Shown here: positions 1 through 64,000 of the stretch, piece by piece | Position numbering within the stretch: the first letter of the stretch is position 1 | How the letters are laid out: every line of letters begins with the position of its first letter | Origin: an uncultured Acidimicrobiales bacterium | GTDB taxonomy: Bacteria; Actinomycetota; Acidimicrobiia; Acidimicrobiales; DATKAS01 | Assembly: GCA_963847855.1 (NCBI GenBank) | Contig: CAWKBM010000007.1 | Location: forward strand, 85,079 to 149,078 | Length of the DNA: 64,000 nucleotides | Direction: 5' to 3' | Program-made: the position numbers and the translations under genes | The notes under the pieces: generated by a model | Told to the model about the DNA's origin: nothing | The model's database searches: none | What the model saw: only the letters and a program-made list of their open reading frames with translations

Positions 1-785
1 GTGTACGTCTCCTCGGCGTGGCGACGGGCCGTGGCACGCGCGTCGAGATAGGCGAGCCAGCCGCCCTCGTGGAGGGTCGCGTGGTGCGAGACGTCGTCGA
101 TCTCGAGCACTGACGTGATCGTGCGCTCGAGGAAGGCGCGGTCGTGCGACACGATCGCAACGCCGCCCCCGAGCGACGACACGAAGTCCTCCAGGCGGTC
201 GAGGCCAGCGAAGTCGAGGTCGTTCGTCGGTTCGTCGAGCAGGAACACGTCGAAGCGTGCGAGCAGGATCAAGGCGAGCGAGACGCGGGCTGCCTGCCCG
301 CCGGAGAGCGTCGCGGTGCTCTGGCCCTGAGCCGCGACGGGCAACCCGACGTCGTCGAGCACCTGCCCGATGCGGGCATCGAGGTCCGAGCCGCCCAGCG
401 CGAGCCACCGCTCGAGCGCATCCGAGTAGAGGTCCTCCGCGCCTGCCTCGTGCGCGGCGAGGGCGCGAGTCGCCCTGGAGAGGGACTCGTCCGCGCGGGT
501 CACGCCGGTGCGACGGTGCAGCAGCTCGCGTACGGTCTCGCCGGCGTCGCGCTCGGCCTCCTGGGGGAGGTAGCCGACGGTCGCGGTCGGCGGAGCGAGG
601 CTCACCGTGCCCCTTTCCGCGTGCAGCTCGCCAGCGAGCACGCGCAGCAGCGTCGATTTCCCGCTGCCGTTCACGCCGACGACGCCCACCCGTGTGCGCG
701 GCCCGATCGTGACCGACACGCCGTCGAGGATCACCGTGTCGGCGCGCCGGAACGTGAGCGCTCGCGCGGCGAGAGACGCGCTCAT
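1..785 (-). CDS. ABC-F family ATPase, N-terminal part (gene runs off left edge)
   Basis: Reverse translation from ATG at 785 gives MSASLAARALTF...GVVGVNGSGKSTLLRVLAG (Walker A) and LSGGQAARVSLALILLARFDVFLLDEPTNDLD (ABC signature plus Walker B). Absent from the ORF track because there is no stop inside the window. Confidence 0.8.
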   Translation of the reverse strand, partial: MSASLAARALTFRRADTVILDGVSVTIGPRTRVGVVGVNGSGKSTLLRVLAGELHAERGTVSLAPPTATVGYLPQEAERDAGETVRELLHRRTGVTRADESLSRATRALAAHEAGAEDLYSDALERWLALGGSDLDARIGQVLDDVGLPVAAQGQSTATLSGGQAARVSLALILLARFDVFLLDEPTNDLDFAGLDRLEDFVSSLGGGVAIVSHDRAFLERTITSVLEIDDVSHHATLHEGGWLAYLDARATARRHAEETY

Positions 786-815
786 CGACTCCTCGAGAGC
801 GACTGACCCATCGAC

Positions 816-1218
816 TCAGCCGCGGCGTTCCCGGCGCCAGACGACCCGCAGACCCGACCACACGTCGTCGATGGCGCACACCTTGTTGTCGACGAGCCCG
901 AGGGGGAGTGCGACCTCGCGCACGGTTTCTTCGGTGATGTCGGTCGGCACGCCGGATGCCTTCTTCGGCCACGCCACCCAGACACCGCCGTCGGGGAAGA
1001 TCGCTTTGCCGCACGCCTCGATCCGCTTGGCGAGCTGTGCTTTCTCGGTGAAGAACGCGACGAGGACGTCCGCATGGCGCGGCGGACGGCGCGGCGGCGA
1101 CGATCGGCACGCCCTCGACGAGATCGGCAAATCCCTCTGGAGCGCCGAGCGTCACGACCTCGGCGCCGTCCTTGATGCCGAGCTTGTTCGCGAGCGGCGT
1201 GCCCGAGTACCCGGCCAC
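816..1218 (-). CDS. DUF3052-like protein, apparent frameshift
   Basis: The N-terminus VAGYSGTPLANKLGIKDGAEVVTLGAPEGF starts at GTG 1218, 2 nt after the permease stop. The C-terminus HADVLVAFFTEKAQL...GGVWVAWPKKASGVPTDITE...NKVCAIDDVWSGL lies in the 816..1130 ORF frame. The frames switch around 1076-1110. Confidence 0.6.
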
Positions 1219-1220
1219 GG

Positions 1221-3761
1221 CTACTCCGTCGCGATCGACTCGAGGATGTTCAGCTTCGCGGCCTTGCGAGCAGGCAGGATCGCGGCGACGACGCCTGCGA
1301 TGGCGGCCAGGATCGCCACGATGACGAGCTGGCGGATCGGGATCGCGAAGCCGGTGAAGCCGATCGATCGCAGCGACCGTACGATGGCCGCGCCGAACGA
1401 GACGCCGATCACGAGTCCGAGCCCGGTGCCGAGCAACGCGATGATCACCGCCTCCCAGCGGACGGCCGATCTCACCTGACGACGGGTCATGCCGACGGCC
1501 CGGAGCAAGCCGATCTCGTGCCTGCGCTCGTAGATCGACAGAGCCAGCGTGTTGGCGATGCCGAGCAAGGCGATGATGATCGCCAGGAAGAGCAACGCGT
1601 AGATGATCTGCACGATCTGGTTGACCTGGCTCGCGGCCGACGCCTTGAACTCGTCGGGTGTCTGCAGCTGCGCCGTCGGGTAGTCGAGCAAGATCTTGTC
1701 GACGCCCGCCTCGAACGCGGCGGTGTCCGCTCCCGGCGCCAGCTTGATGAAGACCTGGGAGTCGAACTGATCGGCGAAGTGGTTCTCGTAGGTGGCGATC
1801 GACATGCCCCAGTTCGACGGTGCCTTCGTGCCGTCGATGAGCGTGACGATCTTCATCGGCGTGGTATCGCTGGCGAACGTCACCGGGATGGTCGTGCCGA
1901 TGTCCCAACCGTTCTTGTCGGCGACGTCCTTGTCGACCGCGATCGTGTTGATCTCGTTCAGGTCCTGGATCGAGCCGGTGACGTTCACGAAGTCGTAGAC
2001 GTCTTCGATCGTGTTCGGGTCGATCGCGAACACGACCTTGGTGCTGCCGTCCACCTGCATCGCGTTGAACCGCATGCCCGAGACGCTCTGCACCTCGGGC
2101 AGCGTGGCGACCTGGGCGGCGAGCTCGGGGCTGAAGCCGACGCTGTTGAAGCCACCCGTGCTGTTGACGATGTAGTCGGCCTTCAGCTGGTTGTTCGTGA
2201 TGTCGGCGATCGATTGCTTGACCGACGCTGCCAGCACGAGGATGAAGCCGACGATGCCGACGCCGATCATGAGGGCTGCTGCGGTCGAGGCCGTGCGCCG
2301 CGGGTTGCGTGCCGCGTTCTCCTTCGCGAGCGTCCCGCTCATCCCCCGGAGCTTGGGGAGGGGAGCGCCGAGCACCTTGCTGGCCGGCTTCGCGATGACC
2401 GGACCGAGGATGGTCGCGGCCAGGAAGACCACGAGGGCGCTGAGGCCGACTTGCGCAGCTCCGCCACTGCCTCCCTTCGACAGCCCGGCCACGAGGAGCA
2501 GCCCGCCGATCGCGAGCGCGATGAGGCCGAAGATCACTCGCTTGCGCGACGAGGCAGAGGTGTCGATGGCGACGTCGCGCATGGCGGCGACGGGTGGGAT
2601 GCGCGACGCCCGGCGAGCGGGGACGAAGGCCGACACGACGGTGACGCTGACGCCCACGATGAGGCTGACGATGACGGTGCGGGGGAGCACCACGAGTGAC
2701 CCGCTCGGCAGGTCGAACCCGAGAGCGGAGAGCAGGGACGTGAGGCCGAGCGCCACGAGGATGCCGAGACCGAAGCCGACGAGGGACGCGATCACGCCCA
2801 CCGCGATGCCCTCGACGAGCACCGACGTGAGCACCTGCCTTCGACTCGCCCCGATCGCCCTCAGCAGGGCGAGCTCACGGCCGCGCTGCGCGACCAGGAT
2901 CGAGAACGTGTTGTAGATGATGAACATCCCGACGAAGACCGCAACGCCGGCGAACACCAGCAGGAACGTGTTGAAGAACCTCAGGCCCTGCTTGATGTCG
3001 CTCTGGTTCTCCTTGGTGATCTGCTGGCCCGTCAGGACCTCGAGGTCAGCAGGCACCACCTTCTGGATGTTCGTGGCGAGCTGCTGTTGCGACACGCCCG
3101 CGTCCGCCACAGCGGAGATCGAGTCGATCTCTCCGGGCGCGGCGAGCAGCTTCTGCGCGGTGTTGTAGGCGAACCCGACGAACGTGGCGCCGGCCGGTGA
3201 GTCCGCCGTGCCGAACTTCGCGATGCCGGCGATCGTGAACTCTTGGGTCGGACCCTTCAGCAAGACCTTGACCCGCTGCCCGAGGGTGAAGTCCCCCTTC
3301 TTCGCGCTTCCCTCGTCGATGACGATCTCTTGCGTGCCCGTGGGCGCGCGGCCCTCGATGATCGTCCACGGGTTGAGCTCGGGCACCACGCCCCAGCTGC
3401 TCCCGATGTTCGGTGCCTGTCCCGAGCTGAGCGCCTTGCCGTTGGCCTTCACGAGCTGCGCGTAGCCCTGCACCGACCCTTCCGCGGCCTTCACTCCTTG
3501 GGCGCCCTCGACCGTCGTGACGAGCGACGCGGGGATGCGACTGCGTACATCGCCGAAGTCGCTCTTGAAGACGGTCGGGCCGCGCACGAACGCGTCGGTG
3601 CCGCGGTTCACGTCCGCGAACAGGTCGTCGAAGACCTTCCCCATCGTGTCGGTGAGCACGAGCGTGCCCGCCATGAACGCGACGCCCAGCATGATCGCGA
3701 GCGCGGTCGTGAGGAGACGGAGCTTCTTGGCCATCAGGCCGCGGATCGTCACGCGCCACAT
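1221..3761 (-). CDS. ABC transporter permease, FtsX/MacB type (846 aa)
   Basis: Long ORF with two FtsX-like membrane blocks separated by large extracytoplasmic regions. It lies directly downstream of the ATPase gene. Confidence 0.9.
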   Translation of the reverse strand: MWRVTIRGLMAKKLRLLTTALAIMLGVAFMAGTLVLTDTMGKVFDDLFADVNRGTDAFVRGPTVFKSDFGDVRSRIPASLVTTVEGAQGVKAAEGSVQGYAQLVKANGKALSSGQAPNIGSSWGVVPELNPWTIIEGRAPTGTQEIVIDEGSAKKGDFTLGQRVKVLLKGPTQEFTIAGIAKFGTADSPAGATFVGFAYNTAQKLLAAPGEIDSISAVADAGVSQQQLATNIQKVVPADLEVLTGQQITKENQSDIKQGLRFFNTFLLVFAGVAVFVGMFIIYNTFSILVAQRGRELALLRAIGASRRQVLTSVLVEGIAVGVIASLVGFGLGILVALGLTSLLSALGFDLPSGSLVVLPRTVIVSLIVGVSVTVVSAFVPARRASRIPPVAAMRDVAIDTSASSRKRVIFGLIALAIGGLLLVAGLSKGGSGGAAQVGLSALVVFLAATILGPVIAKPASKVLGAPLPKLRGMSGTLAKENAARNPRRTASTAAALMIGVGIVGFILVLAASVKQSIADITNNQLKADYIVNSTGGFNSVGFSPELAAQVATLPEVQSVSGMRFNAMQVDGSTKVVFAIDPNTIEDVYDFVNVTGSIQDLNEINTIAVDKDVADKNGWDIGTTIPVTFASDTTPMKIVTLIDGTKAPSNWGMSIATYENHFADQFDSQVFIKLAPGADTAAFEAGVDKILLDYPTAQLQTPDEFKASAASQVNQIVQIIYALLFLAIIIALLGIANTLALSIYERRHEIGLLRAVGMTRRQVRSAVRWEAVIIALLGTGLGLVIGVSFGAAIVRSLRSIGFTGFAIPIRQLVIVAILAAIAGVVAAILPARKAAKLNILESIATE

Positions 3762-3768
3762 GAGTGCG

Positions 3769-4536
3769 CTACTCCCCGAACTGCTTCATCCGATCGAGCA
3801 CCCTGTCCGCAGTGGGATCGTGCATCTCGTCGACCACTCGTCCGTCGGCGAGGAACACCACGCGGCTCGCGTACGACGCGGACATCGGGTCGTGGGTCAC
3901 CATCACGATCGTCTGGCCCAGATCGGAGACGGCCGCCTGCATGAAGTGCAGGATCTCCGAGCTCGTGTGGCTGTCGAGGTTGCCGGTCGGCTCGTCGGCG
4001 AAGATGAGGTCGGGCTGGTTCGCGAGCGCGCGAGCGACGGCGACTCGCTGTTGCTGACCGCCCGAAAGCTCGCTCGGCCGGTGCTTCAGGCGGTCACCGA
4101 GGCCGACGCTCTTGATCACGCGGGCGACCCACTCCTTGTCAGGGTCACGGCCGGCGAGCGCGAGGGGCAGGTTGATGTTCTCCTCGGCCGTGAGCGTCGG
4201 CACCAGGTTGTAGGCCTGGAAGATGAAGCCGAGGCGGTCGCGGCGCATCAACGTGAGCTCGCGCTCGGTCATGCTGCTGAGCGCACGCTCGCCGACCCAC
4301 ACTTCCCCCGACGTGAGGGTGTCGAGCCCGGCGCAGCAGTGCATGAGCGTGGACTTGCCGGAGCCTGACGGGCCCATGATCGCGGTGAATGCACCTGTCG
4401 CGAAGTCGATCGTGACGCCGTCGAGCGCGCGGACCTCGTTGTCGTCCTTGCCGTACACCTTCGTTGCGACGACCGTTCGGGCCGCGACCGCGGGTGCCTG
4501 CGGAGTGGCGGGAGTCGCCTCGCTGAGCGTTGACAT
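3769..4536 (-). CDS. ABC transporter ATP-binding protein (MacB/LolD-like)
   Basis: GPSGSGKSTL Walker A, LSGGQQQRVAVARAL signature, LIFADEPTGNLD Walker B. Confidence 0.95.
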   Translation of the reverse strand: MSTLSEATPATPQAPAVAARTVVATKVYGKDDNEVRALDGVTIDFATGAFTAIMGPSGSGKSTLMHCCAGLDTLTSGEVWVGERALSSMTERELTLMRRDRLGFIFQAYNLVPTLTAEENINLPLALAGRDPDKEWVARVIKSVGLGDRLKHRPSELSGGQQQRVAVARALANQPDLIFADEPTGNLDSHTSSEILHFMQAAVSDLGQTIVMVTHDPMSASYASRVVFLADGRVVDEMHDPTADRVLDRMKQFGE

Positions 4537-4620
4537 GGGGGGAAGTCAGCTCCTTCGGGAGGTCAGCACTCCACGCTAACCACGCGACGGATCAGCAGTG
4601 GCACCGTAGGATGGTTCGCT

Positions 4621-7600
4621 ATGACGTGCCCGTCATGCGGCGCACTCGCGCCTGCCGGCGCCAGGTTCTGCTCCGTTTGCGGGCACAGCCTGGTGGCGCG
4701 CTCTGATGAACGTCGGGTGGTCACGGTGCTTTTCGCCGACCTCGTGGGCTTCACAGGCCTTTCCGAGACCATGGATCCCGAGCAGCTGAAGAACCTGATC
4801 GACGACTGCTTCGAGTGCCTCGTGGCGGATGTCACTGCTTTCGGCGGACAGGTCGACAAGATCATCGGTGACGCGATCCTCGCCCTGTTCGGCGCGCCGA
4901 TCGCCCACGAAGACGATGGCGAGCGCGCCGTGCGCGCCGCCCTGCGCATGCAGCAGTCGATCGCCCAGCACATCGCGGGCATCGCGAACGGCATCGAGAT
5001 GCGGGTCGGCGTGAACACGGGTGAAGTCCTGGTGGGCGCCCTGCGCGCCGGCGGCGACTACACCGCGATGGGCGACGTCGTGAACACTGCGAACCGCCTG
5101 CAGTCCGTTGCAAAGCCCGGGCAGGTCCTGGTCGGGCCGGCGACGCACGCCGCCACGCATCAGGTCGTCCGCTACGACCACCTGGGCCCGGTGCAGGCCC
5201 GTGGACGTGAGGAGCCGGTCGAGGCCTGGATCGCAGTGGAGACGATCGCGCCCTCCGGGTCACCGACCCCGTCGGCTGCGCGCCCCGCTCGTCGGGCGCG
5301 CCACCGAGCTCGGGCTCATCTCGAGCAGCGTGGAGATGTCGGTGCAGCACAGTCGAGCGCAGCTGATCTTGCTCATCGGCGAGGCGGGGGTCGGCAAGAG
5401 CCGCCTCGCCGAAGAGGCGGCGTCGCTGGCCGAGGCGAACCACGAGGCCGCGGTGCTCGAAGGCCGATGTGTGCCGTACGGCGAGGCGAACATCTGGTGG
5501 CCGATCGGTGAAGCGCTGCGCGACGGGACCGGAGTGCATGCGGAGGACTCGGAGGACGTCGCCCGTCGTCGTTGCGTGGGCGCGGTCGCTGCGGTGCTCG
5601 AGCAACCCGCGACGGCAGACGAGGTCGCCCGCATCGCCGAGGGCCTCCTGTTCTACATGGGCTTCGCCACGCCGCTCGACGGGCTCGACCCGGCGAGAGC
5701 ACGCGAGGACGCGGCGCTCTCGTTGTTCGCGTTCACCGAGGCGTACCTCCGCGTGCGTCCTGTGGTCGTGGTCCTTTCCGACCTCCACTGGGCCGACGAC
5801 CTCGTGCTCGAGCTGCTCGACCGCATGCTTCGCGCGCTCGGGTCATTGCCCTTCGTCGTCGTGACGACGGCCCGTGTCGGTGAGGACTTCCGCTGGCGGC
5901 CTCAGGGAAGGCACAACACCGTCGCCATCAACCTCGACCCGCTCGATCGGGTCGCCGCGCGACAGCTGCTCGATTCCGTCGCCGAGGCGCGCATTCCCCG
6001 CCGCATCGCGGATCAGCTCCTCGACCGCAGCGGTGGCAACCCCTTCTTCCTCGAGGAGCTCGCGTCGCTCATCTGCGACACGGCCGACATCTCGGACGAC
6101 ATCCCCGACCTTCCCGACAACATCCGCGGGCTCGTGGCCGCCCGCCTCGACACCTTGTCGCCCGGTGAACGCGCGACGCTCGAGGACGCCGCGGTGCTCG
6201 GACGTTCCGGCCCGGTCAGCGCGCTTGCGTCGCTCGCCGAGGAACGCGTGCCGATCGACGCGCCCGCGAAGTACGACGACGACGGAAAGGGCGCGCTCGG
6301 CGGGCTCGTCGCCAAGGACCTGTTGGTGCTCGAGGGCGATCGGTGGACGTTCCGTTCCGAGTCGGTGCGCGAGGTTGCCTACAACACGCTCACCAAGGCG
6401 TCTCGTGCCAGACGGCATTCAGCGATCGCCGACATGTTCCAGAACGACGAGCTGATGGGCCGGGGAGAGCGCCTCGAGCAAGTAGCGGTGCATCTCGCCG
6501 CGGCGAGCGAGCTGGTGAGCGAGCTCGGCCCGATCCCTGGTGTGCCCGACGATGTGCGTTCAAGAGCAGCCGGATGGCTGGCGAAAGCCGCAAAGCGTGC
6601 GTACACGCACGACATGTCGGGCACCGCGCTACGGCTCTCCGACCGAGCGCTCTCGTTCCTCGATCCGGAGGACGAGGAGACGGCGAGTCCGCGCCGCCGG
6701 CTGCTCACGCTGCGGGCGTGGGCAAAGTCCGCGCTGCGCGACCTCCCCGGCGCGCGCATGGACGTGATGGCCGCGCTGTCCGACGCCGACCGCGCCGGCG
6801 ACCAGTCGGCACGCGCGCAGGCCATGAGCGTCCTCGGCCAGCTGCTCGAGCGCGAGGGTCACCTCGAGGAGTCGGCCGCCACGCTGTGGGACGCGATCGC
6901 GCTCTGGCGCGACCTCGGCCAGAAGGAAGGCCTCGCCGAGGCGTTGCGATACCTCGGGTTCACGAGCATCTTCCTGCGCACGTTCGAGGAGGGCGAGGCG
7001 GCCCTCGTCGAAGCGCGTGAGCTCTTCATCGAGCTCGGCGACAAGCGGGGCGAGGCCTGGGCGATTCAGTACCTGGCGTTCATGGCTTTCTCGCGAGGCG
7101 ATCTGGACGAGGCGAACCCGAGGCTCCAAGAGTCGTTGCGCATGTTCAGCGAGCTCGGTGACCAGTTCGGCATGGGCTGGTCACGCGGGCTGCTCGCGTG
7201 GGTTCGCTACAACGAGGGCAACTTCGAGGAGGCCGAGGCGCTCGCCGAGCTCGCCATCGGTGCTCGCGAGAGCGACAAGTGGGCGCACGGCATGATGCTG
7301 GTGCTGCTCGCCAACCTGCGGCTCTGGCGTGGGCACGCTCGGGCGGCGATCCCGCTCGCGAGCGAGGCCCGCGGCCTGTTCCACTCGATCGGCGATCACT
7401 ACGGCCGCGCGATGGCGTTGTCGGCGCTCGGTCGCGCACAGGCCGCGACGGGTGACGTCGTCGACGCCGAGAAGTCGATCGAGGAGGTGCTTGCGGCGAC
7501 CGGCGCAATCGCGTCAGAGAAGATGGGAGCGACGATCGCAGGCGCCACCTACCTCCATCTCGGAGAGGCGGATCGTGCGTTGTCCGCGTACCTGGCTGCA

Positions 7601-8152
7601 GGTACCGATCCGGCTGCCAAGCTCGGTCTCGGCGACCTGGAGTGGATGGTGGGCACCGGCCTCGCGTACCTGCAGCTCGCCAAGGTCGATGAGGCACTCG
7701 TGCTGCTGGAAGGTGCGGTTGGGCAGTCACCCGACACGCCTTACGGCGCCGCCGCGCTGGCGCTCGCGCGGGATGCGGTCGGTGAAGCCTCGGCTGCGAT
7801 CGACCTCGCGGACAGCGCGAGTGGCTTCCCAGGTGCGACCTACCTCGACAAGATGATGGCCGATGCCGCCCGCGTGCTCGCGTACGCGCAGCTCGGCGAC
7901 GAGAAGCACGCGATGAGCGTGCTCGACGAAGCCATCGCACAGGTCGACGCGACCGACGACCTCGTCGCTCGGCGCCTGATGCGTCTCGCCGGCGCGGAGG
8001 CTCTCGCGTCGCTCGGCGCGCCCGGCGCCGACGAGATGGGCGCCACGGCGCGGGCCGAGCTCGCGGCGCTGGGTGCTCCGGCCGACGGATGGGGCACTGC
8101 GTTCCGCCTGGCCGCGCTGGGTCGGGGTGCGGGCGAAGGCGGCGGCAGCTGA
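4621..8152 (+). CDS. Zinc-ribbon / class III adenylate-guanylate cyclase / AAA ATPase / TPR protein, apparent frameshift
   Basis: The 4621 frame has CPSCG..CSVCG followed by the cyclase core VTVLFADLVGFT...IGDAILALFGAP...GVNTGEV...GDVVNTANRL. The 5108 frame continues with PLVGRATEL...LIGEAGVGKSRL (P-loop) and long TPR-like repeats. The frames switch around 5250-5290. Confidence 0.8.
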
Positions 8153-8625
8153 CGACGGGGCTGATCGTCGGGCGGTTCTGCCCACCTCATCTGGGCCACT
8201 CGTACCTGATCGAGTCCGCGGCCGCGCACGTCGACGAGCTTGTGGTGTTCGTGAACACGAAGGACGGCGAGCCGGTGCCCGGCGAGCTCCGCGCTGCCTG
8301 GCTGGCCGAGCTGCATCCGGATGTGACCGTCATCGAGGTGCGCCACGACCTCGACACGAACTTCGACGACGAGGTTCTGTGGCAGCAGTGGATCGATCTG
8401 TTCCGCTCGCGGTGGCCGGTCGATTCCGGGCCCGACGTCTACTTCTCGTCCGAGGCGTATGGCGCGGAGATCGCTCGGCGGCTCGGCGCACGCGCGGTCG
8501 ACGTGGATCCGGAACGGATCGCGGTACCCATTTCAGCGTCGATGATCCGCGCCGACCCACGCGCGCACCTCGAGCAGCTCGCGCCGCCGGTGCGCGCGTG
8601 GGTGGCGACTCACTTGTTGGGCTGA
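8089..8625 (+). CDS. Cytidylyl/adenylyltransferase family protein (NadR NMNAT-domain-like)
   Basis: GLIVGRFCPPHLGHSYLIE nucleotidyltransferase (H/T)xGH-type motif. The start is uncertain: ATG 8089 overlaps the upstream gene by 64 nt. Confidence 0.6.
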   Translation: MGHCVPPGRAGSGCGRRRRQLTTGLIVGRFCPPHLGHSYLIESAAAHVDELVVFVNTKDGEPVPGELRAAWLAELHPDVTVIEVRHDLDTNFDDEVLWQQWIDLFRSRWPVDSGPDVYFSSEAYGAEIARRLGARAVDVDPERIAVPISASMIRADPRAHLEQLAPPVRAWVATHLLG

Positions 8626-9245
8626 GGAGTGAGCCGGAGGTACGGCTTGATCGCCTTCCAGCCCTTCGGGAACTTGCCCTTCGCGTCGTCGTCGGAGACG
8701 GACGGCATGATGATGACGTCTTCGCCGTCCTTCCAGTTGACCGGCGTCGACACGCTGTAGCCCGACGAGAGCTGCAGCGAGTCGATGACCCGCAGGATCT
8801 CGTCGAAGTTGCGCCCGCACGATTGCGGATAGGTGATGGTGAGCTTCACCTTCTTGTCGGGGCCGATGACGAACACGGTGCGCACGGTGACCGTGTCGCT
8901 CGCGTTGGGGTGGATCATGTCGTAGAGGTCTGCGACCTTCTTTTCGGGATCGCCGATCATCGGGTAGTTGACCGCGGTGCCCTGCGTCTCAGCGATGTCG
9001 GCCGCCCACTTCTCGTGGCTCTCGACGGGGTCGACCGACAGGCCGATCACCTTCGTGTTGCGCTTGTCGAACTCGGGCTTGATCTTCGCGATGTAGCCGA
9101 GCTCGGTGGTGCAGACCGGCGTGAAGTCCTTGGGATGCGAGAACAGCACGCCCCAGCCGTCGCCGAGCCACTCGTGGAAGTTGATCGTGCCTTCGGTCGT
9201 GTCGGCGGTGAAGTCGGGAGCGGTATCGCCCAATCGGATGGCCAT
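8610..9245 (-). CDS. 1-Cys peroxiredoxin (Prx6/AhpC-TSA family)
   Basis: GWGVLFSHPKDFTPVCTTELG active-site motif over a full-length 211 aa. Confidence 0.95.
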   Translation of the reverse strand: MAIRLGDTAPDFTADTTEGTINFHEWLGDGWGVLFSHPKDFTPVCTTELGYIAKIKPEFDKRNTKVIGLSVDPVESHEKWAADIAETQGTAVNYPMIGDPEKKVADLYDMIHPNASDTVTVRTVFVIGPDKKVKLTITYPQSCGRNFDEILRVIDSLQLSSGYSVSTPVNWKDGEDVIIMPSVSDDDAKGKFPKGWKAIKPYLRLTPQPNK

Positions 9246-9484
9246 GTGGTGCCTTTCGCTGAACGCTGGATGGAGCGGATTTTGGTGGTATCTCTAGTCT
9301 GCCGGTATCCCGACAAACCCCGTCAACAATGAGTGACGGCACCGTCAGTGACCGAAGGCCCTCACCGTACGTGAGCAGCAGAAATAGGCCAAACGACCCC
9401 TACGGGAAAACAGCGCTCAGTGCTAATGTCGCCACTCATGGTGCCGATCTCAGCGGGGACATCCGTGGAGGGAGTCGGGCGAAG

Positions 9485-10411
9485 ATGACAAAGACAAAGG
9501 TCCAAGATCGGCAATCCAGCCCCCGTGGCTCGGCCAGGTTGGCCGCCCAGGGTGGCCCTGATCGGTCGCTCGTCGAGGCGAACTTGACGCTCGTCGAGCA
9601 GATCGTCGTCCAGGTGGCGGTGAACTTCCCGAGGCACGTCGACCGTGGCGAGCTCGTCCGGGCCGGTGTGCTCGGTCTCGTCGAGGCGGCCAATCGGTTC
9701 GATCCCACCAAGGGGGTCCCGTTCGACAAGTTCGCGGCGCGGCGCATCCGAGGGGCGATCCTCGATGCCGTCCGGTCAGCCGACTGGGCTCCCCGTTCGG
9801 TGCGGGCTCTCGCTCGGCAGGCCGACTCCGCAGAGCAGCGCCTGGCCAGCCGGCTCGGCCGCATGCCCTCGATGGAGGAGCTGGCTCGTGAGGTCGGGGC
9901 ATCCCCCGCGGACCTCGCAGCCCTGAGGGACCGGGTATTCCGGTCCGTCGTGCTCGCTCTCGACTACCGCCTCGGCGAGGCCGAGGAAGATCTCTCGCTC
10001 GTCGACGTGCTGTGTGACCGCACGGTCTCCGAGCCGTCCGAGGAGCTCGAGGCCCGCGAGATGCGTGCCTATCTCCGAGACGCAGTGCACCTGCTGCCCG
10101 AGCGCCACCGCCTGGTGATCACCGGCTACTTCCTCGAGGGTCGCACCTCGGAGGAGCTCGCTCGGTTCCTGTCGGTGACCGAGAGCCGCATCTCCCAGCT
10201 GCGCTCTGAGGCGCTCGAAATGCTGCGTGAGGCCATCGAGGCGCAGTACCGGCCCACCGGTGAGGCTGACGACGCATCCAGCCGCACGACCGCTCGGGTT
10301 GCCCGACGCAAGCAGACCTACGCCGCCGCAGTGGCAACGCAGTCTTCGTGGAAGAGCCGGCTCGACCAGGTCACGACGACCGAGCCCCTCGCCACGCTCG
10401 CGACCGCCTGA
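9485..10411 (+). CDS. FliA/WhiG-type (group 3) sigma-70 family sigma factor
   Basis: Region 2 is LVRAGVLGLVEAANRFDPTKGVPFDKFAARRIRGAILD. Region 4 is ELARFLSVTESRISQLRSEAL. ATG 9485 is preceded by GGAGGGAG. The track ORF starts upstream at 9329 in low-GC3 sequence. Confidence 0.85.
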   Translation: MTKTKVQDRQSSPRGSARLAAQGGPDRSLVEANLTLVEQIVVQVAVNFPRHVDRGELVRAGVLGLVEAANRFDPTKGVPFDKFAARRIRGAILDAVRSADWAPRSVRALARQADSAEQRLASRLGRMPSMEELAREVGASPADLAALRDRVFRSVVLALDYRLGEAEEDLSLVDVLCDRTVSEPSEELEAREMRAYLRDAVHLLPERHRLVITGYFLEGRTSEELARFLSVTESRISQLRSEALEMLREAIEAQYRPTGEADDASSRTTARVARRKQTYAAAVATQSSWKSRLDQVTTTEPLATLATA

Positions 10412-10469
10412 GCCAACGCTCGAAGCCGCAGGACCTCTGCAGCACAGGACCCTTGTACGGCGGAGCGCT

Positions 10470-10628
10470 TTAGCGCAGGAACTCTCGAAGCGAGGGCTGC
10501 AGGCCCCGCGCACTCGTTGCCAGCGCGGCCAGCCAGGCCAGCTCCGCTTCGCGCAGCTCGGTCAGGCGTGCTTCGTCGAGGGTGCCCGGACGTCGCCTCG
10601 GGCGCTTGCGCTCTTCGACCTCGGTCAT
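10470..10628 (-). CDS. Small hypothetical protein (52 aa) coupled to the FlgN-like gene
   Basis: Its ATG at 10628 overlaps the TGA of the upstream gene (ATGA). Sequence: MTEVEERKRPRRRPGTLDEARLTELREAELAWLAALATSARGLQPSLREFLR. Confidence 0.3.
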   Translation of the reverse strand: MTEVEERKRPRRRPGTLDEARLTELREAELAWLAALATSARGLQPSLREFLR

Positions 10629-11044
10629 GTGAACACTCCTTCGGCGGTCGCGACTGATGCCGCGCTCGCCAGATATGCCGCCTCGAGCAGCGCTCGATTG
10701 GCCACCGTGAGGCGGTCGACTTCCTCGGCCCCGACGCGAAGGGCGTCGCGGTGCTCGGCCAGGATCTCCTGCCACGGCGGCGCGGCGCGGTCGACGATCT
10801 CGGTCAGCGAAGGTTCGTCCGGCAGGCCGAGCCGTTCGGCGAGACCGCTCACCTGCACGGCGCGTTCGAGCTCGGTCGTGCCGAGCTCGTCGAGCACGTC
10901 CTCGATCTCACGAGCGGCGAGGGCGATGAACCGCACCCGACCGGACGCGAGCAAGTGATGCTGCGTCTCGAGTCGATAGGTCAAGAGGTCCAGCAGCCGC
11001 CGCTCTCGAAGGAGCGTGTGGCTGAGTGCGGTCATGCCGTTCAT
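10625..11044 (-). CDS. FlgN-like flagellar chaperone family protein
   Basis: LSHTLLRERRLLDLLTYRLETQHHLL...ELERAVQVSGLAERLGLPDEPSLTEI resembles the FlgN helical pattern. Start taken at ATG 11044, with 11035 as an alternative. Confidence 0.5.
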   Translation of the reverse strand: MNGMTALSHTLLRERRLLDLLTYRLETQHHLLASGRVRFIALAAREIEDVLDELGTTELERAVQVSGLAERLGLPDEPSLTEIVDRAAPPWQEILAEHRDALRVGAEEVDRLTVANRALLEAAYLASAASVATAEGVFT

Positions 11045-11155
11045 CACCTCAGGCGTGATCACCGGGCGGGGCCGACGGAGCTCACTCTTCAGGTATCGGC
11101 ACGTTGGGTGGCGTTCTGAGCGGGAAATCGCTCCAATCGTCATCGAAAAGACACT

Positions 11156-12238
11156 CTAAGTGGCGGTGACGTCACGGTGGGGGATGGCGAATGCGGACGC
11201 GACCGCCGCGGCTCGCTGCACCAGATCGCGGGGCCCGGCGAGCGCGAGCAGCTCGGTGTTGCTGAGGTGCGAGACGCTTCCGACCCGCTCGCCCTTCGGG
11301 TTGTGGATGCCGATCTGGGCGCCGACGTACCGCTTCGAGTCGAACGCCAACACCTCGACGTGGCGACCCCCCTCCGCACACATCGCAGTGAGCTCCTCGA
11401 GCGTGAGCCATGCCTCGTCGTTGTACGAGACGACGAGGAGCTCGGCATCGACCTGAGTGATCACCGACGCCAACGCTCCCGGCATCGAGCGTCGAGAGTT
11501 GAACGGCGTGCGAGTCGCGGGATCACGCGCGTCGATGCGCTTGCACGCGACCCCGTAGTGCACGGGCGCGTCCCAGGCGACCAGCGTCTCCCACACGTGG
11601 TAGTTGGTGAAGTACCGGTGCTGGTTGTACGGCGGGTCGAGGTATGCGAGGTCGAACGAGCCGAGCGATGAAGTGACATCGAGGGCGTCGCCGCGCACCG
11701 CTCGCCCCTTCCCCGCCAGCAGCACGGGCGCGCGAAGCGTCATCCGTTGCTGGGCTCGTGGCGCCCATTGCTTGAGGTAGGCCATCTGCACGCCCGTAGT
11801 GGAATCCACGCGATCGGCCGCCTCGATAAGGCTCGTGAGCAGCAGCGGTTCGAGCGCGCTGCCGGCGTGCTCGGTTGCGATCGCCTCGCGTATGGCGTCG
11901 ATGCGAGCGCCGTTGTCGGGCGTGAAGAACCGGCTGCGATGGCAGAAGGTCTCGGTCACATAGCCGGCGTGGCCCGGGAGCGCGTCGAGCCGCGCGAGCT
12001 CGGTGATCAACCCGGGGTGGTCGACAGCGTCCGAGTCGGCCTCGATGTAGCAGCGGGCGAACATCTCGGCGTATCGAGCGGTGTCGACGGCGGTGACGTG
12101 CGTCCCCTGCTGCTTGAACGCCTGGGCGACGCGGGTCGTGCCGGTGAAGAGGTCGAGTGCGATGCGCGCGCCGGCGGCCTCGGCGATGGCGGCGAGCGTT
12201 GGCACCAGCCTTCGCTTCGAGCCGATGTACTTGATCAC
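11156..12238 (-). CDS. DNA adenine methyltransferase, D12/Dam class
   Basis: N-terminal IKYIGSKRRL, FTGTTRV SAM-binding region, and catalytic LDPPYN. Confidence 0.85.
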   Translation of the reverse strand: MIKYIGSKRRLVPTLAAIAEAAGARIALDLFTGTTRVAQAFKQQGTHVTAVDTARYAEMFARCYIEADSDAVDHPGLITELARLDALPGHAGYVTETFCHRSRFFTPDNGARIDAIREAIATEHAGSALEPLLLTSLIEAADRVDSTTGVQMAYLKQWAPRAQQRMTLRAPVLLAGKGRAVRGDALDVTSSLGSFDLAYLDPPYNQHRYFTNYHVWETLVAWDAPVHYGVACKRIDARDPATRTPFNSRRSMPGALASVITQVDAELLVVSYNDEAWLTLEELTAMCAEGGRHVEVLAFDSKRYVGAQIGIHNPKGERVGSVSHLSNTELLALAGPRDLVQRAAAVASAFAIPHRDVTAT

Positions 12239-12262
12239 GTGTGCTTGATCACCTGCACTTGA

Positions 12263-12703
12263 TCATCGGGGGGAGGTGCGCAGCACGAGGTTCGAGCCCT
12301 GTGCCTCGGCCGGCTGCAGGCGCCGTCCGGTCGCGCGGAAGTACGCGTTCACCGACCCGACCCAATCGTCGATCGGCCCGCGCAGTCCGAGGAATCCCGG
12401 CACGCCCGAGGTGTCCATCACGAGCTCGCCATCGTCGTCGACGTGTGCCACGAGGCGAGCCGACGCGGGGCCCCACTTGACCCGGATGCGCACGTGTCCC
12501 GGTCGGTCCAGCGCAAACGTGGTTTGCGGATCGCGCATCATCAGCCGCACCGCGCTCGGTGCCGGCAACCACGCGAGGTTCCCGGATCGCAAGGTGACTT
12601 CGTCGCGCTCCCCGTGCACGAACTCGACCAGTGCGGGCGGTGCGTCGGGCGGCAACGACGGCGGCAGCGGAGGCGCGGCCATCAGTCCCGGAGCATGCGC
12701 CAC
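12263..12703 (-). CDS. Hypothetical protein
   Basis: 146-aa ORF with good GC3 and no recognisable motif. The start may be the internal Met at 12682. Confidence 0.4.
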   Translation of the reverse strand: MAHAPGLMAAPPLPPSLPPDAPPALVEFVHGERDEVTLRSGNLAWLPAPSAVRLMMRDPQTTFALDRPGHVRIRVKWGPASARLVAHVDDDGELVMDTSGVPGFLGLRGPIDDWVGSVNAYFRATGRRLQPAEAQGSNLVLRTSPR

Positions 12704-13365
12704 GCGAGGGCGCTCATGTAGGCCATGGGCAGGCTGACCATCACGCGTTGTACGACGCCGTTGCCCGGACGGTCGACCTTCGTCGCGAAGATCGCCATCA
12801 GCGTGAGGCTCGTTGCCGATGTCGCGATCCCGATCGGGGCCATCGGCGCGAGGCGCTGGTCACGCGTGAGGTGGCGGAGCAGAAAGAGCGGGGCGGCCAC
12901 TGATGTCGAGTAGATGACCCCCGCTGAAATGTCGTGGCCGTCGTTCTTCCAGGACTGCTTCCAGTCATCGGGTTGGTCCGGCGGGTGCAGCAGCATCCGG
13001 TCTCGGCGCAGCAACCCAGCGCCGATCGCACCGGCCCCGGAGAGTGCGAGCAGGGTCGGCCCGAGACCGGCGCGCGTGCCCCCGAGCCGTTCGCGTAGGG
13101 CAGCCGCGAACACGATCGCCGACACCCCCATCGTGAGGAACCCTGACATCACCACCTGCGGGTGGCGTGCATCGGGCGCGGCGAGACCGCTGATGTGCTC
13201 GTCGCGGATCGAATAGCCGTCCTGCCGGCGTTCGCTCACGGTCATCGCCGTGAGGAATGCTGCGGGTCCGATGATGCCGGCGGCGGTGGCGATCCGGTGC
13301 AGAGTCGGCGTCACAAGTGCGACGCTACGCGTAACGCTGACCCCGAGAGTGAGACCGAACCCCAT
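12682..13365 (-). CDS. DUF998-like integral membrane protein
   Basis: Six or more hydrophobic segments. The start is uncertain: ATG 13365 overlaps the divergent ATG 13364 within a CCATGG. Confidence 0.6.
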   Translation of the reverse strand: MGFGLTLGVSVTRSVALVTPTLHRIATAAGIIGPAAFLTAMTVSERRQDGYSIRDEHISGLAAPDARHPQVVMSGFLTMGVSAIVFAAALRERLGGTRAGLGPTLLALSGAGAIGAGLLRRDRMLLHPPDQPDDWKQSWKNDGHDISAGVIYSTSVAAPLFLLRHLTRDQRLAPMAPIGIATSATSLTLMAIFATKVDRPGNGVVQRVMVSLPMAYMSALAWRMLRD

Positions 13366-14776
13366 GGCACAGACGCAGCCCTACGACGTGAGCTACGACG
13401 TCATCCTGATCGGTGGCGGCCCGGCGGGCGAGCACTTTGCCGCGCGGTGTGCAAAAGGCGGCTTGACCGTCGTCCTCATCGAGAAGGAGCTCGTCGGCGG
13501 AGAGTGCTCGTATTGGGGCTGCATTCCGTCGAAGACCCTGATCCGGCCGGGAGACATCGTCGCCGCGGCGCGGCGGGTGCCTGGCGCAGCCGAGGCGATC
13601 ACCGGCGAGATCGACGTCGCCGCCGCGCTCGCGCAACGTGACTACATGACGAACAACTGGACCGACGACGGACAGCTGCGCTGGCTCGAGAGCGCGCACG
13701 TCGCCTTTCTCCGGGGTGTGGGCCGCCTGACCGGCGAGCGCACCGTCGAGGTCACCGCTCCCGACGGCTCGACGCAAGTGATCGAGGCGACGAAGGCGGT
13801 CGTCCTCTCCACGGGCACGGGATCGGTCCTGCCTCCGATCCCCGGTCTCGCCGACGTGAAGCCCTGGGACAACCGCGGCATCACGGCCGCGAAGGAGCTG
13901 CCGCGACGGCTCGTGGTGCTCGGTGGCGGAGCGGTCGGCGCGGAGATGGCGCAAGGGTTCAAGCGTCTCGGCTGCGAGAAGGTCATCGTCGTCGAGGGCG
14001 GCAAGCGACTGCTCTCCCGCGAAGAGCCCTTCGCCGGGGACGAGGTCGAAGCGGCGTTCGCCGAAGAGGGCATCGAGGTGCACACGGGCGTGCACGCGAC
14101 GGCGGCGCGCCGTGAGGGAAGCGATGGACCGATCGTCTTGTCGCTCGACGACGGCACTGAGGTCGAAGGGGACGAGCTGCTCGTCGCGGTCGGGCGCCGC
14201 CCCGCGACGGGGGACCTGGGCCTCGACATCGTGGGGCTCGCGCCGGGCAAGTTCGTCGAGGTCGACGACCAGATGCGTGCTGTGGGCGTGCCCGGCGAGT
14301 GGCTGTACGCGATCGGCGACTGCAACGGACGCGCGCTGCTGACCCACATGGGCAAGTACCAGGCGCGGATCGCGGCCGATGTCATCCTCGGCAAGGACGC
14401 CGCGGATGTCGCCGATCACGACATGATCCCGCGCGTCACGTTCACCGATCCCCAGGTGTGCGCCGTCGGTCTCACCGAGGCGCAGGCGCGAGAGAAGGGC
14501 CTCAACGTGCAGACGGTCAGCACCGCGACGGGCGATGTGCCGGGTGCGTACACGGGGGGGAACGGCATCAAGGGCACGTCGTTCTTGGTGATCGACGAAG
14601 ACCGTGGCGTGATCGTCGGCGCCACGTTCACCGGCCCTCTTCTGCAGGAGCTGCTCCACTCGGCCACGATCGCGATCGTGGGTGAGGTGCCGATCGAGCG
14701 GCTGCGTCACGCGGTGCCGTCGTTCCCGACGGTCAGCGAGGTGTGGCTCGAGATGCTCGTCGAGTACGGCCTTTAG
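13364..14776 (+). CDS. FAD-dependent pyridine nucleotide-disulfide oxidoreductase (dihydrolipoamide dehydrogenase / mycothione reductase family)
   Basis: VILIGGGPAGE dinucleotide fold, redox-active GGECSYWGCIPSK, second Rossmann LVVLGGGAVGAE. Confidence 0.9.
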   Translation: MAQTQPYDVSYDVILIGGGPAGEHFAARCAKGGLTVVLIEKELVGGECSYWGCIPSKTLIRPGDIVAAARRVPGAAEAITGEIDVAAALAQRDYMTNNWTDDGQLRWLESAHVAFLRGVGRLTGERTVEVTAPDGSTQVIEATKAVVLSTGTGSVLPPIPGLADVKPWDNRGITAAKELPRRLVVLGGGAVGAEMAQGFKRLGCEKVIVVEGGKRLLSREEPFAGDEVEAAFAEEGIEVHTGVHATAARREGSDGPIVLSLDDGTEVEGDELLVAVGRRPATGDLGLDIVGLAPGKFVEVDDQMRAVGVPGEWLYAIGDCNGRALLTHMGKYQARIAADVILGKDAADVADHDMIPRVTFTDPQVCAVGLTEAQAREKGLNVQTVSTATGDVPGAYTGGNGIKGTSFLVIDEDRGVIVGATFTGPLLQELLHSATIAIVGEVPIERLRHAVPSFPTVSEVWLEMLVEYGL

Positions 14777-15591
14777 ATCTCCGTCACGAGGTCGCCCATC
14801 CGCAGCTCCGGTTCGTGGGTCTGGCCACCCAGCTCGAGGAAGTGGCGCATCGCGGCCTGCGCCTCGGGATCGCGCAGCGTGCGCTGGAACAGCAACGCTT
14901 CCTCGGCGAGGCCGTCGACGAGAGGAAGCTGCTCGGCGTTCAGCACCGACTCCTTCGCGAGCGCGATGGCGTTCGCCGGGAACCCCGCAATGCGCCGCGC
15001 GAGCGCGTCGACGAACGGTCGCAGCTCGTCGGGCGGAAGGGCGCGATTGAGGTAGCCCCATCGCTCGGCGGTGACCGCGTCGATGTCGACGCCGCCGAGG
15101 ATGATCTCCATCGCGCGACCGCGCCCGACGAGCCGTGGCAGCCGTTGGGTGCCGGTGCCGCCGGGAAGGATGCCGAGGGGCACCTCCATCTGGTTCACGA
15201 CCGTGCGCCCGATTGCGCCGAAGCGCATGTCGCATGACGCGGCCAGCTCGCTGCCGCCGCCGCCCACGCGCCCGCCGATCTCGGCGATCGTCGCCTTCGG
15301 CATCGTGCGCAGCCGCTCGCACATCGCGTGGAAGGGGTTCGGCGTCGTCTCCCTGGCCGGCTCGCCGTCGGTCGGAAACTGCAGGATTGCCGCGACGTCG
15401 AAGTGCGCGATGAAGAAGTCGGGATCGGCGCTCCGCAGCACGAGCACCTTCACGGCGCTGTCGCTCTCGATATCTCCGCAGAGCTGGGCGAGCTCGAGGT
15501 ACAGCGGGATCGTCATCACATTGATGGGCGGCGCGTCGATCACCGCGACGGCGACGCCGTCGCTCACGTCGACGTGCACGAGCGCGCTCAC
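14773..15591 (-). CDS. Enoyl-CoA hydratase/isomerase family protein
   Basis: Crotonase-fold pattern KVLVLRSADPDFFIAHFD...GGGSELAASCDMRF. Confidence 0.9.
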   Translation of the reverse strand: MSALVHVDVSDGVAVAVIDAPPINVMTIPLYLELAQLCGDIESDSAVKVLVLRSADPDFFIAHFDVAAILQFPTDGEPARETTPNPFHAMCERLRTMPKATIAEIGGRVGGGGSELAASCDMRFGAIGRTVVNQMEVPLGILPGGTGTQRLPRLVGRGRAMEIILGGVDIDAVTAERWGYLNRALPPDELRPFVDALARRIAGFPANAIALAKESVLNAEQLPLVDGLAEEALLFQRTLRDPEAQAAMRHFLELGGQTHEPELRMGDLVTEI

Positions 15592-16877
15592 CAGTCACCG
15601 GCCAGATCTCGCTTGCCCTGCTTGCTCGCCTCGGCAGCGTGGCGCATCAGGTTCCGTGCCATCGACGACTCCTGTTCCATCGCTCTCGTCTCGTAGATGT
15701 GCGCCCGAGTCTCGTGCGCTTCCTTCGTGTCGGGCGCGGCGATCACCGCGTGCTCGACGAGATGACACGCGAGGCGCAGGTCGCCTTCGTCGGCGAGCTC
15801 ACGAGCCCGGGCGAGCACCCGCTCGACTCCGCCGGCGAGCTGCACCCACTCGCGTGCTTGGTCGGCGCGCGGGGCGGGCAGCAAGTTGTCGGGTTCGCCG
15901 TCGTACCACCCGCCGTAGCGCCGCCAGACATTGCGAACGATGAACTGCGGGTGGTCGTAGACCGGTCGGAGGTACGGCTTGTCGCGCAGGTGCGCGGGCA
16001 CCTCCACTTCGTGGAGCACGCGATCGAGTGAGCAGCCGGTGTTCATCAGCATCAGGGTCTGCGCCTCGAGCGAGGCGAGCAGCTCCGCCGTGTCGGTGAG
16101 CGCGGCCCGCACGCGGTCGGCACCGAAGATCGGCAGTCCGTGGCCGGCGAGCAGCACCTCCGCGCCGAGCCCGGCCATCTGCTGCAGTGACGACGCCCAG
16201 TCGGACGCGTAGCGCTGCACCTTCTGCGGGTTGCCTGCGTTCGGCACTGCCCAGATGAAGAGGTCGCCCGGGTGGATGATCTTGCGTTCGGGCACCCATG
16301 TCCACGTCGCGTCGTCGGTCTCGCCGCGGCCGTGGTGCAGGTGGAACGTGAGGTCGCCTCGCGTGAACGTGAGATGGTCCTGGTAGGTGACGTCGGGATA
16401 GCGGTAGTGCTCCGGCCACCGGAAGCCGTCGACCGGCAGGCCGAACTGGCGCTTGTTGATCGCGGTGTTCCAGCCGAGCGTGTGCGTGTACCGATCGAAG
16501 TGGTGCGGTAGCTCTTCGTGGGCGTAGACGACGGGTGCCGGCCAACCCTTTTCCGCGGCCTCCTCCTCGAAGCGCTTGGTGCCGAAGACGTGATCGACGT
16601 GGTGGTGCGAGTACACGGCGGCGCGCACCGGGACTTCCGGCCGCCACCTCCGGATCTCGCGATGCACGAGGTTCGCGTCGAACTCGCCGCCGGTGTCGAG
16701 CATCACCAGTCCGTCGTCGGTGTCGACGGCGTTCACGCTCGCGATCGACTTCAAGCAGAAGACACCGTCGAGGATCTCCTCGCCGCTTCGGTGTGTGGCA
16801 GTGACGGGGTGGTCCGCGAAGACGAGGTCGCCGCCGCCGTTCCAAAGTCGCTCGGAGTCTTCCCTGATGCTTCCCAC
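15588..16877 (-). CDS. MBL-fold metallo-hydrolase, alkyl-sulfatase-like
   Basis: YSHHHVDH metal motif followed by a helical dimerisation-like C-terminus. No SCP2 tail. Confidence 0.8.
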   Translation of the reverse strand: MGSIREDSERLWNGGGDLVFADHPVTATHRSGEEILDGVFCLKSIASVNAVDTDDGLVMLDTGGEFDANLVHREIRRWRPEVPVRAAVYSHHHVDHVFGTKRFEEEAAEKGWPAPVVYAHEELPHHFDRYTHTLGWNTAINKRQFGLPVDGFRWPEHYRYPDVTYQDHLTFTRGDLTFHLHHGRGETDDATWTWVPERKIIHPGDLFIWAVPNAGNPQKVQRYASDWASSLQQMAGLGAEVLLAGHGLPIFGADRVRAALTDTAELLASLEAQTLMLMNTGCSLDRVLHEVEVPAHLRDKPYLRPVYDHPQFIVRNVWRRYGGWYDGEPDNLLPAPRADQAREWVQLAGGVERVLARARELADEGDLRLACHLVEHAVIAAPDTKEAHETRAHIYETRAMEQESSMARNLMRHAAEASKQGKRDLAGDW

Positions 16878-16923
16878 GCCGCGAGCATCGCACCGCCGTC
16901 ACGGGTGTGCGCTAGAGAGGAGC

Positions 16924-17319
16924 GTGGACCTTCAGCAGCACGCGATCGACACCGCCATCGAGATCCTGGCCATCGCCGATGGCCTCGAGCCCGATCGGCC
17001 GAGCCATCTCCTCATGAACGAGGCCGACCTGCGCGGGCTGCTCGAAGCCGCCGGGCTCGGCGCCGCGGAGGCAAACGAGACAGTGCACCATGCGTTCCAC
17101 GAGCACGGAGTCGCGAAGGTCGCCGCGCTGGCCAACACCTGGGCGCCCGCATCCCGGTGCGCGCAATGCGGGGGTCGCGTCGCACCGATCGTCTATGGCA
17201 TGCCGACGGTCGATCTGGGTGAGCTCGCGCAACTTGGCGTGATCTCGATCGGTGGATGCATGGTCGAGGAAGATCAGCCCGATTTCACGTGCATGAGCTG
17301 TGGAGCGACCTGGCGCTAA
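16924..17319 (+). CDS. Hypothetical protein with C-terminal Cys-pair (zinc-ribbon-like) motifs
   Basis: CAQCGG ... GGC ... CMSCG. Start assumed at GTG 16924. The track ORF start at 16693 lies inside the divergent gene. Confidence 0.4.
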   Translation: MDLQQHAIDTAIEILAIADGLEPDRPSHLLMNEADLRGLLEAAGLGAAEANETVHHAFHEHGVAKVAALANTWAPASRCAQCGGRVAPIVYGMPTVDLGELAQLGVISIGGCMVEEDQPDFTCMSCGATWR

Positions 17320-18104
17320 GCCGCAACCCGGTCGTTCGCTCGGGCCATCAGCTGCAGACCCTCGAGCCCCGGGAGCCGGTCGATGTGACGATCGACGCGC
17401 TCGACCGCGGCGCGACCCTCTTCGCCGCCGAAGAGATGGTGACCGACGAAGGTGACCTCCTCGTGAGGCATGACGTCTGAGCCGACCGGCGTCCAGAACC
17501 GTCTGAGAGCGAACCGTGTGGCGCGCTGCACTATGCGGTCGCCGTCGAGTCGCTTCGTCGCCTGCGATGCGTAGAAGTCGATGTGGCCACCCTCTTGTCG
17601 TTGGATCCGCTTGAGCAGCTCGGACAGCACGGGGTGCGCGGCCCGCTGGGCCAGGCGCCCGTATGCCGCCTGCGCCGTCCACTCGTTGATCGCACCCCAC
17701 GTCACGTGGATCGCCGCGAACGACCGGCCGGCGATCGCCGAGCCGAGGCCGAAGAAGAGCGGCGACAGGCTCTCCTTCATTCGCAGCCGCATCCGCATGG
17801 GAGTGACTCGGTCGCCGCCGGCTGGCTCGCCATGCGCCGCGAGCACCGCGCCGAGCGCCTCTCCATGCCAGTACTCCTCGAGTGCCCACATCGTGAGGAA
17901 CGTCGTCATCTCGTGGTCGCGGTGGGCGGGGGTGACCAGGAGGTCGCGCAGGTAGCAGATCGTGTGGTGCTCGATGTCGTGCATGTACCGGATGCAGCGA
18001 ATCGTCTCGGAGTCGAGGGGGTGACGTGCGAACTCGCCGAAGTTGACCCCGTCGAGGGCCACCGGCGCTGACCGGCGCTTGTAGGTCTCGATGTTGAAGC
18101 CCAT
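17316..18104 (-). CDS. Ferritin-like diiron-carboxylate protein
   Basis: Two ExxH motifs (EEYWH, QEGGH) in a helical 262-aa protein starting MGFNIETYKRR. The long upstream extension of the track ORF is Arg-rich and non-coding-like. Confidence 0.65.
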   Translation of the reverse strand: MGFNIETYKRRSAPVALDGVNFGEFARHPLDSETIRCIRYMHDIEHHTICYLRDLLVTPAHRDHEMTTFLTMWALEEYWHGEALGAVLAAHGEPAGGDRVTPMRMRLRMKESLSPLFFGLGSAIAGRSFAAIHVTWGAINEWTAQAAYGRLAQRAAHPVLSELLKRIQRQEGGHIDFYASQATKRLDGDRIVQRATRFALRRFWTPVGSDVMPHEEVTFVGHHLFGGEEGRAAVERVDRHIDRLPGLEGLQLMARANDRVAA

Positions 18105-18197
18105 GGCCCAATTTTCGTCGCACGTCGGCGTCCGGATGACAAGTGGGAGCGTCCGGCGGCCGCGAGCCCTGTCACAGCGGGCCCGTAGAGGGCGACC

Positions 18198-19719
18198 ATG
18201 AAGGATCGGGATGTCAGTGTGGGTGCCCTCGGCCGAGCGATCGACACGCTCGGGCCGCAGTTCCGCACGAAAGACGTATCGAACCACCCTGAGGTCACCA
18301 GAGCGCTCCACCGCTTCGTCAGCGACTTCAACTACCACGCGGCCGTGGGCAAGGCGCTCTCGGGCAACCGCCGCAGCCTCGGGATCGAGCTCCGGTCGAC
18401 GACCGGCGGCAACGCCACGTGGGGAAAGGTGGCGGCGGCCTCTGTCCCCGCTTCCGCCCCGGTCCCCGCTTCGGTCCCCGCTTCGGCCCCTGTCCCGGCG
18501 GGCGAGCGTCCCGATCCCCACGACCTGGGTCCTCAATCCGGCGGCGACACGCCGTTCGCCGCGCGGATGCGGCTGCACCAGAGCTGGTACCGCGCGACCG
18601 TGCTGCAGGTGCCATGTGGCACCGGGCCGCAGGCGGCGAGCCAGTCGCACTACGGCAACATGCTCGACGCGGCCGCGGGCGCTGCCGGGCTGAACTTCCT
18701 GACGCCCGAGATCGTCGCGATCGCGCGTGCACGCATCGCGCAGGGCGGAGGCGTCGAGCCATTTCGATGCCTTCACAACATGCTCTCGAGCCAGCCGATG
18801 TGCTTCAACCTCCTCGGCCCGCTCGTCGCCGACCTCGACCTCGCGACGCGATGCATGCGAGCCCTCTTGCCCGACGAGGTCGACCGGGTCACCGAGGTGC
18901 GCATCGAATACGCGCCCGCACCGGCCGATGAGTACCTCGGCGACCGAACTTCGTTCGACGCGTTCGTCGGGTACACGCCGACTCGACGGCACGAGTGCGT
19001 TCCTGGGCATCGAGACGAAGCTGACCGAGTCGTTCTCGCCGGGTGAGTACCAGAAGCAGAGCTACCAGCGACTCACCGAGTGTGACGGCTCGCTCTGGCG
19101 TCCAGAGGCGTGGGCGACGATGTCCAGGTCCGAGTGGAACCAGCTCTGGCGCAACCACTTGTTGGTCGAGGCGCTGTGCCGTCACCCGCGACCGCAGCAC
19201 GGCACACGCGGTCGGTCGGTCCTGATCCGCCATCCCGGCGACCTCGGCGTGGCTGCTGTCGTGGAGCAGTACCGCTCGTTCCTCACGGCGCCGGACGACA
19301 CGTTCTCTGATTGGACGCTCGATCGTGTGGTCGACGCGTTCGCGGGCGCGTGCGTCGACGAGCGAGAAGCGAGCTGGATCGAGCGCTTCCGGCTGCGGTA
19401 CCTCGACCTGGCCGCGAGTGAGGGTGCTGTGGCCGACCGATGCCGCCCGGTGCACCTCGTGCCGCCCCTCGTGCCGACGGCTGTTGCCTCGAGCGAGCTC
19501 AGCGACGGTGTGTGGGAGGTCGGTGTCGACGTCGAACCGGGCGTCTACGCGTCGACCTCGGTCGAGCACTGCTACTGGGAGCGCATGGGCAGCTTCACCG
19601 GCGACGACATCTTGGCCAACGGAACCGCTGATGCCGGCACGCATCTCATCGTCGAGATCCTCCCGACCGACGTCGGCTTCACGTCGCAAGGGTGCGGCAC
19701 CTGGCGCAAGCGCCGATGA
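18198..19719 (+). CDS. Multidomain PD-(D/E)xK-type nuclease-like protein, apparent frameshift
   Basis: NMLSSQPMCFNLLGPL, then FDAFVGY...FLGIETKLTESF, a D...E-x-K signature split between the 18198 and 18727 frames at about 18978-18985. There is a PASAPVPASVPASAPVPA linker and a C-terminal Cys-containing domain. Confidence 0.6.
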
Positions 19720-19736
19720 TCGGCGGCACCGGCCGC

Positions 19737-20396
19737 CTAGAACCAGATCGCCTGCAGGTGTCCCCGCACGACGGGTGGCGGGTCCGGGAGGCATGTCCCG
19801 TCACCGCGAGCCAGCCGTCTGGCCGACCACGCGACCGCGCACGCGTCGAGCAGATCCGCGGTCTCCCGCACATTGGTCGGGATCGTGAGGCCGTGGCCGA
19901 CCAGAACGGCCCGGCGCAGCGTCGCGCCCTCGCGGGTCTTCTTCGAGCGAGCGATCACGTGCCCGCACATGGCAGCGAACGACAGCTCTGGGTGCACCTC
20001 GTACACGGGACACGGTGCGGACGCCAGCCACTCGTCGATCTCGGCGATCTTGGGCACGAGGCCCCATGTCTGCAGTGAGATCTTCTTTCCGAGGGCCAGC
20101 GCGGATACCTGCTTGGCCTCCTCGTAGGTGGCGGTGGCGAGCACCGCGGAGATCGGGGCGTTGAACACCCGGCTGCCGTGGGGTGAGAGCGCGCGGCGCG
20201 CGGCGGTGTCGCACGGCCGGTCGCTGTCGTCGCTCAGATGGACGGGCATGTCGACGCCGATGACATCGACATCACCGGCGAACGCAACGAGCGAGGAGAT
20301 GTGCTTCGCAACGGTTGCCTTGGGCGGGGAGTCGTCGTCGAGCACGACACCGACCCATCCGCCCTTGCAGCCGTCGGCGCCCAGCACGCGCGTCAC
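19737..20396 (-). CDS. DUF429 domain protein (predicted RNase H-fold)
   Basis: N-terminal VLGADGCKGGWVGVVL, typical of DUF429. Confidence 0.8.
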   Translation of the reverse strand: MTRVLGADGCKGGWVGVVLDDDSPPKATVAKHISSLVAFAGDVDVIGVDMPVHLSDDSDRPCDTAARRALSPHGSRVFNAPISAVLATATYEEAKQVSALALGKKISLQTWGLVPKIAEIDEWLASAPCPVYEVHPELSFAAMCGHVIARSKKTREGATLRRAVLVGHGLTIPTNVRETADLLDACAVAWSARRLARGDGTCLPDPPPVVRGHLQAIWF

Positions 20397-20405
20397 CCGA
20401 GCGGC

Positions 20406-21012
20406 CTAGCGCGCCTTGGCCGCCTCGAGCTCGAGATCGTTCACAACCGCGCGCAGCTCGCCGCGCCATGGCCGCCGGGCGCCCCTTCCGCATGCGAGCG
20501 CAGAACACGGTCGCGAGGGCCCGGTAGTTCCGGGCCTGCTTCTTCGGGCCTGCATTGAACCGATCCCACACCTGCGGACCGATCAGACGAGCGTCCTCCA
20601 ACGTCGACCGCGCGTTGTAGAGCTTGTCTGCGCAGGACACCAGCAGCGCGTCCGCGTGCGCACCGCGGAGGTGCTTCACGTACCGCTTCTTTCTCTTGCT
20701 CCACTTCTCCTTCTTCGACGGGTCGGTCGAGAGGCTGTCAGAGCACTCCCGCACGATCCGTGCGACCTTCTTGCCGAACTTCTTCCTGATCTCGTCGAGC
20801 CTGGCCTGACCGCCGTGGTCTTCGGCGACGTCGTGCAGGAACGCAGCCGCCACCTGCTCGTCGGTTCCGCCGTACTCGAGCACGAGGGACGCGACGCCCA
20901 AAACGTGCGCGAGGTAGGGGATCTGCGTCCCCTTGCGCAGGTCGCCGCGGTGATGGCTTGCGGCGTACTCGAACGCGTCGGTGAGGAGGATGTCGTTCCG
21001 GGCGCGAGCCAT
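20406..21012 (-). CDS. HD-domain hydrolase, SpoT/RelA-hydrolase-like (possible small alarmone hydrolase), apparent frameshift
   Basis: HHRGDLRKGTQIPYLAHVLGVA...AAFLHDVAEDHG. The natural-looking C-terminus GELRAVVNDLELEAAKAR-stop (stop at 20406-20408) is in another frame. The switch is around 20455-20505. Confidence 0.75.
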
Positions 21013-21021
21013 GCCAAACGT

Positions 21022-21405
21022 CTAGCCGCTGCGGGCGTCGAGCTCTGCGATGAGCTTCTTGGGAGCGACCACCCGATACGCGTCCTCCAGGATCATCTCC
21101 ATCTCGTCCCAGTCGAGGGCGACGTCGAGACGTACGCCCAGCCACCCGCGTCCTCCGACGTACGGAGGTTTGAAGAACCGCTCGGGCTCGGCATCGACGA
21201 GCTCGGACTGCACGCCGGGAGGCGCGGCGCACCAAAGGTGAGGGAACTGGTTCTGGTGATGACCGTCCTCCATCAGCGTCACGAACGTCGTCTTGCCGCG
21301 CACGAACCAGGTCGGCGATCCGTGGCTGAGCCGTTCGGTCACCTCGGGCAACGCCATGCAGATCTCCCTCACCTTCGCGAGGGGGTCGCTGCGCTTCGGG
21401 CTCAC
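21022..21405 (-). CDS. MmcQ/YjbR family DNA-binding protein
   Basis: VREICMALPEVTERLSHGSPTWFVRGKTTF pattern. Start taken at GTG 21405. Confidence 0.8.
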   Translation of the reverse strand: MSPKRSDPLAKVREICMALPEVTERLSHGSPTWFVRGKTTFVTLMEDGHHQNQFPHLWCAAPPGVQSELVDAEPERFFKPPYVGGRGWLGVRLDVALDWDEMEMILEDAYRVVAPKKLIAELDARSG

Positions 21406-21442
21406 CCGTCCATCATCGCCGAAGCGGACATAGGGTCGCCCC

Positions 21443-22225
21443 ATGGATCCGAACGGCAGAGTTGCAGTGGTCACCGGTGCGGCAGGGGGGATCGGCTCGG
21501 CGTTGGTGCGTGCGCTCGTCGGTGCCGGCGCGGCCACCGTCGTCGCGACCGACCTTGACGTGCCGCGCCACACGGCGGCCACGGTCGTCAACACCTCGCT
21601 CGATGTGACCGACGGAGAAGCGACCGAGCGGCTGGTGGCCGATGTCGAGTCGACGCACGGGCCGATCGGGTTGTGGTTCGCGAACGCGGGAGTCACCAGC
21701 GGCGGGGGTTTCGAGGCGCCCGACGCCGCGTGGGACCTGCAGTGGCAGGTCAACGTCATGGCCCACGTGCACGCGTCGCGAGCGCTCGTGCCCCGCTGGG
21801 TCGAACGTGGCGACGGCCACCTGATCACCACAGCCTCGATGGCGGGCATCCTGACCACGCTCGGCGACGGTGTGTACGCCGCGACGAAGCACGCCGCAGT
21901 CGGCTACGCCGAGTGGATGGCGATCACCTACGCCGACAGCGGCATCAAGGTCTCGTGCGTCTGCCCGGGAGCGGTCGACACCCCGATGCTGCGAGGCAGC
22001 CTCGGCGACCCCGAGAAGGCCGACGCAGTCATCGGGGGTGGCGGGGCGATCTCAGCCGATGACGCGGCAGCACGCGTGCTCGAGGGCGTGCGCGAGGACA
22101 GGTTCCTGATCCTCACGCATCCCGAGATGAAGGAGTTCATGACCCGCAAGACCGACGACACCGAGCGATGGATCCGGGGGATGAGCCGCATGTGGTTGCG
22201 GAGTCGCGACCTGCTCGGCGAGTAG
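21443..22225 (+). CDS. SDR family oxidoreductase
   Basis: VVTGAAGGIGSA cofactor motif and YAATKHA catalytic YxxxK. Confidence 0.9.
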   Translation: MDPNGRVAVVTGAAGGIGSALVRALVGAGAATVVATDLDVPRHTAATVVNTSLDVTDGEATERLVADVESTHGPIGLWFANAGVTSGGGFEAPDAAWDLQWQVNVMAHVHASRALVPRWVERGDGHLITTASMAGILTTLGDGVYAATKHAAVGYAEWMAITYADSGIKVSCVCPGAVDTPMLRGSLGDPEKADAVIGGGGAISADDAAARVLEGVREDRFLILTHPEMKEFMTRKTDDTERWIRGMSRMWLRSRDLLGE

Positions 22226-22235
22226 TCGCTTGTGG

Positions 22236-23007
22236 CTAGCCGAGCAGCTCGCGCACCCCGCGCGGAGAACCGTTCGGGTGCGACGAGGTGGAGGTAGTGA
22301 CCGTGGTCGGGCCAGTGCTCGACCTTCGCTTGCGGGATGCGCGCGCTCAGCCACTCTGCGTAATCGGGACCCGGATCGAGACCGTGCAGAGACAGGTACG
22401 GAGCGCTGACCGACGCTCCGATCATGTCCACGACGCCGTCGAGCTCGTCGTCGGTCGAGGCGAAGATCAGATCCCACACGCCGATCACCACGTCCTTGCG
22501 GGCCTGCCGCCGATGCGTCGCGAGCTCGGCGCGCAGATCGTCGTCCATCATCGGGCCGTTCATCGAGTCGAGCACGAGCTCGAAGGTCTGGTGGAAGTCG
22601 TTGCCGCGCAGGCTCGCCTCGAGCGGTCGCAGTGCGTCGGCGAATTCGCTCAGCCGCAAGCCCTGGTCGACGTTCACGACGGCGGTGACCGGGGCCGTCG
22701 CGGCGTAGGCCGACACGACGGCTCCACCGAGGGAGTGGCCGATCACCACCGGTGTGACGAGGTCCTCGGCCGCAACGACCGCAGCGACGTCAGCAGCCAT
22801 CGCGAGCGCGCCGTAGTCGGGCGCGTCGCCCGATTCGCCGTGACCCCGCAGGTCGAGCGCGATGCACCGGTGGTCGGACGACAACCGGTCGACGATCGGC
22901 GTCCAGTCGGCGCGGCTGTCGCTGAGACCGTGCACGAGCACGATCGGTGGTCCGTCGCCCCGCACGTCGTACGCGATCTCGACCCCGTCGTCTGTGGTGC
23001 AACGCAT
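22236..23007 (-). CDS. Alpha/beta hydrolase, apparent frameshift near the C-terminus
   Basis: VLVHGLSDS and the GHSLGG nucleophile elbow. The expected tail VRELLG-stop (22236-22238) is in another frame from about 22257. Confidence 0.8.
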
Positions 23008-23020
23008 CCTCGAGTGTTGC

Positions 23021-23539
23021 ATGCTCAGTCCGATGGGTGACTCGCGACCGCTCTTGCACTTCAGCGAGGATTCGTCGATCACGCGGTTCGTGCCCCACGT
23101 GCCCAGCACCAACCCCGACCACGCTCCCGCGGTGTGGGCGATCGACGCCGATCACGCTCCCGTTTACTGGTTCCCGCGTGATTGCCCTCGTGCGTCGGTG
23201 TGGGCGAACGACGACGAGCAGCTCGCGGTGCTCCGCGCTCGCTTTCAGACCACGGCCTCGCGCGTGCAGGCCACCGAGCTCGCATGGCTCGATCGCATGC
23301 GTCACGCCGAGCTGTACGTCTACGAGCTCGACCGTGGGGCGTTCGAGGAGTGGCCGGCCGCGGAGGGCCAGTGGATCTCGCACGCGGTCGTCGAGCCCAT
23401 CGCGGTGTGCGCGGTCGGTGACCTGCTCGAGCTGCACGCGTCCGCCGGGGTCGAGCTGCGCTTCGTGACCGACCTCACGCCGTTCTGGGCCGACGTCGTG
23501 TCGTCGGGCCTGCCGTTCTCTGGGGTGCGTCTCCGATAG
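23021..23539 (+). CDS. DUF6886-like hypothetical protein
   Basis: LLHFSEDSSITRFVPHV N-terminal pattern. Start at ATG 23021 or 23033. Confidence 0.6.
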   Translation: MLSPMGDSRPLLHFSEDSSITRFVPHVPSTNPDHAPAVWAIDADHAPVYWFPRDCPRASVWANDDEQLAVLRARFQTTASRVQATELAWLDRMRHAELYVYELDRGAFEEWPAAEGQWISHAVVEPIAVCAVGDLLELHASAGVELRFVTDLTPFWADVVSSGLPFSGVRLR

Positions 23540-23571
23540 TGCTCATGCCGCCGCGGTGGCACAGTGGAGTC

Positions 23572-24276
23572 ATGCCAGACGACGGAGAGCTGTCCGACAT
23601 CAACCCCTACGACCTCATGGAGTCGGAGGCGGCTCGCCTCGAGTTCTACTTTGGCTCGCTCCGAGGTGACGACTGGGACGAGCCCTCTGCGTGCGAGGGA
23701 TGGTCGGTCAAGGATGTGCTCGCTCACCTCGCAGGGGGCGAGGAGTACAACCGAGCGTGCCTGAACGGCAACGTCGGCCCGATGTTCGAGAGCTACGCGG
23801 CGCGGGGTGCGACCGACGTGCACTCGTTCAACGCCATCGGGGTGAGTGATCGGAAAGGCAAGACACCGGCAGAGCTGCTCGACGAATTTCAGCGTGAGAA
23901 CGGGGAGACCCGGACGAAGATCCGCGAGCGAGACGGCGAGCAGCTGTCCACGATGGCGGGTCCGTACCCGATGCGTTGGCAGGCGTGGCACCTCGCCTCA
24001 GAGCTCGCAACGCACGCCGATGACGTCGGAGTGCCCACCACGCACAAGCGAGAGCAAGAGACGCGTCGGGACTGGCGGGCGCGCTTCGCCCGGTTCGCGC
24101 TGGCCGAGTCGAAGCCTGACGTGGAGGTGCAGCGGCTCGACGACGGCACGCGGGTGCGGGCCAACGGCGTGGAGGCAACGCTGACCGACGACCAGCTCGT
24201 CGACGCTGCGAACGGGCGACTGCCGGACGACACCCCCGTCAGCCCGACGCTCCGCGAGGCTCTCGCCCTCGGCTAG
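23572..24276 (+). CDS. Maleylpyruvate isomerase family mycothiol-dependent enzyme (DinB-like)
   Basis: GWSVKDVLAHLAGGEEYN pattern of the TIGR03083-type N-terminal domain. Confidence 0.8.
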   Translation: MPDDGELSDINPYDLMESEAARLEFYFGSLRGDDWDEPSACEGWSVKDVLAHLAGGEEYNRACLNGNVGPMFESYAARGATDVHSFNAIGVSDRKGKTPAELLDEFQRENGETRTKIRERDGEQLSTMAGPYPMRWQAWHLASELATHADDVGVPTTHKREQETRRDWRARFARFALAESKPDVEVQRLDDGTRVRANGVEATLTDDQLVDAANGRLPDDTPVSPTLREALALG

Positions 24277-24410
24277 ACATCGCTGCTGGTGGGACCGAGC
24301 ACGACCCGGGTTGGCGCGGTACGTGGCACGCGCTCGTTCCCTGGCTCCCAGCGGCCAGGCGCGGCCCTCGGACCGCCCTCCTCCAACTTCGGACGATCTT
24401 CGTTGCGTTC

Positions 24411-24821
24411 GTGGTAGCTCTCCTCCTCTTCGGCTTCGTCGTCCTCCAGCGGGGGACCGACGCCTCGGCTGAGTCGTCGACGGCGGCGATCGCCATCGTC
24501 GTCGTGCTGGGGATCGCAGCAGCCGTCGGGTCGCGCTTCCTCGAGCGTCCGCTGGACTGTGCGGACGAGATCGCCTTGGTGAGGAGCTACTCCACGCGGT
24601 TCTTCGTGCGCATCGGTGGTGGTGAGGTAGCCGCGCTCGCCGGCTTCGTCGCGGCGATGGCCCTGAAGAGTCCAGTCGTGTACCTCGCTGGACTCGCCGT
24701 CACATTCGTTGCGTGGTGGCGCGCCGCGCCGACAGCGCGTCATCTCGCGGGCGACCAGGAGTCTCTGAACCGAGAGGGTTGTGGCCGTTCGCTATTGGCC
24801 GCTCTCACCGCGACCCGTTAG
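24411..24821 (+). CDS. Hypothetical membrane protein
   Basis: Three or four hydrophobic helices. The start is uncertain. Confidence 0.4.
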   Translation: MVALLLFGFVVLQRGTDASAESSTAAIAIVVVLGIAAAVGSRFLERPLDCADEIALVRSYSTRFFVRIGGGEVAALAGFVAAMALKSPVVYLAGLAVTFVAWWRAAPTARHLAGDQESLNREGCGRSLLAALTATR

Positions 24822-25252
24822 TCGGCGATGTTGACGTTGGCGACGACCTTGGTTGGCGTGACCCGCACGACCATCTCTGGCGACACCGCGTTGCGGCGCC
24901 CGAGCTCGTCGGCGAGATCGTCGCCCATGTAGCGGCCAGCGATCCGTGTCGCCCAGTACAACATCTCGTCGGGATCGATCGAGATGCGAGCTCGACCGCT
25001 GATCGTCACGAAGCTGAACGGGGGTCGTTCGTCGTCGACACAGATGCTCACGCGCGGGTCGCGCAAGATCGCCTTGCCCTTGAGGGTCTCCGCGCCGGTC
25101 ATGAGCATCACGTCGTCACCGTCGAGATCGATCCACACCGGAGCGACGTGGGGGCTGCCGTCGGCCCTGACGACTGCGAGCTTCGCAGTGTGGGCGGGCA
25201 GCGCGGAGAGGAACTCCCGCCACCAGCCCTCGGGTGCGGGTGTGTACGGCAT
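24818..25252 (-). CDS. PPOX-class F420/FMN-binding split-barrel protein
   Basis: AKLAVVRADGSPHVAPVWIDLDGDDVMLMTG pattern. Confidence 0.85.
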   Translation of the reverse strand: MPYTPAPEGWWREFLSALPAHTAKLAVVRADGSPHVAPVWIDLDGDDVMLMTGAETLKGKAILRDPRVSICVDDERPPFSFVTISGRARISIDPDEMLYWATRIAGRYMGDDLADELGRRNAVSPEMVVRVTPTKVVANVNIAD

Positions 25253-25255
25253 CGA

Positions 25256-25492
25256 TCACTCCTCGTCGTCGGGCTTGCGCCTCGCGGGCTCGCTCTCGAT
25301 CAACCGCCGGAACTGCTCCCAGTTGTACCGGTGGAAGTACTTCTTCGAGTTCTTCGGCCACCAGTCGACGCCGCCCTTCGACAGGTGCAGCTCGCCGAGC
25401 TTGCCCTCCTCGTCGCTTGACACGACGAAGACGACGTCGACCTTGCTCACGAGCCGCGCCGTCTGCTGCATCTCGATGTTGTGCCTCGCCAT
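25256..25492 (-). CDS. Small hypothetical protein
   Basis: ORF MARHNIEMQQTARLVSKVDVVFVV...WWPKNSKKYFHRYNWEQF. Good GC3, no known motif. Confidence 0.4.
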   Translation of the reverse strand: MARHNIEMQQTARLVSKVDVVFVVSSDEEGKLGELHLSKGGVDWWPKNSKKYFHRYNWEQFRRLIESEPARRKPDDEE

Positions 25493-25590
25493 CGGCGCAC
25501 CGTACGCCCTCGCCTCCTCAGGTTCTCGCGGATAAGCGGCCACGGATGGCCGGTTATCCGGACCGGAACGCTTGGGGTGTCGCGCGGGCG

Positions 25591-26835
25591 TCAGCGAGAC
25601 GTGTTGCGAGGTACGTCCCGGAACGGGATGTCGCGGTCAACGCTGGGCTCTCGGGGCAGGCCGAGCACCTGCTCGCCGATGATGTTCCGCTGGATCTGGT
25701 CGGTGCCGCCCACGATCGACACCGCGGGCACCGAGACGAGCACCTCGGCCACGATGCCGTCGAGCACGCCGTCGTCGTAGTCGAGCATGCCGGACGCGCC
25801 GCCGATCAGTGCGTGGGCCAGCGCGGCGCCGCGCGCGACGTCACTTGCCGCGAGCTTGCCGAGCGATCCTTCCGCGCCGGGTGGCCGGCCGAGTGCACGT
25901 TGCGCTTGGGCGTGTTGCGCAGTCCATTGGTTGGCGCGGACGAGGGCGGTCTCGCGAGCGATCGCCTGACGCACCATCGGATCGTCGAGCCGTTCGGCCA
26001 CGCGAGCGGCATCGATCAACAGGTCGGCGCGGCCGGCGCGCTGCGGGTACCACGAGTACGTCGAGAAGTACTCGTCCGCCTCGGCAGCGGCTTCGCGCAC
26101 GGCTCGGCCGTCGACCTTCGGCAGGCGGGGCCGGAACATGCCCGCGAACCGCCTCTCGTGGGCGAGCGTGGTGAGCGCCGCACGCCATCCCTCGCCGGGC
26201 TCGCCCACCATCATGTCGACCGGCACCCGAGCGTCGGTCAGGAACACCTCGTTGAACGACGCGTGCCGGTTCATCTGACGCAGAGGGCGCACCTCGACGC
26301 CGGGCTGGTGCATCGGGAGTGCGAAGTAGCTGATGCCCTTGTGCTTCGGGACGTCCCAATCGGTGCGAGCGAGGAGCATGCCGTACTCCGCGTGGTGCGC
26401 CGACGTGTTCCACACCTTCTGCCCGTTGATCACCCACTCGTCGCCGTCGCGATCGGCGCGGGTCGTGAGACCGGCGAGATCGGAACCGCTGCCCGGCTCG
26501 CTGAACAGCTGGCACCACATGTGCTCGCCCGTGAGGATCGGATGCAGGAGCCTGCGCCGGAGTGCGTCGGGACCATGAGCGAGGATTGTGGGCGCGGCGA
26601 GCCCCAGCCCTCCACCGACCGGAGCGCCCACCGCGCCGGCGTCGGCGATCTCGTCATGCGCGATCGAGTCGGCCCAGGCGGGGAGTCCTTTGCCGAACCA
26701 CTCCTCGGGCCACGAGGGGCAAGCCCAACCCGAATCGGCGAGTCGCGTGCGCCACTCGACGAGCGCGAGATCGGGGTCCCAATGAGAGGCGAGCCAGTCG
26801 CGCACTTCACTCCGGACGTCCTCGGGCTCGGCCAT
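25591..26835 (-). CDS. Acyl-CoA dehydrogenase family protein
   Basis: CQLFSEPGSGSDLAGL, WVINGQKVWNT, and C-terminal GGTDQIQRNIIGE. Confidence 0.9.
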   Translation of the reverse strand: MAEPEDVRSEVRDWLASHWDPDLALVEWRTRLADSGWACPSWPEEWFGKGLPAWADSIAHDEIADAGAVGAPVGGGLGLAAPTILAHGPDALRRRLLHPILTGEHMWCQLFSEPGSGSDLAGLTTRADRDGDEWVINGQKVWNTSAHHAEYGMLLARTDWDVPKHKGISYFALPMHQPGVEVRPLRQMNRHASFNEVFLTDARVPVDMMVGEPGEGWRAALTTLAHERRFAGMFRPRLPKVDGRAVREAAAEADEYFSTYSWYPQRAGRADLLIDAARVAERLDDPMVRQAIARETALVRANQWTAQHAQAQRALGRPPGAEGSLGKLAASDVARGAALAHALIGGASGMLDYDDGVLDGIVAEVLVSVPAVSIVGGTDQIQRNIIGEQVLGLPREPSVDRDIPFRDVPRNTSR

Positions 26836-26871
26836 CGCCTCGAACGTACGCGGTAGCGTTGCCCGCCTGCA

Positions 26872-26885
26872 GGAAATCGTTTTCC
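26872..26885. promoter_or_regulatory. Putative LacI-family operator GGAAATCGTTTTCC
   Basis: 12/14 palindrome located 23 nt upstream of the phyH-1 ATG. Near-identical to the perfect palindrome at 31533-31546 beside lacI. Confidence 0.5.
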
Positions 26886-26907
26886 GAGTGCGAATCCGGG
26901 GGGAGCG

Positions 26908-27687
26908 ATGGACGCTGAGGAGCGTCGCCAGTACGACGAGGAGGGCTACGTCGTCCGTGAGGCGGTGTTCTCGTCGGCCGAGATCGCGGCGATGGTCGAC
27001 GCGTGCGAGACGTTGGTCGCGGACCTCGTGCGTGACCGCCAAGGTCGACGCATCCACGCGGGCAGCTATGTGTTCGACCCCGACCTGACTCGCCAGACGA
27101 TGATCAAGTGGGAGGGCGACACCGACGTCGTCCACGGCATCGAGCCGTTCGCGCACCTGAGCCCACCGCTCGCCGACTGGGCGCACGATCCTCGGTTTCT
27201 CGAGCTCGCGGCCGACGTGCTCGGCACCGAACCCATGCTCTTCACCGAGAAGCTGAACCTGAAGCGCCCTCATCACGGCGGCGTGAACCCGATGCACCAG
27301 GACCACCCGTATTGGGTCGGCACCGCGGACGACGCCGACCGCGTGATGACGATCATGCTGATGCTCGACGACGCGACGCTCGCGAACGGGTGCCTGCACG
27401 TCGTGCCCGGCAGCCATGGATCAGGTGAGTGGTCGAAGCGCAGCGACACGGATGTGTTCGGGCAGAACGAGATCGACTCGAAGGCCTACACCGACGCCGA
27501 GCTCGTCCCTCTCGAGCTGAAGGCGGGCTCCTTCGTCGCGTTCGGCCCGTTCCTCGTCCACCAGTCGGCGCCGAACACCTCCGACGCCGAGCGTCGCGCG
27601 CTGCTCTTCAGCTATCAGCCCGAGGGCCTGACGCACATCCGCGACACCTTCCCGAAGCCGAGGCCGAAGTCGGCGGAACCGGCATGA
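26908..27687 (+). CDS. Phytanoyl-CoA dioxygenase (PhyH) family Fe(II)/2OG oxygenase, paralog 1
   Basis: YDEEGYVV N-terminus, PMHQDHPYW (HxD), and CLHVVPGSH. Confidence 0.9.
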   Translation: MDAEERRQYDEEGYVVREAVFSSAEIAAMVDACETLVADLVRDRQGRRIHAGSYVFDPDLTRQTMIKWEGDTDVVHGIEPFAHLSPPLADWAHDPRFLELAADVLGTEPMLFTEKLNLKRPHHGGVNPMHQDHPYWVGTADDADRVMTIMLMLDDATLANGCLHVVPGSHGSGEWSKRSDTDVFGQNEIDSKAYTDAELVPLELKAGSFVAFGPFLVHQSAPNTSDAERRALLFSYQPEGLTHIRDTFPKPRPKSAEPA

Positions 27688-28496
27688 CCGACGAGCTACC
27701 TCCGCTGCCGACCGTCGAGCTCGAGCTCGTCCCGACATCCGAGGACGTCGCGTTCTTCGAGCGCAACGGCTACGTGTCCGTGCCGCGCATCACCACTGAC
27801 GAAGAGGTCGAGTGGCTCGCGACCGTCTACGACCTGTTCTTCGACGAGAAGGTCGGCGGGTTCAAAGGCGGCTACTTCGATCTTGCTCGTTCGTACGACG
27901 CGGACGGTGACGACCTGCTTCCCCAGGTCCTCGCGCCCGAGCACCGATTTCCTCACCTGCGCGACACGGTGTACTTCCGCAACGCCCGTCGCATGGCGTC
28001 GGCGTTGCTCGGCGTCGACGAAGCCGCGCTTCACGGCTGGGGCCACATGATCTTGAAGCCCGCGCACCGAGGCCACGAGACGCCGTGGCATCAAGACGAG
28101 GCCTACTGGACGGCGGACCACTCCTACGCCGCGGTCGGTGCGTGGATGCCCCTCGACGATGCCTCCCTCGAGAGCGGGTGCCTCCACTTCGTCCCCGGTT
28201 CACACCTCGGGCCGGTGCTGTCGCACCACCACATCGGCCACGACCCCTCCGTGCACGGACTCGAGGCCGACGCTCCGGACACCACGAATGCCGTGGCCGT
28301 GCCCATCCCGGCGGGCGCGGCGACGTTCCACCATCCTCGGATGATTCACTACGCGGGCCCGAACACGACGGCGCAGCAGCGTCGTGCGTACGCGAACGAG
28401 TTCCAGTTGGCGCCGGTGCCCGCCGACGGAATCGACGAGCGGCCGTGGATCGCGGAAGGCCGCGAGGCCTGGGAAGCGCGCACGATCGACCGATGA
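27684..28496 (+). CDS. PhyH family dioxygenase, paralog 2
   Basis: FFERNGYVSV, TPWHQDEAYW, CLHFVPGSH. Its ATG overlaps the upstream TGA (ATGA). Confidence 0.9.
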   Translation: MTDELPPLPTVELELVPTSEDVAFFERNGYVSVPRITTDEEVEWLATVYDLFFDEKVGGFKGGYFDLARSYDADGDDLLPQVLAPEHRFPHLRDTVYFRNARRMASALLGVDEAALHGWGHMILKPAHRGHETPWHQDEAYWTADHSYAAVGAWMPLDDASLESGCLHFVPGSHLGPVLSHHHIGHDPSVHGLEADAPDTTNAVAVPIPAGAATFHHPRMIHYAGPNTTAQQRRAYANEFQLAPVPADGIDERPWIAEGREAWEARTIDR

Positions 28497-29662
28497 ACCT
28501 CGAGAATCCCGCCTACATCGATCCGTCGCTGGACAGCCGCGCGGTCACGTTCGAGAACCCGACCGGGGCGCGTGGCGGGGGCGGCACCGCGCACGGCGGA
28601 CGCAAGGGCGCGCCGAACATGCGGATGCGGGCTGGCGAGTCGGTCATCCTCGCAGACATCGACGGTCCGGGGACGATCCGCCACATCTGGATGACGATCC
28701 CGCCGGCGCCTCCTGAGGTCATGCGGTCGCTCTGGATCGAGGTGTTCTACGACGGCCTCGAGGTGCCGAGCGTGTCGGTGCCGTTTGTCGACTTCTTCGG
28801 GCTGCCCCACGGACGCCCGGTCGAGTACGCGTCGGCATTGACGAGCGCGCAGGAGGGCCGGGGCTTCAACACGTACGTGCCAATGCCGTTCGGCGATCAC
28901 GTGCGGATCGTCGCGACGAACGGCGGATCACGCTCGATGATCCTCTACTACCAAGTCGATCTGACGCTCGGTCCCGTCGACGAGGACGCCGGGTACCTGC
29001 ATGTCGGGTTCCGCCGGCAGAACCCGACGGTGCAGAAGCAGGACTTCGTGATCGTCGACGGCCTCGAGGGGCCCGGCCGATTCGTCGGGTGCGCGATCGG
29101 CGTGCGCGTCATCGACTCCGGTGACTGGTACGGCGAGGGTGAGCTGAAAGTCTTCCGCGACGGCGACACTTCCTTGCCCACGATCTGCGGCACGGGGCTC
29201 GAGGACTACGTCGGCACCGCGTGGGGGATGGGCGCGCACAGCGCGCCGTACGGAGGCGCGCCGCTCAGCATCGGTCCCGAACGTCCCGACCAACCGGAGT
29301 TCGTGTCGTTCTACCGATGGCACGTCCTCGACCCGATCATGTTCACGTCCGACTTGAAGGTCACGATCCAGCAGATCGGCGCCAAGTTCTTCCCGATCGG
29401 TGGTGAGGCCCAGCTGTCGGAGTACGAGACGACGCACCCGGTCGCCGGTGAAGGCTGGCAGTACGACGCGAAGGGTCGCTACCTCGCGTGGGGCATCGCC
29501 GAGCGCGTCGACGACTACTGCGCAGTGTCGTTCGTGTACTGCCGCCGGCCCCAGGGTGTGCCGCGGCTCGATCTCGCCGAAGCGCTGGCCGACATCGAGC
29601 GCCGCCCGTGGGAGACCGCCCATCCGATGGAAGCCGTCTCCGCCGTGATCGGCACCCCCTGA
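28493..29662 (+). CDS. DUF2961 / glycoside hydrolase family 172-like protein
   Basis: GPGTIRHIWMT, FVDFFG, and GEGELKVFRDGD...GTGLEDY patterns. Its ATG overlaps the upstream TGA. Confidence 0.85.
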   Translation: MNLENPAYIDPSLDSRAVTFENPTGARGGGGTAHGGRKGAPNMRMRAGESVILADIDGPGTIRHIWMTIPPAPPEVMRSLWIEVFYDGLEVPSVSVPFVDFFGLPHGRPVEYASALTSAQEGRGFNTYVPMPFGDHVRIVATNGGSRSMILYYQVDLTLGPVDEDAGYLHVGFRRQNPTVQKQDFVIVDGLEGPGRFVGCAIGVRVIDSGDWYGEGELKVFRDGDTSLPTICGTGLEDYVGTAWGMGAHSAPYGGAPLSIGPERPDQPEFVSFYRWHVLDPIMFTSDLKVTIQQIGAKFFPIGGEAQLSEYETTHPVAGEGWQYDAKGRYLAWGIAERVDDYCAVSFVYCRRPQGVPRLDLAEALADIERRPWETAHPMEAVSAVIGTP

Positions 29663-29672
29663 GCCGCTTTTC

Positions 29673-29709
29673 TTGGTGTTTCTCACTCTCGGCGAGTGAG
29701 AAACACCAA
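29673..29709. terminator. Bidirectional intrinsic terminator hairpin
   Basis: Perfect 14-bp stem TTGGTGTTTCTCAC/GTGAGAAACACCAA with a 9-nt loop. It is flanked by T-rich and A-rich tracts and lies between convergent genes. Confidence 0.8.
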
Positions 29710-29720
29710 AGGAAACGGCG

Positions 29721-30500
29721 TCAGCGGGTGGGCGGGACGGTGCGTTCGCCGGTGATCTGGTTGACGTAGACCTTCCAAGGGAAGTGGTCGCCTTCGCCCG
29801 GAGCGCCGGTGGCGCGCAGGTGCTGCGTCAGGATCTTGCGCCACGCATCGGTGGAGTTCGCGGTCGTCATGTGCGGCGTCTTCGAGTGGTGGAACGTCAC
29901 GCTGCCGCGGCTGATCGGGCAAGCGACCGCCCGCGACTCGTCGGGCTCGCAGCACAACAGGTCGCTCTGCACGTCGTCGGGCTGGCGGTGCGTGAGCACA
30001 CCGTCGCGTTGGCCCCCGTCGATGAAGTGCATGCAGCCGTTGCGCTCGTCGACGTCGTGGAAGGGCATCCAGCAGGTGATGCCCAGATCGTCGAGGTTGC
30101 GTCCCCAGTACCCCTCGTCCTGGTGCCACAACGTCGCGGCGCCCTTCATCGGCGGCTTGGCCAGGAACTGGTCGTACCAGAACTCGAGTGGGAAGCCCAT
30201 CAGGGCGGACCCGTATTCGACCGCCCACGCGCGGAACGGTGCATCCTTCACCGCCTCCGGCCAGAGCATCGTCGGGCTCGACTGCAGGATCTTGAACTCG
30301 CGCTCGTCGCGCGTCTTGTCCTTCTCCCACGCCCAGTCGAACGCGAGGGTCTCCTTGCGCTCGATGATCCGGTCGCAGAGGGAGGTGAGCGCATCGAGCT
30401 CGCCGGGATCGATCACGTCGCGCACGACGATGTAGCCGTGCGTGCGAAAGAAGTCGATGTCCTCTGCGGTCGCGGGACGGTACGTGGTGGACGCGGTCAT
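29721..30500 (-). CDS. PhyH family dioxygenase, paralog 3
   Basis: FFRTHGYIVV, TLWHQDEGYW, CMHFIDGG. Its ATG overlaps the lacI stop (ATGA at 30497-30500). Confidence 0.9.
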   Translation of the reverse strand: MTASTTYRPATAEDIDFFRTHGYIVVRDVIDPGELDALTSLCDRIIERKETLAFDWAWEKDKTRDEREFKILQSSPTMLWPEAVKDAPFRAWAVEYGSALMGFPLEFWYDQFLAKPPMKGAATLWHQDEGYWGRNLDDLGITCWMPFHDVDERNGCMHFIDGGQRDGVLTHRQPDDVQSDLLCCEPDESRAVACPISRGSVTFHHSKTPHMTTANSTDAWRKILTQHLRATGAPGEGDHFPWKVYVNQITGERTVPPTR

Positions 30501-31510
30501 GTGCTCTCCCGGACGATCAGCTCAGGACTGAGCAGGATCTCCTGGCGAGCCCGCGCCGGTTCCGCACGGGCGCCGAGCAAGAGTTCGGCAGATCTCCGGC
30601 CGATCTCGTACGTCGGTTGGGCGACGACCGTGAGCGAGGGCTGCAGCAGCTTGGCCCACGGTGCGTCGTCGAAGCCCACGACGCGCATGTCGTGCGGCAC
30701 CGACAGCCCCTCGTCGCGCAACGCCTCCAGCGCGCCGAGGGTCATGAGGTTGTTGCCGACGAGCACCGCGTCAGGGCGATCGGGTCGAGCGCAGAGCTCG
30801 CGCATCGCCTTGTAGCCGCCCGCCTCCCGGAAGTCCTGCCGGATGATCAGTGTGGGGTCAACGGTGCGCCCCGCTCGTCGAAGTGCCTTGCGGTAGCCGC
30901 TCACCCGCTCGGTCGCAGTGCTGAGCCGTTGGGGGCCGGTGATGCACGCGATCCGGAAGGCGCCGACTTCGATCAGGTGCCTCGTCGCGTCGGCAGCCCC
31001 GCGTTCGTTGTCGACGAGGACGCAGTCGATCGTGCGCCCGACTGGCCGGCGATCGACCGCGACGATGGGGATGCCCGCGTCGCGCAGCGGCTCGAGGTTC
31101 GAGACCCGCGTCGACGCGACGGCGATGACCACGCCCGACATCCGCTCGGAGATCGCGACGTCGATGTACTCGGCCTCCTTGCGGACGTCCTCGTCCGAGT
31201 TGCAGAGCATCACCCGGAAGCCGCGCTCGCGTCCCCCGTCCTCGATGCCCCGGATGATCGACGTGAAGAACGGGTTCTCGATGTCGGCGACGATCACGGC
31301 CCACACGTCGGTCGCTTGGCGGCGCAGCGCTCGAGCGGGACCGAACGGCTGATACCCGAGCTCCGCGACGGCGGCACGCACTCGGGCGGCGCGGTCGGGC
31401 GACACCTCGCGGGTGGCGTTCAGCACTCGTGAGACCGTCGCGGGAGAGACACCGGCTGCTCTGGCCACCTCTCCGATCGTGACCGCCCGGCTCGCCACCG
31501 CGGCGAGCAT
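30497..31510 (-). CDS. LacI family transcriptional regulator
   Basis: VTIGEVARAAGVSPATVSRVLN helix-turn-helix plus a periplasmic-binding-fold body. Confidence 0.95.
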   Translation of the reverse strand: MLAAVASRAVTIGEVARAAGVSPATVSRVLNATREVSPDRAARVRAAVAELGYQPFGPARALRRQATDVWAVIVADIENPFFTSIIRGIEDGGRERGFRVMLCNSDEDVRKEAEYIDVAISERMSGVVIAVASTRVSNLEPLRDAGIPIVAVDRRPVGRTIDCVLVDNERGAADATRHLIEVGAFRIACITGPQRLSTATERVSGYRKALRRAGRTVDPTLIIRQDFREAGGYKAMRELCARPDRPDAVLVGNNLMTLGALEALRDEGLSVPHDMRVVGFDDAPWAKLLQPSLTVVAQPTYEIGRRSAELLLGARAEPARARQEILLSPELIVREST

Positions 31511-31513
31511 ACG

Positions 31514-32293
31514 ATGCTCCGCGCTACGCTCCTGAAATCGATTTCCCGATCTCCTCCGAGCGGTCCAGGTCGTTCTGGCAGAACGGCTATCTGCAGGTCG
31601 ACGAGCAGGTCATGCCGCTCGACGAGCTGGCCTGGTTTCGCCGCGACATACGACGAGATCTTCGTGAACCCGAAGGTGTTCCGCCTCCACTTCGACGGCG
31701 AGCGCGACGACGGCACCAACGGCGTGATCGACCAGATCCTCGGTCCCGAGCTCACCGTGCCCGAGATCCTCGACACGACCTGGTTCGCGAACGCCAAGCA
31801 GCTCGCGTGCGCCTTGCTCGAGATCGACGAGTCCGAGATCCTCGACCACAGTGGCACCCACATGATCTTCAAGCCCGCGGGCGTGGGCCGTGACACGCCG
31901 TGGCACCAGGACGAGGCCTACTGGGAGCAGCCGAAGGTCACTGCGCACAGCCTCTCGGTGTGGACACCGCTCGACGACGTGACCGTCGACAGCGGCTGCA
32001 TGCAGTTCCTGCCCGGCTCACATCGCAGCGACATCCTCGGCCATCGCAACGTGGGTGTCGGGCAGCCTCTTCTGCTCGAGGAACCACCCGACCTCAGCAC
32101 GAGCGCCGCCTGCCCGATCATGGCAGGCGCGGCAACTGTGCATCACTGCCGCACTATCCACTACAGCGGCCCGAACTACAGCGAACGCCCACGACGGGCG
32201 ATCTCCGCGCTGATTCACGGCCCGGTCGTGCCACGCGACGAGCCGCTCGAACGCACCTGGCTGCCGCTCGCTCCGAAGTTCTTGAAGACGTAG
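31514..32293 (+). CDS. PhyH family dioxygenase, paralog 4 (N-terminal frame disrupted)
   Basis: TPWHQDEAYW and CMQFLPGSH are in the 31514 frame. The conserved N-terminus SFWQNGYLQVDEQVMPLDELAWFR is in another frame that has no canonical start. The frames switch at about 31635-31649. Confidence 0.75.
   Translation: MLRATLLKSISRSPPSGPGRSGRTAICRSTSRSCRSTSWPGFAATYDEIFVNPKVFRLHFDGERDDGTNGVIDQILGPELTVPEILDTTWFANAKQLACALLEIDESEILDHSGTHMIFKPAGVGRDTPWHQDEAYWEQPKVTAHSLSVWTPLDDVTVDSGCMQFLPGSHRSDILGHRNVGVGQPLLLEEPPDLSTSAACPIMAGAATVHHCRTIHYSGPNYSERPRRAISALIHGPVVPRDEPLERTWLPLAPKFLKT
31533..31546. promoter_or_regulatory. Putative LacI-family operator TGAAATCGATTTCC (perfect 12-bp palindrome core)
   Basis: GAAATCGATTTC at 31534-31545, about 25 nt from the lacI start codon. 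Confidence 0.55.
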
Positions 32294-32311
32294 CGGCCAG
32301 CGCAGGCAATC

Positions 32312-32852
32312 ATGGTGCCCATGGCTGCCACGAGCGCCGCACAAGTCCACGCCGACGTCCTGTCCCTGTTCGACGAGGCCTGGCCGCGCTTCGCTTCGCG
32401 CCTCGACGGCCTCGAGCGGGATGAGTACCTCTGGGAGCCGGTGCCTGGCTGCTGGACGGTGCGCCAGACGCCGGACGGGGTGCTGGCCGATTGGGCGGAG
32501 TACGCCGACCCGGCTCCCGTCACGACGATTGCCTGGCGTCTGTGGCATGTGGCCGTCGATTGCCTGGACAGCTACTCGGCTCGCGTCTTCGACGCTCGTG
32601 GCACCGAGTTCGTCGATCAGCAATTCACTCTCGACGTCGACGAAGCCCTCACCGCGCTGGCTGCTTCGGGCGAGGTGTTTCGCTCGGGATTGGTGGAGCG
32701 GTCACCCGAGTCGCTGTACGACCTGCTCGGTCCGGCGTGGGGTCCGTATCACTCCTCGACGTTCCTCGCGCTCGATGTTGCACGCGCTCGACGAGGTGAT
32801 CCACCACGCGGCGGAGATCGCGCTGCTCCGCGACCTGTACCCCTCGCGCTAG
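32312..32852 (+). CDS. DinB family protein, apparent frameshift
   Basis: WTVRQTPDG...TTIAWRLWHV. The C-terminal MLHALDEVIHHAAEIALLRDLY-stop is in the 32421 frame. The switch is at about 32771-32780. Confidence 0.75.
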
Positions 32853-35671
32853 TCCCGGCGAGCGAGGATTGCCAGGGTGAGCTCGACGCGCGTCGAGAGG
32901 GCGAGCTTGCGGTAGGCGGATGACACGTGCGACTCGACGGTGCGCCGCGAGAGGTAGAGGCGCTGCGCGATCTCGACGTTGCTGAGCCCGTCGGCGAGCA
33001 GCTCGAGCACGAGCCGTTCGCTCTGCGAGATCGCCTCCCACCCGAAACGGGGACGTGCCGGCGTGGCGCGTTGCCTGGCGGTTGCCTTGGCGCTTCTCGT
33101 GGCGGCCGCGTCAGCTGCCCACGCATCCGCGCCCATTGCGGCATAGATGGATGACGCCTCGAGCGCAGCCTCGTCCGCGTCCGCCGGGGCTCCTACCTCC
33201 CGCAACACGTGGGCAGCATCGAGCAACGCGTCGGCGAGCAGTGGCCGGCGGCTCGTCATCCGGGCCAGGCCGACGGCCTTCAGCGAGCGCTCGGGATCAG
33301 CGTCGACCAAGCCCCGGGCGCGCTCGGCGTCGACGCGGAACGACCGCAGGTCGGTCCGTTCTGCCGCGTCCTCGATGTCGGCCGCGACCGTCTTGGCGCG
33401 TGCTCGATCTCCGGTGGCCAGCGCGAGTCTCACGACTCGTGGCCCGATCCACTGGCGACCGGACTGCATGTCGAACGCGCCGAACGTCTCCCAGACCTCG
33501 CCGACCGATCGAGATGCGGCGTCGAGATCTCCCTCGGCTTCCGCGATCAGCGACTTCGCCATCATCACGTGGTCCCACCCGAGCTGCGCTCGCGTCGGCG
33601 ACAGCTCGCGCTCGGCAAGCTCAGACTCGACGCGTGCAGTCGCGACATCGCCGCGGGCGACAGCGATCTGAGCGAGGAATGAGTGGCACCAGACCATCAC
33701 CCCGAACGCGTCTGCGTTCTCGGACGAGTCGAGGGCCGCGAGGGCGAATGCAGTCGCATCGCCGAGGTCGCCGACCCGGAGCGCACCGAACGATGCGAGC
33801 GCGTCATATGCCGGTACCGCCCACGCCGAGCCTGTCCGGTAGGCAACCTCCCGCCCGCGGCGCACGGCTCGGTCGAGTTCGTCGAAGCCGTCGGTTTCGA
33901 GGAACACGATCCCCGCGGTGAACCACGGCTGATACTGATGTGCGGCGACGCAGCTGGGGTGGTCGGCGAGCTCGACCGCGAGCCGGGCGTGCCGCAACGC
34001 TTCGGCGGTCTCGAGCGGCAGCAGCTCGAGGAAGCAGCAGAGGCTGTGCACTGCGGCCTGCGTCGTGAGGTCACCGAGCGCCTCACCCTCTCGCAGCGCG
34101 TCCATGGCCGCCGCCCATGCGCCACTTCGGTCAAGGGCGAGGAACCTCCCGAACGCGAGCTCCGCGAGCAGCCGAGCCCGTGCGACCGGTTCGTCGGTCA
34201 GGCCGGCGACGGTCGCGACGTGGAGGACGGCGTCGCCCGGCCTCCCGTCGACCACCGCAGCCAGCGCGAGCTCACGGTGCACCTCGGCTCGGACGTGCGG
34301 CGACAGCTCTCGATCGCGGAGCAGTGAGGCGCCGAGTACCTCGGCGTCCGCCGCACGACCCGTGCCGGCGAGCGCTCGGACGCGTGCCGTGGTGATCTCG
34401 ATCGACGGCTCCGTCGCGAGCGATGCCGCGACCTCCGCCAACCTCAGCGAGGTGCCCGGCGATCTGCGGTTGATCGAGTTGGCGACGTCGCACAGCCACT
34501 CGATCGCCTGTTGATCGCCCGGCTGGGCACCGAGCGCGAAGTGCTCGGCGACGTCGAGGGGCGAGGCGCCGAGTGCGATCAGCGTCCGCGCCGCGTCGAC
34601 GTGCATCGCTGCGAGCGCGCTCGGCGCGATCGTGTCGAGCACCGCGGTGCGATAGAGCTCGTGGCGAAACCCGTAGCCCGTCTCGTCCGGTACGAGGATG
34701 CCGGCGACCTCGGCGCGGTCGAGCACGGGCACCAGGTCGAGTGCGCGTCGGCCGGTGACTGCGGCGAGCCGCTCGACGCTCGACGTCGATCCGAGCACCG
34801 CCGCGGCCTGCGCGAGCGTGAACGCCTCACCATCGAGCTCGGCGATCCGCGACGCGAGCACCCCGCTCGGTCGTAGGGAGGCTCCGGCGGGCAGCTCGAC
34901 TTGCGACTCGGTCGAGACGAGCTGCTGGTCGAGTGCCTCGGCGAGCGCATGGATCATCAGGGGGCTGCCCTTCGTTGCCTTGATCGCCTCGGTGAAGCGG
35001 GGTCCGATCGCACCGCCCACGAGTCGGCTCGCGAGGTGGATCGATTCGTCGGTCGAGAGCGGCGAAAGCGTGATCCGAGGGAGCTCGTCCTCACGCGTCT
35101 GAGTGAGGAAGCGATGGAGGTCGGTGGCTGGCGCGGGAGGGCGACTGGTGAGGACGAGCCCGAGGGGCGAGGTTGCGATGCGGTCGAGCACGAGGCCGAG
35201 GAAGCGGAGCGTGCCGCCGTCGGCCCAATGCAGATCCTCGATGACGAGCACGACCGGCGTGGTGAGGCACTCGGCCTCGAGCGTCTCGAGGAGTCGGTCG
35301 GCGACTGCGAACTCGGCCGTCGATCCTGCGCCTGCCTCGAGCAGCGCTCGGGTGCCGGCGGGTTCCCCGCGGGTGGTGTCGAGCGATGGGGTCACGTCGA
35401 GCGCCTCGTGAATCGCGCCGAAGGGGCGCTCGATCGTGAAGCCGTGTGCGGATCCGATGCGGATGGCGACCTGCGACGCGCCTCTCCGGCGGCTCGTGTC
35501 GTTCGTGCCCCCGATGACCTCGCCGATCAACCGGGACTTGCCGCTGCCGGCATCTCCGACGACGAGCACCGCGGAGCCGCGGCCGGCGGCGGCGCCATCG
35601 ACGAGCGCGTGGAGCGCGAGCGACTCGTCGACCCGCCCCACGAACGGCGCCTCGCGGCCGCTCCGGGTCAT
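32849..35671 (-). CDS. STAND-type AAA ATPase / LuxR-family transcriptional regulator (940 aa)
   Basis: PFVGRVDE...VLVVGDAGSGKSRL P-loop, VLVIEDLHWAD Walker B, a long helical-repeat sensor region, and a C-terminal GerE HTH SERLVLELLADGLSNVEIAQRLYLSRRTVESHV. Confidence 0.9.
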   Translation of the reverse strand: MTRSGREAPFVGRVDESLALHALVDGAAAGRGSAVLVVGDAGSGKSRLIGEVIGGTNDTSRRRGASQVAIRIGSAHGFTIERPFGAIHEALDVTPSLDTTRGEPAGTRALLEAGAGSTAEFAVADRLLETLEAECLTTPVVLVIEDLHWADGGTLRFLGLVLDRIATSPLGLVLTSRPPAPATDLHRFLTQTREDELPRITLSPLSTDESIHLASRLVGGAIGPRFTEAIKATKGSPLMIHALAEALDQQLVSTESQVELPAGASLRPSGVLASRIAELDGEAFTLAQAAAVLGSTSSVERLAAVTGRRALDLVPVLDRAEVAGILVPDETGYGFRHELYRTAVLDTIAPSALAAMHVDAARTLIALGASPLDVAEHFALGAQPGDQQAIEWLCDVANSINRRSPGTSLRLAEVAASLATEPSIEITTARVRALAGTGRAADAEVLGASLLRDRELSPHVRAEVHRELALAAVVDGRPGDAVLHVATVAGLTDEPVARARLLAELAFGRFLALDRSGAWAAAMDALREGEALGDLTTQAAVHSLCCFLELLPLETAEALRHARLAVELADHPSCVAAHQYQPWFTAGIVFLETDGFDELDRAVRRGREVAYRTGSAWAVPAYDALASFGALRVGDLGDATAFALAALDSSENADAFGVMVWCHSFLAQIAVARGDVATARVESELAERELSPTRAQLGWDHVMMAKSLIAEAEGDLDAASRSVGEVWETFGAFDMQSGRQWIGPRVVRLALATGDRARAKTVAADIEDAAERTDLRSFRVDAERARGLVDADPERSLKAVGLARMTSRRPLLADALLDAAHVLREVGAPADADEAALEASSIYAAMGADAWAADAAATRSAKATARQRATPARPRFGWEAISQSERLVLELLADGLSNVEIAQRLYLSRRTVESHVSSAYRKLALSTRVELTLAILARRD

Positions 35672-35706
35672 CGGCGGACTGTATATGGCCACGCCAGCGT
35701 CGAGTT

Positions 35707-35720
35707 CCGTGTGCACACGG
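35707..35720. promoter_or_regulatory. Perfect 14-bp palindrome CCGTGTGCACACGG in a divergent promoter region
   Basis: Lies in the 84-nt gap between the luxR-STAND start (35671) and the hsp70-like start (35756). Confidence 0.4.
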
Positions 35721-35755
35721 ACGACATCGCTGCGTGCGCGCGGGTCCATGCTGAC

Positions 35756-37504
35756 ATGGAGTCCGACTCGTCGAGCCGCGGCTACGTGCTGGGTGTCGAC
35801 CTCGGCACGACGTTCACTGCTACCGCACTGTTCCGTGACGGGCATGCCGAGGTCGTGCAGCTCAGCCAACGAAGCGCGGCCGCTCCGTCCGTCGTCTTTC
35901 TGAAGCCTGACGAGTCGATGCTCACGGGCGACGCGGCGGTGCGTCGCGGCGTTGCCGAGCCCGCTCGGTTGGGCCGTGAGTTCAAGCGGCGAGTGGGAGA
36001 CCCTGCTCCCGTCCTCCTCGGTGGAGTGCCGATCGCGCCGGAGCACCTCATGGCCCGTCTGCTGCGGGCCACGATCGACGCGGTGAGCGAGCGTGAGGGC
36101 GGCGCACCCGACACGGTGGTGGTCTCCCATCCGGCGAATTGGGGTCCCTACAAGCTCGAGCTGCTCGACCAGACCTGTCGGATGGCGGGTGTGAGCGACG
36201 CACTGCGCATCCCTGAGCCCGAAGCCGCGGCAGTGCACTACGCGTCGCTCGCTCGCCTCGAAGTCGGGTCGGTGGTCGCGGTCTACGACCTCGGCGGCGG
36301 GACGTTCGACGCGGCGATCCTGCGCAAGACGGCCGACGGGTTCTCGGTGCTCGGCCAGCCCGAGGGGATCGAGAGGCTCGGTGGCATCGACTTCGACGAA
36401 GCCGTCGTCGCCCATGTGCGCGAGGCGTGTGCGGACGCCATCGCGGGGCTCGACTTCGACGATCCGTCGACGACCGCGCTGCTCGCCCGCCTGCGGCAGG
36501 ACTGCGTCGAGGCGAAGGAGGCCCTCTCCTTGGACACCGAGACGTCGGTGCCCGTGGTGCTCCCAGGGCTACGGACCGAAGTACGGCTGACACGCGGCGA
36601 GCTCGAATCCATGATCCGAGTGCCGCTCGTCGAGACGGTCGCCGCGGTCGAGGCGCGCGATGGCGAGCGCACAGGTCGACGCCGACGATCTGACGAGCGT
36701 GCTGCTTGTCGGTGGCTCGTCGCGCATCCCCATGGTCGCCGAGCTGATCACCGCGGAGCTCGGACGACCGGTCGCGGTGGACTCTGACCCGAAGCACGTG
36801 GTCGCCCTCGGCGCGGCGCGGTGGGGGGCGATGCGTCGAGTCGAGGAGCCCGCGTTGGTCGCCGCGTCTGCGGCCGTCGCCGCGCCCCCGCGCGACCGGA
36901 GCGACCGCCTTCGATGTCTCCTCCGCCGGCACCGCCGCCGCTCCCGGCACCGAGTCCGGCCCCGCCCGCGGACGTCCCCCCGGCTGCGGTTTCGGAGACG
37001 GGTCCGGATCACGGGCCACGGCGGAAGAGGCGGTGGATCCCGATCGCCGCGGGCGCGGCGGCGGTCGCGGTCGCGGCGATCGCGGCGGTGGTCGTCTTCG
37101 CAGGCGGAGGCGACGGCGGAACCGGTGGCGCGGCGGGCGCCGCCGACACGCAGCAGACAACGGGTCAGATCACCCCGTGCCCGCCCGCGGGGCAGCCCGC
37201 GGTGTGCATCACCGCGGTCGAGCGGAACGGCAACGCGCTGCAGGTCGCGTTCACCACCCACGACGTGACCCTCGTCAGCGACCCGAGCGCCGAGGAGCTC
37301 ACCGCGACGTTCTTCCTCGGCTCGATCGACAGCACGGCGAGCACCGGTGTCGCGTTGCGTCAGTGGGGTGCGAGCTCGCCGTTCGAACAGCAGTACTCCG
37401 CGGAAGAGCTCGACGGCGCGAGTGCCGTGTGCGTGCTCGTCGGAAACGGCGCCGGTCAGATCGCGCCGGGAACCGGCAACTGCGCCGAGCTTCCGAAGGC
37501 CTGA
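35756..37504 (+). CDS. Membrane-anchored Hsp70/actin-fold ATPase with extracytoplasmic Cys-containing C-terminal domain, two apparent frameshifts
   Basis: VLGVDLGTTFTA, VSHPANW, VAVYDLGGGTFDAAIL, and LLVGGSSRIPMV (the last in the 36660 frame). The 36821 frame then carries a Pro-rich linker, RRKRRWIPIAAGAAAVAVAAIAAVVVFAG (TM helix) and a 4-Cys domain. Confidence 0.8.
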
Positions 37505-38967
37505 CCAGAGGTCGCCAGCATCCCCTCGTAGGACCGGACCATCACGCTCGCCGCGTCGCTCAGCGCGCGCGATGCGAGTGGGTGCTCCGCCCGGCGGCGC
37601 CACCGCTCGACCGATCGGGTGATCGCGACCGCCACGTCCTGATCGGAGGCATCGTCGGGGAGGTCGAGGCGAGACCGGGTCTCGAGGCCGGAACCTTCGA
37701 CGATGCGGTCGATCTCTGCGAGCTCGTTGTCGCCAATGTCGAGCGCGCCGTTTCGAGCGGCGATCAGGAGGCGGAGCTCCGCCAGCTCGTGTGCGCCTGC
37801 TTCGACCATCTCGATGCCGCGTGTCACGTCGTCACGTGCGACGGGCCACTCGCGCGTGATCCGCTCGAGCCCGGCGAGCACCGCCTGAGCCTTGAGCAAC
37901 CCGCTGCGCGCTGCGAAGCGAGTCGCGAGGAGCATGCGGAGCTCGTCGATGCCGCTCACGCGGCGTAGCTCGGCTGCGAGCGCCGGCGCGGTCGGCGTGG
38001 TGCGGTCCTGGATGAGCACCCGCGCGAGCCGCACGCCGAAGAGGCCGAGGCGATCGAGCAGGTGGGCGCGATCCTCCGGGGAGATGTCGATCGCGCTCGG
38101 TCTCGTCGCGAGCCGATCGCAGGAGAGCAGCAGGGCCTCGGCGTCGTCCTCCGGTGCGGTGGCGAGCGTGGTGAGCAGAGCGAAGTCGCGCTCGGTCAGG
38201 AGTGACGCACCGAAGCCGAGCAGCCCGGCGACCGGCACGGTCGTCTGGCACAGCCGACGGATCTGGGGATCGGCTCCATACCGCCGCGCGACGTGCTCCG
38301 CGCTGCGCATGGCCGAGATGCGAGCCGCGCCGATCTCGTCCGCTCGGGATACCACACCGATCGTGTTCACGGGGCTCGGCCGGCCGGCGTCGTCGTCGTG
38401 AAAGGCCTCGAGGAAGCGCACGTCGTGCGCGTGCATGTGCCGAGTCAGGTAGATCACCGCGTCGGCAGCTGACGGCTGATCGCCCGGCAGCAGGAACTCT
38501 CGGCCGCGCGGATCGAGCGTGCCATCGAGCGTGCCGAGACCCGGTGTGTCGATGAGCGTCATCCCGCGCAGGAGCGGCGACGGCCACTCGACGACGACTC
38601 GATCGACGTCGGCATCGTGGATGTCGCCGAGATCGACGTCGATCGAGCTCTCGCTGCGGTGTAACGACACGCGCTGCAGCTGTCCTCGCACGGAAGCCTT
38701 TGCTTCGTAGGACCGACCGTGGACGTACCACGTGACGTGACGTGTGCAGTCGCCGGCGTCGACCGCGGCGAGGCCATGTCCGACGAGGGCGTTGAGCAGC
38801 GTCGACTTTCCGGCCTTCACCCTCCCTGCGACCGCGACGCGCAGCGGCTCGTCGAAGCGAGCCCTCAAGCCGGCGATCGCGGGCGCGGCTTGCGGATGGC
38901 CCTCGTACGTGTCGGCCGCGAGGTCGAGCAGTGCCGAGACCCGCCCGGGCAGTCGCACGCCGGTCAT
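37456..38967 (-). CDS. Dynamin-family GTPase, IniC-like (503 aa)
   Basis: VAVAGRVKAGKSTLLNAL (G1), LIDTPGLG (G3), VVSRADE (G4-like). Its ATG overlaps the upstream stop (ATGA at 38964-38967). Confidence 0.85.
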   Translation of the reverse strand: MTGVRLPGRVSALLDLAADTYEGHPQAAPAIAGLRARFDEPLRVAVAGRVKAGKSTLLNALVGHGLAAVDAGDCTRHVTWYVHGRSYEAKASVRGQLQRVSLHRSESSIDVDLGDIHDADVDRVVVEWPSPLLRGMTLIDTPGLGTLDGTLDPRGREFLLPGDQPSAADAVIYLTRHMHAHDVRFLEAFHDDDAGRPSPVNTIGVVSRADEIGAARISAMRSAEHVARRYGADPQIRRLCQTTVPVAGLLGFGASLLTERDFALLTTLATAPEDDAEALLLSCDRLATRPSAIDISPEDRAHLLDRLGLFGVRLARVLIQDRTTPTAPALAAELRRVSGIDELRMLLATRFAARSGLLKAQAVLAGLERITREWPVARDDVTRGIEMVEAGAHELAELRLLIAARNGALDIGDNELAEIDRIVEGSGLETRSRLDLPDDASDQDVAVAITRSVERWRRRAEHPLASRALSDAASVMVRSYEGMLATSGQAFGSSAQLPVPGAI

Positions 38968-40821
38968 GCGGGTGGTCCGTCGATCGGTGGTCCATCAACC
39001 GCGGCGGAGATCGCGTCGTGCGCCTTCGCTGCGAGGTCTCGGATGGCGGTCACGTGCCCGAGCGCGTGTGACACCTCGGCGAGTCGGTCCGCAGCCTGCT
39101 GGTCGGCGAGCGCCGCGCCCCGCTTGGCCGCGTCGTACGACGCGGCGGCCGAGCGCAGCATCTCGTCGGCGCGGGCAGTGAAGTGGTCGCGCAGGCTGCG
39201 TTGCGTGCGCCGCACGGTGTCACGGGTCTCCTTCGACAGCGCGCCGGCGACCTCGTCCGCGTATTGGCGCACGGCCGCCTTCGCCATTGCCTGCCGCTGC
39301 GCGAGCTGGCGCTTGGCGTCCTCCCGGATGCCCCGGTAGCCCACGGCCGCGCCGGCCGCCAGCGCGACGGGCGCGGCCAGGGTGAGCCCGAGCACGCCCG
39401 TGACGAAGCCAGTGAGCACCGCGCCGCTGTATGACGTGCGCACCGCTCCCATCGCGCGCGCGCCGACTCCCGCCCTCTTCATCTCCTTCACCGTGATCGG
39501 GGAGTCGCCAGGGGGAGGGGACTCACCCGCGGCGCTGGGGATGAGGTCATCGACCGCCGCTTCCTCCTCGGAGAACACGGCCTCGACGCGCCGCGCGGCA
39601 GGCGACGAGCCGGTCGTGCACCGCGAGCTGGTAGTCGCTGGCGGCAGTCGTGATCAGCCGTCGGAGCTCGGGCTCGAACTCGACCCATACGGTGGCGGGA
39701 TCGGCCTGATCGAGTGCTTCCTCGGCCGCAGTGATCAAGCCACGGAACCGACTCCGAAGATCGTCTCCGAGGTCGGTGGTGATGTCCCCCATCGCGTCAC
39801 CCAGGACTTGCTGCCATCGGCTCGCCGCGCCGCGCAGCCGCGTGGCCTCAGCCGTCGCCGCTTCGAGCTGCGCGGCCCGCTCGGCATGCCCCGCGGGGTC
39901 TCGCAACGTCGCCGCCTCTTGCTCGAGCGGAGTGGCCACGTGAGCACATGCCTCCAGAGCGGCTGCGACAACTCCCAGCGCGGTGCGATCCCGTGTCTCG
40001 CCAGCGACGCGTTGCAGCCAGACACTCACCTCGGGGAGGCGCGACTCGACCGCGAGCTCCCGGTCCTGGGACGCCCGCGCTCGCCGTGCCAGCTCTGCGG
40101 AGATGCCGATCACCGGCACGTCGAGCGCGCGGAAGGTCTGGTCGTCGAGTGCCACGACGACCTCCCAGGTGCGGTGGATGTCGATCTTCGTCTTGGTGAC
40201 GAGGACGGCGTCGAGACGGTTGCGGATCGTCTCCACGTGCTCGGCCTCCGAGGCGGTGACGGGCTGCCCCGCATCCGACACGACGACCGCTGCGTCGCAG
40301 GTCGGGAGCACCGCGGCGAGCGCCATCGCCGCCTGTGGTGTCGCCATGCCCCCGGTCCCGGGCATGTCGATCAGTGTGAGCCCGCTGCGGAGCAGCGTCG
40401 AGGGCAGGGCGACGTCGACAGCGGTGAGACCGGCGACCGTGACTTGCTGCCCGTCCTCTCGGATCCACGCCGGAAGGTCTTCGAACTCGAGCGGCTTCCG
40501 CTCTGTGAGATCGGCTGTCTCGCTCGTGAAGATCGCGGCGGCCGTGGACTCGGGCTCGTAGCGCACGATCGTCGGGATCGCGGTCGCGACGTCGTCATCG
40601 ACGGGGCAGACGGGCTGCCCACACAGCGCGTTGACCAGGCTGCTCTTGCCTTGCTTGAACTCGCCCGTGACGATGACTCGGGCGGGGCTCGCGAGCTGAT
40701 CGAGCAGCGCGCGCACCGCGCTTGCCAAGTCCGCGCGTCGCCGTTCGTCGCAAAGGTCCGCGACGAGCTCGCCGATCTGCGCGGCAGCGTCGCGGTGGGT
40801 GAGACCGTCGCTCTCGGCCAT
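38964..40821 (-). CDS. Dynamin-family GTPase with hydrophobic hairpin, IniA-like; split into two ORFs (39547..40869 and 38964..39578)
   Basis: VIVTGEFKQGKSSLVNAL (G1), LIDMPGTGG (G3), VTKTKID (G4). The second ORF carries GAVLTGFVTGVLGLTLAAPVALAAGAAVGY and helical stalk-like sequence. Combined length is about 620-635 aa. Alternative starts at 40830, 40857 and 40869. Confidence 0.75.
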
Positions 40822-40902
40822 GGGTCTCATCGTGAGGCAGCGGGGCAGCTCGGTCATCCGTGCGCGCACGGATGACCCAATGGCGCGCCGGGCGCATCGT
40901 CA

Positions 40903-40930
40903 GACGAACAGCGTGTCGACGAACAGCGTG
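40903..40930. promoter_or_regulatory. Tandem direct repeat GACGAACAGCGTG x2 (15-bp period)
   Basis: Perfect 13-mers at 40903-40915 and 40918-40930. They sit about 20 nt upstream of the GTG at 40950 (RBS GAAGGAGAG) and in the divergent region toward the IniA-like gene. Confidence 0.45.
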
Positions 40931-40949
40931 CTGATGAAGGAGAGTCGCC

Positions 40950-42800
40950 GTGGCCGCCAAGAAGACCATCGCCCCCGCACCCGTGCCCAGCCGCACGTCG
41001 AGCGGATCGAAGACGGTGAAGAAGGACAACACCATCACCGCGACCCGCACGGACGCCGACGCCACCCGCGAACAGGATCCGGGCGACGCCGGCATCCACG
41101 ACGACACCGTTGATTCGGTGCTCGCGGGCATCGCCACGAGCCGCAACGACGCGTTGATCCGCGCGACGGGCGGTCAGTCCTCGCCTGACGACGACCCGAC
41201 GGGTGGTCGCGGGAGCACCGGCAAGAGCTCGGTCGAGCAGTCCTCTGACGCCGGGCCGGAGGATGGCGGGCAAACGACCACGACGCGGCTTCCCGCCGGC
41301 GGGGTCGTGCAGACCGACAAGGACGAAGGCGTCAGGAGCAAGGGCCACGCGGTCAAGGACGACGGCAGTGAGATCACCCGCATCGGCAACCTGATCGGGA
41401 CTGGCGGGCCCTCGGGTCCGGGACGTGACGCGCTCCAGCAGGCGCTCGCGGAGCAGGATGCCGCGGCGACACCTGGCACCGCGGTCGACTCCAAGGGCAA
41501 CAAGGTCAGCCAGACGCCGAGCGGTGCAACGAAGACGGTCAGTCCCGACGGCACGGTCACCATCTCCTCGGGCAACATCCGCAGCGAGAGGAAGGCCGAT
41601 GGAACGTTGACCGTCGTCGACGCGGTCACCAACACCCAGACGACCACGAGACCCGACGGCTCGTCGGAGACGCGTGACGCGACCACGAACACCGTGATCG
41701 ACACGACCCCGAAGCTGCAGGATCCGGCGCCCGCTCAGGGCCCCCCGGGTTCGAGCGAGCAGGAGTCACCGGACGACGATGGACCTGGCGAGCCGGAAGA
41801 CAGCACGCCCGCGGACCCCGACGACGACGGGCAGAGCGTCGAGCCCGACCCCAACGGGCAGAGCACCGAGCCCGCAGATGACCCCAACGGTCAGAGCCTC
41901 GTGCCGCAAGACGAGGTCACCGGTGGTGCCGACGATCCAGAAGGCGACCCGGACGGCCAGAGCATCGATCCCGAGCTCGATCCCGAAGGGCAGAGCATCG
42001 ATCCCGAGCTCGACCCCGAAGGGCAGAGCGTCGAGCCTGAGCCCGATCCGGGCACGAGCGCGGATCCTGCCGACGACCCAAATGGTCAGTCGGTCGAGCC
42101 CGATCCCGAGCCCGATCCCGCGGACGACCCCAACGGACAGAGCACCGAGCCCGAGCCCGAAGACGACGATGCCAACGGGCAGAGCGTCGAGCCCGAGCCG
42201 GAGCCCGAGGAGGGTCAGAGCTCCGATGCGGAGCAGAGCGTGTCGCAGACCGGTGACCCGGGCGGTGGCGATCCCGGCGATCCCGACAGCGGAGGCTCCT
42301 CGCTTCCTCCCGACATCTCGCAGGCGATCAAGTCCGACATCGCCAGGCTGCGCGGCGCCAAGCCGGCGACGGGGGACGGCGTGACCGATCCCGGTCCTGA
42401 GGACACCGGCGACGAGGTCGACCGCAGCGTGGCTGTCGTTCCCGACAAGTTCAACCAGCTCCTCGGCGGTGACAACTTCAATCGTGACGGCGACAACGTC
42501 GTCCACACCGGCAACGCGGAGGTGCCGACCGGCCCGCATGCCGGAAACGGCTTCACCGACCCCGGGCCCGACGATGACCAACCCCCTCAGTTCTCGGGGC
42601 CCGAGGAGGATCCCTTCGACCAGGGCCCTCAGCTCAAGCCCATCGAGTCGAGGACGACGACGAACGACGACTCCGACGACGATGATGACGACGACGGCGC
42701 CACGATCGGCTCGCCCCTCTTCGTGTCGACCGCGGTACGCCAGTTCCAGTTCGATCACGTCCCGGCGATCGCCGACGACGATGACGACCCCGACGACTGA
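40950..42800 (+). CDS. Polyacidic, low-complexity repeat protein (616 aa)
   Basis: High-GC3 ORF. By hand count, about 137 D/E versus about 38 K/R. There are ten GQS-centred repeats and a run of nine consecutive D (residues 575-583, DDDDDDDDD) near the C-terminus. No obvious signal peptide or TM segment. Confidence 0.7.
   Translation: MAAKKTIAPAPVPSRTSSGSKTVKKDNTITATRTDADATREQDPGDAGIHDDTVDSVLAGIATSRNDALIRATGGQSSPDDDPTGGRGSTGKSSVEQSSDAGPEDGGQTTTTRLPAGGVVQTDKDEGVRSKGHAVKDDGSEITRIGNLIGTGGPSGPGRDALQQALAEQDAAATPGTAVDSKGNKVSQTPSGATKTVSPDGTVTISSGNIRSERKADGTLTVVDAVTNTQTTTRPDGSSETRDATTNTVIDTTPKLQDPAPAQGPPGSSEQESPDDDGPGEPEDSTPADPDDDGQSVEPDPNGQSTEPADDPNGQSLVPQDEVTGGADDPEGDPDGQSIDPELDPEGQSIDPELDPEGQSVEPEPDPGTSADPADDPNGQSVEPDPEPDPADDPNGQSTEPEPEDDDANGQSVEPEPEPEEGQSSDAEQSVSQTGDPGGGDPGDPDSGGSSLPPDISQAIKSDIARLRGAKPATGDGVTDPGPEDTGDEVDRSVAVVPDKFNQLLGGDNFNRDGDNVVHTGNAEVPTGPHAGNGFTDPGPDDDQPPQFSGPEEDPFDQGPQLKPIESRTTTNDDSDDDDDDDGATIGSPLFVSTAVRQFQFDHVPAIADDDDDPDD
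41814..42221 (+). repeat. In-frame degenerate tandem repeats encoding D-P-(N/E/D)-G-Q-S-(V/I/T)-(E/D)-P
   Basis: Ten GQS units. Two adjacent 33-nt units (GQSIDPELDPE) are nearly identical. Confidence 0.85.
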
Positions 42801-42828
42801 CCCGACTCACACGCCGTACCGTTGACTC

Positions 42829-44235
42829 GTGGCCGACGCCCGAGTTGCCGAGCTCCTCGCTGAGGTCGGCCTCCCGGGCAACGCTGCCGACGGCGTCACG
42901 ATCACGGGAAGCGAGCCGATCTACGCGAGCCCGTTTCCGGTCGCGTCGTCGGCGGCCGTCGCGCTCGGCGCTGCTGCCGCGGCTGCTGCGCTGATCTGGC
43001 GCGACAAGACGGGCGAGGAGCAGACGGTCACGGTCGACACTCGCCGAGCCGGCGTCGCACTTCTGAGCTTCGTCTTCCAACAGCTGCTCGATGGCCCCAC
43101 GCCGCAGCGGGTGGCCGACAACCCGTTGATCGCGCTTTACGAGTGCCGTGACGGACGGTGGGTTCACTTGCACGGCGCATTCCCGCGCCTCGCCGACCCG
43201 ACGAGGCGAGTTCTCGGGATCGGCGAGGATGCCGACGCAGCCTCGGTTGCCGCCGCGGTGGCGAAGTGGGAGGCGCAAGCGCTCGAGGACGCGCTCGCCG
43301 AAGCGCGGATGTGCGGCGCGATGGTGCGCACGCGAGACGAGTGGGCCGCGCATCCGCAGGGCCAGGCCCTCGGTGCGTTCGCGCGGGTCGAGATCGAGAA
43401 GATCGGTGATTCGTCGCCCGAACCCGCGGGCGGGAGGGCCCGCCCGCTCGATCGTGTGCGAGTCCTCGACCTCACTCGCATCCTTGCCGGACCGACCAAC
43501 GGACGCACGCTCGCCGAGCACGGCGCGGACGTGCTGCTCGTGAACTCGCCGAAGCTCGACAACGTGGCGCCCTTCGTGATGGACACGAGTCACGGCAAGC
43601 GCTCGACGTTCCTCGATCTCGACGACTCCGAGGACAAGACGCGCCTGCTCGACCTGGTCGCGTCCGCCGATGTGTTCGCGCAGGGCTACCGCGGTGGAGC
43701 GATGGAACATCGCGGGCTCGGCCCCGAGGAGCTGGCGACCCGACGTCCCGGCCTCGTGTACGTCACGATGAACTGCTACGGCGACACGGGACCCTGGCGG
43801 CAACGACCCGGGTGGGAGCAGCTGGCGCAGACGGTGAGCGGCATCGCCGACGTTCAGGGAGCCATCGGTCCTCCGGTGCTCATCCCCGCGGCCGCGTGCG
43901 ACTACACGACGGGATACCTCGCCGCGCTCGGCACGATCGCGGCGCTCTGGCGCCGGAGCCGCGAGGGCGGCAGCTACCACGTGCGGGCCTCGCTCTGTCA
44001 GACCGCGATGTGGTTCGCTCGCGAGCCGCGCGTCGATCGCGACAAGGCGACCGGGTTCGGCGACGTCGCAGACCTCCTCGTCACGACCGACACGCCGTTC
44101 GGCCGTCTGCGCCATCTCGGTCCCGTCGCGCAGCTGAGCGACACGCCCTCTCACTGGTCATTGCCGACGACACCGCTCGGCGCGCACGCTCCCGAGTGGT
44201 TGCCCGCGAACTCATCGCCGCCTGCGGGCAAGTAA
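42829..44235 (+). CDS. CoA-transferase family III (CaiB/BaiF) protein
   Basis: VRVLDLTRILAGPTNGRTLAEHGADVL motif. Confidence 0.9.
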   Translation: MADARVAELLAEVGLPGNAADGVTITGSEPIYASPFPVASSAAVALGAAAAAAALIWRDKTGEEQTVTVDTRRAGVALLSFVFQQLLDGPTPQRVADNPLIALYECRDGRWVHLHGAFPRLADPTRRVLGIGEDADAASVAAAVAKWEAQALEDALAEARMCGAMVRTRDEWAAHPQGQALGAFARVEIEKIGDSSPEPAGGRARPLDRVRVLDLTRILAGPTNGRTLAEHGADVLLVNSPKLDNVAPFVMDTSHGKRSTFLDLDDSEDKTRLLDLVASADVFAQGYRGGAMEHRGLGPEELATRRPGLVYVTMNCYGDTGPWRQRPGWEQLAQTVSGIADVQGAIGPPVLIPAAACDYTTGYLAALGTIAALWRRSREGGSYHVRASLCQTAMWFAREPRVDRDKATGFGDVADLLVTTDTPFGRLRHLGPVAQLSDTPSHWSLPTTPLGAHAPEWLPANSSPPAGK

Positions 44236-44238
44236 GAG

Positions 44239-44805
44239 GTGATGGACAAGAGCACGGACGCCGAGGTGATCGCTGCGTCACTTGACGATCCCGCGTGCTT
44301 CGCTGAGCTCTTCGACCGTCACGCCCGCGTGATCTTCCGCTATCTCGTTCGTCGCGTCGGTCCCGAGGCCGACGACTTGCTCGGCGAAGTGTTCCGCGTC
44401 GCGTTCGAGCGACGTGACAGCTACGACCCGTGTCGACCCGACGCGGCCCCGTGGCTGTACGGCATCGCGACCCGCGTCGTCTCCAAGCAACGACGCAGCG
44501 AGGCTCGACGCATCAAGGCGATGGCGCGGTTTGCTGCGCAACGACCGGGTGTAGAGGACTTGGCTGAACGGGTCGCAGCGTCGACTGACGCATCGGATGA
44601 TTGGACACGTGTGGCAGACGCAGTGGCGGAGCTCCCCTCCGCCGAGTGGGACACGCTCCTCCTCTATGTCTGGGAGGAGCTCAGCTACGAGCAGATCGCG
44701 GCCGCGCTCGACATCCCCGTCGGGACGGTCAGGTCACGGCTCAATCGCGCTCGCGCTCGACTGCGCGACGCGTCCGCCCCGGCAGAGGAGAGGATGGGGT
44801 CGTGA
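44239..44805 (+). CDS. ECF-type RNA polymerase sigma factor
   Basis: Region 2 is FAELFDRHARVIFRYLVRRVG...DDLLGEVF. Region 4 is LSYEQIAAALDIPVGTVRSRLNRAR. Confidence 0.9.
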   Translation: MMDKSTDAEVIAASLDDPACFAELFDRHARVIFRYLVRRVGPEADDLLGEVFRVAFERRDSYDPCRPDAAPWLYGIATRVVSKQRRSEARRIKAMARFAAQRPGVEDLAERVAASTDASDDWTRVADAVAELPSAEWDTLLLYVWEELSYEQIAAALDIPVGTVRSRLNRARARLRDASAPAEERMGS

Positions 44806-45395
44806 GTGACGAGCTCGAACCTCTCCGCCGGCTGCGTCCCGACAACGTGTTGCCCGACGACCCGGGCGACCCCACGGTGCTGTCGCGCCAAAAGGAGCAG
44901 CTCATGTCCACCATCTCGCAAGAGCCCGAGACCAATCTCCGCATGCCCGATCTGTTTCCCCGACTCGCCTACGCCGACGAGTTCGCCGCGCTCGACTATC
45001 TCGTGCGCGTGTTCGGCTTCATCGAGCTGCGAGAGGCCCGGATGGAGCACGAGTGGGATGGCCGTCAACAGATGCTCGCCTGGCTGCGGCTCGGCGCCGG
45101 CATCGTGATGCTCGGGCACGCCAACCATGACGTGCACCGCATCTACTCGCCGAGCGAGGTCGGGCACACCACGGTGATCCTGCATCTCACTGTCAACGAC
45201 ATCGACAGCCACTACGCGCACGCACTCGCGCAGGGTGCCGACGTGACGATGGAGCTGGAGGACGCGTTCTACGGCGAGCGCCGCTACGAGGCCACCGACC
45301 TCGAGGGACATCGTTGGCACTTCGCCGAGAGCCACGAGGCCATCCACGCTCGAGGAGGCGAGGTTCCCGACGACCCTCAGGGCGGCAAGCCGTAG
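44802..45395 (+). CDS. Anti-sigma-like N-terminal segment fused to a VOC/glyoxalase-family domain
   Basis: GTG 44802 overlaps the sigma stop (GTGA). N-terminus is DELEPLRRLRPDNVLPDDPGDP. The VOC core is PRLAYADEFAALDYLVRVFGF...GIVMLGH...YEATDLEGHRWHF. Confidence 0.75.
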   Translation: MSDELEPLRRLRPDNVLPDDPGDPTVLSRQKEQLMSTISQEPETNLRMPDLFPRLAYADEFAALDYLVRVFGFIELREARMEHEWDGRQQMLAWLRLGAGIVMLGHANHDVHRIYSPSEVGHTTVILHLTVNDIDSHYAHALAQGADVTMELEDAFYGERRYEATDLEGHRWHFAESHEAIHARGGEVPDDPQGGKP

Positions 45396-45405
45396 CGTCA
45401 CCCCC

Positions 45406-45954
45406 GTGGCGTGGGACGGCGACGAGTACCAAAAGCGATTCGACGCACTGGCCGCTGAAGGTGTCGAGGTCCACGGTGAAGCCGACTTCGTCATGCGGTT
45501 CGCGCCCGCCTCGGTCCTCGACGCCGGATGCGGCACCGGCCGAGTTGCTCGTGAGCTTGCTCGCCGAGGCGTGGCGGTGGTCGGTGTCGACGCCGATGCA
45601 TCGATGGTGGCCACCGCCCGACGGCTTTCACCCGAGCTCGACTGGCGCGTCGACGACCTCTGCGCCTTCGATCTCGGGAGGAAGTTCGCCCTCGTCGTGA
45701 TGGCCGGCAACGTGCCGCTCTTCACGCCACCGGGCACCCAGCGCGACCTCGTCGTGGGCTGCGCCCGCCACCTCGATGCCGGTGCGACGCTCATCGCGGG
45801 TTTCCAGCTCAACAAGGGATACACGGTGGACGCATACGACGCGGACTGCGAGGACGCGGGGCTCGATCTCGTCGAGCGGTGGTCGACGTGGTCAGGCGAG
45901 GAGCTTCGGCCCGGTGGCGACTATGCCGTCTCGGTCCACCGCGCCGCACGCTGA
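45406..45954 (+). CDS. Class I SAM-dependent methyltransferase
   Basis: VLDAGCGTGRVARELARRG motif I. Confidence 0.85.
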   Translation: MAWDGDEYQKRFDALAAEGVEVHGEADFVMRFAPASVLDAGCGTGRVARELARRGVAVVGVDADASMVATARRLSPELDWRVDDLCAFDLGRKFALVVMAGNVPLFTPPGTQRDLVVGCARHLDAGATLIAGFQLNKGYTVDAYDADCEDAGLDLVERWSTWSGEELRPGGDYAVSVHRAAR

Positions 45955-46709
45955 ATTGCGTCCACGCCGATCGACGCACTCCATCGCAGCATCAAGCGCG
46001 ACACGCCGAGCGCGGCCACGTGCTGGCGTTCGTCGCTGTCGGGACGCAACCATGCCTCTTCGAACGGCACTTCGAGGGTCACGCGAAAGTCGTCGTTGCC
46101 CGCTTCCTTGGCTGCGACCACTGCGGCCGTCACTGCGCCGGGCAGGTCTCGCTGCCAGTCGTGGAAGTTGACCGCATCCGCATGCGCGCCGGCGATGGCT
46201 GCCATCTTCGGGCCGTTCGCGGCGACGAAGATCGGGGGCGGCGGATCGGGCAGGACCATGCCCTCGTACACCGAGTCGCGTGACCAGGCGGACCGCAAGA
46301 ACGTGATCGTGTCGACCACGCGTTGACGTCGCTCGGGCGCGCTCAGCACGGGGAGGCCGACCATCGCGAGCTCTCGCGAGTAAGGCGACTCCGGGCCGGC
46401 TCCGGCGCCGAGGCCGAGGCGCACTCGGCCTCCGCTCAAGTCCTGCAGCGTCGCCGCGGCGACGGCAATGTGTGCTGGATGGCGGGCGATCGTGTTGATC
46501 ACGAGCGGGCCCACGCCCACCCGTGTCGTGGTCGCAGCGACGGAGGCCAACACTGTCCACACATCGAGCACGGGACGGCCGCGAAACGAGATGCCCGAGA
46601 TGTGGTCATAGGTCCAGATCGCTTCGAAGCCGGCGTGCTCGGCCGCGACGGCCGCCTCGATGACGACCGACGCCCGCACGTCGATGGGGCTCAGGACGAT
46701 GTCGGTCAT
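45921..46709 (-). CDS. LLM-class (luciferase-like) F420-dependent oxidoreductase
   Basis: AEHAGFEAIWTYDH...GRVRLGLGAG pattern. Confidence 0.85.
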   Translation of the reverse strand: MTDIVLSPIDVRASVVIEAAVAAEHAGFEAIWTYDHISGISFRGRPVLDVWTVLASVAATTTRVGVGPLVINTIARHPAHIAVAAATLQDLSGGRVRLGLGAGAGPESPYSRELAMVGLPVLSAPERRQRVVDTITFLRSAWSRDSVYEGMVLPDPPPPIFVAANGPKMAAIAGAHADAVNFHDWQRDLPGAVTAAVVAAKEAGNDDFRVTLEVPFEEAWLRPDSDERQHVAALGVSRLMLRWSASIGVDAIQRAARWTETA

Positions 46710-46759
46710 GTCCGGTACATCATGGCCCGCCGTGACGACCAGAGCCCTAGTCTCGGCCC

Positions 46760-47260
46760 TTGATGGCTCTCGATGACGAACTGGTCAACAGGCTCACGTG
46801 GAAGATCCCCAACGCGCTGGTCCTGATCGGGTCGCGTTCGGGGGAGGAGCGCAACGCGATGACCGCGAGCTGGGTGTCGCAGCTGTCGATGGAGCCGGTG
46901 CTCATCGGTGTCGGCGTCGACAACGACGCGGTGACGCATCGCCTCATCACCGCGGGCGGCTCGTTCACCGTGAACCTCTGGGACTCCGAGGACACCAAGG
47001 TCTTCGTGAAGTTCTCCAAGCCCGCAACCGACGACGGCACGACGCTCAACGGTCGAGCGGTGCGCGCAGCGACCACCGGCGCGCCGGTCTTCGACGAGGC
47101 GCTCGCGTGGATGGACTGCCAGGTGCGCCACACCCTTGACCTCGGCACCCACACGTTGTTCGTCGGCGAGGTAGTCGACGGCGCGATTCGCGACGACGCC
47201 GCTCGGCCCGCGTCGATGAACGACACGAGGATGAAGTACGGCGGCGTGAAACGCCATTGA
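46760..47260 (+). CDS. Flavin reductase family protein
   Basis: NAMTASWVSQLSMEPVLIGVGV pattern. Confidence 0.9.
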   Translation: MMALDDELVNRLTWKIPNALVLIGSRSGEERNAMTASWVSQLSMEPVLIGVGVDNDAVTHRLITAGGSFTVNLWDSEDTKVFVKFSKPATDDGTTLNGRAVRAATTGAPVFDEALAWMDCQVRHTLDLGTHTLFVGEVVDGAIRDDAARPASMNDTRMKYGGVKRH

Positions 47261-47262
47261 GG

Positions 47263-47604
47263 TCAGTCGCCGAGATGCTCGTGCGCGACCTTCTTCGGCA
47301 CGACCATGCGCCACGCGTCGAGCACGATCTCATGCGCTTCTTCGTCATCGATCGCGTCGAGGCGCACGACGACCCAGTTGTAGCGCTGGTCTGACTTCTT
47401 CGGCATGAGGAACTTCTCGGGCTCGAAGGCGATGAGCGCATCACGTTCCTCCTTCGGGAACGCGAAGCCCATCATCGTCTCGTCGCGGGAGAACGCCAGC
47501 CACACGTACTGACCGACGCGGAACTTCACCCGATCGCGGACGAGCACCTCATACGCTCGGGGCAGGCTGAGCGCGAGCGGCCGGATGTCGTCGATCGTCG
47601 CCAT
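47263..47604 (-). CDS. MmcQ/YjbR family DNA-binding protein
   Basis: IRPLALSLPRAYEVLVRDRVKFRVGQYVW pattern. Confidence 0.85.
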   Translation of the reverse strand: MATIDDIRPLALSLPRAYEVLVRDRVKFRVGQYVWLAFSRDETMMGFAFPKEERDALIAFEPEKFLMPKKSDQRYNWVVVRLDAIDDEEAHEIVLDAWRMVVPKKVAHEHLGD

Positions 47605-47607
47605 CGG

Positions 47608-48571
47608 TCACAGCCACTCCTGCTTCTTGAAGACCGCGTAGAGACTGCCCGAGCACACGATGATGAGGATCGTTGCCGCGGTGACACCCCAGTGGCGCGC
47701 GAAGCCGGGGTAGGGCACGTTCATGCCGTACCACCCCGTGATGAGCGTCGGGACGGCGATGATCGCGGCCCAGCTCGTGACCTTCTTCATGATCTGGTTG
47801 GTGCGGAAGTCGCGGAGGCTGAGGTTCGTCTCGACGATCGTGCTGACGAGGTCGCGGAGGGCGTCCGTGGACTCGGTGACCCGCAAGATGTGGTCGTACA
47901 CGTCTTGGAAGTACGGGTACAGCTCCTCGTCCACGAGCCCGTGGTCGCGCCGCATCAGGGCGCTCACTGCCTCGCGCGTCGGCACCACGAGCCGGTGGAA
48001 CTGGATCAGTGCCTTGCGCATGTCGAACCAGTGCTGGTTGGGCTTGATCGGCGTCTCCTCCGAGAAGACGCTGTCACTGACGTCGTCGTAGTACTGGTCG
48101 AAATCGTCGAGGGTGGTGAATGCCTTGTCGATGACGACATCGAGCAGGCCGTAGACGAGGAACCCGACCCCGTGCCCCGCGAGGTCCTTCGACCGGTCCC
48201 ACCGCTCGAGCAGTGGCTCGAGGGCAAAGCCCTCGTCCTTTCGTACGGTGACGAGCCACCGCTGGTGGATGAACGCGTCGATCTCGACGGCTTCGAGGCC
48301 GTCCGTCACGACCGAGACCGAATGGCAGACCAGGAACTGATGGCTGGGATAGTGATCGAGCTTCGGCCGCTGGTGGCCGCCGAGCGCATCCTCGACCGCG
48401 CAGCTCGTGGAACCCGAGCTCGGACTGAAGCTCGTGAATGTCGGCTTCAGTCGGCTTGCAGTAGTCGACCCACACGATCGCGCCGTCCATGGCGAGAAAG
48501 TCGGACACCTCGGCGACGGGAAAGCCCTCTTTGATCAGCTTCCCGTCGCAGTACGCCCGCGTCTGCGTCAT
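47608..48571 (-). CDS. corA: Magnesium/cobalt transporter CorA, apparent frameshift
   Basis: YGMNVPYPGF (GMN motif) and two C-terminal TM helices. The N-terminal part MTQTRAY...LGFHEL is in the 48074..48709 frame. The expected AVEDALGGHQRPKLD resumes in the 47608 frame, with the switch around 48390-48400. Confidence 0.85.
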
Positions 48572-48585
48572 CAGTGAGCTGACGG

Positions 48586-48693
48586 TCAGCCTGACCGGCG
48601 CTCGGACTTCTTCTTCTCCTTGTCGGCCCGCTTCTCCTTGAGCGTCTTGCCGGGCTTCTTCGCGTTGTGCTTCTCCGGCACTTTGTTTGCCAT
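48586..48693 (-). CDS. Small Lys-rich protein (35 aa), below the ORF-track size cutoff
   Basis: MANKVPEKHNAKKPGKTLKEKRADKEKKKSERRSG. Strong GC3 bias. It ends 14 nt before the corA start. Confidence 0.35.
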   Translation of the reverse strand: MANKVPEKHNAKKPGKTLKEKRADKEKKKSERRSG

Positions 48694-48740
48694 GCCCCCA
48701 GCATGACACCGCCTACCGCGGTTTCACGCCGACTTGAGTA

Positions 48741-48782
48741 CTCGGACCTCCCGCCCGGCTGGACTCGGGCGCCAGGTCCGAG
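48741..48782 (-). terminator. Compound hairpin immediately downstream of the enoyl-CoA hydratase stop
   Basis: CTCGGACCT/AGGTCCGAG outer stem enclosing a CGCCCG/CGGGCG inner stem. No clear U-tract. Confidence 0.4.
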
Positions 48783-49577
48783 TCAGCGCGTGAACCGCGG
48801 GGCCCGCTTCTCCTTGAGGGAGGCGAGCCCCTCACGCGCGTCAGGGCCCGCGAAGCCGAGGAACTCGTACGCGAGGCTCGCGTCGAATGTCGCGGCCTGG
48901 GCGCGGTACCAGCTGTTGAGCGCGTGCTTCGTGAGCCGGATCGCCTGTTGCGCTCCGTCGGCGAGCTGCGTCGCGATCTCGAGCGCACGATCCTGCACCT
49001 GGTCGTCGTCGACGCAGAGCGAGACGAGCCCGATGCGCTCGGCCTCCTCGCCGCTCATCGGCTCGCACGTGAGCAGGTAGTACTTCGCCTTCGCCATGCC
49101 GCACAGCAACGGCCAGCAGATCGCCGCGTGGTCGCCCGCGGCGACGCCGAGACGAGTGTGGCCATCGATGATCCGCGCCGTTCGCGCCGCGACAGACACG
49201 TCAGCGAGCAACGCGACGACCAGTCCGGCGCCCACCGCAGGTCCGTGGATCGCCGAGACGATGACCTTTGAGCACTCGATCACGTTGAAGACGAGGTCCC
49301 GCGCTTCCGACATCACCTCCGCGCGCGCCGCCTCGTCGTGCACGAGTGACTCGAGGAGGTCGAAGCTGCCCCCGGCAGAGAACGCTTTGCCCGCGCCGCG
49401 CAGCAGCACGACGTTGGTCTCGGGATCGTCGTCGACCGCCGCCCACACGTCGGCGAGCTGTCGATGCACCGCGTGGTTCACCGAGTTCAGCCCGGGCCCG
49501 TCGAGCGTGATGCGAAGCACCCGCTCTGCCGGACGGTCGAAGGTGAGGCCAGGGAATGATGCAGCGAGATCGGTCAC
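48783..49577 (-). CDS. Enoyl-CoA hydratase/isomerase family protein
   Basis: [17 protein letters not shown]...[11 protein letters not shown] crotonase motifs. Start at GTG 49577. Confidence 0.9.
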
Positions 49578-49593
49578 GCCGCCATCCTGGCCC

Positions 49594-50052
49594 CTACTCG
49601 TGGCTCCCGCGGTGTGCGGCTGGCGTCTCGGGGGGCGCGTCCACGACGTGGAACCGTCGCCCCGTGACCTCGTCAGGCACAATCCGCACGAAGCAGTACT
49701 TCGGGCTGGCGAGCCAGGGGAAGAGCGGCAGGTCGGCGGCGTCGAACAGCTCGTGCAGCCCCTTGATCTCCGTCGCCCGACCCTTCACCACGACGCTCCA
49801 CGCCTCGTTCGCCTTCGTGTCGAGGCCGTCGACCTCGAAGGCGACGCCCGCGCCGAGCACTGCGCCGGCGAGCTTGGTCCCCTCTGCGGTTCGGAACACG
49901 ACGGTGCCGTGGTCGACGACGTAGTTGATCGGGAAGATGTCCGGGTGGTTGGCGATCGATATCGCGAGCCTCCCGACGACAGACCCTCGAAGGAGCGACC
50001 AGCACTCGTTGGGATCGAGGATGTCCATTCCGTGAAGCAAGTCGTGAGTCAT
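49594..50052 (-). CDS. Pyridoxamine 5'-phosphate oxidase family (Pyridox_ox_2-type) protein, paralog 1
   Basis: [17 protein letters not shown]...[15 protein letters not shown]...[13 protein letters not shown] 50052 is preceded by AAGGAGAG. Confidence 0.8.
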
Positions 50053-50199
50053 CAAATCTCTCCTTTGGCCAGCTCGATCCTCAAATGGACCACGCCGCCC
50101 TGAACGCGGAGCTGAGAGCTCGAGGTGCTCGATCGCGGTCACGCTTCGACCGTATGACGCCGGCTCCTCGTTGCCTGCGGCCGGTGGACCCCTCTCGGG

Positions 50200-50213
50200 G
50201 GGACCTTCGTCCC
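50200..50213. promoter_or_regulatory. DosR/DevR-type box GGGACCTTCGTCCC
   Basis: 13/14 palindromic. Lies in the gap between the gpsA 3' end and PPOX paralog 1, about 150 nt upstream of ATG 50052. Confidence 0.55.
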
Positions 50214-50219
50214 TGCCGG

Positions 50220-51236
50220 TCAGGTCGTGATGGGCGCATCGAACCCGACGAGCTCGGTCTTTCCGTCCCGACCCATCAGCTGCGCGACGAGCTCTTGCGC
50301 GGTGCGCTCTTCGCGCAGCAGCGCGACGACTGACCGTGCGATGGGCAGGTCCACATTGAGTCGGCTGGCCAGCTCGACGGCGACCGGAGCAGTCGCCGCG
50401 CCCTCGACGACGGCGGACTGGCCGGACAGAACGTCGAGGGCCGACATGCCCCGCGCGAGCTCCATTCCGAGTCGATAGTTACGGCTCTGCGGACTCGAAC
50501 AGGTCGCGATGAGGTCGCCGTTTCCACTGAGTCCGAGGAACGTCAGCGCTCGACCGCCTGCGGCGGTGCCGAGTCGGGCCAGCTCTGCGAGGCCGCGGGT
50601 GAGCAGCGCCGCCTTCGTGTTCGTGCCATATCCGAGACCGTCGGCGACGCCGGCCGCGATCGCGATGACGTTCTTCAACGCGCCGCCGATCTCACACCCG
50701 ACCACATCTTCGCTGGTGTACACGCGCAACGTCGGAGTCATGAGCAGCTGTTGCACCCACGCGGCGGCGTCCGGATCCGGGAATGCCACGCATGTCGCTG
50801 CGGGTTGCCCGGCGACGATCTCCCTGGCGAGGTTCGGTCCGCTCAACACGCCGATCGTCGACGGGTCGCGGCGAGGCTGGGCGTCGGCGAGCACTTCGCT
50901 CATCCGCATGCACGTGCCGTTTTCGAGGCCTTTCGCGACGTTGAGGACGAGCGGGGCCTCGAGGTCGATCGACTGAATGAGCGAGCGCAGGTGTTGCGCG
51001 GGCACTGCGCACACCACGAGGTCGGCACCCTTCACCGCGGCGCGGAGCTCACTCGTGACCCGAAGCCCAGCTGGCAGCACGACGCCGGGTAGGTACTGCT
51101 CGTTCTCCCTCACGCGCTCGATCGACGCGACGACTTCGAGCTCCCTCGCCCACAACACGGTCTCGGCGCGGGTGCTCAGCAGTGATGCCAGGGTGGTGCC
51201 CCAGGCGCCCGCGCCGATGACGGTCACCTTCGTCAC
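50220..51236 (-). CDS. gpsA: NAD(P)H-dependent glycerol-3-phosphate dehydrogenase
   Basis: VTVIGAGAWGTTLA Rossmann fold, and the GALKNVIAIAAG and NGDLIATCSSPQSRN motifs. GTG 51236 overlaps the upstream stop. Confidence 0.9.
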   Translation of the reverse strand: MTKVTVIGAGAWGTTLASLLSTRAETVLWARELEVVASIERVRENEQYLPGVVLPAGLRVTSELRAAVKGADLVVCAVPAQHLRSLIQSIDLEAPLVLNVAKGLENGTCMRMSEVLADAQPRRDPSTIGVLSGPNLAREIVAGQPAATCVAFPDPDAAAWVQQLLMTPTLRVYTSEDVVGCEIGGALKNVIAIAAGVADGLGYGTNTKAALLTRGLAELARLGTAAGGRALTFLGLSGNGDLIATCSSPQSRNYRLGMELARGMSALDVLSGQSAVVEGAATAPVAVELASRLNVDLPIARSVVALLREERTAQELVAQLMGRDGKTELVGFDAPITT

Positions 51237-51688
51237 GACACAACCCCCTCGATCCAACCGTGGTTGTCGGCGACGCCGGTCATCGGCAGCTTCCTGCCGG
51301 TCAGCTCGGCGGGGGTGATCGAGAACCAACGATCACGCCTTCCGGGGGCCCAGGTCACGACCGCGCGCTCAACGAGCTCGGAGGCCGCCGGCCCCCGGGG
51401 CACGAGCACCTCGCGTGCCGGGCCATGGACGCACACGCTCCATCCCGTCTTTGAGGTCTCGTCGAAGCCGTCGACCTCGAACACCACCGCTTGTCCTTCG
51501 ACGCGCGCCAGAAGCGATTCACCTGTCGTGCGGTAGAGGATCTGGCCGGTCGCGTCGGACGCGTAGTTCACGGGGAGCACATGAGGGCATCCGTCCGCTA
51601 TCAGCCCGACGCGCCCCACACAGCCGGCGGACAGCTTCGCCGTGCACTCTGCTGGGGACAGGACTTCGAGCTGAGTTGGAGCGTTCAT
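51233..51688 (-). CDS. Pyridox_ox_2-type PPOX family protein, paralog 2
   Basis: ECTAKLSAGCVGRVGL...LPVNYASDATGQILYRT...GWSVCVHGPA. Confidence 0.8.
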   Translation of the reverse strand: MNAPTQLEVLSPAECTAKLSAGCVGRVGLIADGCPHVLPVNYASDATGQILYRTTGESLLARVEGQAVVFEVDGFDETSKTGWSVCVHGPAREVLVPRGPAASELVERAVVTWAPGRRDRWFSITPAELTGRKLPMTGVADNHGWIEGVVS

Positions 51689-52101
51689 CACAGGTACCCC
51701 CTCAGGTCGAGCGGAAGGTGCGGGATGACGAGGCGACGTCCCGTGATCTCGAGCGGCACCACGCGCACCCAGTGCGGCTTCTCTCCACCCGCCCACGACT
51801 CGAAGTCGAGGTCGGCGACTTCGGCCGGGGTCGCTCGGTATGCAGTGCCGCGCACCAACACGCTCCAGCCCGTGTGATGGAAGGGATCGATGAAGTCGAT
51901 CTGGAAGCTGGCGGGCTGCCCGTGGAGATGGTCGAGCTTCTCCCCAGGATCGGATCGGAAGACGATCACGTCTCCGTCGACGAGGTAGTTCACGGGCACG
52001 ACGAGTACCGAACCGGACGCCGACGCGATAGCGAAGCGGCCAACGCCGAATGCCCGCAGGAGGACGAGACACTCCTCACGCGGGAGCTCGATCAGCTCCA
52101 T
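51688..52101 (-). CDS. Pyridox_ox_2-type PPOX family protein, paralog 3
   Basis: ECLVLLRAFGVGRFAI...VPVNYLVDGDVIVFRS...GWSVLVRGTA. Confidence 0.8.
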   Translation of the reverse strand: MELIELPREECLVLLRAFGVGRFAIASASGSVLVVPVNYLVDGDVIVFRSDPGEKLDHLHGQPASFQIDFIDPFHHTGWSVLVRGTAYRATPAEVADLDFESWAGGEKPHWVRVVPLEITGRRLVIPHLPLDLRGYL

Positions 52102-52115
52102 CTCTGGCTCGCCGG

Positions 52116-52533
52116 TCACGGCAACCCCACTGGAAGATCGACGCTCGAGAGCGTACGCCCGTTGACGAGGTCGATGGAGAGCGCCACCAAGGGGCCCTGG
52201 GCGGCGGCCCAACCCCGAGGCGTAGAGCCTTCGAGGGCGGCGATGTCCTCGGGCAACCTGACATGCGTGGCGCGCCCGACGACCATCACACTCCAACCCT
52301 CGTGGGTGACGGCATCGATCGCGTCGACCTGGAACCCAATGACCACGTTGTCGTCGATCGCCTCGGGGTGATCGTGTGGATCGGCCCAGAAGACGATCCG
52401 CTCACCGGCAATGCTGTATCGAACGGGCAGGACCGCGGGTAGCGCTCGGGAGGACGTCGAGATGCGACCGACCGAGCCCTCGGCGAGATGTCGCAGACAC
52501 TCTTCCCGCGTGGAGCACGTCGTCCCTGTTCAC
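52116..52533 (-). CDS. Pyridox_ox_2-type PPOX family protein, paralog 4, frame break just after the start
   Basis: The open frame encodes ECLRHLAEGSVGRIST...LPVRYSIAGERIVFWA...GWSVMVVGRA but has no start codon. GTG 52533 (GTGA overlap with the USP stop) is in another frame for its first roughly 7 codons. Confidence 0.65.
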
Positions 52534-53403
52534 GTCGCACCTCCGGGTGCAGGCGGGATCACGACGACCGGGCACCCGGCGTGATGGACGACCTGATGGC
52601 TGACCGATCCGAACACGAGCTCCCGCGCCCGGCTGAGGCCCCGCGACCCGACGACGAGGAGCGTCGCGTCGCGAGCTGCGTCGACGAGGGCTGCTGCCGC
52701 TCCGCCCGCTGCTGCCTCGCATTCGATGGGGTGGGCGAGCCCATGCAGATCTGCGTCCCTTACCGCGTCTCGAAGGATCTCATCAGACGCCTGCTCGAAG
52801 ATGCCTGCACCTTCGACCGCTCCGGGGTACGCCATGACGGGAACGGCCCACGCAGACACGAGGCGCACACTCGCGTCGACGCGCCCGAGCCTCGTCCAGT
52901 GCCCACGCGATCGCGCGCGACGCAGTCTCTGATCCGTCGACCCCGACGATGATCCGTTCCTCGGTCGCCGTCTCGTCTCCACGTCCATCGGCGTGGACGA
53001 CCGCAACCGGGCAGCGCGCCTGTTGCAGCACGTGCTCGCTCACCGATCCGATTCTCAGACCGAGGAACCCCCCTGTACCCCTAGCCCCGACCACGAGCAG
53101 GTCGGAGCCCGCCGAGGTCGAGACGAGAGCTCGCCACGGCAGGTCGCAGACCGAGAACCGCCCGATGGTGTCCGCGCGCTCGGGGCCGACCGCAGCGGTC
53201 ACCCAGTCGTGGAGGACGGCGAGGGCGTCTTCATCGGCGTACGCCGGGTCGAGCTCATCGCCGCTCGACGGCCGAGCCTGGTTCAGGAGGTCCCACGCGA
53301 CCACTGCCGTCACGGGGAGGTTCCGGAGCTCGCCCTCGCGCGCTGCCCAGCGCAGGGCAGCAGCCGCACCTGCGGATCCGTCCGTGCCGACGTAGATGGT
53401 CAT
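52530..53403 (-). CDS. Tandem-domain universal stress protein, apparent frameshift
   Basis: Domain 1 is MTIYVGTDGS...LLVVGARGTGGF...GSVSEHVLQQARCPVAVV. Domain 2 is IIVGVDGSE...LLVVGSRGLS...GSVSHQVVHHAGCPVVVI. The frames switch around 52880-52890. Confidence 0.85.
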
Positions 53404-53468
53404 TGCACGACCTGCTGCACGGCGTTGCGGTGCGAGTGGTACATGGGTTCGTCGGTGGTGAGGTTCAT
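53400..53468 (-). CDS. Possible 22-aa upstream ORF coupled to the USP gene
   Basis: MNLTTDEPMYHSHRNAVQQVVQ. 19 of 21 post-start codons end in G/C. Its TGA overlaps the USP ATG (ATGA at 53400-53403). Confidence 0.3.
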   Translation of the reverse strand: MNLTTDEPMYHSHRNAVQQVVQ

Positions 53469-53526
53469 GAACTCGATCCTGCGGTTCTGGTGCTGGGGCG
53501 GGCAGGGACGGGGGTCGGCTGGTCGC

Positions 53527-53540
53527 GGGACCTTGGTCCC
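53527..53540. promoter_or_regulatory. DosR/DevR-type box GGGACCTTGGTCCC (perfect palindrome)
   Basis: Matches the GGGAC-N4-GTCCC core of the mycobacterial DosR box. Lies upstream of the USP-PPOX-gpsA operon. Confidence 0.65.
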
Positions 53541-53551
53541 GATCTGCTGGG

Positions 53552-54085
53552 CTACGGATTGGCGGCGACGCTCTCGGCCAGCTCTTTGGCCCACTGCGTC
53601 GCCCGGTCGGCCTCGCCGTCGATCAAATGGTTCTGCTTGTCGACCAGGAAGCTCTCGGGGTCGGCGACGAGTTCGAAGCCGTGCTTCGTCAGGCGCTTCG
53701 CGATCGCCCTCGAGGCGCGACCGGTGATGATCGTCGCTGCATCGAGCCGGGTGTCGAACGCCGCGGCGGTTGTGCTCCGGGCCGGCGCCAGAAGGTCGAA
53801 CCAGTCCCGAAGGCCCTCGCCTTCGGCTCCGGCGTCCATCGTCAGGTCGGCGCCCGGCTTCGCCGCCGCCGCTTTGGCGGCCGCGCGGGACTTCTCGCTC
53901 GACAGCGTGTGGACATGGGTCGGCCCCCCGACCACGAGGAGGTCGACCGTCGCGACCTTCTCGTCGGTCGCCGCCTCGACTGGCACCACCTCGACCTCGA
54001 ATTGGGATCGCAGGCCCTCGGCGAGGTGGTCGGCGACGACGTGCGTGTTGCCGTACATCGATTCGTACACGATGAGTGCTCGCAT
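53552..54085 (-). CDS. Flavodoxin-like protein
   Basis: MRALIVYESMYGNTHVVA N-terminal flavodoxin motif. Confidence 0.8.
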   Translation of the reverse strand: MRALIVYESMYGNTHVVADHLAEGLRSQFEVEVVPVEAATDEKVATVDLLVVGGPTHVHTLSSEKSRAAAKAAAAKPGADLTMDAGAEGEGLRDWFDLLAPARSTTAAAFDTRLDAATIITGRASRAIAKRLTKHGFELVADPESFLVDKQNHLIDGEADRATQWAKELAESVAANP

Positions 54086-54120
54086 GGCTCCAGCGTCGTC
54101 CTGGAGTCGTGGCGGCGGTA

Positions 54121-54134
54121 GGGCCGAAGGTCAC
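54121..54134. promoter_or_regulatory. Degenerate DosR-like box GGGCCGAAGGTCAC (weak)
   Basis: 9/14 match to GGGACTTTAGTCCC. Lies in the 63-nt divergent gap between the flavodoxin and response regulator genes. Confidence 0.2.
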
Positions 54135-54148
54135 GCGAAGATGGCGGG

Positions 54149-54817
54149 GTGTCAGACCCCAAACGCATCACGGTGTTCTTGCTGGACGACCACGAGATCG
54201 TGAGGCGAGGAATCCGCGACCTGCTCGAGGCGGAGGGGGACATCGAAGTCATCGGTGAAGCGTCGACCGCGGACCAGGCCGTCGGAAGGGTCCATGCGCT
54301 CGACCCCGACGTGGCCGTCCTCGACGTCAGGCTGGAGGAAGGCAACGGAATCGAGGCCTGCAGGGACATCCGCTCGCTGCATCCGCGGACGGCGTGCCTC
54401 ATCCTCACCTCCTTCGCCGACGACGAGGCCCTCTTTCAGGCGATTCTGGCCGGTGCCGCCGGCTACCTGTTGAAGCAGATCCGCACGAACGACCTCGTCG
54501 ACGCAGTCCGACGCGTAGCCGCGGGGCAGAACCTTCTCGATCCGGCGGTCACCGCTCGCGTGCTCGAGCGGCTGCGCGCCGGCAATCCGCAGGACGAGCG
54601 GCTGGCGCGACTCACCGAGCAGGAACGCAAGGTGCTCGACCTGGTCGCGGAGGGGCTCACGAACCGCCAGATCGGAGAGCGACTTCACCTCGCGGAGAAG
54701 ACAGTGAAGAACTACGTGACCTCGGTGCTCTCGAAGCTCGGGATGACTCGACGCACCGAGGCGGCTGTGTACGCGGTCCGTCATCTCGATCCGGAGCGCG
54801 ATATCGACCGCGGCTAG
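54149..54817 (+). CDS. NarL/LuxR-family response regulator, DevR/DosR-like
   Basis: Receiver domain VFLLDDHEIV...VAVLDVRL. C-terminal HTH LTEQERKVLDLVAEGLTNRQIGERLHLAEKTVKNYV. Confidence 0.95.
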   Translation: MSDPKRITVFLLDDHEIVRRGIRDLLEAEGDIEVIGEASTADQAVGRVHALDPDVAVLDVRLEEGNGIEACRDIRSLHPRTACLILTSFADDEALFQAILAGAAGYLLKQIRTNDLVDAVRRVAAGQNLLDPAVTARVLERLRAGNPQDERLARLTEQERKVLDLVAEGLTNRQIGERLHLAEKTVKNYVTSVLSKLGMTRRTEAAVYAVRHLDPERDIDRG

Positions 54818-55947
54818 GAGAGTGGCACCGACCATTCGAGCCGGCTGCCGGCCGGCGAGCGAGGTGTCAGGGTGAAGGTGCCGCCGAGGTGCTCTGCACG
54901 AGCCCGCATGTTGCGCAGGCCTCGGCCCTCGCCGGGCGCGTCGGGGGGGCCGACGCCGTTGTCCTCGACGCGCAGCGTGAGTGTTCCGTCGACGGCGATC
55001 AGGTGGACGTCGACTTCGGTCGCCCCGGCGTGTCTGGCGATGTTCGAGAGGGCCTCACGAAGCACCGTCAACAGCTCGTCGGCGATGTGCTGATCCGTCA
55101 AGGCGTCGACCGGCCCATCGAAGAACGTTCTGGGTTCGACCCTCAAGGTCGGTGTCAGCTCGGAGACGAGCGTGATGGCTCGGCGTCGCACGCTCTCGAA
55201 TCCCCCGATCTGTACGGGGGCGTCGAGTGCGAAGATCGTCGATCGAATGCTCTTGATGGTGGTGTCGAGCTCCTCGACCGCGAGCTGCACCCGTCGGGCT
55301 ACCTCGGGCTCGAGAAGACGCAGTGTTGCTTGAAGGGAGAGGCCGACCGCGAACAGCTGCTGGATGACGGTGTCGTGGAGGTCCATCGCGATGCGCTCGC
55401 GGTCTTCGAGCAACACGAGGTCCCTGAATCGCGCGTGCAAGCGAGCGTTGTCGATCGCGACCCCGGCCGCGGACGCGAGCGCCACGACGAGCTCTTCGTC
55501 GATGTCGCTGAACGCGTCCTCTGATCGCTTGTCTGTCAGGTACAGGTTGCCGAAGACCTCGCCACGAACCGTGACAGGTACCCCCAGGAACGATCGCATC
55601 GGCGGGTGGTTCGGGGGGAAGCCGAAGCTGTCGGGGTGCTCTCGGAGGTCGGGAAGCCGGATGGCGTGTGGTTCGCGGATCAGCAGACCGAGGATGCCGT
55701 GGCCCTTCGGCAGATCTCCGATCTCCGCTCGGGCCGCCGAGTCGATGCCCACCGTCAGGAACTCCGAGAGAAAAGTCCGGGTGGGGTCGAGCACCCCCAG
55801 TGCGCCGTACTGCGCATCCGCGAGCTCGGTCGCAGACTCGACGATGCGCTGGAGCGTCGCTGTCAGATCGAGGTCACTGCCGATCGCCACCACCGCGCGG
55901 AAGAGCCTGCGGAGGCTCCTCGGGCCGGCCACTCCTCCATCGGGCAC
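54814..55947 (-). CDS. GAF-domain sensor histidine kinase (HisKA_3 type, DevS/DosT-like with a single GAF)
   Basis: GAF domain YGALGVLD...FLGVPV...GNLYL. H-box RERIAMDLHDTVIQQLF. ATPase domain EDNGVGP...GRGLRNM. Confidence 0.9.
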   Translation of the reverse strand: MPDGGVAGPRSLRRLFRAVVAIGSDLDLTATLQRIVESATELADAQYGALGVLDPTRTFLSEFLTVGIDSAARAEIGDLPKGHGILGLLIREPHAIRLPDLREHPDSFGFPPNHPPMRSFLGVPVTVRGEVFGNLYLTDKRSEDAFSDIDEELVVALASAAGVAIDNARLHARFRDLVLLEDRERIAMDLHDTVIQQLFAVGLSLQATLRLLEPEVARRVQLAVEELDTTIKSIRSTIFALDAPVQIGGFESVRRRAITLVSELTPTLRVEPRTFFDGPVDALTDQHIADELLTVLREALSNIARHAGATEVDVHLIAVDGTLTLRVEDNGVGPPDAPGEGRGLRNMRARAEHLGGTFTLTPRSPAGSRLEWSVPLS

Positions 55948-55963
55948 GGGTAGAGACTAGGAC

Positions 55964-57238
55964 TCAGCAGTATCGCAACGCAGCGGCTTCGGACCGCAAC
56001 TGGTCTCGATGGTCGGGGTGTGCGATCGCAATCAACGCGCGAGCGCGCTCCCTGATCGAGCGGCCTCGTAGCTCGGCCACCCCCCACTCCGTGACGACCT
56101 TGTCGACGGTGTTCTTGAGGGTCGTCACGACATCACCGGCAGCGAGCTGCGCCACGATCTTCGACGCGGTGCCGTCTCGCGTCGTCGAGTGGAGGACGAC
56201 GAAGCCCTGCCCGCCGTCGGAGTACATCGCACCTCGAGCGAAGTCGGCCTGGCCTCCGCTCGAGGAGTAGTAGCTCCCGTGCACCGTCTCCGACGCGCAC
56301 TGCCCCAGGAGATCCACGGCGATCGTCGCGTTGATCGAAACGAATCCGGCTTCCTGAGCGATCACCCGCGGGTCGTTCACGTACCGGACGGGCCACAGCT
56401 CGAATGCAGCGTTCTCGTCGAGGAAGTCATAGAGGGCCCGGGTGCCGAGAGCGAACGTGCCGACCGCCTTCGTGCGATTGAGCTGCTTCGCGACGCCGGT
56501 GATGACGCCGCGGTCCACGAGGTCCGTCACGCCGTCAGAGAGCAGCTCGGTGTGGATCCCGAGGTCACGATGGTCGACCAGCGCCGAGAGGATCGCGTTC
56601 GGGATCGACCCGATGCCCGTCTGGAGGGTGGCGCGGTTGGGGATGCGCTCTGCAACCAGCGCGGCGATGCGCTTGTCGATCTCCGTCGGCTGTACGGGTG
56701 GGACCTCGACGAGTGGGTAGTCCGCCTCGCTCCAGCCGACGACCTGGCTGATGTGGACCTGGTTCCGGCCGAATGTTCGGGGGACGGCGGGGTTTGCTTC
56801 GAGGAAGAAGCGGGCTTGCCCGATGAACGACGCGACGTAGTCCGCGTTCAGGCCGAGGCTGAAGTAGCCGTGGCGGTCGGGTGGGGACGCCGTCGCGAGG
56901 ATCAGAGGATCGTGCGTGCGGGCTCGCAAGATGTTGCGCATCTCGCTGAAGTTGTTCGGGACGAGATCGATCGTTCCCTCGCGGAAGCACGGGCGGGTGA
57001 CGTCGGACAGGAAGTAGGAGACGTGGCGGAGATGGTCGCCGAATGCGCCGTGCAGGTACGGACGATCACGTAGCACGTGCATCTGATGCACGTGCGCTCC
57101 GTCGAGGTCGTCGGCAGCGGCCTCAACGGCGTCGAGGAGCGTGACCGGCTCGCCGTTGGCGAGCGGGACGACGAGATCAGCGCCGCCGCCGATGTGCTCG
57201 AGCACAGCGTCAGCGCTCGTAGCGGCGAGCGTGGTCAT
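55964..57238 (-). CDS. Acetyl-CoA hydrolase/transferase family protein
   Basis: GIGSIPNAIL, and SGGQADF as the family GxGGxxDF motif. Start at ATG 57238 (MTTLAATSADAV). Confidence 0.9.
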   Translation of the reverse strand: MTTLAATSADAVLEHIGGGADLVVPLANGEPVTLLDAVEAAADDLDGAHVHQMHVLRDRPYLHGAFGDHLRHVSYFLSDVTRPCFREGTIDLVPNNFSEMRNILRARTHDPLILATASPPDRHGYFSLGLNADYVASFIGQARFFLEANPAVPRTFGRNQVHISQVVGWSEADYPLVEVPPVQPTEIDKRIAALVAERIPNRATLQTGIGSIPNAILSALVDHRDLGIHTELLSDGVTDLVDRGVITGVAKQLNRTKAVGTFALGTRALYDFLDENAAFELWPVRYVNDPRVIAQEAGFVSINATIAVDLLGQCASETVHGSYYSSSGGQADFARGAMYSDGGQGFVVLHSTTRDGTASKIVAQLAAGDVVTTLKNTVDKVVTEWGVAELRGRSIRERARALIAIAHPDHRDQLRSEAAALRYC

Positions 57239-57263
57239 GGCAGCAACGTACGACAGGTGCGCG

Positions 57264-57277
57264 GGGACCTTGTGCTC
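57264..57277. promoter_or_regulatory. DosR-type half-conserved box GGGACCTTGTGCTC
   Basis: Perfect left half GGGACCTT with a degenerate right half. Lies in the divergent gap between the acetyl-CoA hydrolase and P-type ATPase genes. Confidence 0.4.
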
Positions 57278-57285
57278 TACGGACC

Positions 57286-59907
57286 GTGAGCGAGGTGAGG
57301 CATGGTGTGCAGATGGCCGTCGCATCCGGCGAGGAGGAGCTCGATGCCGCCGATGGCCTGACGACGGCGGAGGCCGCCGACTGCCTTCGTCGTGACGGGC
57401 CGAACTCGCTGCCCGTGCCGCGGCGCACGCCGGCATGGCGACGTTTGGCCTCGCAAATGGTGCATTTCTTCGCCCTGCTCTTCTGGGTCGCTGGGGTCCT
57501 CGCGTTCGTGGCGGGCCTGCCGGAGCTCGGTGTGGCGATCTTCTTCGTCGTCTTGTTGAACGGCGTCTTCGCGTTCGTGCAGGAGGAGCGAGCCGAGCAC
57601 GCTGCCGAGCGCCTACGCGACCTGTTGCCTCGACGGGTCACGGTCGTTCGCGATGGGGAGCGGGTCGAGATCTCCGCTGAGGACTTGGTTCGCGGCGACC
57701 TCGTGCTCCTCGCCGAGGGCGACCGGATCTCGGCCGATCTTGCCCTCGAGTCCGTGCACTCACTTGCCGTCGACTCGTCGGCTCTGACCGGCGAGAGCGT
57801 GCCGCATCACCCGGACGCGGGCGAAACGGTCTTCGCCGGCTGCTTCGTCATCGAGGGTGAGGCGCGGTCCAGAGTGGTCGCCACCGGCTCTCACACCCGC
57901 CTCGCCGGCATTGCCGACCTGACGCACGCGCAACAGTTGTCGCCGACGCCGCTTCACCTGGAGCTGACACGCGTGTCGCGTGTGCTCGCGGCGATCGCCA
58001 TCGGCGTAGGGGTCGGGTTCTTCCTCATCTCGTTGCTCGTGGGCACCAAGGCATCGGACGGCTTCCTGTTCGCCGTGGGCGTGACGGTCGCGGTGGTGCC
58101 TGAGGGGCTTCTCCCGACGGTGACGCTCTCGCTCGCCATCGGCGCGCAACGGATGGCGGTGCGCCACGCCCTGGTGCGCCACCTCGAGGCGGTGGAGACA
58201 CTCGGGTCCACGACCTTCATCGCCACGGACAAGACAGGAACGCTCACCCGCAACGAGATGGCGGTCGTCGAGGTCTGGATGCCCTCGGGGACCACGTTTG
58301 TGACGGGCGGGGGGTACACGCCGGACGCACAGGTGGAGTACGCGCCGCAGTCATGCCGCTCGGAGGCGGTGCGGCTCGCCCGCACTGCGGCGCTGTGCTC
58401 GTCGGGCCGAGCGATCGAGCTCGAGGGTTCGTGGGTCGCGCAGGGCGATCCCATGGAGGCAGCGCTGGACGCGTTCGCTCGGCGCGTCGGCCTCGCCATC
58501 GACGAAGACCGGGAACGGGCGATCGAGACCGCGCGGTTTCCGTTCGACGTACGTCGTCGGCTGATGTCCGTGGTGGCCGACGGGACGGTGATGGTCAAGG
58601 GCGCGCCGGATGCACTGTTCCCGCGCTGTTTGGTGCCGCCGCACGCGATGGAGTCGCTGCAGGACATGGCGGGGCGCGGGCTGCGCGTCCTCGCGGTGGC
58701 GGCTCGTGCGGTCGACGGCGTGCCCTCCTCATCTGACGACGCGGAAGCCGATCTGACGCTGCTCGGGCTCGTCGGCCTCGAGGACCCTCCGCGGCCGCAC
58801 GCGGCGGAAGCGCTCGCTGCCTGTCGGCGTGCGGGCATACGAGTCGCGATGATCACGGGGGATCACCCGCTCACGGCCCGAGCGATTGCCGCCGAGGTCG
58901 GGCTCCTGGGCTCCGACGATGTCGTCGTGATCGGCCGGGACCTTCCGTCGGACGAGGCGCAGCTCGGCGCGTTGGTCGATCACGACGGACTCGTCGTCGC
59001 TCGGGTGACGCCCGAGGACAAGCTGCGGATCGCTCGAGCGTTGCGAGCGCGTGGGCATGTGGTTGCAATGACCGGCGATGGCGTCAACGACGCGCCGGCG
59101 CTGCGAGAGGCCGCGATCGGTGTCGCGATGGGGAGGTCGGGCACCGATGTGGCCCGTGAGGCCGCCGATGTCGTGCTGCTGGACGACGACTTCGCCACGA
59201 TCGTTGCTGCGGTCGAGCAGGGCCGGTCGACGTTCGCGAACATTCGTCGCTTCCTCACGTATCACTTGAGCGACAACGTCGCCGAGCTCGCGCCGTTCGT
59301 GGTGTGGGCGCTGTCGGGGGGACGGTTTCCGCTTGCCATCGGTGTGCTTCAGGTCTTGGCGCTCGACATCGGCACGGACATCCTTCCGGCGCTCGGACTG
59401 GGTGCCGAGCGGCCCGCGGGGCACGTCTTGGACAATCCGCCCACGCGTCGGCATCTCCTCGACCGACGGTTGGTGGGCCGAGCCTTCGGCGTGCTCGGAC
59501 CGACGGAGGCACTCGTGTCGCTCACCGCATTCGTGGTCACTTTCGCGGCGGCCGGATGGCGGCCCGGCGACTCGTTCCCCGAGGGGCAGATCCTGCTCGC
59601 CGCCTCCGGGGCCGCGTTCACCGCGATCGTCCTGGGTCAGGCCGCGAACGCGTTCGCCTGCCGCAGCACGGTGCGGCCCGCGTGGCGCATCCCGCTCCGG
59701 GGGAACCCGCTCTTGGTCGGCGGAGTCTTGGCCGAACTGGCGATGTTGGTGGCGTTCCTCTACGTGCCCCCGATCGCGGACCTCCTCGATCAGGCAGGGC
59801 CGACAGTCCCGGGGTTTGCAGTCGCGGTGCTCGCGATCCCGGCGGTTCTCGGTGCCGACGCCGCGCAGAAGGCGATCACTGCTCGCCGTCGCGCTGACCG
59901 CACCTAA
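57286..59907 (+). CDS. P2-type cation-transporting P-type ATPase (CtpF-like)
   Basis: DKTGTLT phosphorylation site, PEGLLPT, TGDGVNDAPAL. Alternative start at ATG 57313. Confidence 0.95.
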   Translation: MSEVRHGVQMAVASGEEELDAADGLTTAEAADCLRRDGPNSLPVPRRTPAWRRLASQMVHFFALLFWVAGVLAFVAGLPELGVAIFFVVLLNGVFAFVQEERAEHAAERLRDLLPRRVTVVRDGERVEISAEDLVRGDLVLLAEGDRISADLALESVHSLAVDSSALTGESVPHHPDAGETVFAGCFVIEGEARSRVVATGSHTRLAGIADLTHAQQLSPTPLHLELTRVSRVLAAIAIGVGVGFFLISLLVGTKASDGFLFAVGVTVAVVPEGLLPTVTLSLAIGAQRMAVRHALVRHLEAVETLGSTTFIATDKTGTLTRNEMAVVEVWMPSGTTFVTGGGYTPDAQVEYAPQSCRSEAVRLARTAALCSSGRAIELEGSWVAQGDPMEAALDAFARRVGLAIDEDRERAIETARFPFDVRRRLMSVVADGTVMVKGAPDALFPRCLVPPHAMESLQDMAGRGLRVLAVAARAVDGVPSSSDDAEADLTLLGLVGLEDPPRPHAAEALAACRRAGIRVAMITGDHPLTARAIAAEVGLLGSDDVVVIGRDLPSDEAQLGALVDHDGLVVARVTPEDKLRIARALRARGHVVAMTGDGVNDAPALREAAIGVAMGRSGTDVAREAADVVLLDDDFATIVAAVEQGRSTFANIRRFLTYHLSDNVAELAPFVVWALSGGRFPLAIGVLQVLALDIGTDILPALGLGAERPAGHVLDNPPTRRHLLDRRLVGRAFGVLGPTEALVSLTAFVVTFAAAGWRPGDSFPEGQILLAASGAAFTAIVLGQAANAFACRSTVRPAWRIPLRGNPLLVGGVLAELAMLVAFLYVPPIADLLDQAGPTVPGFAVAVLAIPAVLGADAAQKAITARRRADRT

Positions 59908-59921
59908 GGGACCTTCGCCTC
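59908..59921. promoter_or_regulatory. DosR-type half-conserved box GGGACCTTCGCCTC
   Basis: Starts immediately after the ATPase stop and lies about 90 nt upstream of the hsp20 ATG. Confidence 0.4.
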
Positions 59922-60010
59922 TTTGGCTCCGGGTCTCGCGGTCTTACCGTGAATGGTGAAGGTCGCTCGATTGGCGGGTGACCCCCGAGACTCGAAGGAG
60001 GTCTGCACAC

Positions 60011-60469
60011 ATGACCAACAAGGGAACTGCAGTTGCAGCTCGACCCGAGGTCGAGGCCCCAGGGCTGTGGGCGTGGTTCGACACCCCTGATCTCGGTCGC
60101 TGGTTCGATGTCCGTCCGTTGTTCGGGCGGCTCGAGCGGATGCGCATCGAGCAGGAGCTCACGGACGACACCCTCATCGTGAGGGCCGAGCTCCCCGGCA
60201 TCGATCCCGCGAAGGACGTGGACATCACGCTCGAAGAGGGTGTGCTGCGCATCAAGGCCAACCGTCAGAGCGAGACGAAGGAAGAGAAGGATGGTTCCTT
60301 CTTCTCCGAGTTCCGCTATGGCTCGTTCGAACGGGCCGTCAGGGTTCCGAAAGACACGAGCATGGACGACGTGAAGGCCAGCTACACCGACGGCATCCTC
60401 GAGGTGACGTGCCCCTACAAGGTGCCCACTGAGATGGCGCCGATGAAGGTCGAGGTCACCCGAGGGTGA
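60011..60469 (+). CDS. Hsp20/alpha-crystallin family protein
   Basis: LIVRAELPGIDPAKDVDITLEEGVLRIKA...GSFERAVRVP...ASYTDGILEV. GAAGGAGG RBS before ATG 60011. Confidence 0.9.
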   Translation: MTNKGTAVAARPEVEAPGLWAWFDTPDLGRWFDVRPLFGRLERMRIEQELTDDTLIVRAELPGIDPAKDVDITLEEGVLRIKANRQSETKEEKDGSFFSEFRYGSFERAVRVPKDTSMDDVKASYTDGILEVTCPYKVPTEMAPMKVEVTRG

Positions 60470-60484
60470 CGTTGGCTCGACGCG

Positions 60485-60517
60485 GACGGGCTCGCTGCCT
60501 CCGGTGGCGAGCCCGTC
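60485..60517. terminator. Hairpin between convergent hsp20 and kinase-like genes
   Basis: Perfect 11-bp stem GACGGGCTCGC/GCGAGCCCGTC with an 11-nt loop. Confidence 0.55.
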
Positions 60518-61992
60518 AGTCGCGTCGTGGGTCGACGAGTGTCCGCACTCGTGCTGCCACGACCGCCCGCGGCGCTCGTGTGTCGATGTTGGCGGCAGTC
60601 GGCCAGTCGTCGAACTCGCTCTTCATCGCCGTCGCGATGCCCACGTCGGCGTCAGACGCGTCCGGCGCCGCGGGCCTCCCGCTCGCGCAGACGGTCGGCC
60701 GCGATGTCGGCGGGGAGGGTGCACCGCACTTCTACGAGCCCCGCCGAAGCCTGGGTCGCGACTGCGGTCGCCGCCGCGCGCCACTTCGAGCGCGAGAAGG
60801 ACGCGTCCAGGATGACGGACTGCCCCTGTTCGAGAAGGAGACGTGCCTCCTCGAGGAGCGCACCGTAGGTCGAGTCGGTCACCAGGCCCGAGTACAGCCC
60901 CTCCTTGTACGCAGCCGCTGCACGAACCTCGGGAGCAAGGCCGGCGCCCTGCTTGCGGAGCTCGTCCGAGCGCAGCACGGGCCAACCAAGCTTGTCTCCG
61001 AGGTTCAGTGCCACCGTGCTCTTGCCAGTGCCGGGCAGCCCACCGACGAGCACCAGCCGGATCTGCCCGGCCCGCAGGTGGCGCAGGCACTGCGCGAGAT
61101 GGGCGCGCGCCTCGTCCAGATCGGTGGAGCTTCCCTTCAAGCACGAGATCTTCGAGCGGACGAGCGCGCGGTAGGCGACGTAGTGGTGCTCGAGGGACGC
61201 GGGGTGGGTCTCGGCGGAGAACTCGCGGTACCAGTCCATGAACGCGCCCGCGAGGTCGGCTCGGCCGAGCCGTTCGAGGTCCATGGCGAGAAAGCCGACG
61301 TCGTACAGCACATCGCCCCAGCGGAGGCGGTCGTCGAACTCGAGGCAGTCGAGGATGCGCGGGCCGTCGTCGAGGCAGAAGATGTCGTCGGCCAGCAGAT
61401 CGCCGTGCCCGTCGAGCACGCAGCCGCTCTGGATGCGCTCCTCGAGCAGCTTGGTGCGGCCGTGCAGATACTGCGCGGCGAGCAGACCGATCTCTTCGAG
61501 CGAGATCTGATCGAGCGGTTCCGGCACGTACGGCTCGAGCTCCTGGAGGTTCTGCTTCCACAGGCCGAGTAGCGAAGCCGGTGTCGCCACCGAGGAGATC
61601 TCGGCGCTCGTCTTGGCCTCGGCGTGTGCGACCGCCATGAGGCGCGCCACCTGCCGGATGCACAGCGCGACATCGGCTCGCGTGCGCACCAACGTCGAGA
61701 GCCTCCGCTCGGGGGGCATGCGCCGCATCCGGACTGCGTGGTCGACAACCGCACCTGCGTCGTCGACCACCTCCTCGACCCCCAGATACACGTCGGGGGA
61801 GAAGCGGCTGTTGAGCTCGACCTCGCGTCTGCAGATCGCCTCGCGCCTTTCGGGCGTGCTCAGGTCGATGAACGCGAAGCGCACGTCCTTCTTCCGCTTG
61901 TGCGCGACGTCACCTTCGAAGGCCACCGTCGAGATGTGGGTCTCGATGACGTCAGGCGGCCCACCTTCGAAGGTCCGAGCGGCGACACGCAT
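60516..61992 (-). CDS. Bifunctional phosphotransferase-like / P-loop (AAA) protein, Rv2004c-like, apparent frameshift near the C-terminus
   Basis: Kinase-like DGHGDLLADDIF and RWGDVLYDVGFL. P-loop LVGGLPGTGKST. The tail DASDADVGIATAMKSEFDDWPTAANIDT...stop (60516-60518) is in another frame from about 60660. Confidence 0.8.
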
Positions 61993-62002
61993 GAAGTCGA
62001 TG

Positions 62003-62203
62003 TCAGCCGTTGTGGGCCGGGAAGTGCTCGACCGTGGCGTCTGCGCCGGGGAAGTAGAGCCCGACATGCCCGTCGTCCGCCCACTCCACGAGGAACGGTG
62101 GTCCGCCATCCTGACCCTGGACCTCGAGGATCCGGGCATCACGATCGGGCTCACCGACCCGATGGCCCTTCACGACGATTCGGTCACCAGTGCTTGCTCT
62201 CAT
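62003..62203 (-). CDS. DUF1918 domain protein
   Basis: GDRIVVKGHRVGEPDRDARILEV...GGPPFLVEWADDGH pattern. Confidence 0.8.
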   Translation of the reverse strand: MRASTGDRIVVKGHRVGEPDRDARILEVQGQDGGPPFLVEWADDGHVGLYFPGADATVEHFPAHNG

Positions 62204-62212
62204 TGCTCCTCC

Positions 62213-62818
62213 TCACCGCATGTCGAACACGAGCCGGGCGCGGGCCTGGCCACCGAGGACTTCGGCCATGGCCGCGTTCACGTCGTCGAGATGTCGGGTC
62301 TCGCGGATCACCTTCGTGTGCCCGTCCGCGTGCAGCTCGAAGGTCTCGGCGAGGTCGACCCGCGTGCCGACGATCGATCCCACCACCGTGATGCCCTTGA
62401 GCACCGTTTGGAAGATCGGCAGGGTCATCGCGTTGTCCGCGGGCAGCGCCACGAGCACGAGCCGTCCGCCGCGTCGGAGCGACCCGAAGGCCTGCTCGAA
62501 GGGCTTCGGCGCGGCTGCGAGCGCGATGGCGGCGTCAGCGCCGCCCAGAGCCTGGATGGCCTCGATCGGGTCCTCCAGCGTCGCGTTCACGGTGTACGAA
62601 GCCCCGAGCTCCTTCGCGAGCTGAAGCTTGTCATCGGTGACGTCGACCGCCACGACGGTCGCGCCGGCGACCTTCGCGTACTGCAGGGCGAGGTGGCCGA
62701 GACCGCCGACGCCGAAGATCGCGACGAGGTCGGAGGGCCGTGCGCCTGAAACCTTGAGTGCCTTGTAAGTCGTGACACCTGCGCAGGTCAGCGGAGCTGC
62801 GTCGAGGGGATCGATCAT
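62213..62818 (-). pseudogene. Zn-dependent alcohol dehydrogenase, C-terminal (Rossmann) half only
   Basis: Begins at IDPLDAAPLTCAGVTTYKALK and continues through VAIFGVGGLGHLALQYAK. The catalytic and structural zinc N-terminal half is absent. Confidence 0.75.
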
Positions 62819-63540
62819 CCCTCGTCGTGCGTCGCCACGCGTAGCGCGCCGCCCGCCTCGAGTCGCCAGCCGACGTCCACGCCCACCACGCCGTGAGCCC
62901 CCGGATCCCTCGTCTCCCGCGCGTCGTCGAAGCGCACCGTGATCAGCACCTCCCATCGGTAGCGGTGCCCGGATCGCGTCCTCTGAACAGCGACGCGCTT
63001 GACGACTCCGCCGGGCGGCAGCGGCCGGTGCATTTGCATGGGCCACGTGATCAGCCGATCCGCGCCGGCGGGTCCGATACGGATCGTCAACAGCATGTGG
63101 TTCGGTCTCGAACCGGAGGGGACGAGCGACACGCGACGATGCGTCCAGCTGTCCGCCGGGAACTTGTCCACCGACTGAACCATCGCGCCGATGCGTCCCG
63201 TCTGTTCCCACGGCTCGGCCCGGATCGGATCGAGACCGGACGCCTTGGCGGCCTGCTCGACAGCAGCCTCGACGAGCCAGTACGTGCCGGCGTCGAGCAG
63301 ACCGCCGCGCGCGCCGCGCGCGGCGCGGATCCGAGCGAGCTTCGCGTCGTAGACGCCCGCCACGACGTGGGCGTGGTCGTCCGGATCCCGCGCTAGCTCC
63401 CGGAGCCGGCGCGACGCGTCGTTGTAGACCCGACGCAGATCCTCCCGATAGAGGTATGCCTGGCCGAGCACCTGGAGCGCCAGCCGCATGTCGGCCGGAT
63501 CCCTCGTACAGCCGTAGCGATAAACACGATCGACGATCAT
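62815..63540 (-). mobile_element. IS200/IS605-family TnpB-like (OrfB) gene fragment, 3'-truncated
   Basis: MIVDRVYRYGCTRDP...RRVYNDASRRL N-terminus, with a RuvC-I-like GVDVGW about 20 codons before the stop. No RuvC-II/III or zinc-finger region follows. Confidence 0.6.
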
Positions 63541-63600
63541 GACTTCACCATGCGAACGATGTTGCCACAAGACCAACGGTCGTGCCATGATGTTCTTCCG

Positions 63601-63762
63601 ATGAAGAGAGTCACCGAAACGAAGGACGATCAGATCCGCATCCGCGTCAGCCGCGCAGACAAACGCCGCCTGGCCCGCGCGGCCAAGGGGGCCGGCCTCG
63701 GCCTCTCCACCTGGCTCCTCGAGCTCGCGTCCGAGAGGCCTCCACCTCCGAAGAAGAACTGA
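63601..63762 (+). CDS. Small ribbon-helix-helix (CopG-like) protein
   Basis: MKRVTETKDDQIRIRVSRADKRRLARAAKGAGLGLSTWLLELA resembles an RHH strand-helix-helix pattern. Confidence 0.5.
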   Translation: MKRVTETKDDQIRIRVSRADKRRLARAAKGAGLGLSTWLLELASERPPPPKKN

Positions 63763-63764
63763 GC

Positions 63765-64000
63765 GTGACCCCCACTCGCATTCGCCTGAACATGATCGTC
63801 AGGACGAGGCCTCCCGCATCGAGCGATGCCTGCGATCCGCGTTCCCCTCCGTGTCTTCCTACGCAATCCTCGTCACGGGGTCCACGGACGACACCGTAGC
63901 CGTCATCGAGCGCTTGGCCGTGGAGCACGGCGTCACCGGGCGGTCGGTCACTTCCCGTTCATCGACTTCTCGCAAGCCCGAAACGCTGCGCTGGATCTTC
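63765..64000 (+). pseudogene. Family 2 glycosyltransferase N-terminus, two frame breaks, runs off the right edge
   Basis: Pieces RIRLNMIV / DEASRIERCLRSAFPSVSSYAILVTGSTDDTVAVIERL...GVTG / VGHFPFIDFSQARNAALD lie in three frames. Confidence 0.55.

What the first reader, a model, noticed from the sequence alone, without database searches (positions are those of the whole stretch)
32849..42800. Ini-like dynamin module with non-canonical partners: STAND/LuxR regulator, membrane-anchored Hsp70-type ATPase and a polyacidic repeat protein
Two dynamin-family GTPases are translationally coupled (ATGA at 38964-38967). The first is about 620-635 aa with a hydrophobic hairpin and the second is 503 aa. Their sizes match mycobacterial IniA (about 640 aa) and IniC (about 490 aa).

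In mycobacteria the iniBAC envelope-stress operon is controlled by a neighbouring STAND ATPase, IniR. Here a 940-aa STAND/LuxR protein lies 2 kb away. The rest of the locus differs from iniBAC in several ways:
- There is no Gly/Ala-rich IniB.
- An Hsp70 nucleotide-binding-domain protein with a TM anchor and a 4-Cys outer domain sits between the regulator and the dynamins, with its 3' end overlapping the IniC-like 3' end by 49 nt.
- A 616-aa protein with a net charge near -100 is divergent from the IniA-like gene.
- Both divergent promoter gaps contain conspicuous symmetric or direct repeats.

I do not know of a described system with this composition. A membrane-remodelling or envelope-damage (possibly phage-response) module is a reasonable hypothesis.
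Basis: partly seen in the sequence, partly recalled or inferred. Interest (0 to 1): 0.7.

Follow-up and report, generated by a model that had tools for sequence, protein, structure and literature searches.

The report
Ini-type dynamin locus with anchored Hsp70
This is a variant of the known actinobacterial iniA/iniC dynamin envelope-stress locus; its membrane-anchored Hsp70-type ATPase turns out to be a common but apparently undescribed neighbour of these dynamins, and one shared DNA palindrome ties the five genes into a likely regulon.

Summary
All five genes are present at the stated coordinates. However, in this assembly the IniA-like gene carries one frameshift and the Hsp70-like gene carries two. 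Both are intact in two close relatives, and all five genes have dN/dS of 0.11-0.19.

- **Dynamins.** The first is a full-length homologue of M. smegmatis IniA (E 1e-73). The second is the coupled IniC-like partner.
- **Hsp70-like protein.** It has a nucleotide-binding domain, no substrate-binding domain, one TM helix and a conserved outer beta-sandwich. It is not exotic: an orthologue lies within 6.4 kb of the dynamin pair in 31 of 36 well-flanked actinobacterial loci. I found no paper describing this.
- **Regulator.** The STAND/LuxR protein is not an IniR orthologue (29.6 bits against a cutoff of 750).
- **Acidic protein.** It has a net charge of -99 and no IniB domain. Its small family occurs only in loci that carry this regulator type.
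- **Other loci.** Most other loci carry IniR-like and IniB-family genes in those two slots.
- **Shared palindrome.** TCCGTGnnnnCACGGA occurs exactly twice in the 64 kb, once in each divergent promoter. It is conserved in relatives, and it changes together with the regulator's recognition helix.

Verdict: a new variant of a known kind, most likely an inducible membrane-repair regulon. The function is inferred.

The parts
32849..35671 (-). STAND/LuxR regulator, 940 aa. Walker A at 35531-35557, LuxR-type HTH at 32903-32983. Not an IniR orthologue.
   Evidence: AAA_16 E 1e-15 and GerE E 5e-14. The IniR model NF038181 matches only the HTH, 29.6 bits vs cutoff 750. The start codon is conserved in L001 and L084. 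Full-length homologues at 31-45% identity lie in L002, L042, L088 and L089.
35706..35721 (.). Operator 1: palindrome TCCGTGTGCACACGGA, in the centre of the 84-nt STAND/Hsp70L divergent gap.
   Evidence: One of only two matches in 64 kb. Conserved at the same place in L001 and L084 while the flanks diverge.
35756..37504 (+). Membrane-anchored Hsp70-type ATPase (Hsp70L), about 581 aa after correction. Layout: cytoplasmic nucleotide-binding domain, Pro-rich linker (36905-36982), TM helix (37034-37108), outer beta-sandwich (37127-37501). Interrupted in this assembly: +1 nt near 36651, -4 nt near 36891, premature TGA at 36785-36787.
   Evidence: HSP70 E 6e-47. Aligns to DnaK residues 4-351 only, with no substrate-binding domain. 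Frameshifts. Intact 578-aa relative P0121 has 79% identity over the full length. TM helix. Outer domain: AF2 pLDDT 88, conserved in at least 24 dynamin-linked relatives.
37456..38967 (-). IniC-like dynamin GTPase, 503 aa, no TM segment. P-loop at 38800-38826. Start overlaps the iniA-like stop (ATGA).
   Evidence: Dynamin_N E 7e-11. At least 571 species hits at 44-54% identity across Actinomycetota. dN/dS 0.12.
38964..40821 (-). IniA-like dynamin GTPase, about 618 aa after correction. P-loop at 40639-40665, hydrophobic membrane segment at 39336-39425. One extra base near 39598 splits it in this assembly. The likely start is the conserved ATG at 40821 (MAESDG).
   Evidence: Matches M. smegmatis IniA (6j72) at E 1e-73, residues 36-613 vs 15-596, and the alignment runs through the frameshift site. 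Intact in L001 (613 aa) and L084 (625 aa). dN/dS 0.12. Start conservation.
40852..40877 (.). Operator 2: perfect 26-bp palindrome GGTCATCCGTGCGCGCACGGATGACC, with core TCCGTGCGCGCACGGA at 40857-40872. It lies in the iniA/acidic-gene divergent gap, 31-56 nt upstream of the iniA start.
   Evidence: Conserved in L001 and L084.
40903..40932 (.). Tandem 15-nt direct repeat (2 copies). Probably a recent duplication and not a functional site.
   Evidence: Single copy in L001 and L084.
40950..42800 (+). Polyacidic low-complexity protein, 616 aa, net charge -99, no Cys, Trp or TM segment. It has DPxGQSxEP-type repeats and a conserved C-terminal module (42303-42623). It takes the IniB position but has no IniB domain.
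   Evidence: Charge. Repeats. No Pfam, NCBIfam or PADLOC family. dN/dS 0.19. Only 16 representatives among 1.84 billion. The C-terminal module is found only in loci with the window-type STAND. hhalign to the L002 569-aa protein gives probability 72%, E 3e-5.

Best explanation
**What it is.** The locus is an Acidimicrobiia version of the actinobacterial ini-type dynamin system. It is built from two layers.

- **Layer 1, found across Actinomycetota.** It consists of iniA, iniC and a single-pass membrane protein.
  - iniA encodes a membrane-inserting, GTP-dependent fission dynamin.
  - iniC is translationally coupled to iniA and encodes a soluble partner dynamin.
  - The membrane protein has an Hsp70 nucleotide-binding domain on its cytoplasmic side, with no substrate-binding domain. 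On its outer side it has a disulfide-containing beta-sandwich.
- **Layer 2, specific to this lineage.** It consists of a STAND ATPase with a LuxR-type HTH and a polyacidic disordered protein. These occupy the places that IniR and IniB hold in most other loci.

**Proposed mechanism.**
1. On an envelope or membrane signal, the STAND regulator oligomerises.
2. It binds the 16-bp palindrome TCCGTGnnnnCACGGA that sits in both bidirectional promoters.
3. It thereby co-controls its own gene, hsp70L, iniA-iniC and the acidic gene.
4. IniA/IniC then remodel or reseal the cytoplasmic membrane.
5. The anchored Hsp70-type ATPase acts as an ATP-driven membrane adaptor. It would recruit, position or recycle the dynamin assembly and link it to the outside of the membrane.

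**Shown:** homologies, domain layouts, neighbourhood conservation, operator conservation and purifying selection.

**Inferred:** regulator-operator binding, the inducing signal, any physical contact between Hsp70L and the dynamins, and the physiological role.
For: - **IniA homology.** Full-length match to M. smegmatis IniA. That protein performs GTP-dependent membrane fission in vitro (PMC6715688).
- **Dynamin pairing.** ATGA coupling of the two dynamin genes.
- **Hsp70L linkage.** An orthologue (40-63% identity over the nucleotide-binding domain) lies within 6.4 kb (median 1.2 kb) in 31 of 36 loci with at least 7 kb of flank on each side. It is often directly downstream of iniC on the same strand.
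- **Same system as iniBAC.**
  - 27 of 33 upstream acidic proteins in those loci carry IniB_NTERM.
  - One representative of the 33-locus STAND family was scanned and matches the IniR model over its full length.
- **Five genes as a unit.** Same order in the window, L001 and L084, and all five are intact in L084. All five families recur in L002 and L042.
- **Operator in the window clade.** Exactly two copies in 64 kb, one in each divergent gap. Both are conserved in L001 and L084.
- **Operator elsewhere.** The same operator lies next to STAND homologues of 40-43% identity in L088 (1 copy) and L089 (4 copies, each just upstream of a called polyacidic ORF).
- **Helix and operator change together.**
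  - Loci with recognition helix SRRTVESHVS(S/A)AYRKL have this operator.
  - L002 and L042, with SRRT(V/I)EAHLRSV(F/Y)(M/T)KL, have GGTGAnnTCACC at the corresponding sites.
- **Selection.** dN/dS is 0.11-0.19 for all five genes.
- **Hsp70L ATPase motifs.** Motifs matching the DnaK phosphate-1, phosphate-2 and adenosine motifs are retained (DLGTT, DLGGGTFD, LVGGSSRIP; motif names from my own knowledge).
Against: - No expression, binding or interaction data exist for this locus.
- In this assembly iniA and hsp70L are frameshifted, so the module may be inactive in this particular organism.
- Seen from the Hsp70L side the linkage is partial. Only 1 of 3 sampled relatives lies next to dynamins.
- To my knowledge the mycobacterial model locus has no such gene.
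- The STAND and acidic genes can occur without dynamins within 10 kb (L089). In L088 no operator was found upstream of iniA. So layer 2 is not strictly dedicated to the dynamins.
- The helix-operator link rests on only two operator types.
- The outer domain has no informative structural match.
Confidence: 0.6

Rival explanations
1. The module is a decaying pseudogene cluster in this organism. The three frameshifts are real mutations, and iniA and hsp70L are no longer functional here.
For: - All three frameshifts fall within about 3.7 kb of two genes.
- Ten other suspicious ORF junctions in the window all resolved into separate, complete Pfam domains.
- One lesion is a 4-nt deletion, not a simple homopolymer slip.
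- The public record itself calls the truncated 343-aa product (P0122).
Against: - dN/dS is 0.11-0.12 for both genes, including the out-of-frame middle segment. Any inactivation would therefore be very recent.
- Both genes are intact in L001 and L084.
- L001 shows many frame breaks in other genes, which suggests error-prone assemblies in this sample group.
- The region has the highest GC content in the window, 71-72%.
Confidence: 0.3
2. It is an anti-phage defence system of the dynamin type (like Eleos/LeoABC or B. subtilis DynA) that limits phage-induced membrane damage.
For: - Weak PADLOC hits to LeoA and LeoBC: E 7e-13 and 2e-10 for the IniA-like protein, 1e-8 for the IniC-like protein.
- B. 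subtilis DynA contributes to phage defence (PMC12998192, listed).
- STAND ATPases are common in defence systems (my own knowledge).
Against: - The hits are at the level of the dynamin superfamily, far weaker than the IniA match.
- The flanking genes are metabolic, and no mobile-element domains were called in the flanks of relatives L001 and L084. Only five of the window's own flanking genes were scanned.
- Synteny holds across relatives.
- The dynamin pair is present in at least 571 species, with a stable neighbourhood in the 80 loci examined, rather than patchily.
- The STAND carries a DNA-binding HTH and palindromic operators. That is typical of a transcription factor, not an effector.
Confidence: 0.1
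3. It is a cell-division or septum-stabilising dynamin pair like Streptomyces DynA/DynB, with Hsp70L as a divisome-associated factor.
For: - Streptomyces has a characterised dynamin-like pair, DynAB, that modulates cell division (bioRxiv 10.1101/2025.06.23.661029). That DynA/DynB are one membrane-anchored and one soluble partner is my own recollection, not checked in the paper.
- Some Hsp70L relatives carry a Septum_form domain (PF13845; P0174, P0184).
Against: - The closest characterised homologue by sequence is IniA, and the loci carry IniB-family and IniR-like genes.
- No division genes were seen in the neighbourhoods.
- Orthology to DynA/DynB was not tested.
Confidence: 0.12
4. The Hsp70-like gene is only a frequent neighbour with an independent role, such as an envelope-facing actin-fold ATPase unrelated to the dynamins.
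For: - Paralogues with other outer domains occur away from dynamins (L086, L087).
- Its position and orientation relative to iniAC vary among loci.
Against: - Presence in 31 of 36 well-flanked loci across several orders.
- Frequent same-strand placement 40-150 nt after iniC, or just before iniA with a 2-nt gap (L085).
- The shared operator in the window clade and in L002.
Confidence: 0.1

Closest known systems
Mycobacterial iniBAC operon with its regulator IniR (M. tuberculosis Rv0339c-Rv0343; M. smegmatis IniA, PDB 6j72)
   Same: - IniA orthologue by full-length sequence.
- A second dynamin of about 500 aa, translationally coupled downstream.
- An adjacent STAND ATPase with a LuxR-type HTH.
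- A low-complexity protein gene beside iniA.
- M. smegmatis also lacks iniB (PMC5760070).
   Different: - The regulator is a different STAND family (IniR model matched only in the HTH).
- The low-complexity protein has no IniB_NTERM domain. It is Asp/Pro/Gly-rich rather than Gly/Ala-rich, and it is transcribed divergently.
- A membrane-anchored Hsp70-type ATPase is part of the locus.
- Induction by cell-wall drugs or trehalose is unknown here.
iniB-iniA-iniC-hsp70L loci with IniR-like regulators in Pseudonocardiales, Micromonosporales and other Acidimicrobiia (this survey; no description found in the literature)
   Same: - The same IniA, IniC and Hsp70L orthologues, including the Hsp70L outer domain.
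- A polyacidic protein next to iniA. The IniB-family proteins there have a median net charge of -49.
   Different: Those loci use IniB_NTERM proteins (27 of 33 scanned) and an IniR-like STAND. The window clade uses an unrelated acidic family and another STAND family, with its own operator.
Cyanobacterial 'chaperone clade' dynamin-like proteins with a DnaK-domain gene downstream (Jilly et al. 2018, PMC5827413), and the DnaJ-like domain on the Nostoc BDLP1 neighbour (Liu et al. 2018, PMC6104087)
   Same: [quoted passage not shown]
   Different: - A different phylum.
- Homology between the cyanobacterial DnaK-domain proteins and this TM-anchored protein, which has only the nucleotide-binding domain, was not tested.
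- No mechanism is known in either case.
Heterotypic bacterial dynamin pairs (Campylobacter DLP1/DLP2, E. coli LeoABC/Eleos, B. subtilis DynA)
   Same: Two dynamin-like genes paired in one operon. The expected mode of action is a hetero-oligomer that binds and remodels membrane.
   Different: - Only superfamily-level similarity.
- Those systems have no Hsp70-type or STAND/LuxR partner.

Membership tests
IniA (mycobacterial dynamin-like fission GTPase) | Full-length sequence homology to solved IniA, including the GTPase domain, helical bundles and the membrane segment | tested here: met
   phmmer against the PDB: 6j72_A at E 1.1e-73, query 36-613 vs chain 15-596. The hydrophobic segment aligns with the IniA membrane region.
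IniA (mycobacterial dynamin-like fission GTPase) | GTP-dependent membrane fission; induction by cell-wall inhibitors | not testable with these tools
   Needs biochemistry and transcriptomics.
IniA (mycobacterial dynamin-like fission GTPase) | Intact reading frame | tested here: not met
   One extra base near 39598 splits the gene in this assembly. It is intact in L001 and L084.
IniC | Second Dynamin_N protein of about 490 aa directly downstream of iniA and coupled to it | tested here: met
   503 aa, Dynamin_N E 7e-11, ATGA overlap.
IniC | Sequence orthology to M. tuberculosis IniC | not tested
   No mycobacterial IniC sequence was available. Indirect support: 44-50% identity to the second dynamin of loci that carry IniB_NTERM and IniR-like genes.
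IniR (NCBIfam NF038181) | Full-length match to the IniR equivalog model (cutoff 750 bits) | tested here: not met
   29.6 bits, covering only the HTH (model positions 738-817). A representative of the other loci's STAND family gives 195 bits over model positions 24-824.
IniR (NCBIfam NF038181) | STAND ATPase plus LuxR HTH architecture, encoded next to the ini dynamins | tested here: met
   AAA_16 + GerE, 940 aa, 1.8 kb from iniC.
IniB | IniB N-terminal domain (NF038175) | tested here: not met
   No NCBIfam hit for the acidic protein. In other loci, 27 of 33 upstream proteins have the domain.
Canonical Hsp70/DnaK chaperone | Nucleotide-binding domain with catalytic motifs | tested here: met
   PF00012 E 6e-47. 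Aligns to DnaK 4-351 with motifs matching the DnaK phosphate-1, phosphate-2 and adenosine motifs retained (motif names from my own knowledge).
Canonical Hsp70/DnaK chaperone | Substrate-binding domain and lid | tested here: not met
   All PDB and HMM matches end at about residue 361. What follows is a Pro-rich linker, a TM helix and a beta-sandwich.
Eleos / LeoABC dynamin defence system (PADLOC) | Strong matches to the LeoA and LeoBC models | tested here: inconclusive
   Only weak hits: E 7e-13 and 2e-10 for the IniA-like protein, 1e-8 and 3e-5 for the IniC-like protein.
Eleos / LeoABC dynamin defence system (PADLOC) | Defence-island or mobile genomic context | tested here: not met
   The flanks are metabolic genes and are syntenic in relatives.

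The most novel reading that the evidence does not exclude
The membrane-anchored Hsp70 ATPase, which has only the nucleotide-binding domain, is a dedicated third subunit of the actinobacterial IniA/IniC machine. It would be a transmembrane, ATP-driven adaptor whose outer beta-sandwich reads the state of the envelope. Its cytoplasmic domain would nucleate or dismantle the dynamin assembly. This would be a bacterial counterpart of the eukaryotic Hsc70-dynamin/clathrin partnership, and the missing recruitment factor for IniA/IniC.
Probability: 0.3. Interest if true: 0.75.

Novelty: new variant of a known kind. Interest (0 to 1): 0.55.

Why it matters
IniA and IniC matter for drug tolerance and vesicle release in mycobacteria. 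It is still unclear how they are recruited to damaged membrane and what partners they use.

- **Candidate partner.** Outside mycobacteria, the dynamin pair almost always travels with one particular TM-anchored Hsp70-type ATPase. That makes it a concrete candidate partner, testable in culturable genera such as Amycolatopsis, Pseudonocardia and Actinoplanes.
- **Interchangeable slots.** The window clade shows that the IniR and IniB slots can be filled by unrelated proteins of similar type: a STAND-LuxR regulator and a polyacidic disordered protein. This points to what those slots do rather than what they are.
- **Binding prediction.** The operator pair gives a precise prediction for regulator binding.

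Tried and rejected
- **RNA and signal scans.** Rfam over the whole window found nothing. The sigma-70 promoter and terminator scan of 32.5-43.2 kb found nothing useful.
- **Defence models.** PADLOC gave only weak dynamin-superfamily hits.
- **Outer domain of Hsp70L.** Fold search against the PDB gave no significant match (best E 7.5e-3, TM-score at most 0.43). It is a generic beta-sandwich.
- **Acidic protein, BLAST level.** tblastn of the whole protein or its halves against all loci found only the close relative L001. The link to L002, L042 and L089 needed a profile.
- **Acidic protein vs IniB-family and small acidic families.** No similarity; E values all above 5.
- **Direct repeat as a regulatory site.** The 15-nt tandem repeat was rejected because it is not conserved.
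- **Other frameshifts in the window.** Ten candidate junctions all proved to be ordinary gene boundaries. The screen was heuristic and not exhaustive.
- **Source record.** Look-ups of the window's own annotated products (P0122, P0257) found nothing on record, so the source record was not identified.
- **Literature.** Searches for a described IniA/IniC-Hsp70 link found nothing relevant.
Full report
**1. What is in the sequence**

The region lies in a 68-72% GC genome. The closest relatives are Acidimicrobiia MAGs. The best IniC-like hit is 92% identical. Contig L001 is syntenic with window 27.5-47.6 kb at 86-92% nucleotide identity.

- a 940-aa AAA_16 + GerE protein (32849-35671, minus strand);
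- an HSP70 protein;
- two Dynamin_N proteins;
- a 616-aa ORF with no known domain.

- The ATGA overlap of the two dynamin genes at 38964-38967 is real.
- The 49-nt convergent overlap of the Hsp70-like and IniC-like 3' ends is real. It recurs in L001 and L084.
- The net charge of the 616-aa protein is -99.

**2.

As assembled, two of the five genes are broken.
- The IniA-like gene is split into ORFs of 440 and 204 aa in different frames.
- The Hsp70-like gene reads out of frame for about 240 nt and meets a TGA at 36785-36787.

Aligned with L001, the window has one extra base near 39598, one extra base near 36651 and four missing bases near 36891. The public record itself calls the truncated 343-aa Hsp70 product (P0122, 100% identity, 156,904-bp contig).

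The corrected models are real proteins:
- IniA is intact in L001 (613 aa) and in L084 (625 aa).
- Hsp70L is intact in L001 and in L084 (578 aa; P0121, 79% identity over the full length).
- The alignment to solved IniA runs straight through the frameshift site.

Window-versus-L001 dN/dS values:

| Gene | dN/dS |
|---|---|
| IniA | 0.12 |
| Hsp70L | 0.11 |
| IniC | 0.12 |
| STAND | 0.16 |
| Acidic gene | 0.19 |
| Flanking genes | 0.09-0.46 |

The lesions are therefore either assembly errors or very recent.

I cannot decide between the two.
- L001 has many frame breaks in other genes, which suggests error-prone assemblies.
- On the other hand, ten other suspicious junctions in this window were ordinary gene boundaries.

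**3. Identity of the dynamins**

The corrected first dynamin matches M. smegmatis IniA (PDB 6j72) at E 1e-73, over residues 36-613 against 15-596. The match includes the hydrophobic membrane segment. IniA carries out GTP-dependent membrane fission in vitro (PMC6715688).

The second dynamin has no hydrophobic segment. It has relatives of 44-54% identity in at least 571 species of Actinomycetota. I had no mycobacterial IniC sequence, so orthology to IniC rests on position, size and the company it keeps (see section 4).

**4. Neighbourhood survey**

I fetched 80 loci around IniC-like genes from one genome per species. I then searched them with the window's proteins.

- **IniA.** An IniA-like gene lies next to the IniC-like gene in nearly every locus: directly upstream on the same strand in most, and a few kb away in three (L028, L073, L080).
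- **Hsp70L.**
  - An orthologue of the Hsp70-like nucleotide-binding domain (40-63% identity over about 350 aa) lies within 6.4 kb, median 1.2 kb.
  - This holds in 31 of the 36 loci that have at least 7 kb on both sides.
  - It is often immediately downstream of iniC on the same strand.
- **Taxa.** The loci come from Acidimicrobiales, Pseudonocardia, Actinomycetospora, Amycolatopsis, Saccharothrix, Actinophytocola, Actinoplanes, Micromonospora and others.

Clustering all ORFs in these loci showed two further frequent families.
- **IniB family.**
  - Proteins of about 320 aa with a median net charge of -49 lie directly upstream of iniA in 37 loci.
  - 27 of 33 scanned carry the IniB N-terminal domain, and 8 match the Rv0340 family.
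- **IniR-like STAND.** STAND/LuxR proteins of about 875 aa occur in 33 loci. One representative was scanned, and it matches the NCBIfam IniR model over its full length (195 bits).

So these are genuine iniB-iniA-iniC loci with IniR-like regulators, and Hsp70L is their commonest additional member.

I found no paper that describes this. The nearest precedents are cyanobacterial:
- a 'chaperone clade' of dynamin-like genes followed by a DnaK-domain gene (PMC5827413);
- a DnaJ-like domain on a Nostoc dynamin (PMC6104087).

Seen from the Hsp70L side the link is partial. Of three relatives sampled on long contigs, one sits 2 nt upstream of a dynamin pair and two sit elsewhere.

**5. The Hsp70-type protein**

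Only residues 11-361 align with DnaK (2v7y residues 4-351, E 1.5e-37). There is no substrate-binding domain. Motifs matching the DnaK phosphate-1, phosphate-2 and adenosine motifs are retained (DLGTT, DLGGGTFD, LVGGSSRIP; motif names from my own knowledge).

After the nucleotide-binding domain come a Pro-rich linker, one strongly hydrophobic helix and a C-terminal domain of about 110 aa.
- That domain has two invariant Cys, with two more in this clade.
- An HMM finds it in at least 24 dynamin-linked Hsp70L proteins, from Acidimicrobiia to Micromonosporaceae.
- AlphaFold predicts a confident beta-sandwich (pLDDT 88).
- It has no significant PDB match.

With no signal peptide and an N-terminal ATPase, the likely topology is ATPase inside and beta-sandwich outside. 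This topology is an inference.

**6. The regulator and the acidic protein are a lineage-specific pair**

The window's STAND/LuxR matches the IniR model only in its HTH (29.6 bits against a cutoff of 750). Full-length homologues occur in:
- L084 (78% identity);
- L088 and L089 (40-43%);
- L002 and L042 (31%).

The acidic protein belongs to a very small family: 16 representatives at E up to 1e-3 among 1.84 billion. The family shares a C-terminal module. An HMM of that module, searched against every six-frame ORF of the loci, hit only loci that carry this STAND type:
- L001 and L084;
- L002 (569 aa, net charge -83; hhalign probability 72%, E 3e-5);
- L042 (net charge -76, directly upstream of iniA on the same strand, which is the IniB position);
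- L089 (two copies).

It hit none of the roughly 80 others. L088 has acidic genes that look similar by eye (net charge -70 and -41), but the HMM did not reach them.

The STAND-plus-acidic pair therefore appears to replace IniR plus IniB. The pair can also occur without dynamins within 10 kb (L089).

**7. One operator in both promoters**

The two divergent gaps contain the same palindrome core, TCCGTGnnnnCACGGA:
- 35706-35721, between the STAND and Hsp70L genes;
- 40857-40872, between iniA and the acidic gene, inside a perfect 26-bp palindrome.

These are the only two matches in 64 kb, even when one mismatch is allowed (expected 0.56). Both sites are conserved in L001 and L084, while the surrounding non-coding sequence diverges.

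The same exact motif also lies beside more distant STAND homologues:
- once in L088, just after the STAND gene and ahead of acidic genes;
- four times in L089, each just upstream of a called polyacidic ORF.

In L002 and L042 a different palindrome, ATCGGTGAGATCACCTAG-like, occupies the corresponding positions:
- in the Hsp70L/STAND gap in both loci;
- upstream of iniA in L002;
- upstream of the acidic gene that precedes iniA in L042.

The predicted recognition helix tracks this difference:

| Loci | Recognition helix | Operator |
|---|---|---|
| Window, L084, L088, L089 | SRRTVESHVS(S/A)AYRKL | TCCGTGnnnnCACGGA |
| L002, L042 | SRRT(V/I)EAHLRSV(F/Y)(M/T)KL | GGTGAnnTCACC |

This is good circumstantial evidence for two points. 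First, the STAND protein binds these sites. Second, its own gene, hsp70L, iniA-iniC and the acidic gene form one regulon. Binding itself is not shown.

The 15-nt tandem repeat at 40903-40932 is not conserved.

**8. Interpretation**

The best-supported reading is an inducible membrane-remodelling or repair module of the ini type. The proposed roles of IniA, IniC, Hsp70L and the STAND regulator are set out under the best explanation. The role of the acidic protein is unknown, but it parallels IniB.

A phage-defence role is not excluded but has no specific support:
- PADLOC gives only weak LeoA/LeoBC hits;
- the neighbours are metabolic genes and are syntenic in relatives.

**9. Verdict**

This is a new variant of a known kind.

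The survey it prompted yields three useful points:
- an apparently undescribed partner gene found across Actinomycetota;
- a non-orthologous replacement of IniR and IniB;
- a precise operator prediction.

Noticed in passing
window 27400-32300: Upstream of the module lies a cluster of two PhyH dioxygenase genes, a LacI-family regulator and a DUF2961 (GH172) protein. It is syntenic in L001. L084 shows a PhyH and a DinB_2 gene on that side. It looks like an unrelated sugar or hydroxylation cassette.
   Followed up: partly
window 42829-44805: Directly after the acidic gene come a CoA-transferase family III gene and an ORF at 44239-44805. In L001 and L084 the matching ORF is an ECF-type sigma factor (Sigma70_r2/r4). 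I did not check whether that sigma factor relates to the envelope module.
   Followed up: no
L002 8109 and 15393; L042 3602 and 6531; L004 8067: A second operator type, ATCGGTGAGATCACCTAG-like, sits in the corresponding promoter regions of more distant loci. Looser variants (ATCGGGGAnnnnCCCCTA) lie near Hsp70L starts in L040, L048 and L065, which lack the window-type STAND.
   Followed up: partly
L089 6116, 7642, 8709, 12753: Four exact copies of TCCGTGnnnnCACGGA, each just upstream of a called polyacidic ORF, surround a STAND homologue (43% identity). No dynamin genes lie within 10 kb. This suggests the regulator's core targets are the acidic proteins.
   Followed up: partly
L001 13971-16200 and 19300-21000: The close relative L001 has its STAND gene and its DUF2961 gene broken into several ORFs, while its iniA and hsp70L are intact. 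That is the reverse of the window, and it hints at indel-prone assemblies in this sample series (ERZ250394xx/ERZ250395xx).
   Followed up: partly
proteins P0149-P0239; L086, L087: The TM-anchored Hsp70 family with only a nucleotide-binding domain is large. Its members have many different outer domains: DUF7159, DUF6242_C, DUF2510, Septum_form, Big_2 and PQQ/BamB-like repeats. Some members are not next to dynamins.
   Followed up: partly
loci L005, L006, L012, L014, L030, L031, L038, L055, L057, L066, L070, L072: A further small acidic protein family (about 215 aa, median net charge -44, no NCBIfam hit) recurs in 12 ini loci, either upstream of iniB or downstream of hsp70L. Actinomycetospora and Amycolatopsis loci carry yet another STAND/LuxR type (AbsR2-like) in place of the IniR-like one.
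   Followed up: no
window 41945-42199: The acidic gene contains 33-nt and 42-nt in-frame tandem repeats (DPEGQSIDPEL-type units). The indels relative to L001 in this stretch sum to multiples of three, so the repeat number varies between close relatives.
   Followed up: partly

Follow-up and report, generated by a model that had tools for sequence, protein, structure and literature searches.

The open reading frame at positions 40950-42800 of the window is a real gene under purifying selection, and its product is probably a polyanion of the cytoplasm, disordered over most of its length, that serves an Ini-type dynamin membrane-stress module as an accessory. The window, a stretch of 64,000 nucleotides, comes from an uncultured soil Acidimicrobiales bacterium and places the gene in the setting of a dynamin-type membrane-stress cluster (Table 1). 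As far as sequence comparison can tell, the polyacidic protein is the founding example of a tiny undescribed family with about 15 sequences in 1.84 billion.

Table 1. The polyacidic gene, the segments of its product, the neighbouring module genes and the putative operators (positions in the window; aa, amino acids)
Feature	Position	Strand	Description and evidence
IniR-like STAND (AAA_16) and LuxR/GerE regulator	32849..35671, start provisional	-	Pfam AAA_16 and GerE
Second copy of the putative operator core, CCGTGTGCACACGG	35707..35720	.	Gap between regulator and Hsp70-like gene
Membrane-anchored Hsp70-like ATPase	35756..37504	+	NCBIfam DnaK/HscA nucleotide-binding domain; frame broken in the assembly
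IniC-like dynamin DLP2, 503 aa	37456..38967	-	Pfam Dynamin_N; match to IniA weak
IniA-like dynamin DLP1	38964..40869	-	Pfam Dynamin_N; split here into two overlapping ORFs
Perfect 26-bp palindrome, GGTCATCCGTGCGCGCACGGATGACC	40852..40877	.	Putative operator in the divergent gap between dynamin and acidic-protein genes
Putative operator core, CCGTGCGCGCACGG	40858-40871	.	Within the 26-bp palindrome
Putative operator palindrome sequence, TCCGTGCGCGCACGGA			Both module sites
Two 13-bp direct repeats	40903..40930	+	Correspond to a 15-bp duplication found in none of the aligned relatives
Shine-Dalgarno sequence, GAAGGAGAG	40936..40944	+	5 nt ahead of the GTG start
Polyacidic-protein gene	40950..42800, stop codon included	+	616 aa, GTG start; GC3 phasing, dN/dS, homologs
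Basic N-terminus (MAAKK...), then low-confidence region, residues 1-100	40950..41249	+	pLDDT 30-38
N-terminal motif block RLPAGGVV..DEGV..RIGNLIGTGGP..ALQQALAEQDA, residues 101-170	41250..41459	+	Kept in P0003 and P0016
Thr-rich PDGT beta-hairpin repeats, residues 177-251	41478..41702	+	Probably degenerate Tcp10_C/G-box type
Ten DP-x-GQS-x-EP acidic units, residues 288-430	41811..42239	+	Inside the K/R-free tract 256-460
Family-defining C-terminal domain, residues 431-616	42240..42797	+	Alignments and profile search

The coding status of the frame was deduced from base composition and from comparison with related genomes. GC content by codon position assigns the forward frame (GC3 0.85-0.89, GC2 lowest), which bears out the original prediction that GC3 bias supports real coding. 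Relative to the 88% ortholog in the genome G007, dN/dS is 0.19, all indels are in-frame and substitutions are distributed 48/29/146 over the three codon positions; omega amounts to about 0.17-0.19 in every segment and to 0.17 in the region of the ten GQS units. An alignment with G007, G010, G001 and one ENA contig shows that the Shine-Dalgarno sequence and the start GTG-GCC-GCS-AAG-AAR are kept, and that the repeat upstream of them is present there in single copy. Shadow ORFs of great length are common at 70% GC, and an antisense ORF of 330 amino acids (41766-42758) had been named as a possible refutation of the gene. This objection fails because omega is about 1.5 in the antisense frame and 0.19 in the sense frame. 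The use of dN/dS as sole proof of the frame was dropped, because one other antisense frame shares the wobble position and also has a low omega of 0.24; that frame, the only other one with a low omega, is interrupted by stops. Together with the lowest GC2 in the sense phase and the distant protein homologs that are found in the sense frame, these observations make it barely conceivable that high GC alone accounts for the open frame or that the antisense ORF is the real gene.

A recount of the 616 residues gave 137 Asp and Glu and 38 Lys and Arg, exactly as originally estimated by hand, and confirmed the C-terminal DDDDDPDD as well as a tract devoid of basic residues, now delimited to residues 256-460 (205 residues; roughly 260-460 had been proposed). 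The resulting net charge of -99 is the most negative among the 2863 GC3-filtered ORFs of at least 150 amino acids in the 4.03-Mb genome, and the K/R-free run ranks second-longest in the same set. Cys, Trp and Tyr are absent and the pI is about 4.05. A run of nine consecutive Asp (575-583) had also been reported, but the longest run comprises 7 residues (576-582), with Asp at 9 of the 10 positions in 573-582. The protein has neither a TM helix nor a signal peptide, as already noted from the sequence, because its best 19-residue Kyte-Doolittle window reaches only 0.7; its homologs likewise lack export signals. The assumption of disorder is in line with AlphaFold2, which assigned a pLDDT below 50 to 514 of 616 residues (83%), and with a mean hydropathy below the Uversky charge-hydropathy boundary, on the disordered side, in all four segments. 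The polyacidic protein is thus probably mostly disordered according to these models.

The ten GQS-centred repeats of the original prediction were recovered at residues 294-422, along with an isolated unit at residue 75. Tandem Repeats Finder (TRF) detected a 33-nt period with 3.1 copies and 86% match at 41945-42046, and the best two 33-nt units are identical at 29 of 33 nucleotides. This near-identity had been taken as a sign of recent expansion, a view that five relatives do not bear out, as their arrays comprise the same 10 units at the same positions, with 11 units in one species. The GQS array is therefore old and stable.

Outside the acidic tract, several segments can be told apart. The first 40 residues carry a net charge of +5, and residues 1-100 show little conservation outside the genus. 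Residues 177-251 represent the only confidently folded part, with predicted strands and a pLDDT of 70-81 in the AlphaFold2 model. The Tcp10_C model (PF07202) matches the protein with 17.1 bits (E 0.0044), which is below the Pfam gathering cut-off of 36; the PDGT repeats are nevertheless probably degenerate Tcp10_C repeats, because the homologs P0010, P0013, P0014 and P0015 pass this cut-off with 44-56 bits. The top Foldseek match of the low-confidence model was the TCP10 domain of CPAP (4bxr_A), at an E value of 0.47 that is below significance; no significant match was obtained, and the matches to SSB were not significant either. The C-terminal domain contains a predicted helix at residues 454-468 (LPPDISQAIKSDIARLR, pLDDT about 60), two G-x-G-x-TDPGP motifs, LLGGD, SGPEEDPFD, the poly-Asp stretch at 576-582 and the acidic tail. 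Every family motif, namely LPxxIxxxIxxDIxxLR, TGDGxTDP, LLGGD, TDPGPDxD, SGPExDPFD and the acidic tail, is found within residues 452-616.

Among 1.84 billion representatives, a word-index search yielded 3 matches and a profile search 11 proteins. The family members share an architecture of a variable N-terminus, Tcp10_C/G-box-like hairpins, a low-complexity spacer, the conserved C-terminal domain and an acidic tail. The spacer is lineage-specific and is amplified here to ten DPxGQSxEP units. Pfam and NCBIfam scans provided no usable family model, none of the PADLOC defence models matched, and a PDB sequence search returned only a chance mucin match (E 0.07). Matches to residues 100-260 were limited to two close relatives, a four-sequence locus search found only the three known MAG loci in genome contigs and one near relative in metagenome contigs, and, across 400 genomes of the phylum, the profile matched nothing outside the window's own genome. 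The literature on bacterial Tcp10_C proteins and on operons combining dynamin and Hsp70 contained nothing relevant. The rarity of the family leaves few sequences, several of them related, for statistics on conservation, and nanopore frameshifts occur in several assemblies. Frameshifted 'basic' versions of the protein in the nanopore MAGs (G010, G001, P0003/P0004) were rejected as real variants or pseudogenes, because amino-acid conservation runs across more than 10 frame switches and each GQS unit still reads acidic locally.

The polyacidic gene moves as one island with the dynamins, the Hsp70-like ATPase and the regulator. Besides the polyacidic gene, this island of about 10 kb contains genes for the IniA homolog and the IniC-like dynamin, for the Hsp70-like ATPase of the membrane and for the STAND/LuxR regulator, which is IniR-like; G007, G010 and G001 carry the same module of 5-6 genes, in two genomic contexts that differ from each other, and G008 and G005 lack it at the corresponding site. 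Sequence similarity identifies DLP1 as an IniA homolog: its ortholog in G007 is intact (613 aa) and matches Mycobacterium smegmatis IniA (6J72) over the full length with an E value of 1.2e-74. In its intact versions, the Hsp70-like protein has a TM helix together with a Pro-rich linker and an outer domain that contains Cys. The genes of the distant homologs P0014, P0017, P0011 and P0015 lie immediately upstream of an IniA-like/IniC-like pair and on its strand, and for P0014, P0011 and P0015 the orthologous dynamin pair is accompanied by the Hsp70-like gene and the LuxR-STAND gene. The proposed IniB position relative to iniA thus applies in full to these homologs, whereas in the window and its genus the polyacidic gene adjoins the dynamin operon but is divergent from and outside it, separated by an 80-nt gap.

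The polyacidic gene carries the same putative operator as the rest of the module. Full CCGTG-N4-CACGG palindromes occur only twice in the genome, both times within the module. The site about 70-85 bp upstream of the polyacidic gene is conserved in four relatives, and two further CCGTGAGAACACGG sites in G000 (C3, C4) adjoin nothing related. A different palindrome, GGTGA-NN-TCACC, is found at equivalent places in a distant lineage (L032/L033). In G065, two family paralogs are located between sufB and sufD, at a distance of 850 kb to the dynamin module. This genome has exactly two copies of the 14-mer TCCGTGAGAACACG, one upstream of a family paralog and the other upstream of the Hsp70-like gene. 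A module-specific palindrome hence precedes the family gene in three lineages, even where the gene is unlinked. With this shared putative operator and the adjacency of the distant homologs to IniA-like/IniC-like pairs, the originally suggested tie to the dynamins holds.

The dynamins IniA and IniC underlie the mycobacterial response to cell-wall drugs as well as vesicle release. Their operon begins with iniB, a gene whose function is still unknown (PMC10240201); its mycobacterial product is a predicted Gly-rich cell-wall protein and reported vesicle cargo (PMC10240201, PMC7350357). The IniB_NTERM family is defined by an N-terminal domain of about 49 residues (NF038175), and this model did not match the polyacidic protein at E<=0.01 or even at E<=1; neither did NF038176, the model of the Rv0340 family IniB-related protein. 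A genome-wide search with NF038175 found no match in the window's genome, and control genomes were equally silent; a local HMM of Acidimicrobiales IniB N-termini had no match anywhere in the genome or at related loci. Profile-profile comparison with hhalign (probability 0.04%) classifies the polyacidic family and IniB_NTERM as unrelated. In six other genera, iniA-like genes are preceded by those of IniB_NTERM proteins that have an Asp and Glu fraction of 0.17-0.33 and a Lys and Arg fraction of mostly 0.00-0.06; no such protein was found in modules that carry the polyacidic family. To judge from such comparisons, the polyacidic family in the IniB slot looks like a non-orthologous replacement. 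An acidic slot protein is not obligatory, because the slot lacks an acidic gene in five of the other dynamin loci examined and holds only a 101-aa acidic ORF in G065's own dynamin module.

Such a protein might act within the module as follows. The regulator would switch on the polyacidic gene together with the dynamins under envelope stress. The protein may then dock on a module partner via its conserved C-terminal motifs and beta-sheet. The G-box of CPAP binds a Pro-rich STIL peptide, and by analogy the Hsp70-like protein is a candidate docking partner through its Pro-rich linker next to the membrane. Acting as an electrostatic or entropic spacer, the K/R-free acidic tract could tune how the dynamins assemble on the anionic membrane, and the protein as a whole might be a functional replacement for IniB.

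Other roles for the protein were weighed against these data. The tract might act as a decoy or brake by mimicking an anionic lipid surface or nucleic acid, and the protein would then be an inhibitor rather than an adaptor, keeping the basic membrane-binding paddles of the dynamins away from the membrane until released by a signal. Such a role would suit the extreme net charge and the long K/R-free tract, the polyacidic character that unrelated families at this position have in common, and the co-regulation with the dynamins that is read from the putative operator. It is nonetheless considered unlikely: the C-terminal motifs and beta-repeats point to specific docking beyond bulk charge, and an inhibitor made from the operator of its own targets is possible, yet not the simplest design. 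The present data would fit inhibition and scaffolding alike.

Asp-rich repeats typically bind cations, and the protein could instead be exported by an unrecognised route or packed in dynamin-made vesicles, where it would bind divalent cations or coat the envelope. The reports on IniB as vesicle cargo and predicted cell-wall protein (PMC10240201, PMC7350357) would fit this location; the lack of any signal peptide, TM helix, hydrophobic segment or Cys, and of export signals in the homologs too, renders it quite unlikely. Finally, the family might have its own function unrelated to dynamins and merely tend to lie nearby in a mobile island, as the remote sufB/sufD paralogs of G065 and the dynamin modules without such a gene would suggest. 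This is very unlikely in view of the adjacency to the dynamin pair in all other recovered contexts, which persists across about 25-30% protein identity and an inversion, and of operators common to the module in three lineages, including the unlinked case of G065.

If the polyacidic protein is an accessory protein of the dynamin module, a second, unrelated family would have been recruited to the same slot and regulon as IniB. All that it shares with the local IniB homologs is extreme acidity, the lack of Lys and Arg and disorder, so that this property may matter. It is a tentative and rather doubtful proposal that a physical property, and not ancestry, defines the IniB slot in the dynamin operons of actinobacteria, and that at least two unrelated families occupy it, IniB_NTERM and the polyacidic one, whose members in Acidimicrobiales are in both cases long, disordered, K/R-depleted polyanions. 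If true, a polyanion would be a working part of a dynamin membrane-repair or vesiculation machine, for example by regulating electrostatically how dynamins assemble on anionic lipid, and the function of IniB would become approachable through this property. The compact five-gene module, with regulator, operator, two dynamins, membrane Hsp70-like ATPase and polyanion, could be rebuilt in a laboratory host; iniB is naturally missing from the laboratory strain Mycolicibacterium smegmatis mc2155. The conserved C-terminal domain and the bacterial family of G-box-like repeat proteins are new to databases.

Among known systems, IniB (Rv0341, iniBAC) resembles the polyacidic protein in its low complexity, its place beside or upstream of an IniA/IniC pair and its IniR-type regulator. 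The polyacidic protein differs from it in the missing IniB N-terminal domain, the absence of profile-profile similarity, the presence of beta-hairpin repeats and a conserved C-terminal domain of its own, and the divergent transcription in its genus. The earlier description as a compositional opposite of IniB applies to the Gly-rich mycobacterial protein, with which the acidic, Pro/Thr-rich sequence contrasts, but not to the Acidimicrobiales IniB_NTERM proteins, which are equally polyacidic and K/R-poor. The likeness to Tcp10_C/G-box proteins (PF07202; CPAP/SAS-4) lies in the PDGT-type repeats, predicted as beta-hairpins, and in four homologs above the cut-off; the window's own repeats reach only 17 bits, the fold match is not significant, and the context here is bacterial, with no centriolar function implied. 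The C-terminal tip of SSB and DNA mimics of the Ocr/ArdA type are acidic disordered tails or polyanionic mimics, comparable in their extreme negative charge and in an acidic C-terminal tail that adjoins a short hydrophobic motif. The searches revealed no relation to them in sequence or fold, and the polyacidic gene belongs to a dynamin module and not to a replication or anti-restriction setting. As for the Eleos/LeoABC anti-phage system, the neighbouring dynamins match the PADLOC models of LeoA and LeoBC weakly; the acidic protein matches no defence model, and DLP1 is far closer to IniA (E 1e-74).

The module in the window is an Ini-type dynamin module in which the slot just upstream of the iniA-like gene, held by iniB in mycobacterial iniBAC, appears to be occupied by a previously undescribed, non-homologous family of polyacidic proteins predicted to be disordered. 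What the original prediction had observed in this protein was confirmed with two small corrections, concerning an Asp run and the age of a repeat array, and its interpretation is partly supported. The open reading frame exists as described, and a recount again gave 137 Asp and Glu versus 38 Lys and Arg, with no basic residue across positions 256-460. The protein lacks Cys, Trp and Tyr (calculated pI ~4.05) and, as proposed, any signal peptide or transmembrane helix (highest 19-residue Kyte-Doolittle mean 0.7, no hydrophobic segment). All ten GQS-centred units were found at residues 294-422, and an eleventh, isolated GQS lies at residue 75. At the DNA level the array shows a 33-nt period, and its closest pair of units, described as nearly identical, agrees at 29 of 33 nt. 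The longest Asp run comprises seven residues (576-582) and not nine. Among 2863 open reading frames of the same genome (GC3-filtered, at least 150 aa), the net charge of -99 is the most negative and the Lys/Arg-free run the second-longest, a composition far outside the ordinary for this genome.

The acidic gene is real, is read in the plus frame and is under purifying selection. GC3 bias, already cited as coding support, amounts to 0.85-0.89 in this frame with GC2 lowest, the actinobacterial pattern, and a strong Shine-Dalgarno sequence, GAAGGAGAG, 5 nt ahead of the GTG is kept together with the first codons in four relatives. Comparison with the 88% identical ortholog P0002 from the sister species G007 yielded an omega of 0.19 overall and of 0.17-0.20 in each of four segments, repeats included; every indel is a multiple of three, and substitutions at codon positions 1/2/3 number 48/29/146. 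The antisense frame, named at the outset as the competing candidate for conservation, has an omega of ~1.5. One other frame alone has a low omega (0.24); it shares its wobble position with the sense frame and is interrupted by stops.

A single long-read soil project (isolate names MFDxxxxx.bin) supplied the relatives, which are MAGs of uncultured Acidimicrobiales, and several of the assemblies compared contain indel errors. Apparent frameshifts with Arg-rich stretches in the related genomes G010 and G001 and in the database proteins P0003 and P0004 were rejected as biology and ascribed to assembly errors, since amino-acid similarity persists through more than 10 frame switches in 1.8 kb and every GQS unit is D/E/P-rich when read in its local frame. 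A recent expansion of the array, as first suggested, is contradicted by the relatives: ten units are present in the window's genome (G000), G007, G010 and an ENA contig and eleven in G001, at corresponding positions, so that the array is old and stable. Distant members, e.g. P0009 and P0017, carry a lone [DE]GQS[ST] element ahead of the C-terminal domain, from which the ten units of the window protein seem to have been amplified long ago.

The family is small and previously undescribed, and several of its members are close kin. A word-indexed search of 5.8 billion proteins returned only three relatives; a profile built on the last 186 residues matched 11 proteins among 1.84 billion cluster representatives, and a further search added two. 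Among the genomes sampled (401 from the order, 400 from the phylum), members were seen only in the window's genus and in one further genus of that order. Full-length proteins (362-623 aa) have a common architecture: a variable N-terminus is followed by PDGT-type beta-hairpin repeats in one block, a low-complexity spacer whose make-up depends on the lineage (PEPE, SGSG or, in the window, DPxGQSxEP units), a conserved C-terminal domain (LPxxIQQxIDADLARLRA, TGDGxTDP, LLGGD, TDPGPDxD, SGPExDPFD) and an acidic tail. Pfam, NCBIfam and PADLOC have no model for the window protein. The repeats of four homologs score 44-56 bits against Pfam Tcp10_C (G-box; cut-off 36), those of the window protein 17 bits. 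In line with the predicted disorder, AlphaFold2 (7-sequence alignment) placed 514 of 616 residues below pLDDT 50 (mean 42.7); only a helix at 454-468 (~60) and, with pLDDT 70-81, the hairpins at 194-251 are modelled better. The best Foldseek match of this model, the CPAP TCP10 domain, is not significant (E 0.47).

Four module genes precede the acidic gene, both dynamins lying on the opposite strand (see table). The IniA-like dynamin of G007 matches M. smegmatis IniA 6J72 over its full length (E 1.2e-74), and its split in the window most likely reflects a nanopore indel error of the assembly; the Hsp70-like gene is broken in the same manner. The regulator belongs to the type of IniR, described in PMC5760070. 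In the same-genus genomes G008 and G005 the two flanking genes adjoin each other, which defines the intervening block as an accessory island. The module including the acidic gene occupies the same site in G007 and another, mutually shared context in G010 and G001. The proposed IniB position was borne out by P0014 (beside its tandem paralog P0017), P0011 and P0015, distant homologs that sit at the exact iniB place, each immediately ahead of orthologous dynamins and on the same strand. On all three contigs the Hsp70-like gene then follows (the short P0015 contig ends inside it), and the LuxR-STAND gene is present where the contig is long enough (locus L032). Relative to this order, the acidic gene of the window's genus is inverted. 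No terminator-like hairpin was found in the short gap behind its stop codon, so island insertion may permit read-through into the adjoining operon. G000 also holds a second, paralogous module (L076, C9:85652-90823) with a dynamin pair and an Hsp70-like gene at ~41% identity, whose IniB slot is without an acidic gene.

Features of the dynamin island and its surroundings in the window
Feature	Position	Remarks
Left flanking gene	31514-32293	ortholog in G008, G005
Accessory island	32849-42800	~10 kb
Regulator		STAND (AAA_16) + LuxR
Second palindrome core	35707-35720	regulator/Hsp70-like gap
Hsp70-like ATPase	35756-37504	Pro-rich linker, one TM helix, outer Cys-containing domain
IniC-like dynamin		503 aa
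IniA-like dynamin	38964-40869	two overlapping ORFs; single 613-aa ORF in G007
Perfect 26-bp palindrome	40852-40877	core CCGTGCGCGCACGG; dynamin/acidic-gene gap
15-bp duplication	40903-40930	two perfect 13-bp direct repeats; G000 only
Acidic gene	40950-42800 (+)	616 codons, GTG start
Antisense frame	41766-42758	
33-nt repeat	41945-42046	3.1 copies (Tandem Repeats Finder)
Gap to CoA-transferase / ECF-sigma / VOC operon	42800-42829	28 nt
Right flanking gene	42829-44235	ortholog in G008, G005

A putative palindromic operator in common links the acidic gene to the module. Both palindromes (consensus TCCGTGCGCGCACGGA) sit in divergent promoter gaps and are kept in relatives, and no other fully palindromic CCGTG-N4-CACGG site occurs in the genome (4.03 Mb); we infer that the LuxR-type regulator binds such sites. 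Two further CCGTGAGAACACGG sites of G000 (C3:270240 and C4:236594), with the spacer of the G065 operator, have no module-related neighbours. In the distant lineage the palindrome is another one, GGTGA-NN-TCACC, which lies 73-74 bp ahead of every family gene and recurs in the regulator-side gap of the module there. The two family paralogs of G065 are placed between sufB and sufD, 850 kb off that genome's dynamin module. Just two copies of the 14-mer TCCGTGAGAACACG exist in G065, one ~70 bp ahead of a paralog and one ~75 bp ahead of the Hsp70-like gene of the module, which suggests that the regulatory link outlasts loss of physical linkage. At the suf locus (L041, G065:C1:2831000-2850900) the tandem paralogs are inserted on the strand opposite sufB/sufD, and sufB contains an intein with a LAGLIDADG homing endonuclease. 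The 15-bp duplication in the window, possibly of recent origin and possibly an artefact of the assembly, shifts the operator-to-start-codon distance from ~70 to ~85 bp; G007, G010, G001 and the ENA contig each have a single copy of the element.

Of the 401 genomes sampled from the order, 57 carry IniC-like genes, and 12 further Acidimicrobiales dynamin loci were examined for the content of the IniB slot. An Hsp70-like gene was detected at ten of them, where it mostly borders the dynamin genes in divergent orientation. Loci from six genera encode the domain typical of the IniB N-terminus (NF038175, E 4e-12 to 9e-5) just upstream of the IniA-like gene, in one to three tandem genes per slot (L068, L069, L073, L075, L079, L072). 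All these proteins are polyacidic and poor in Lys and Arg (D+E 0.17-0.33; K+R 0.00-0.06, one 0.10). Several weakly match NHLP-type RiPP leader models (TIGR04509, E 1.7e-5), and many end in an acidic stretch with a short hydrophobic tip (DFDIGSF, GIDIL). One, at 4836-6629 of L072 (genome G246), overlaps the start of the IniA-like gene and bears a long YGKPEDGYKEPEPE array, a further lineage-specific low-complexity expansion in the slot. At five loci the slot is without an acidic gene, and the own module of G065 has only a 101-aa acidic ORF. Modules carrying the acidic-protein family contain no gene with the IniB N-terminal domain, and profile-profile comparison detected no similarity between the two families. 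The simplest reading is non-orthologous replacement, with two unrelated polyanionic low-complexity families in the same position and regulon. The protein had been called the compositional opposite of IniB; this holds against Gly-rich mycobacterial IniB (PMC7350357) and is limited to it, since the local IniB-domain proteins are likewise polyacidic and poor in Lys and Arg.

The acidic protein would be produced along with the dynamins once the IniR-like regulator fires and, having no export signal, would probably remain cytoplasmic. Its acidic tract may work as a charged spacer and modulate how the dynamins behave at the anionic membrane; its conserved short motifs and beta-sheet would dock on a partner. 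That the protein instead serves as an inhibitory lipid mimic is unlikely, though the foremost of the alternatives; a role as vesicle or envelope cation binder is distinctly improbable, and a passenger unrelated to the dynamins is slightly more so. The Hsp70-like protein offers an attractive candidate docking site in its Pro-rich juxtamembrane linker. The CPAP G-box binds a Pro-rich STIL peptide, and the docking suggested here resembles that pair by analogy only.
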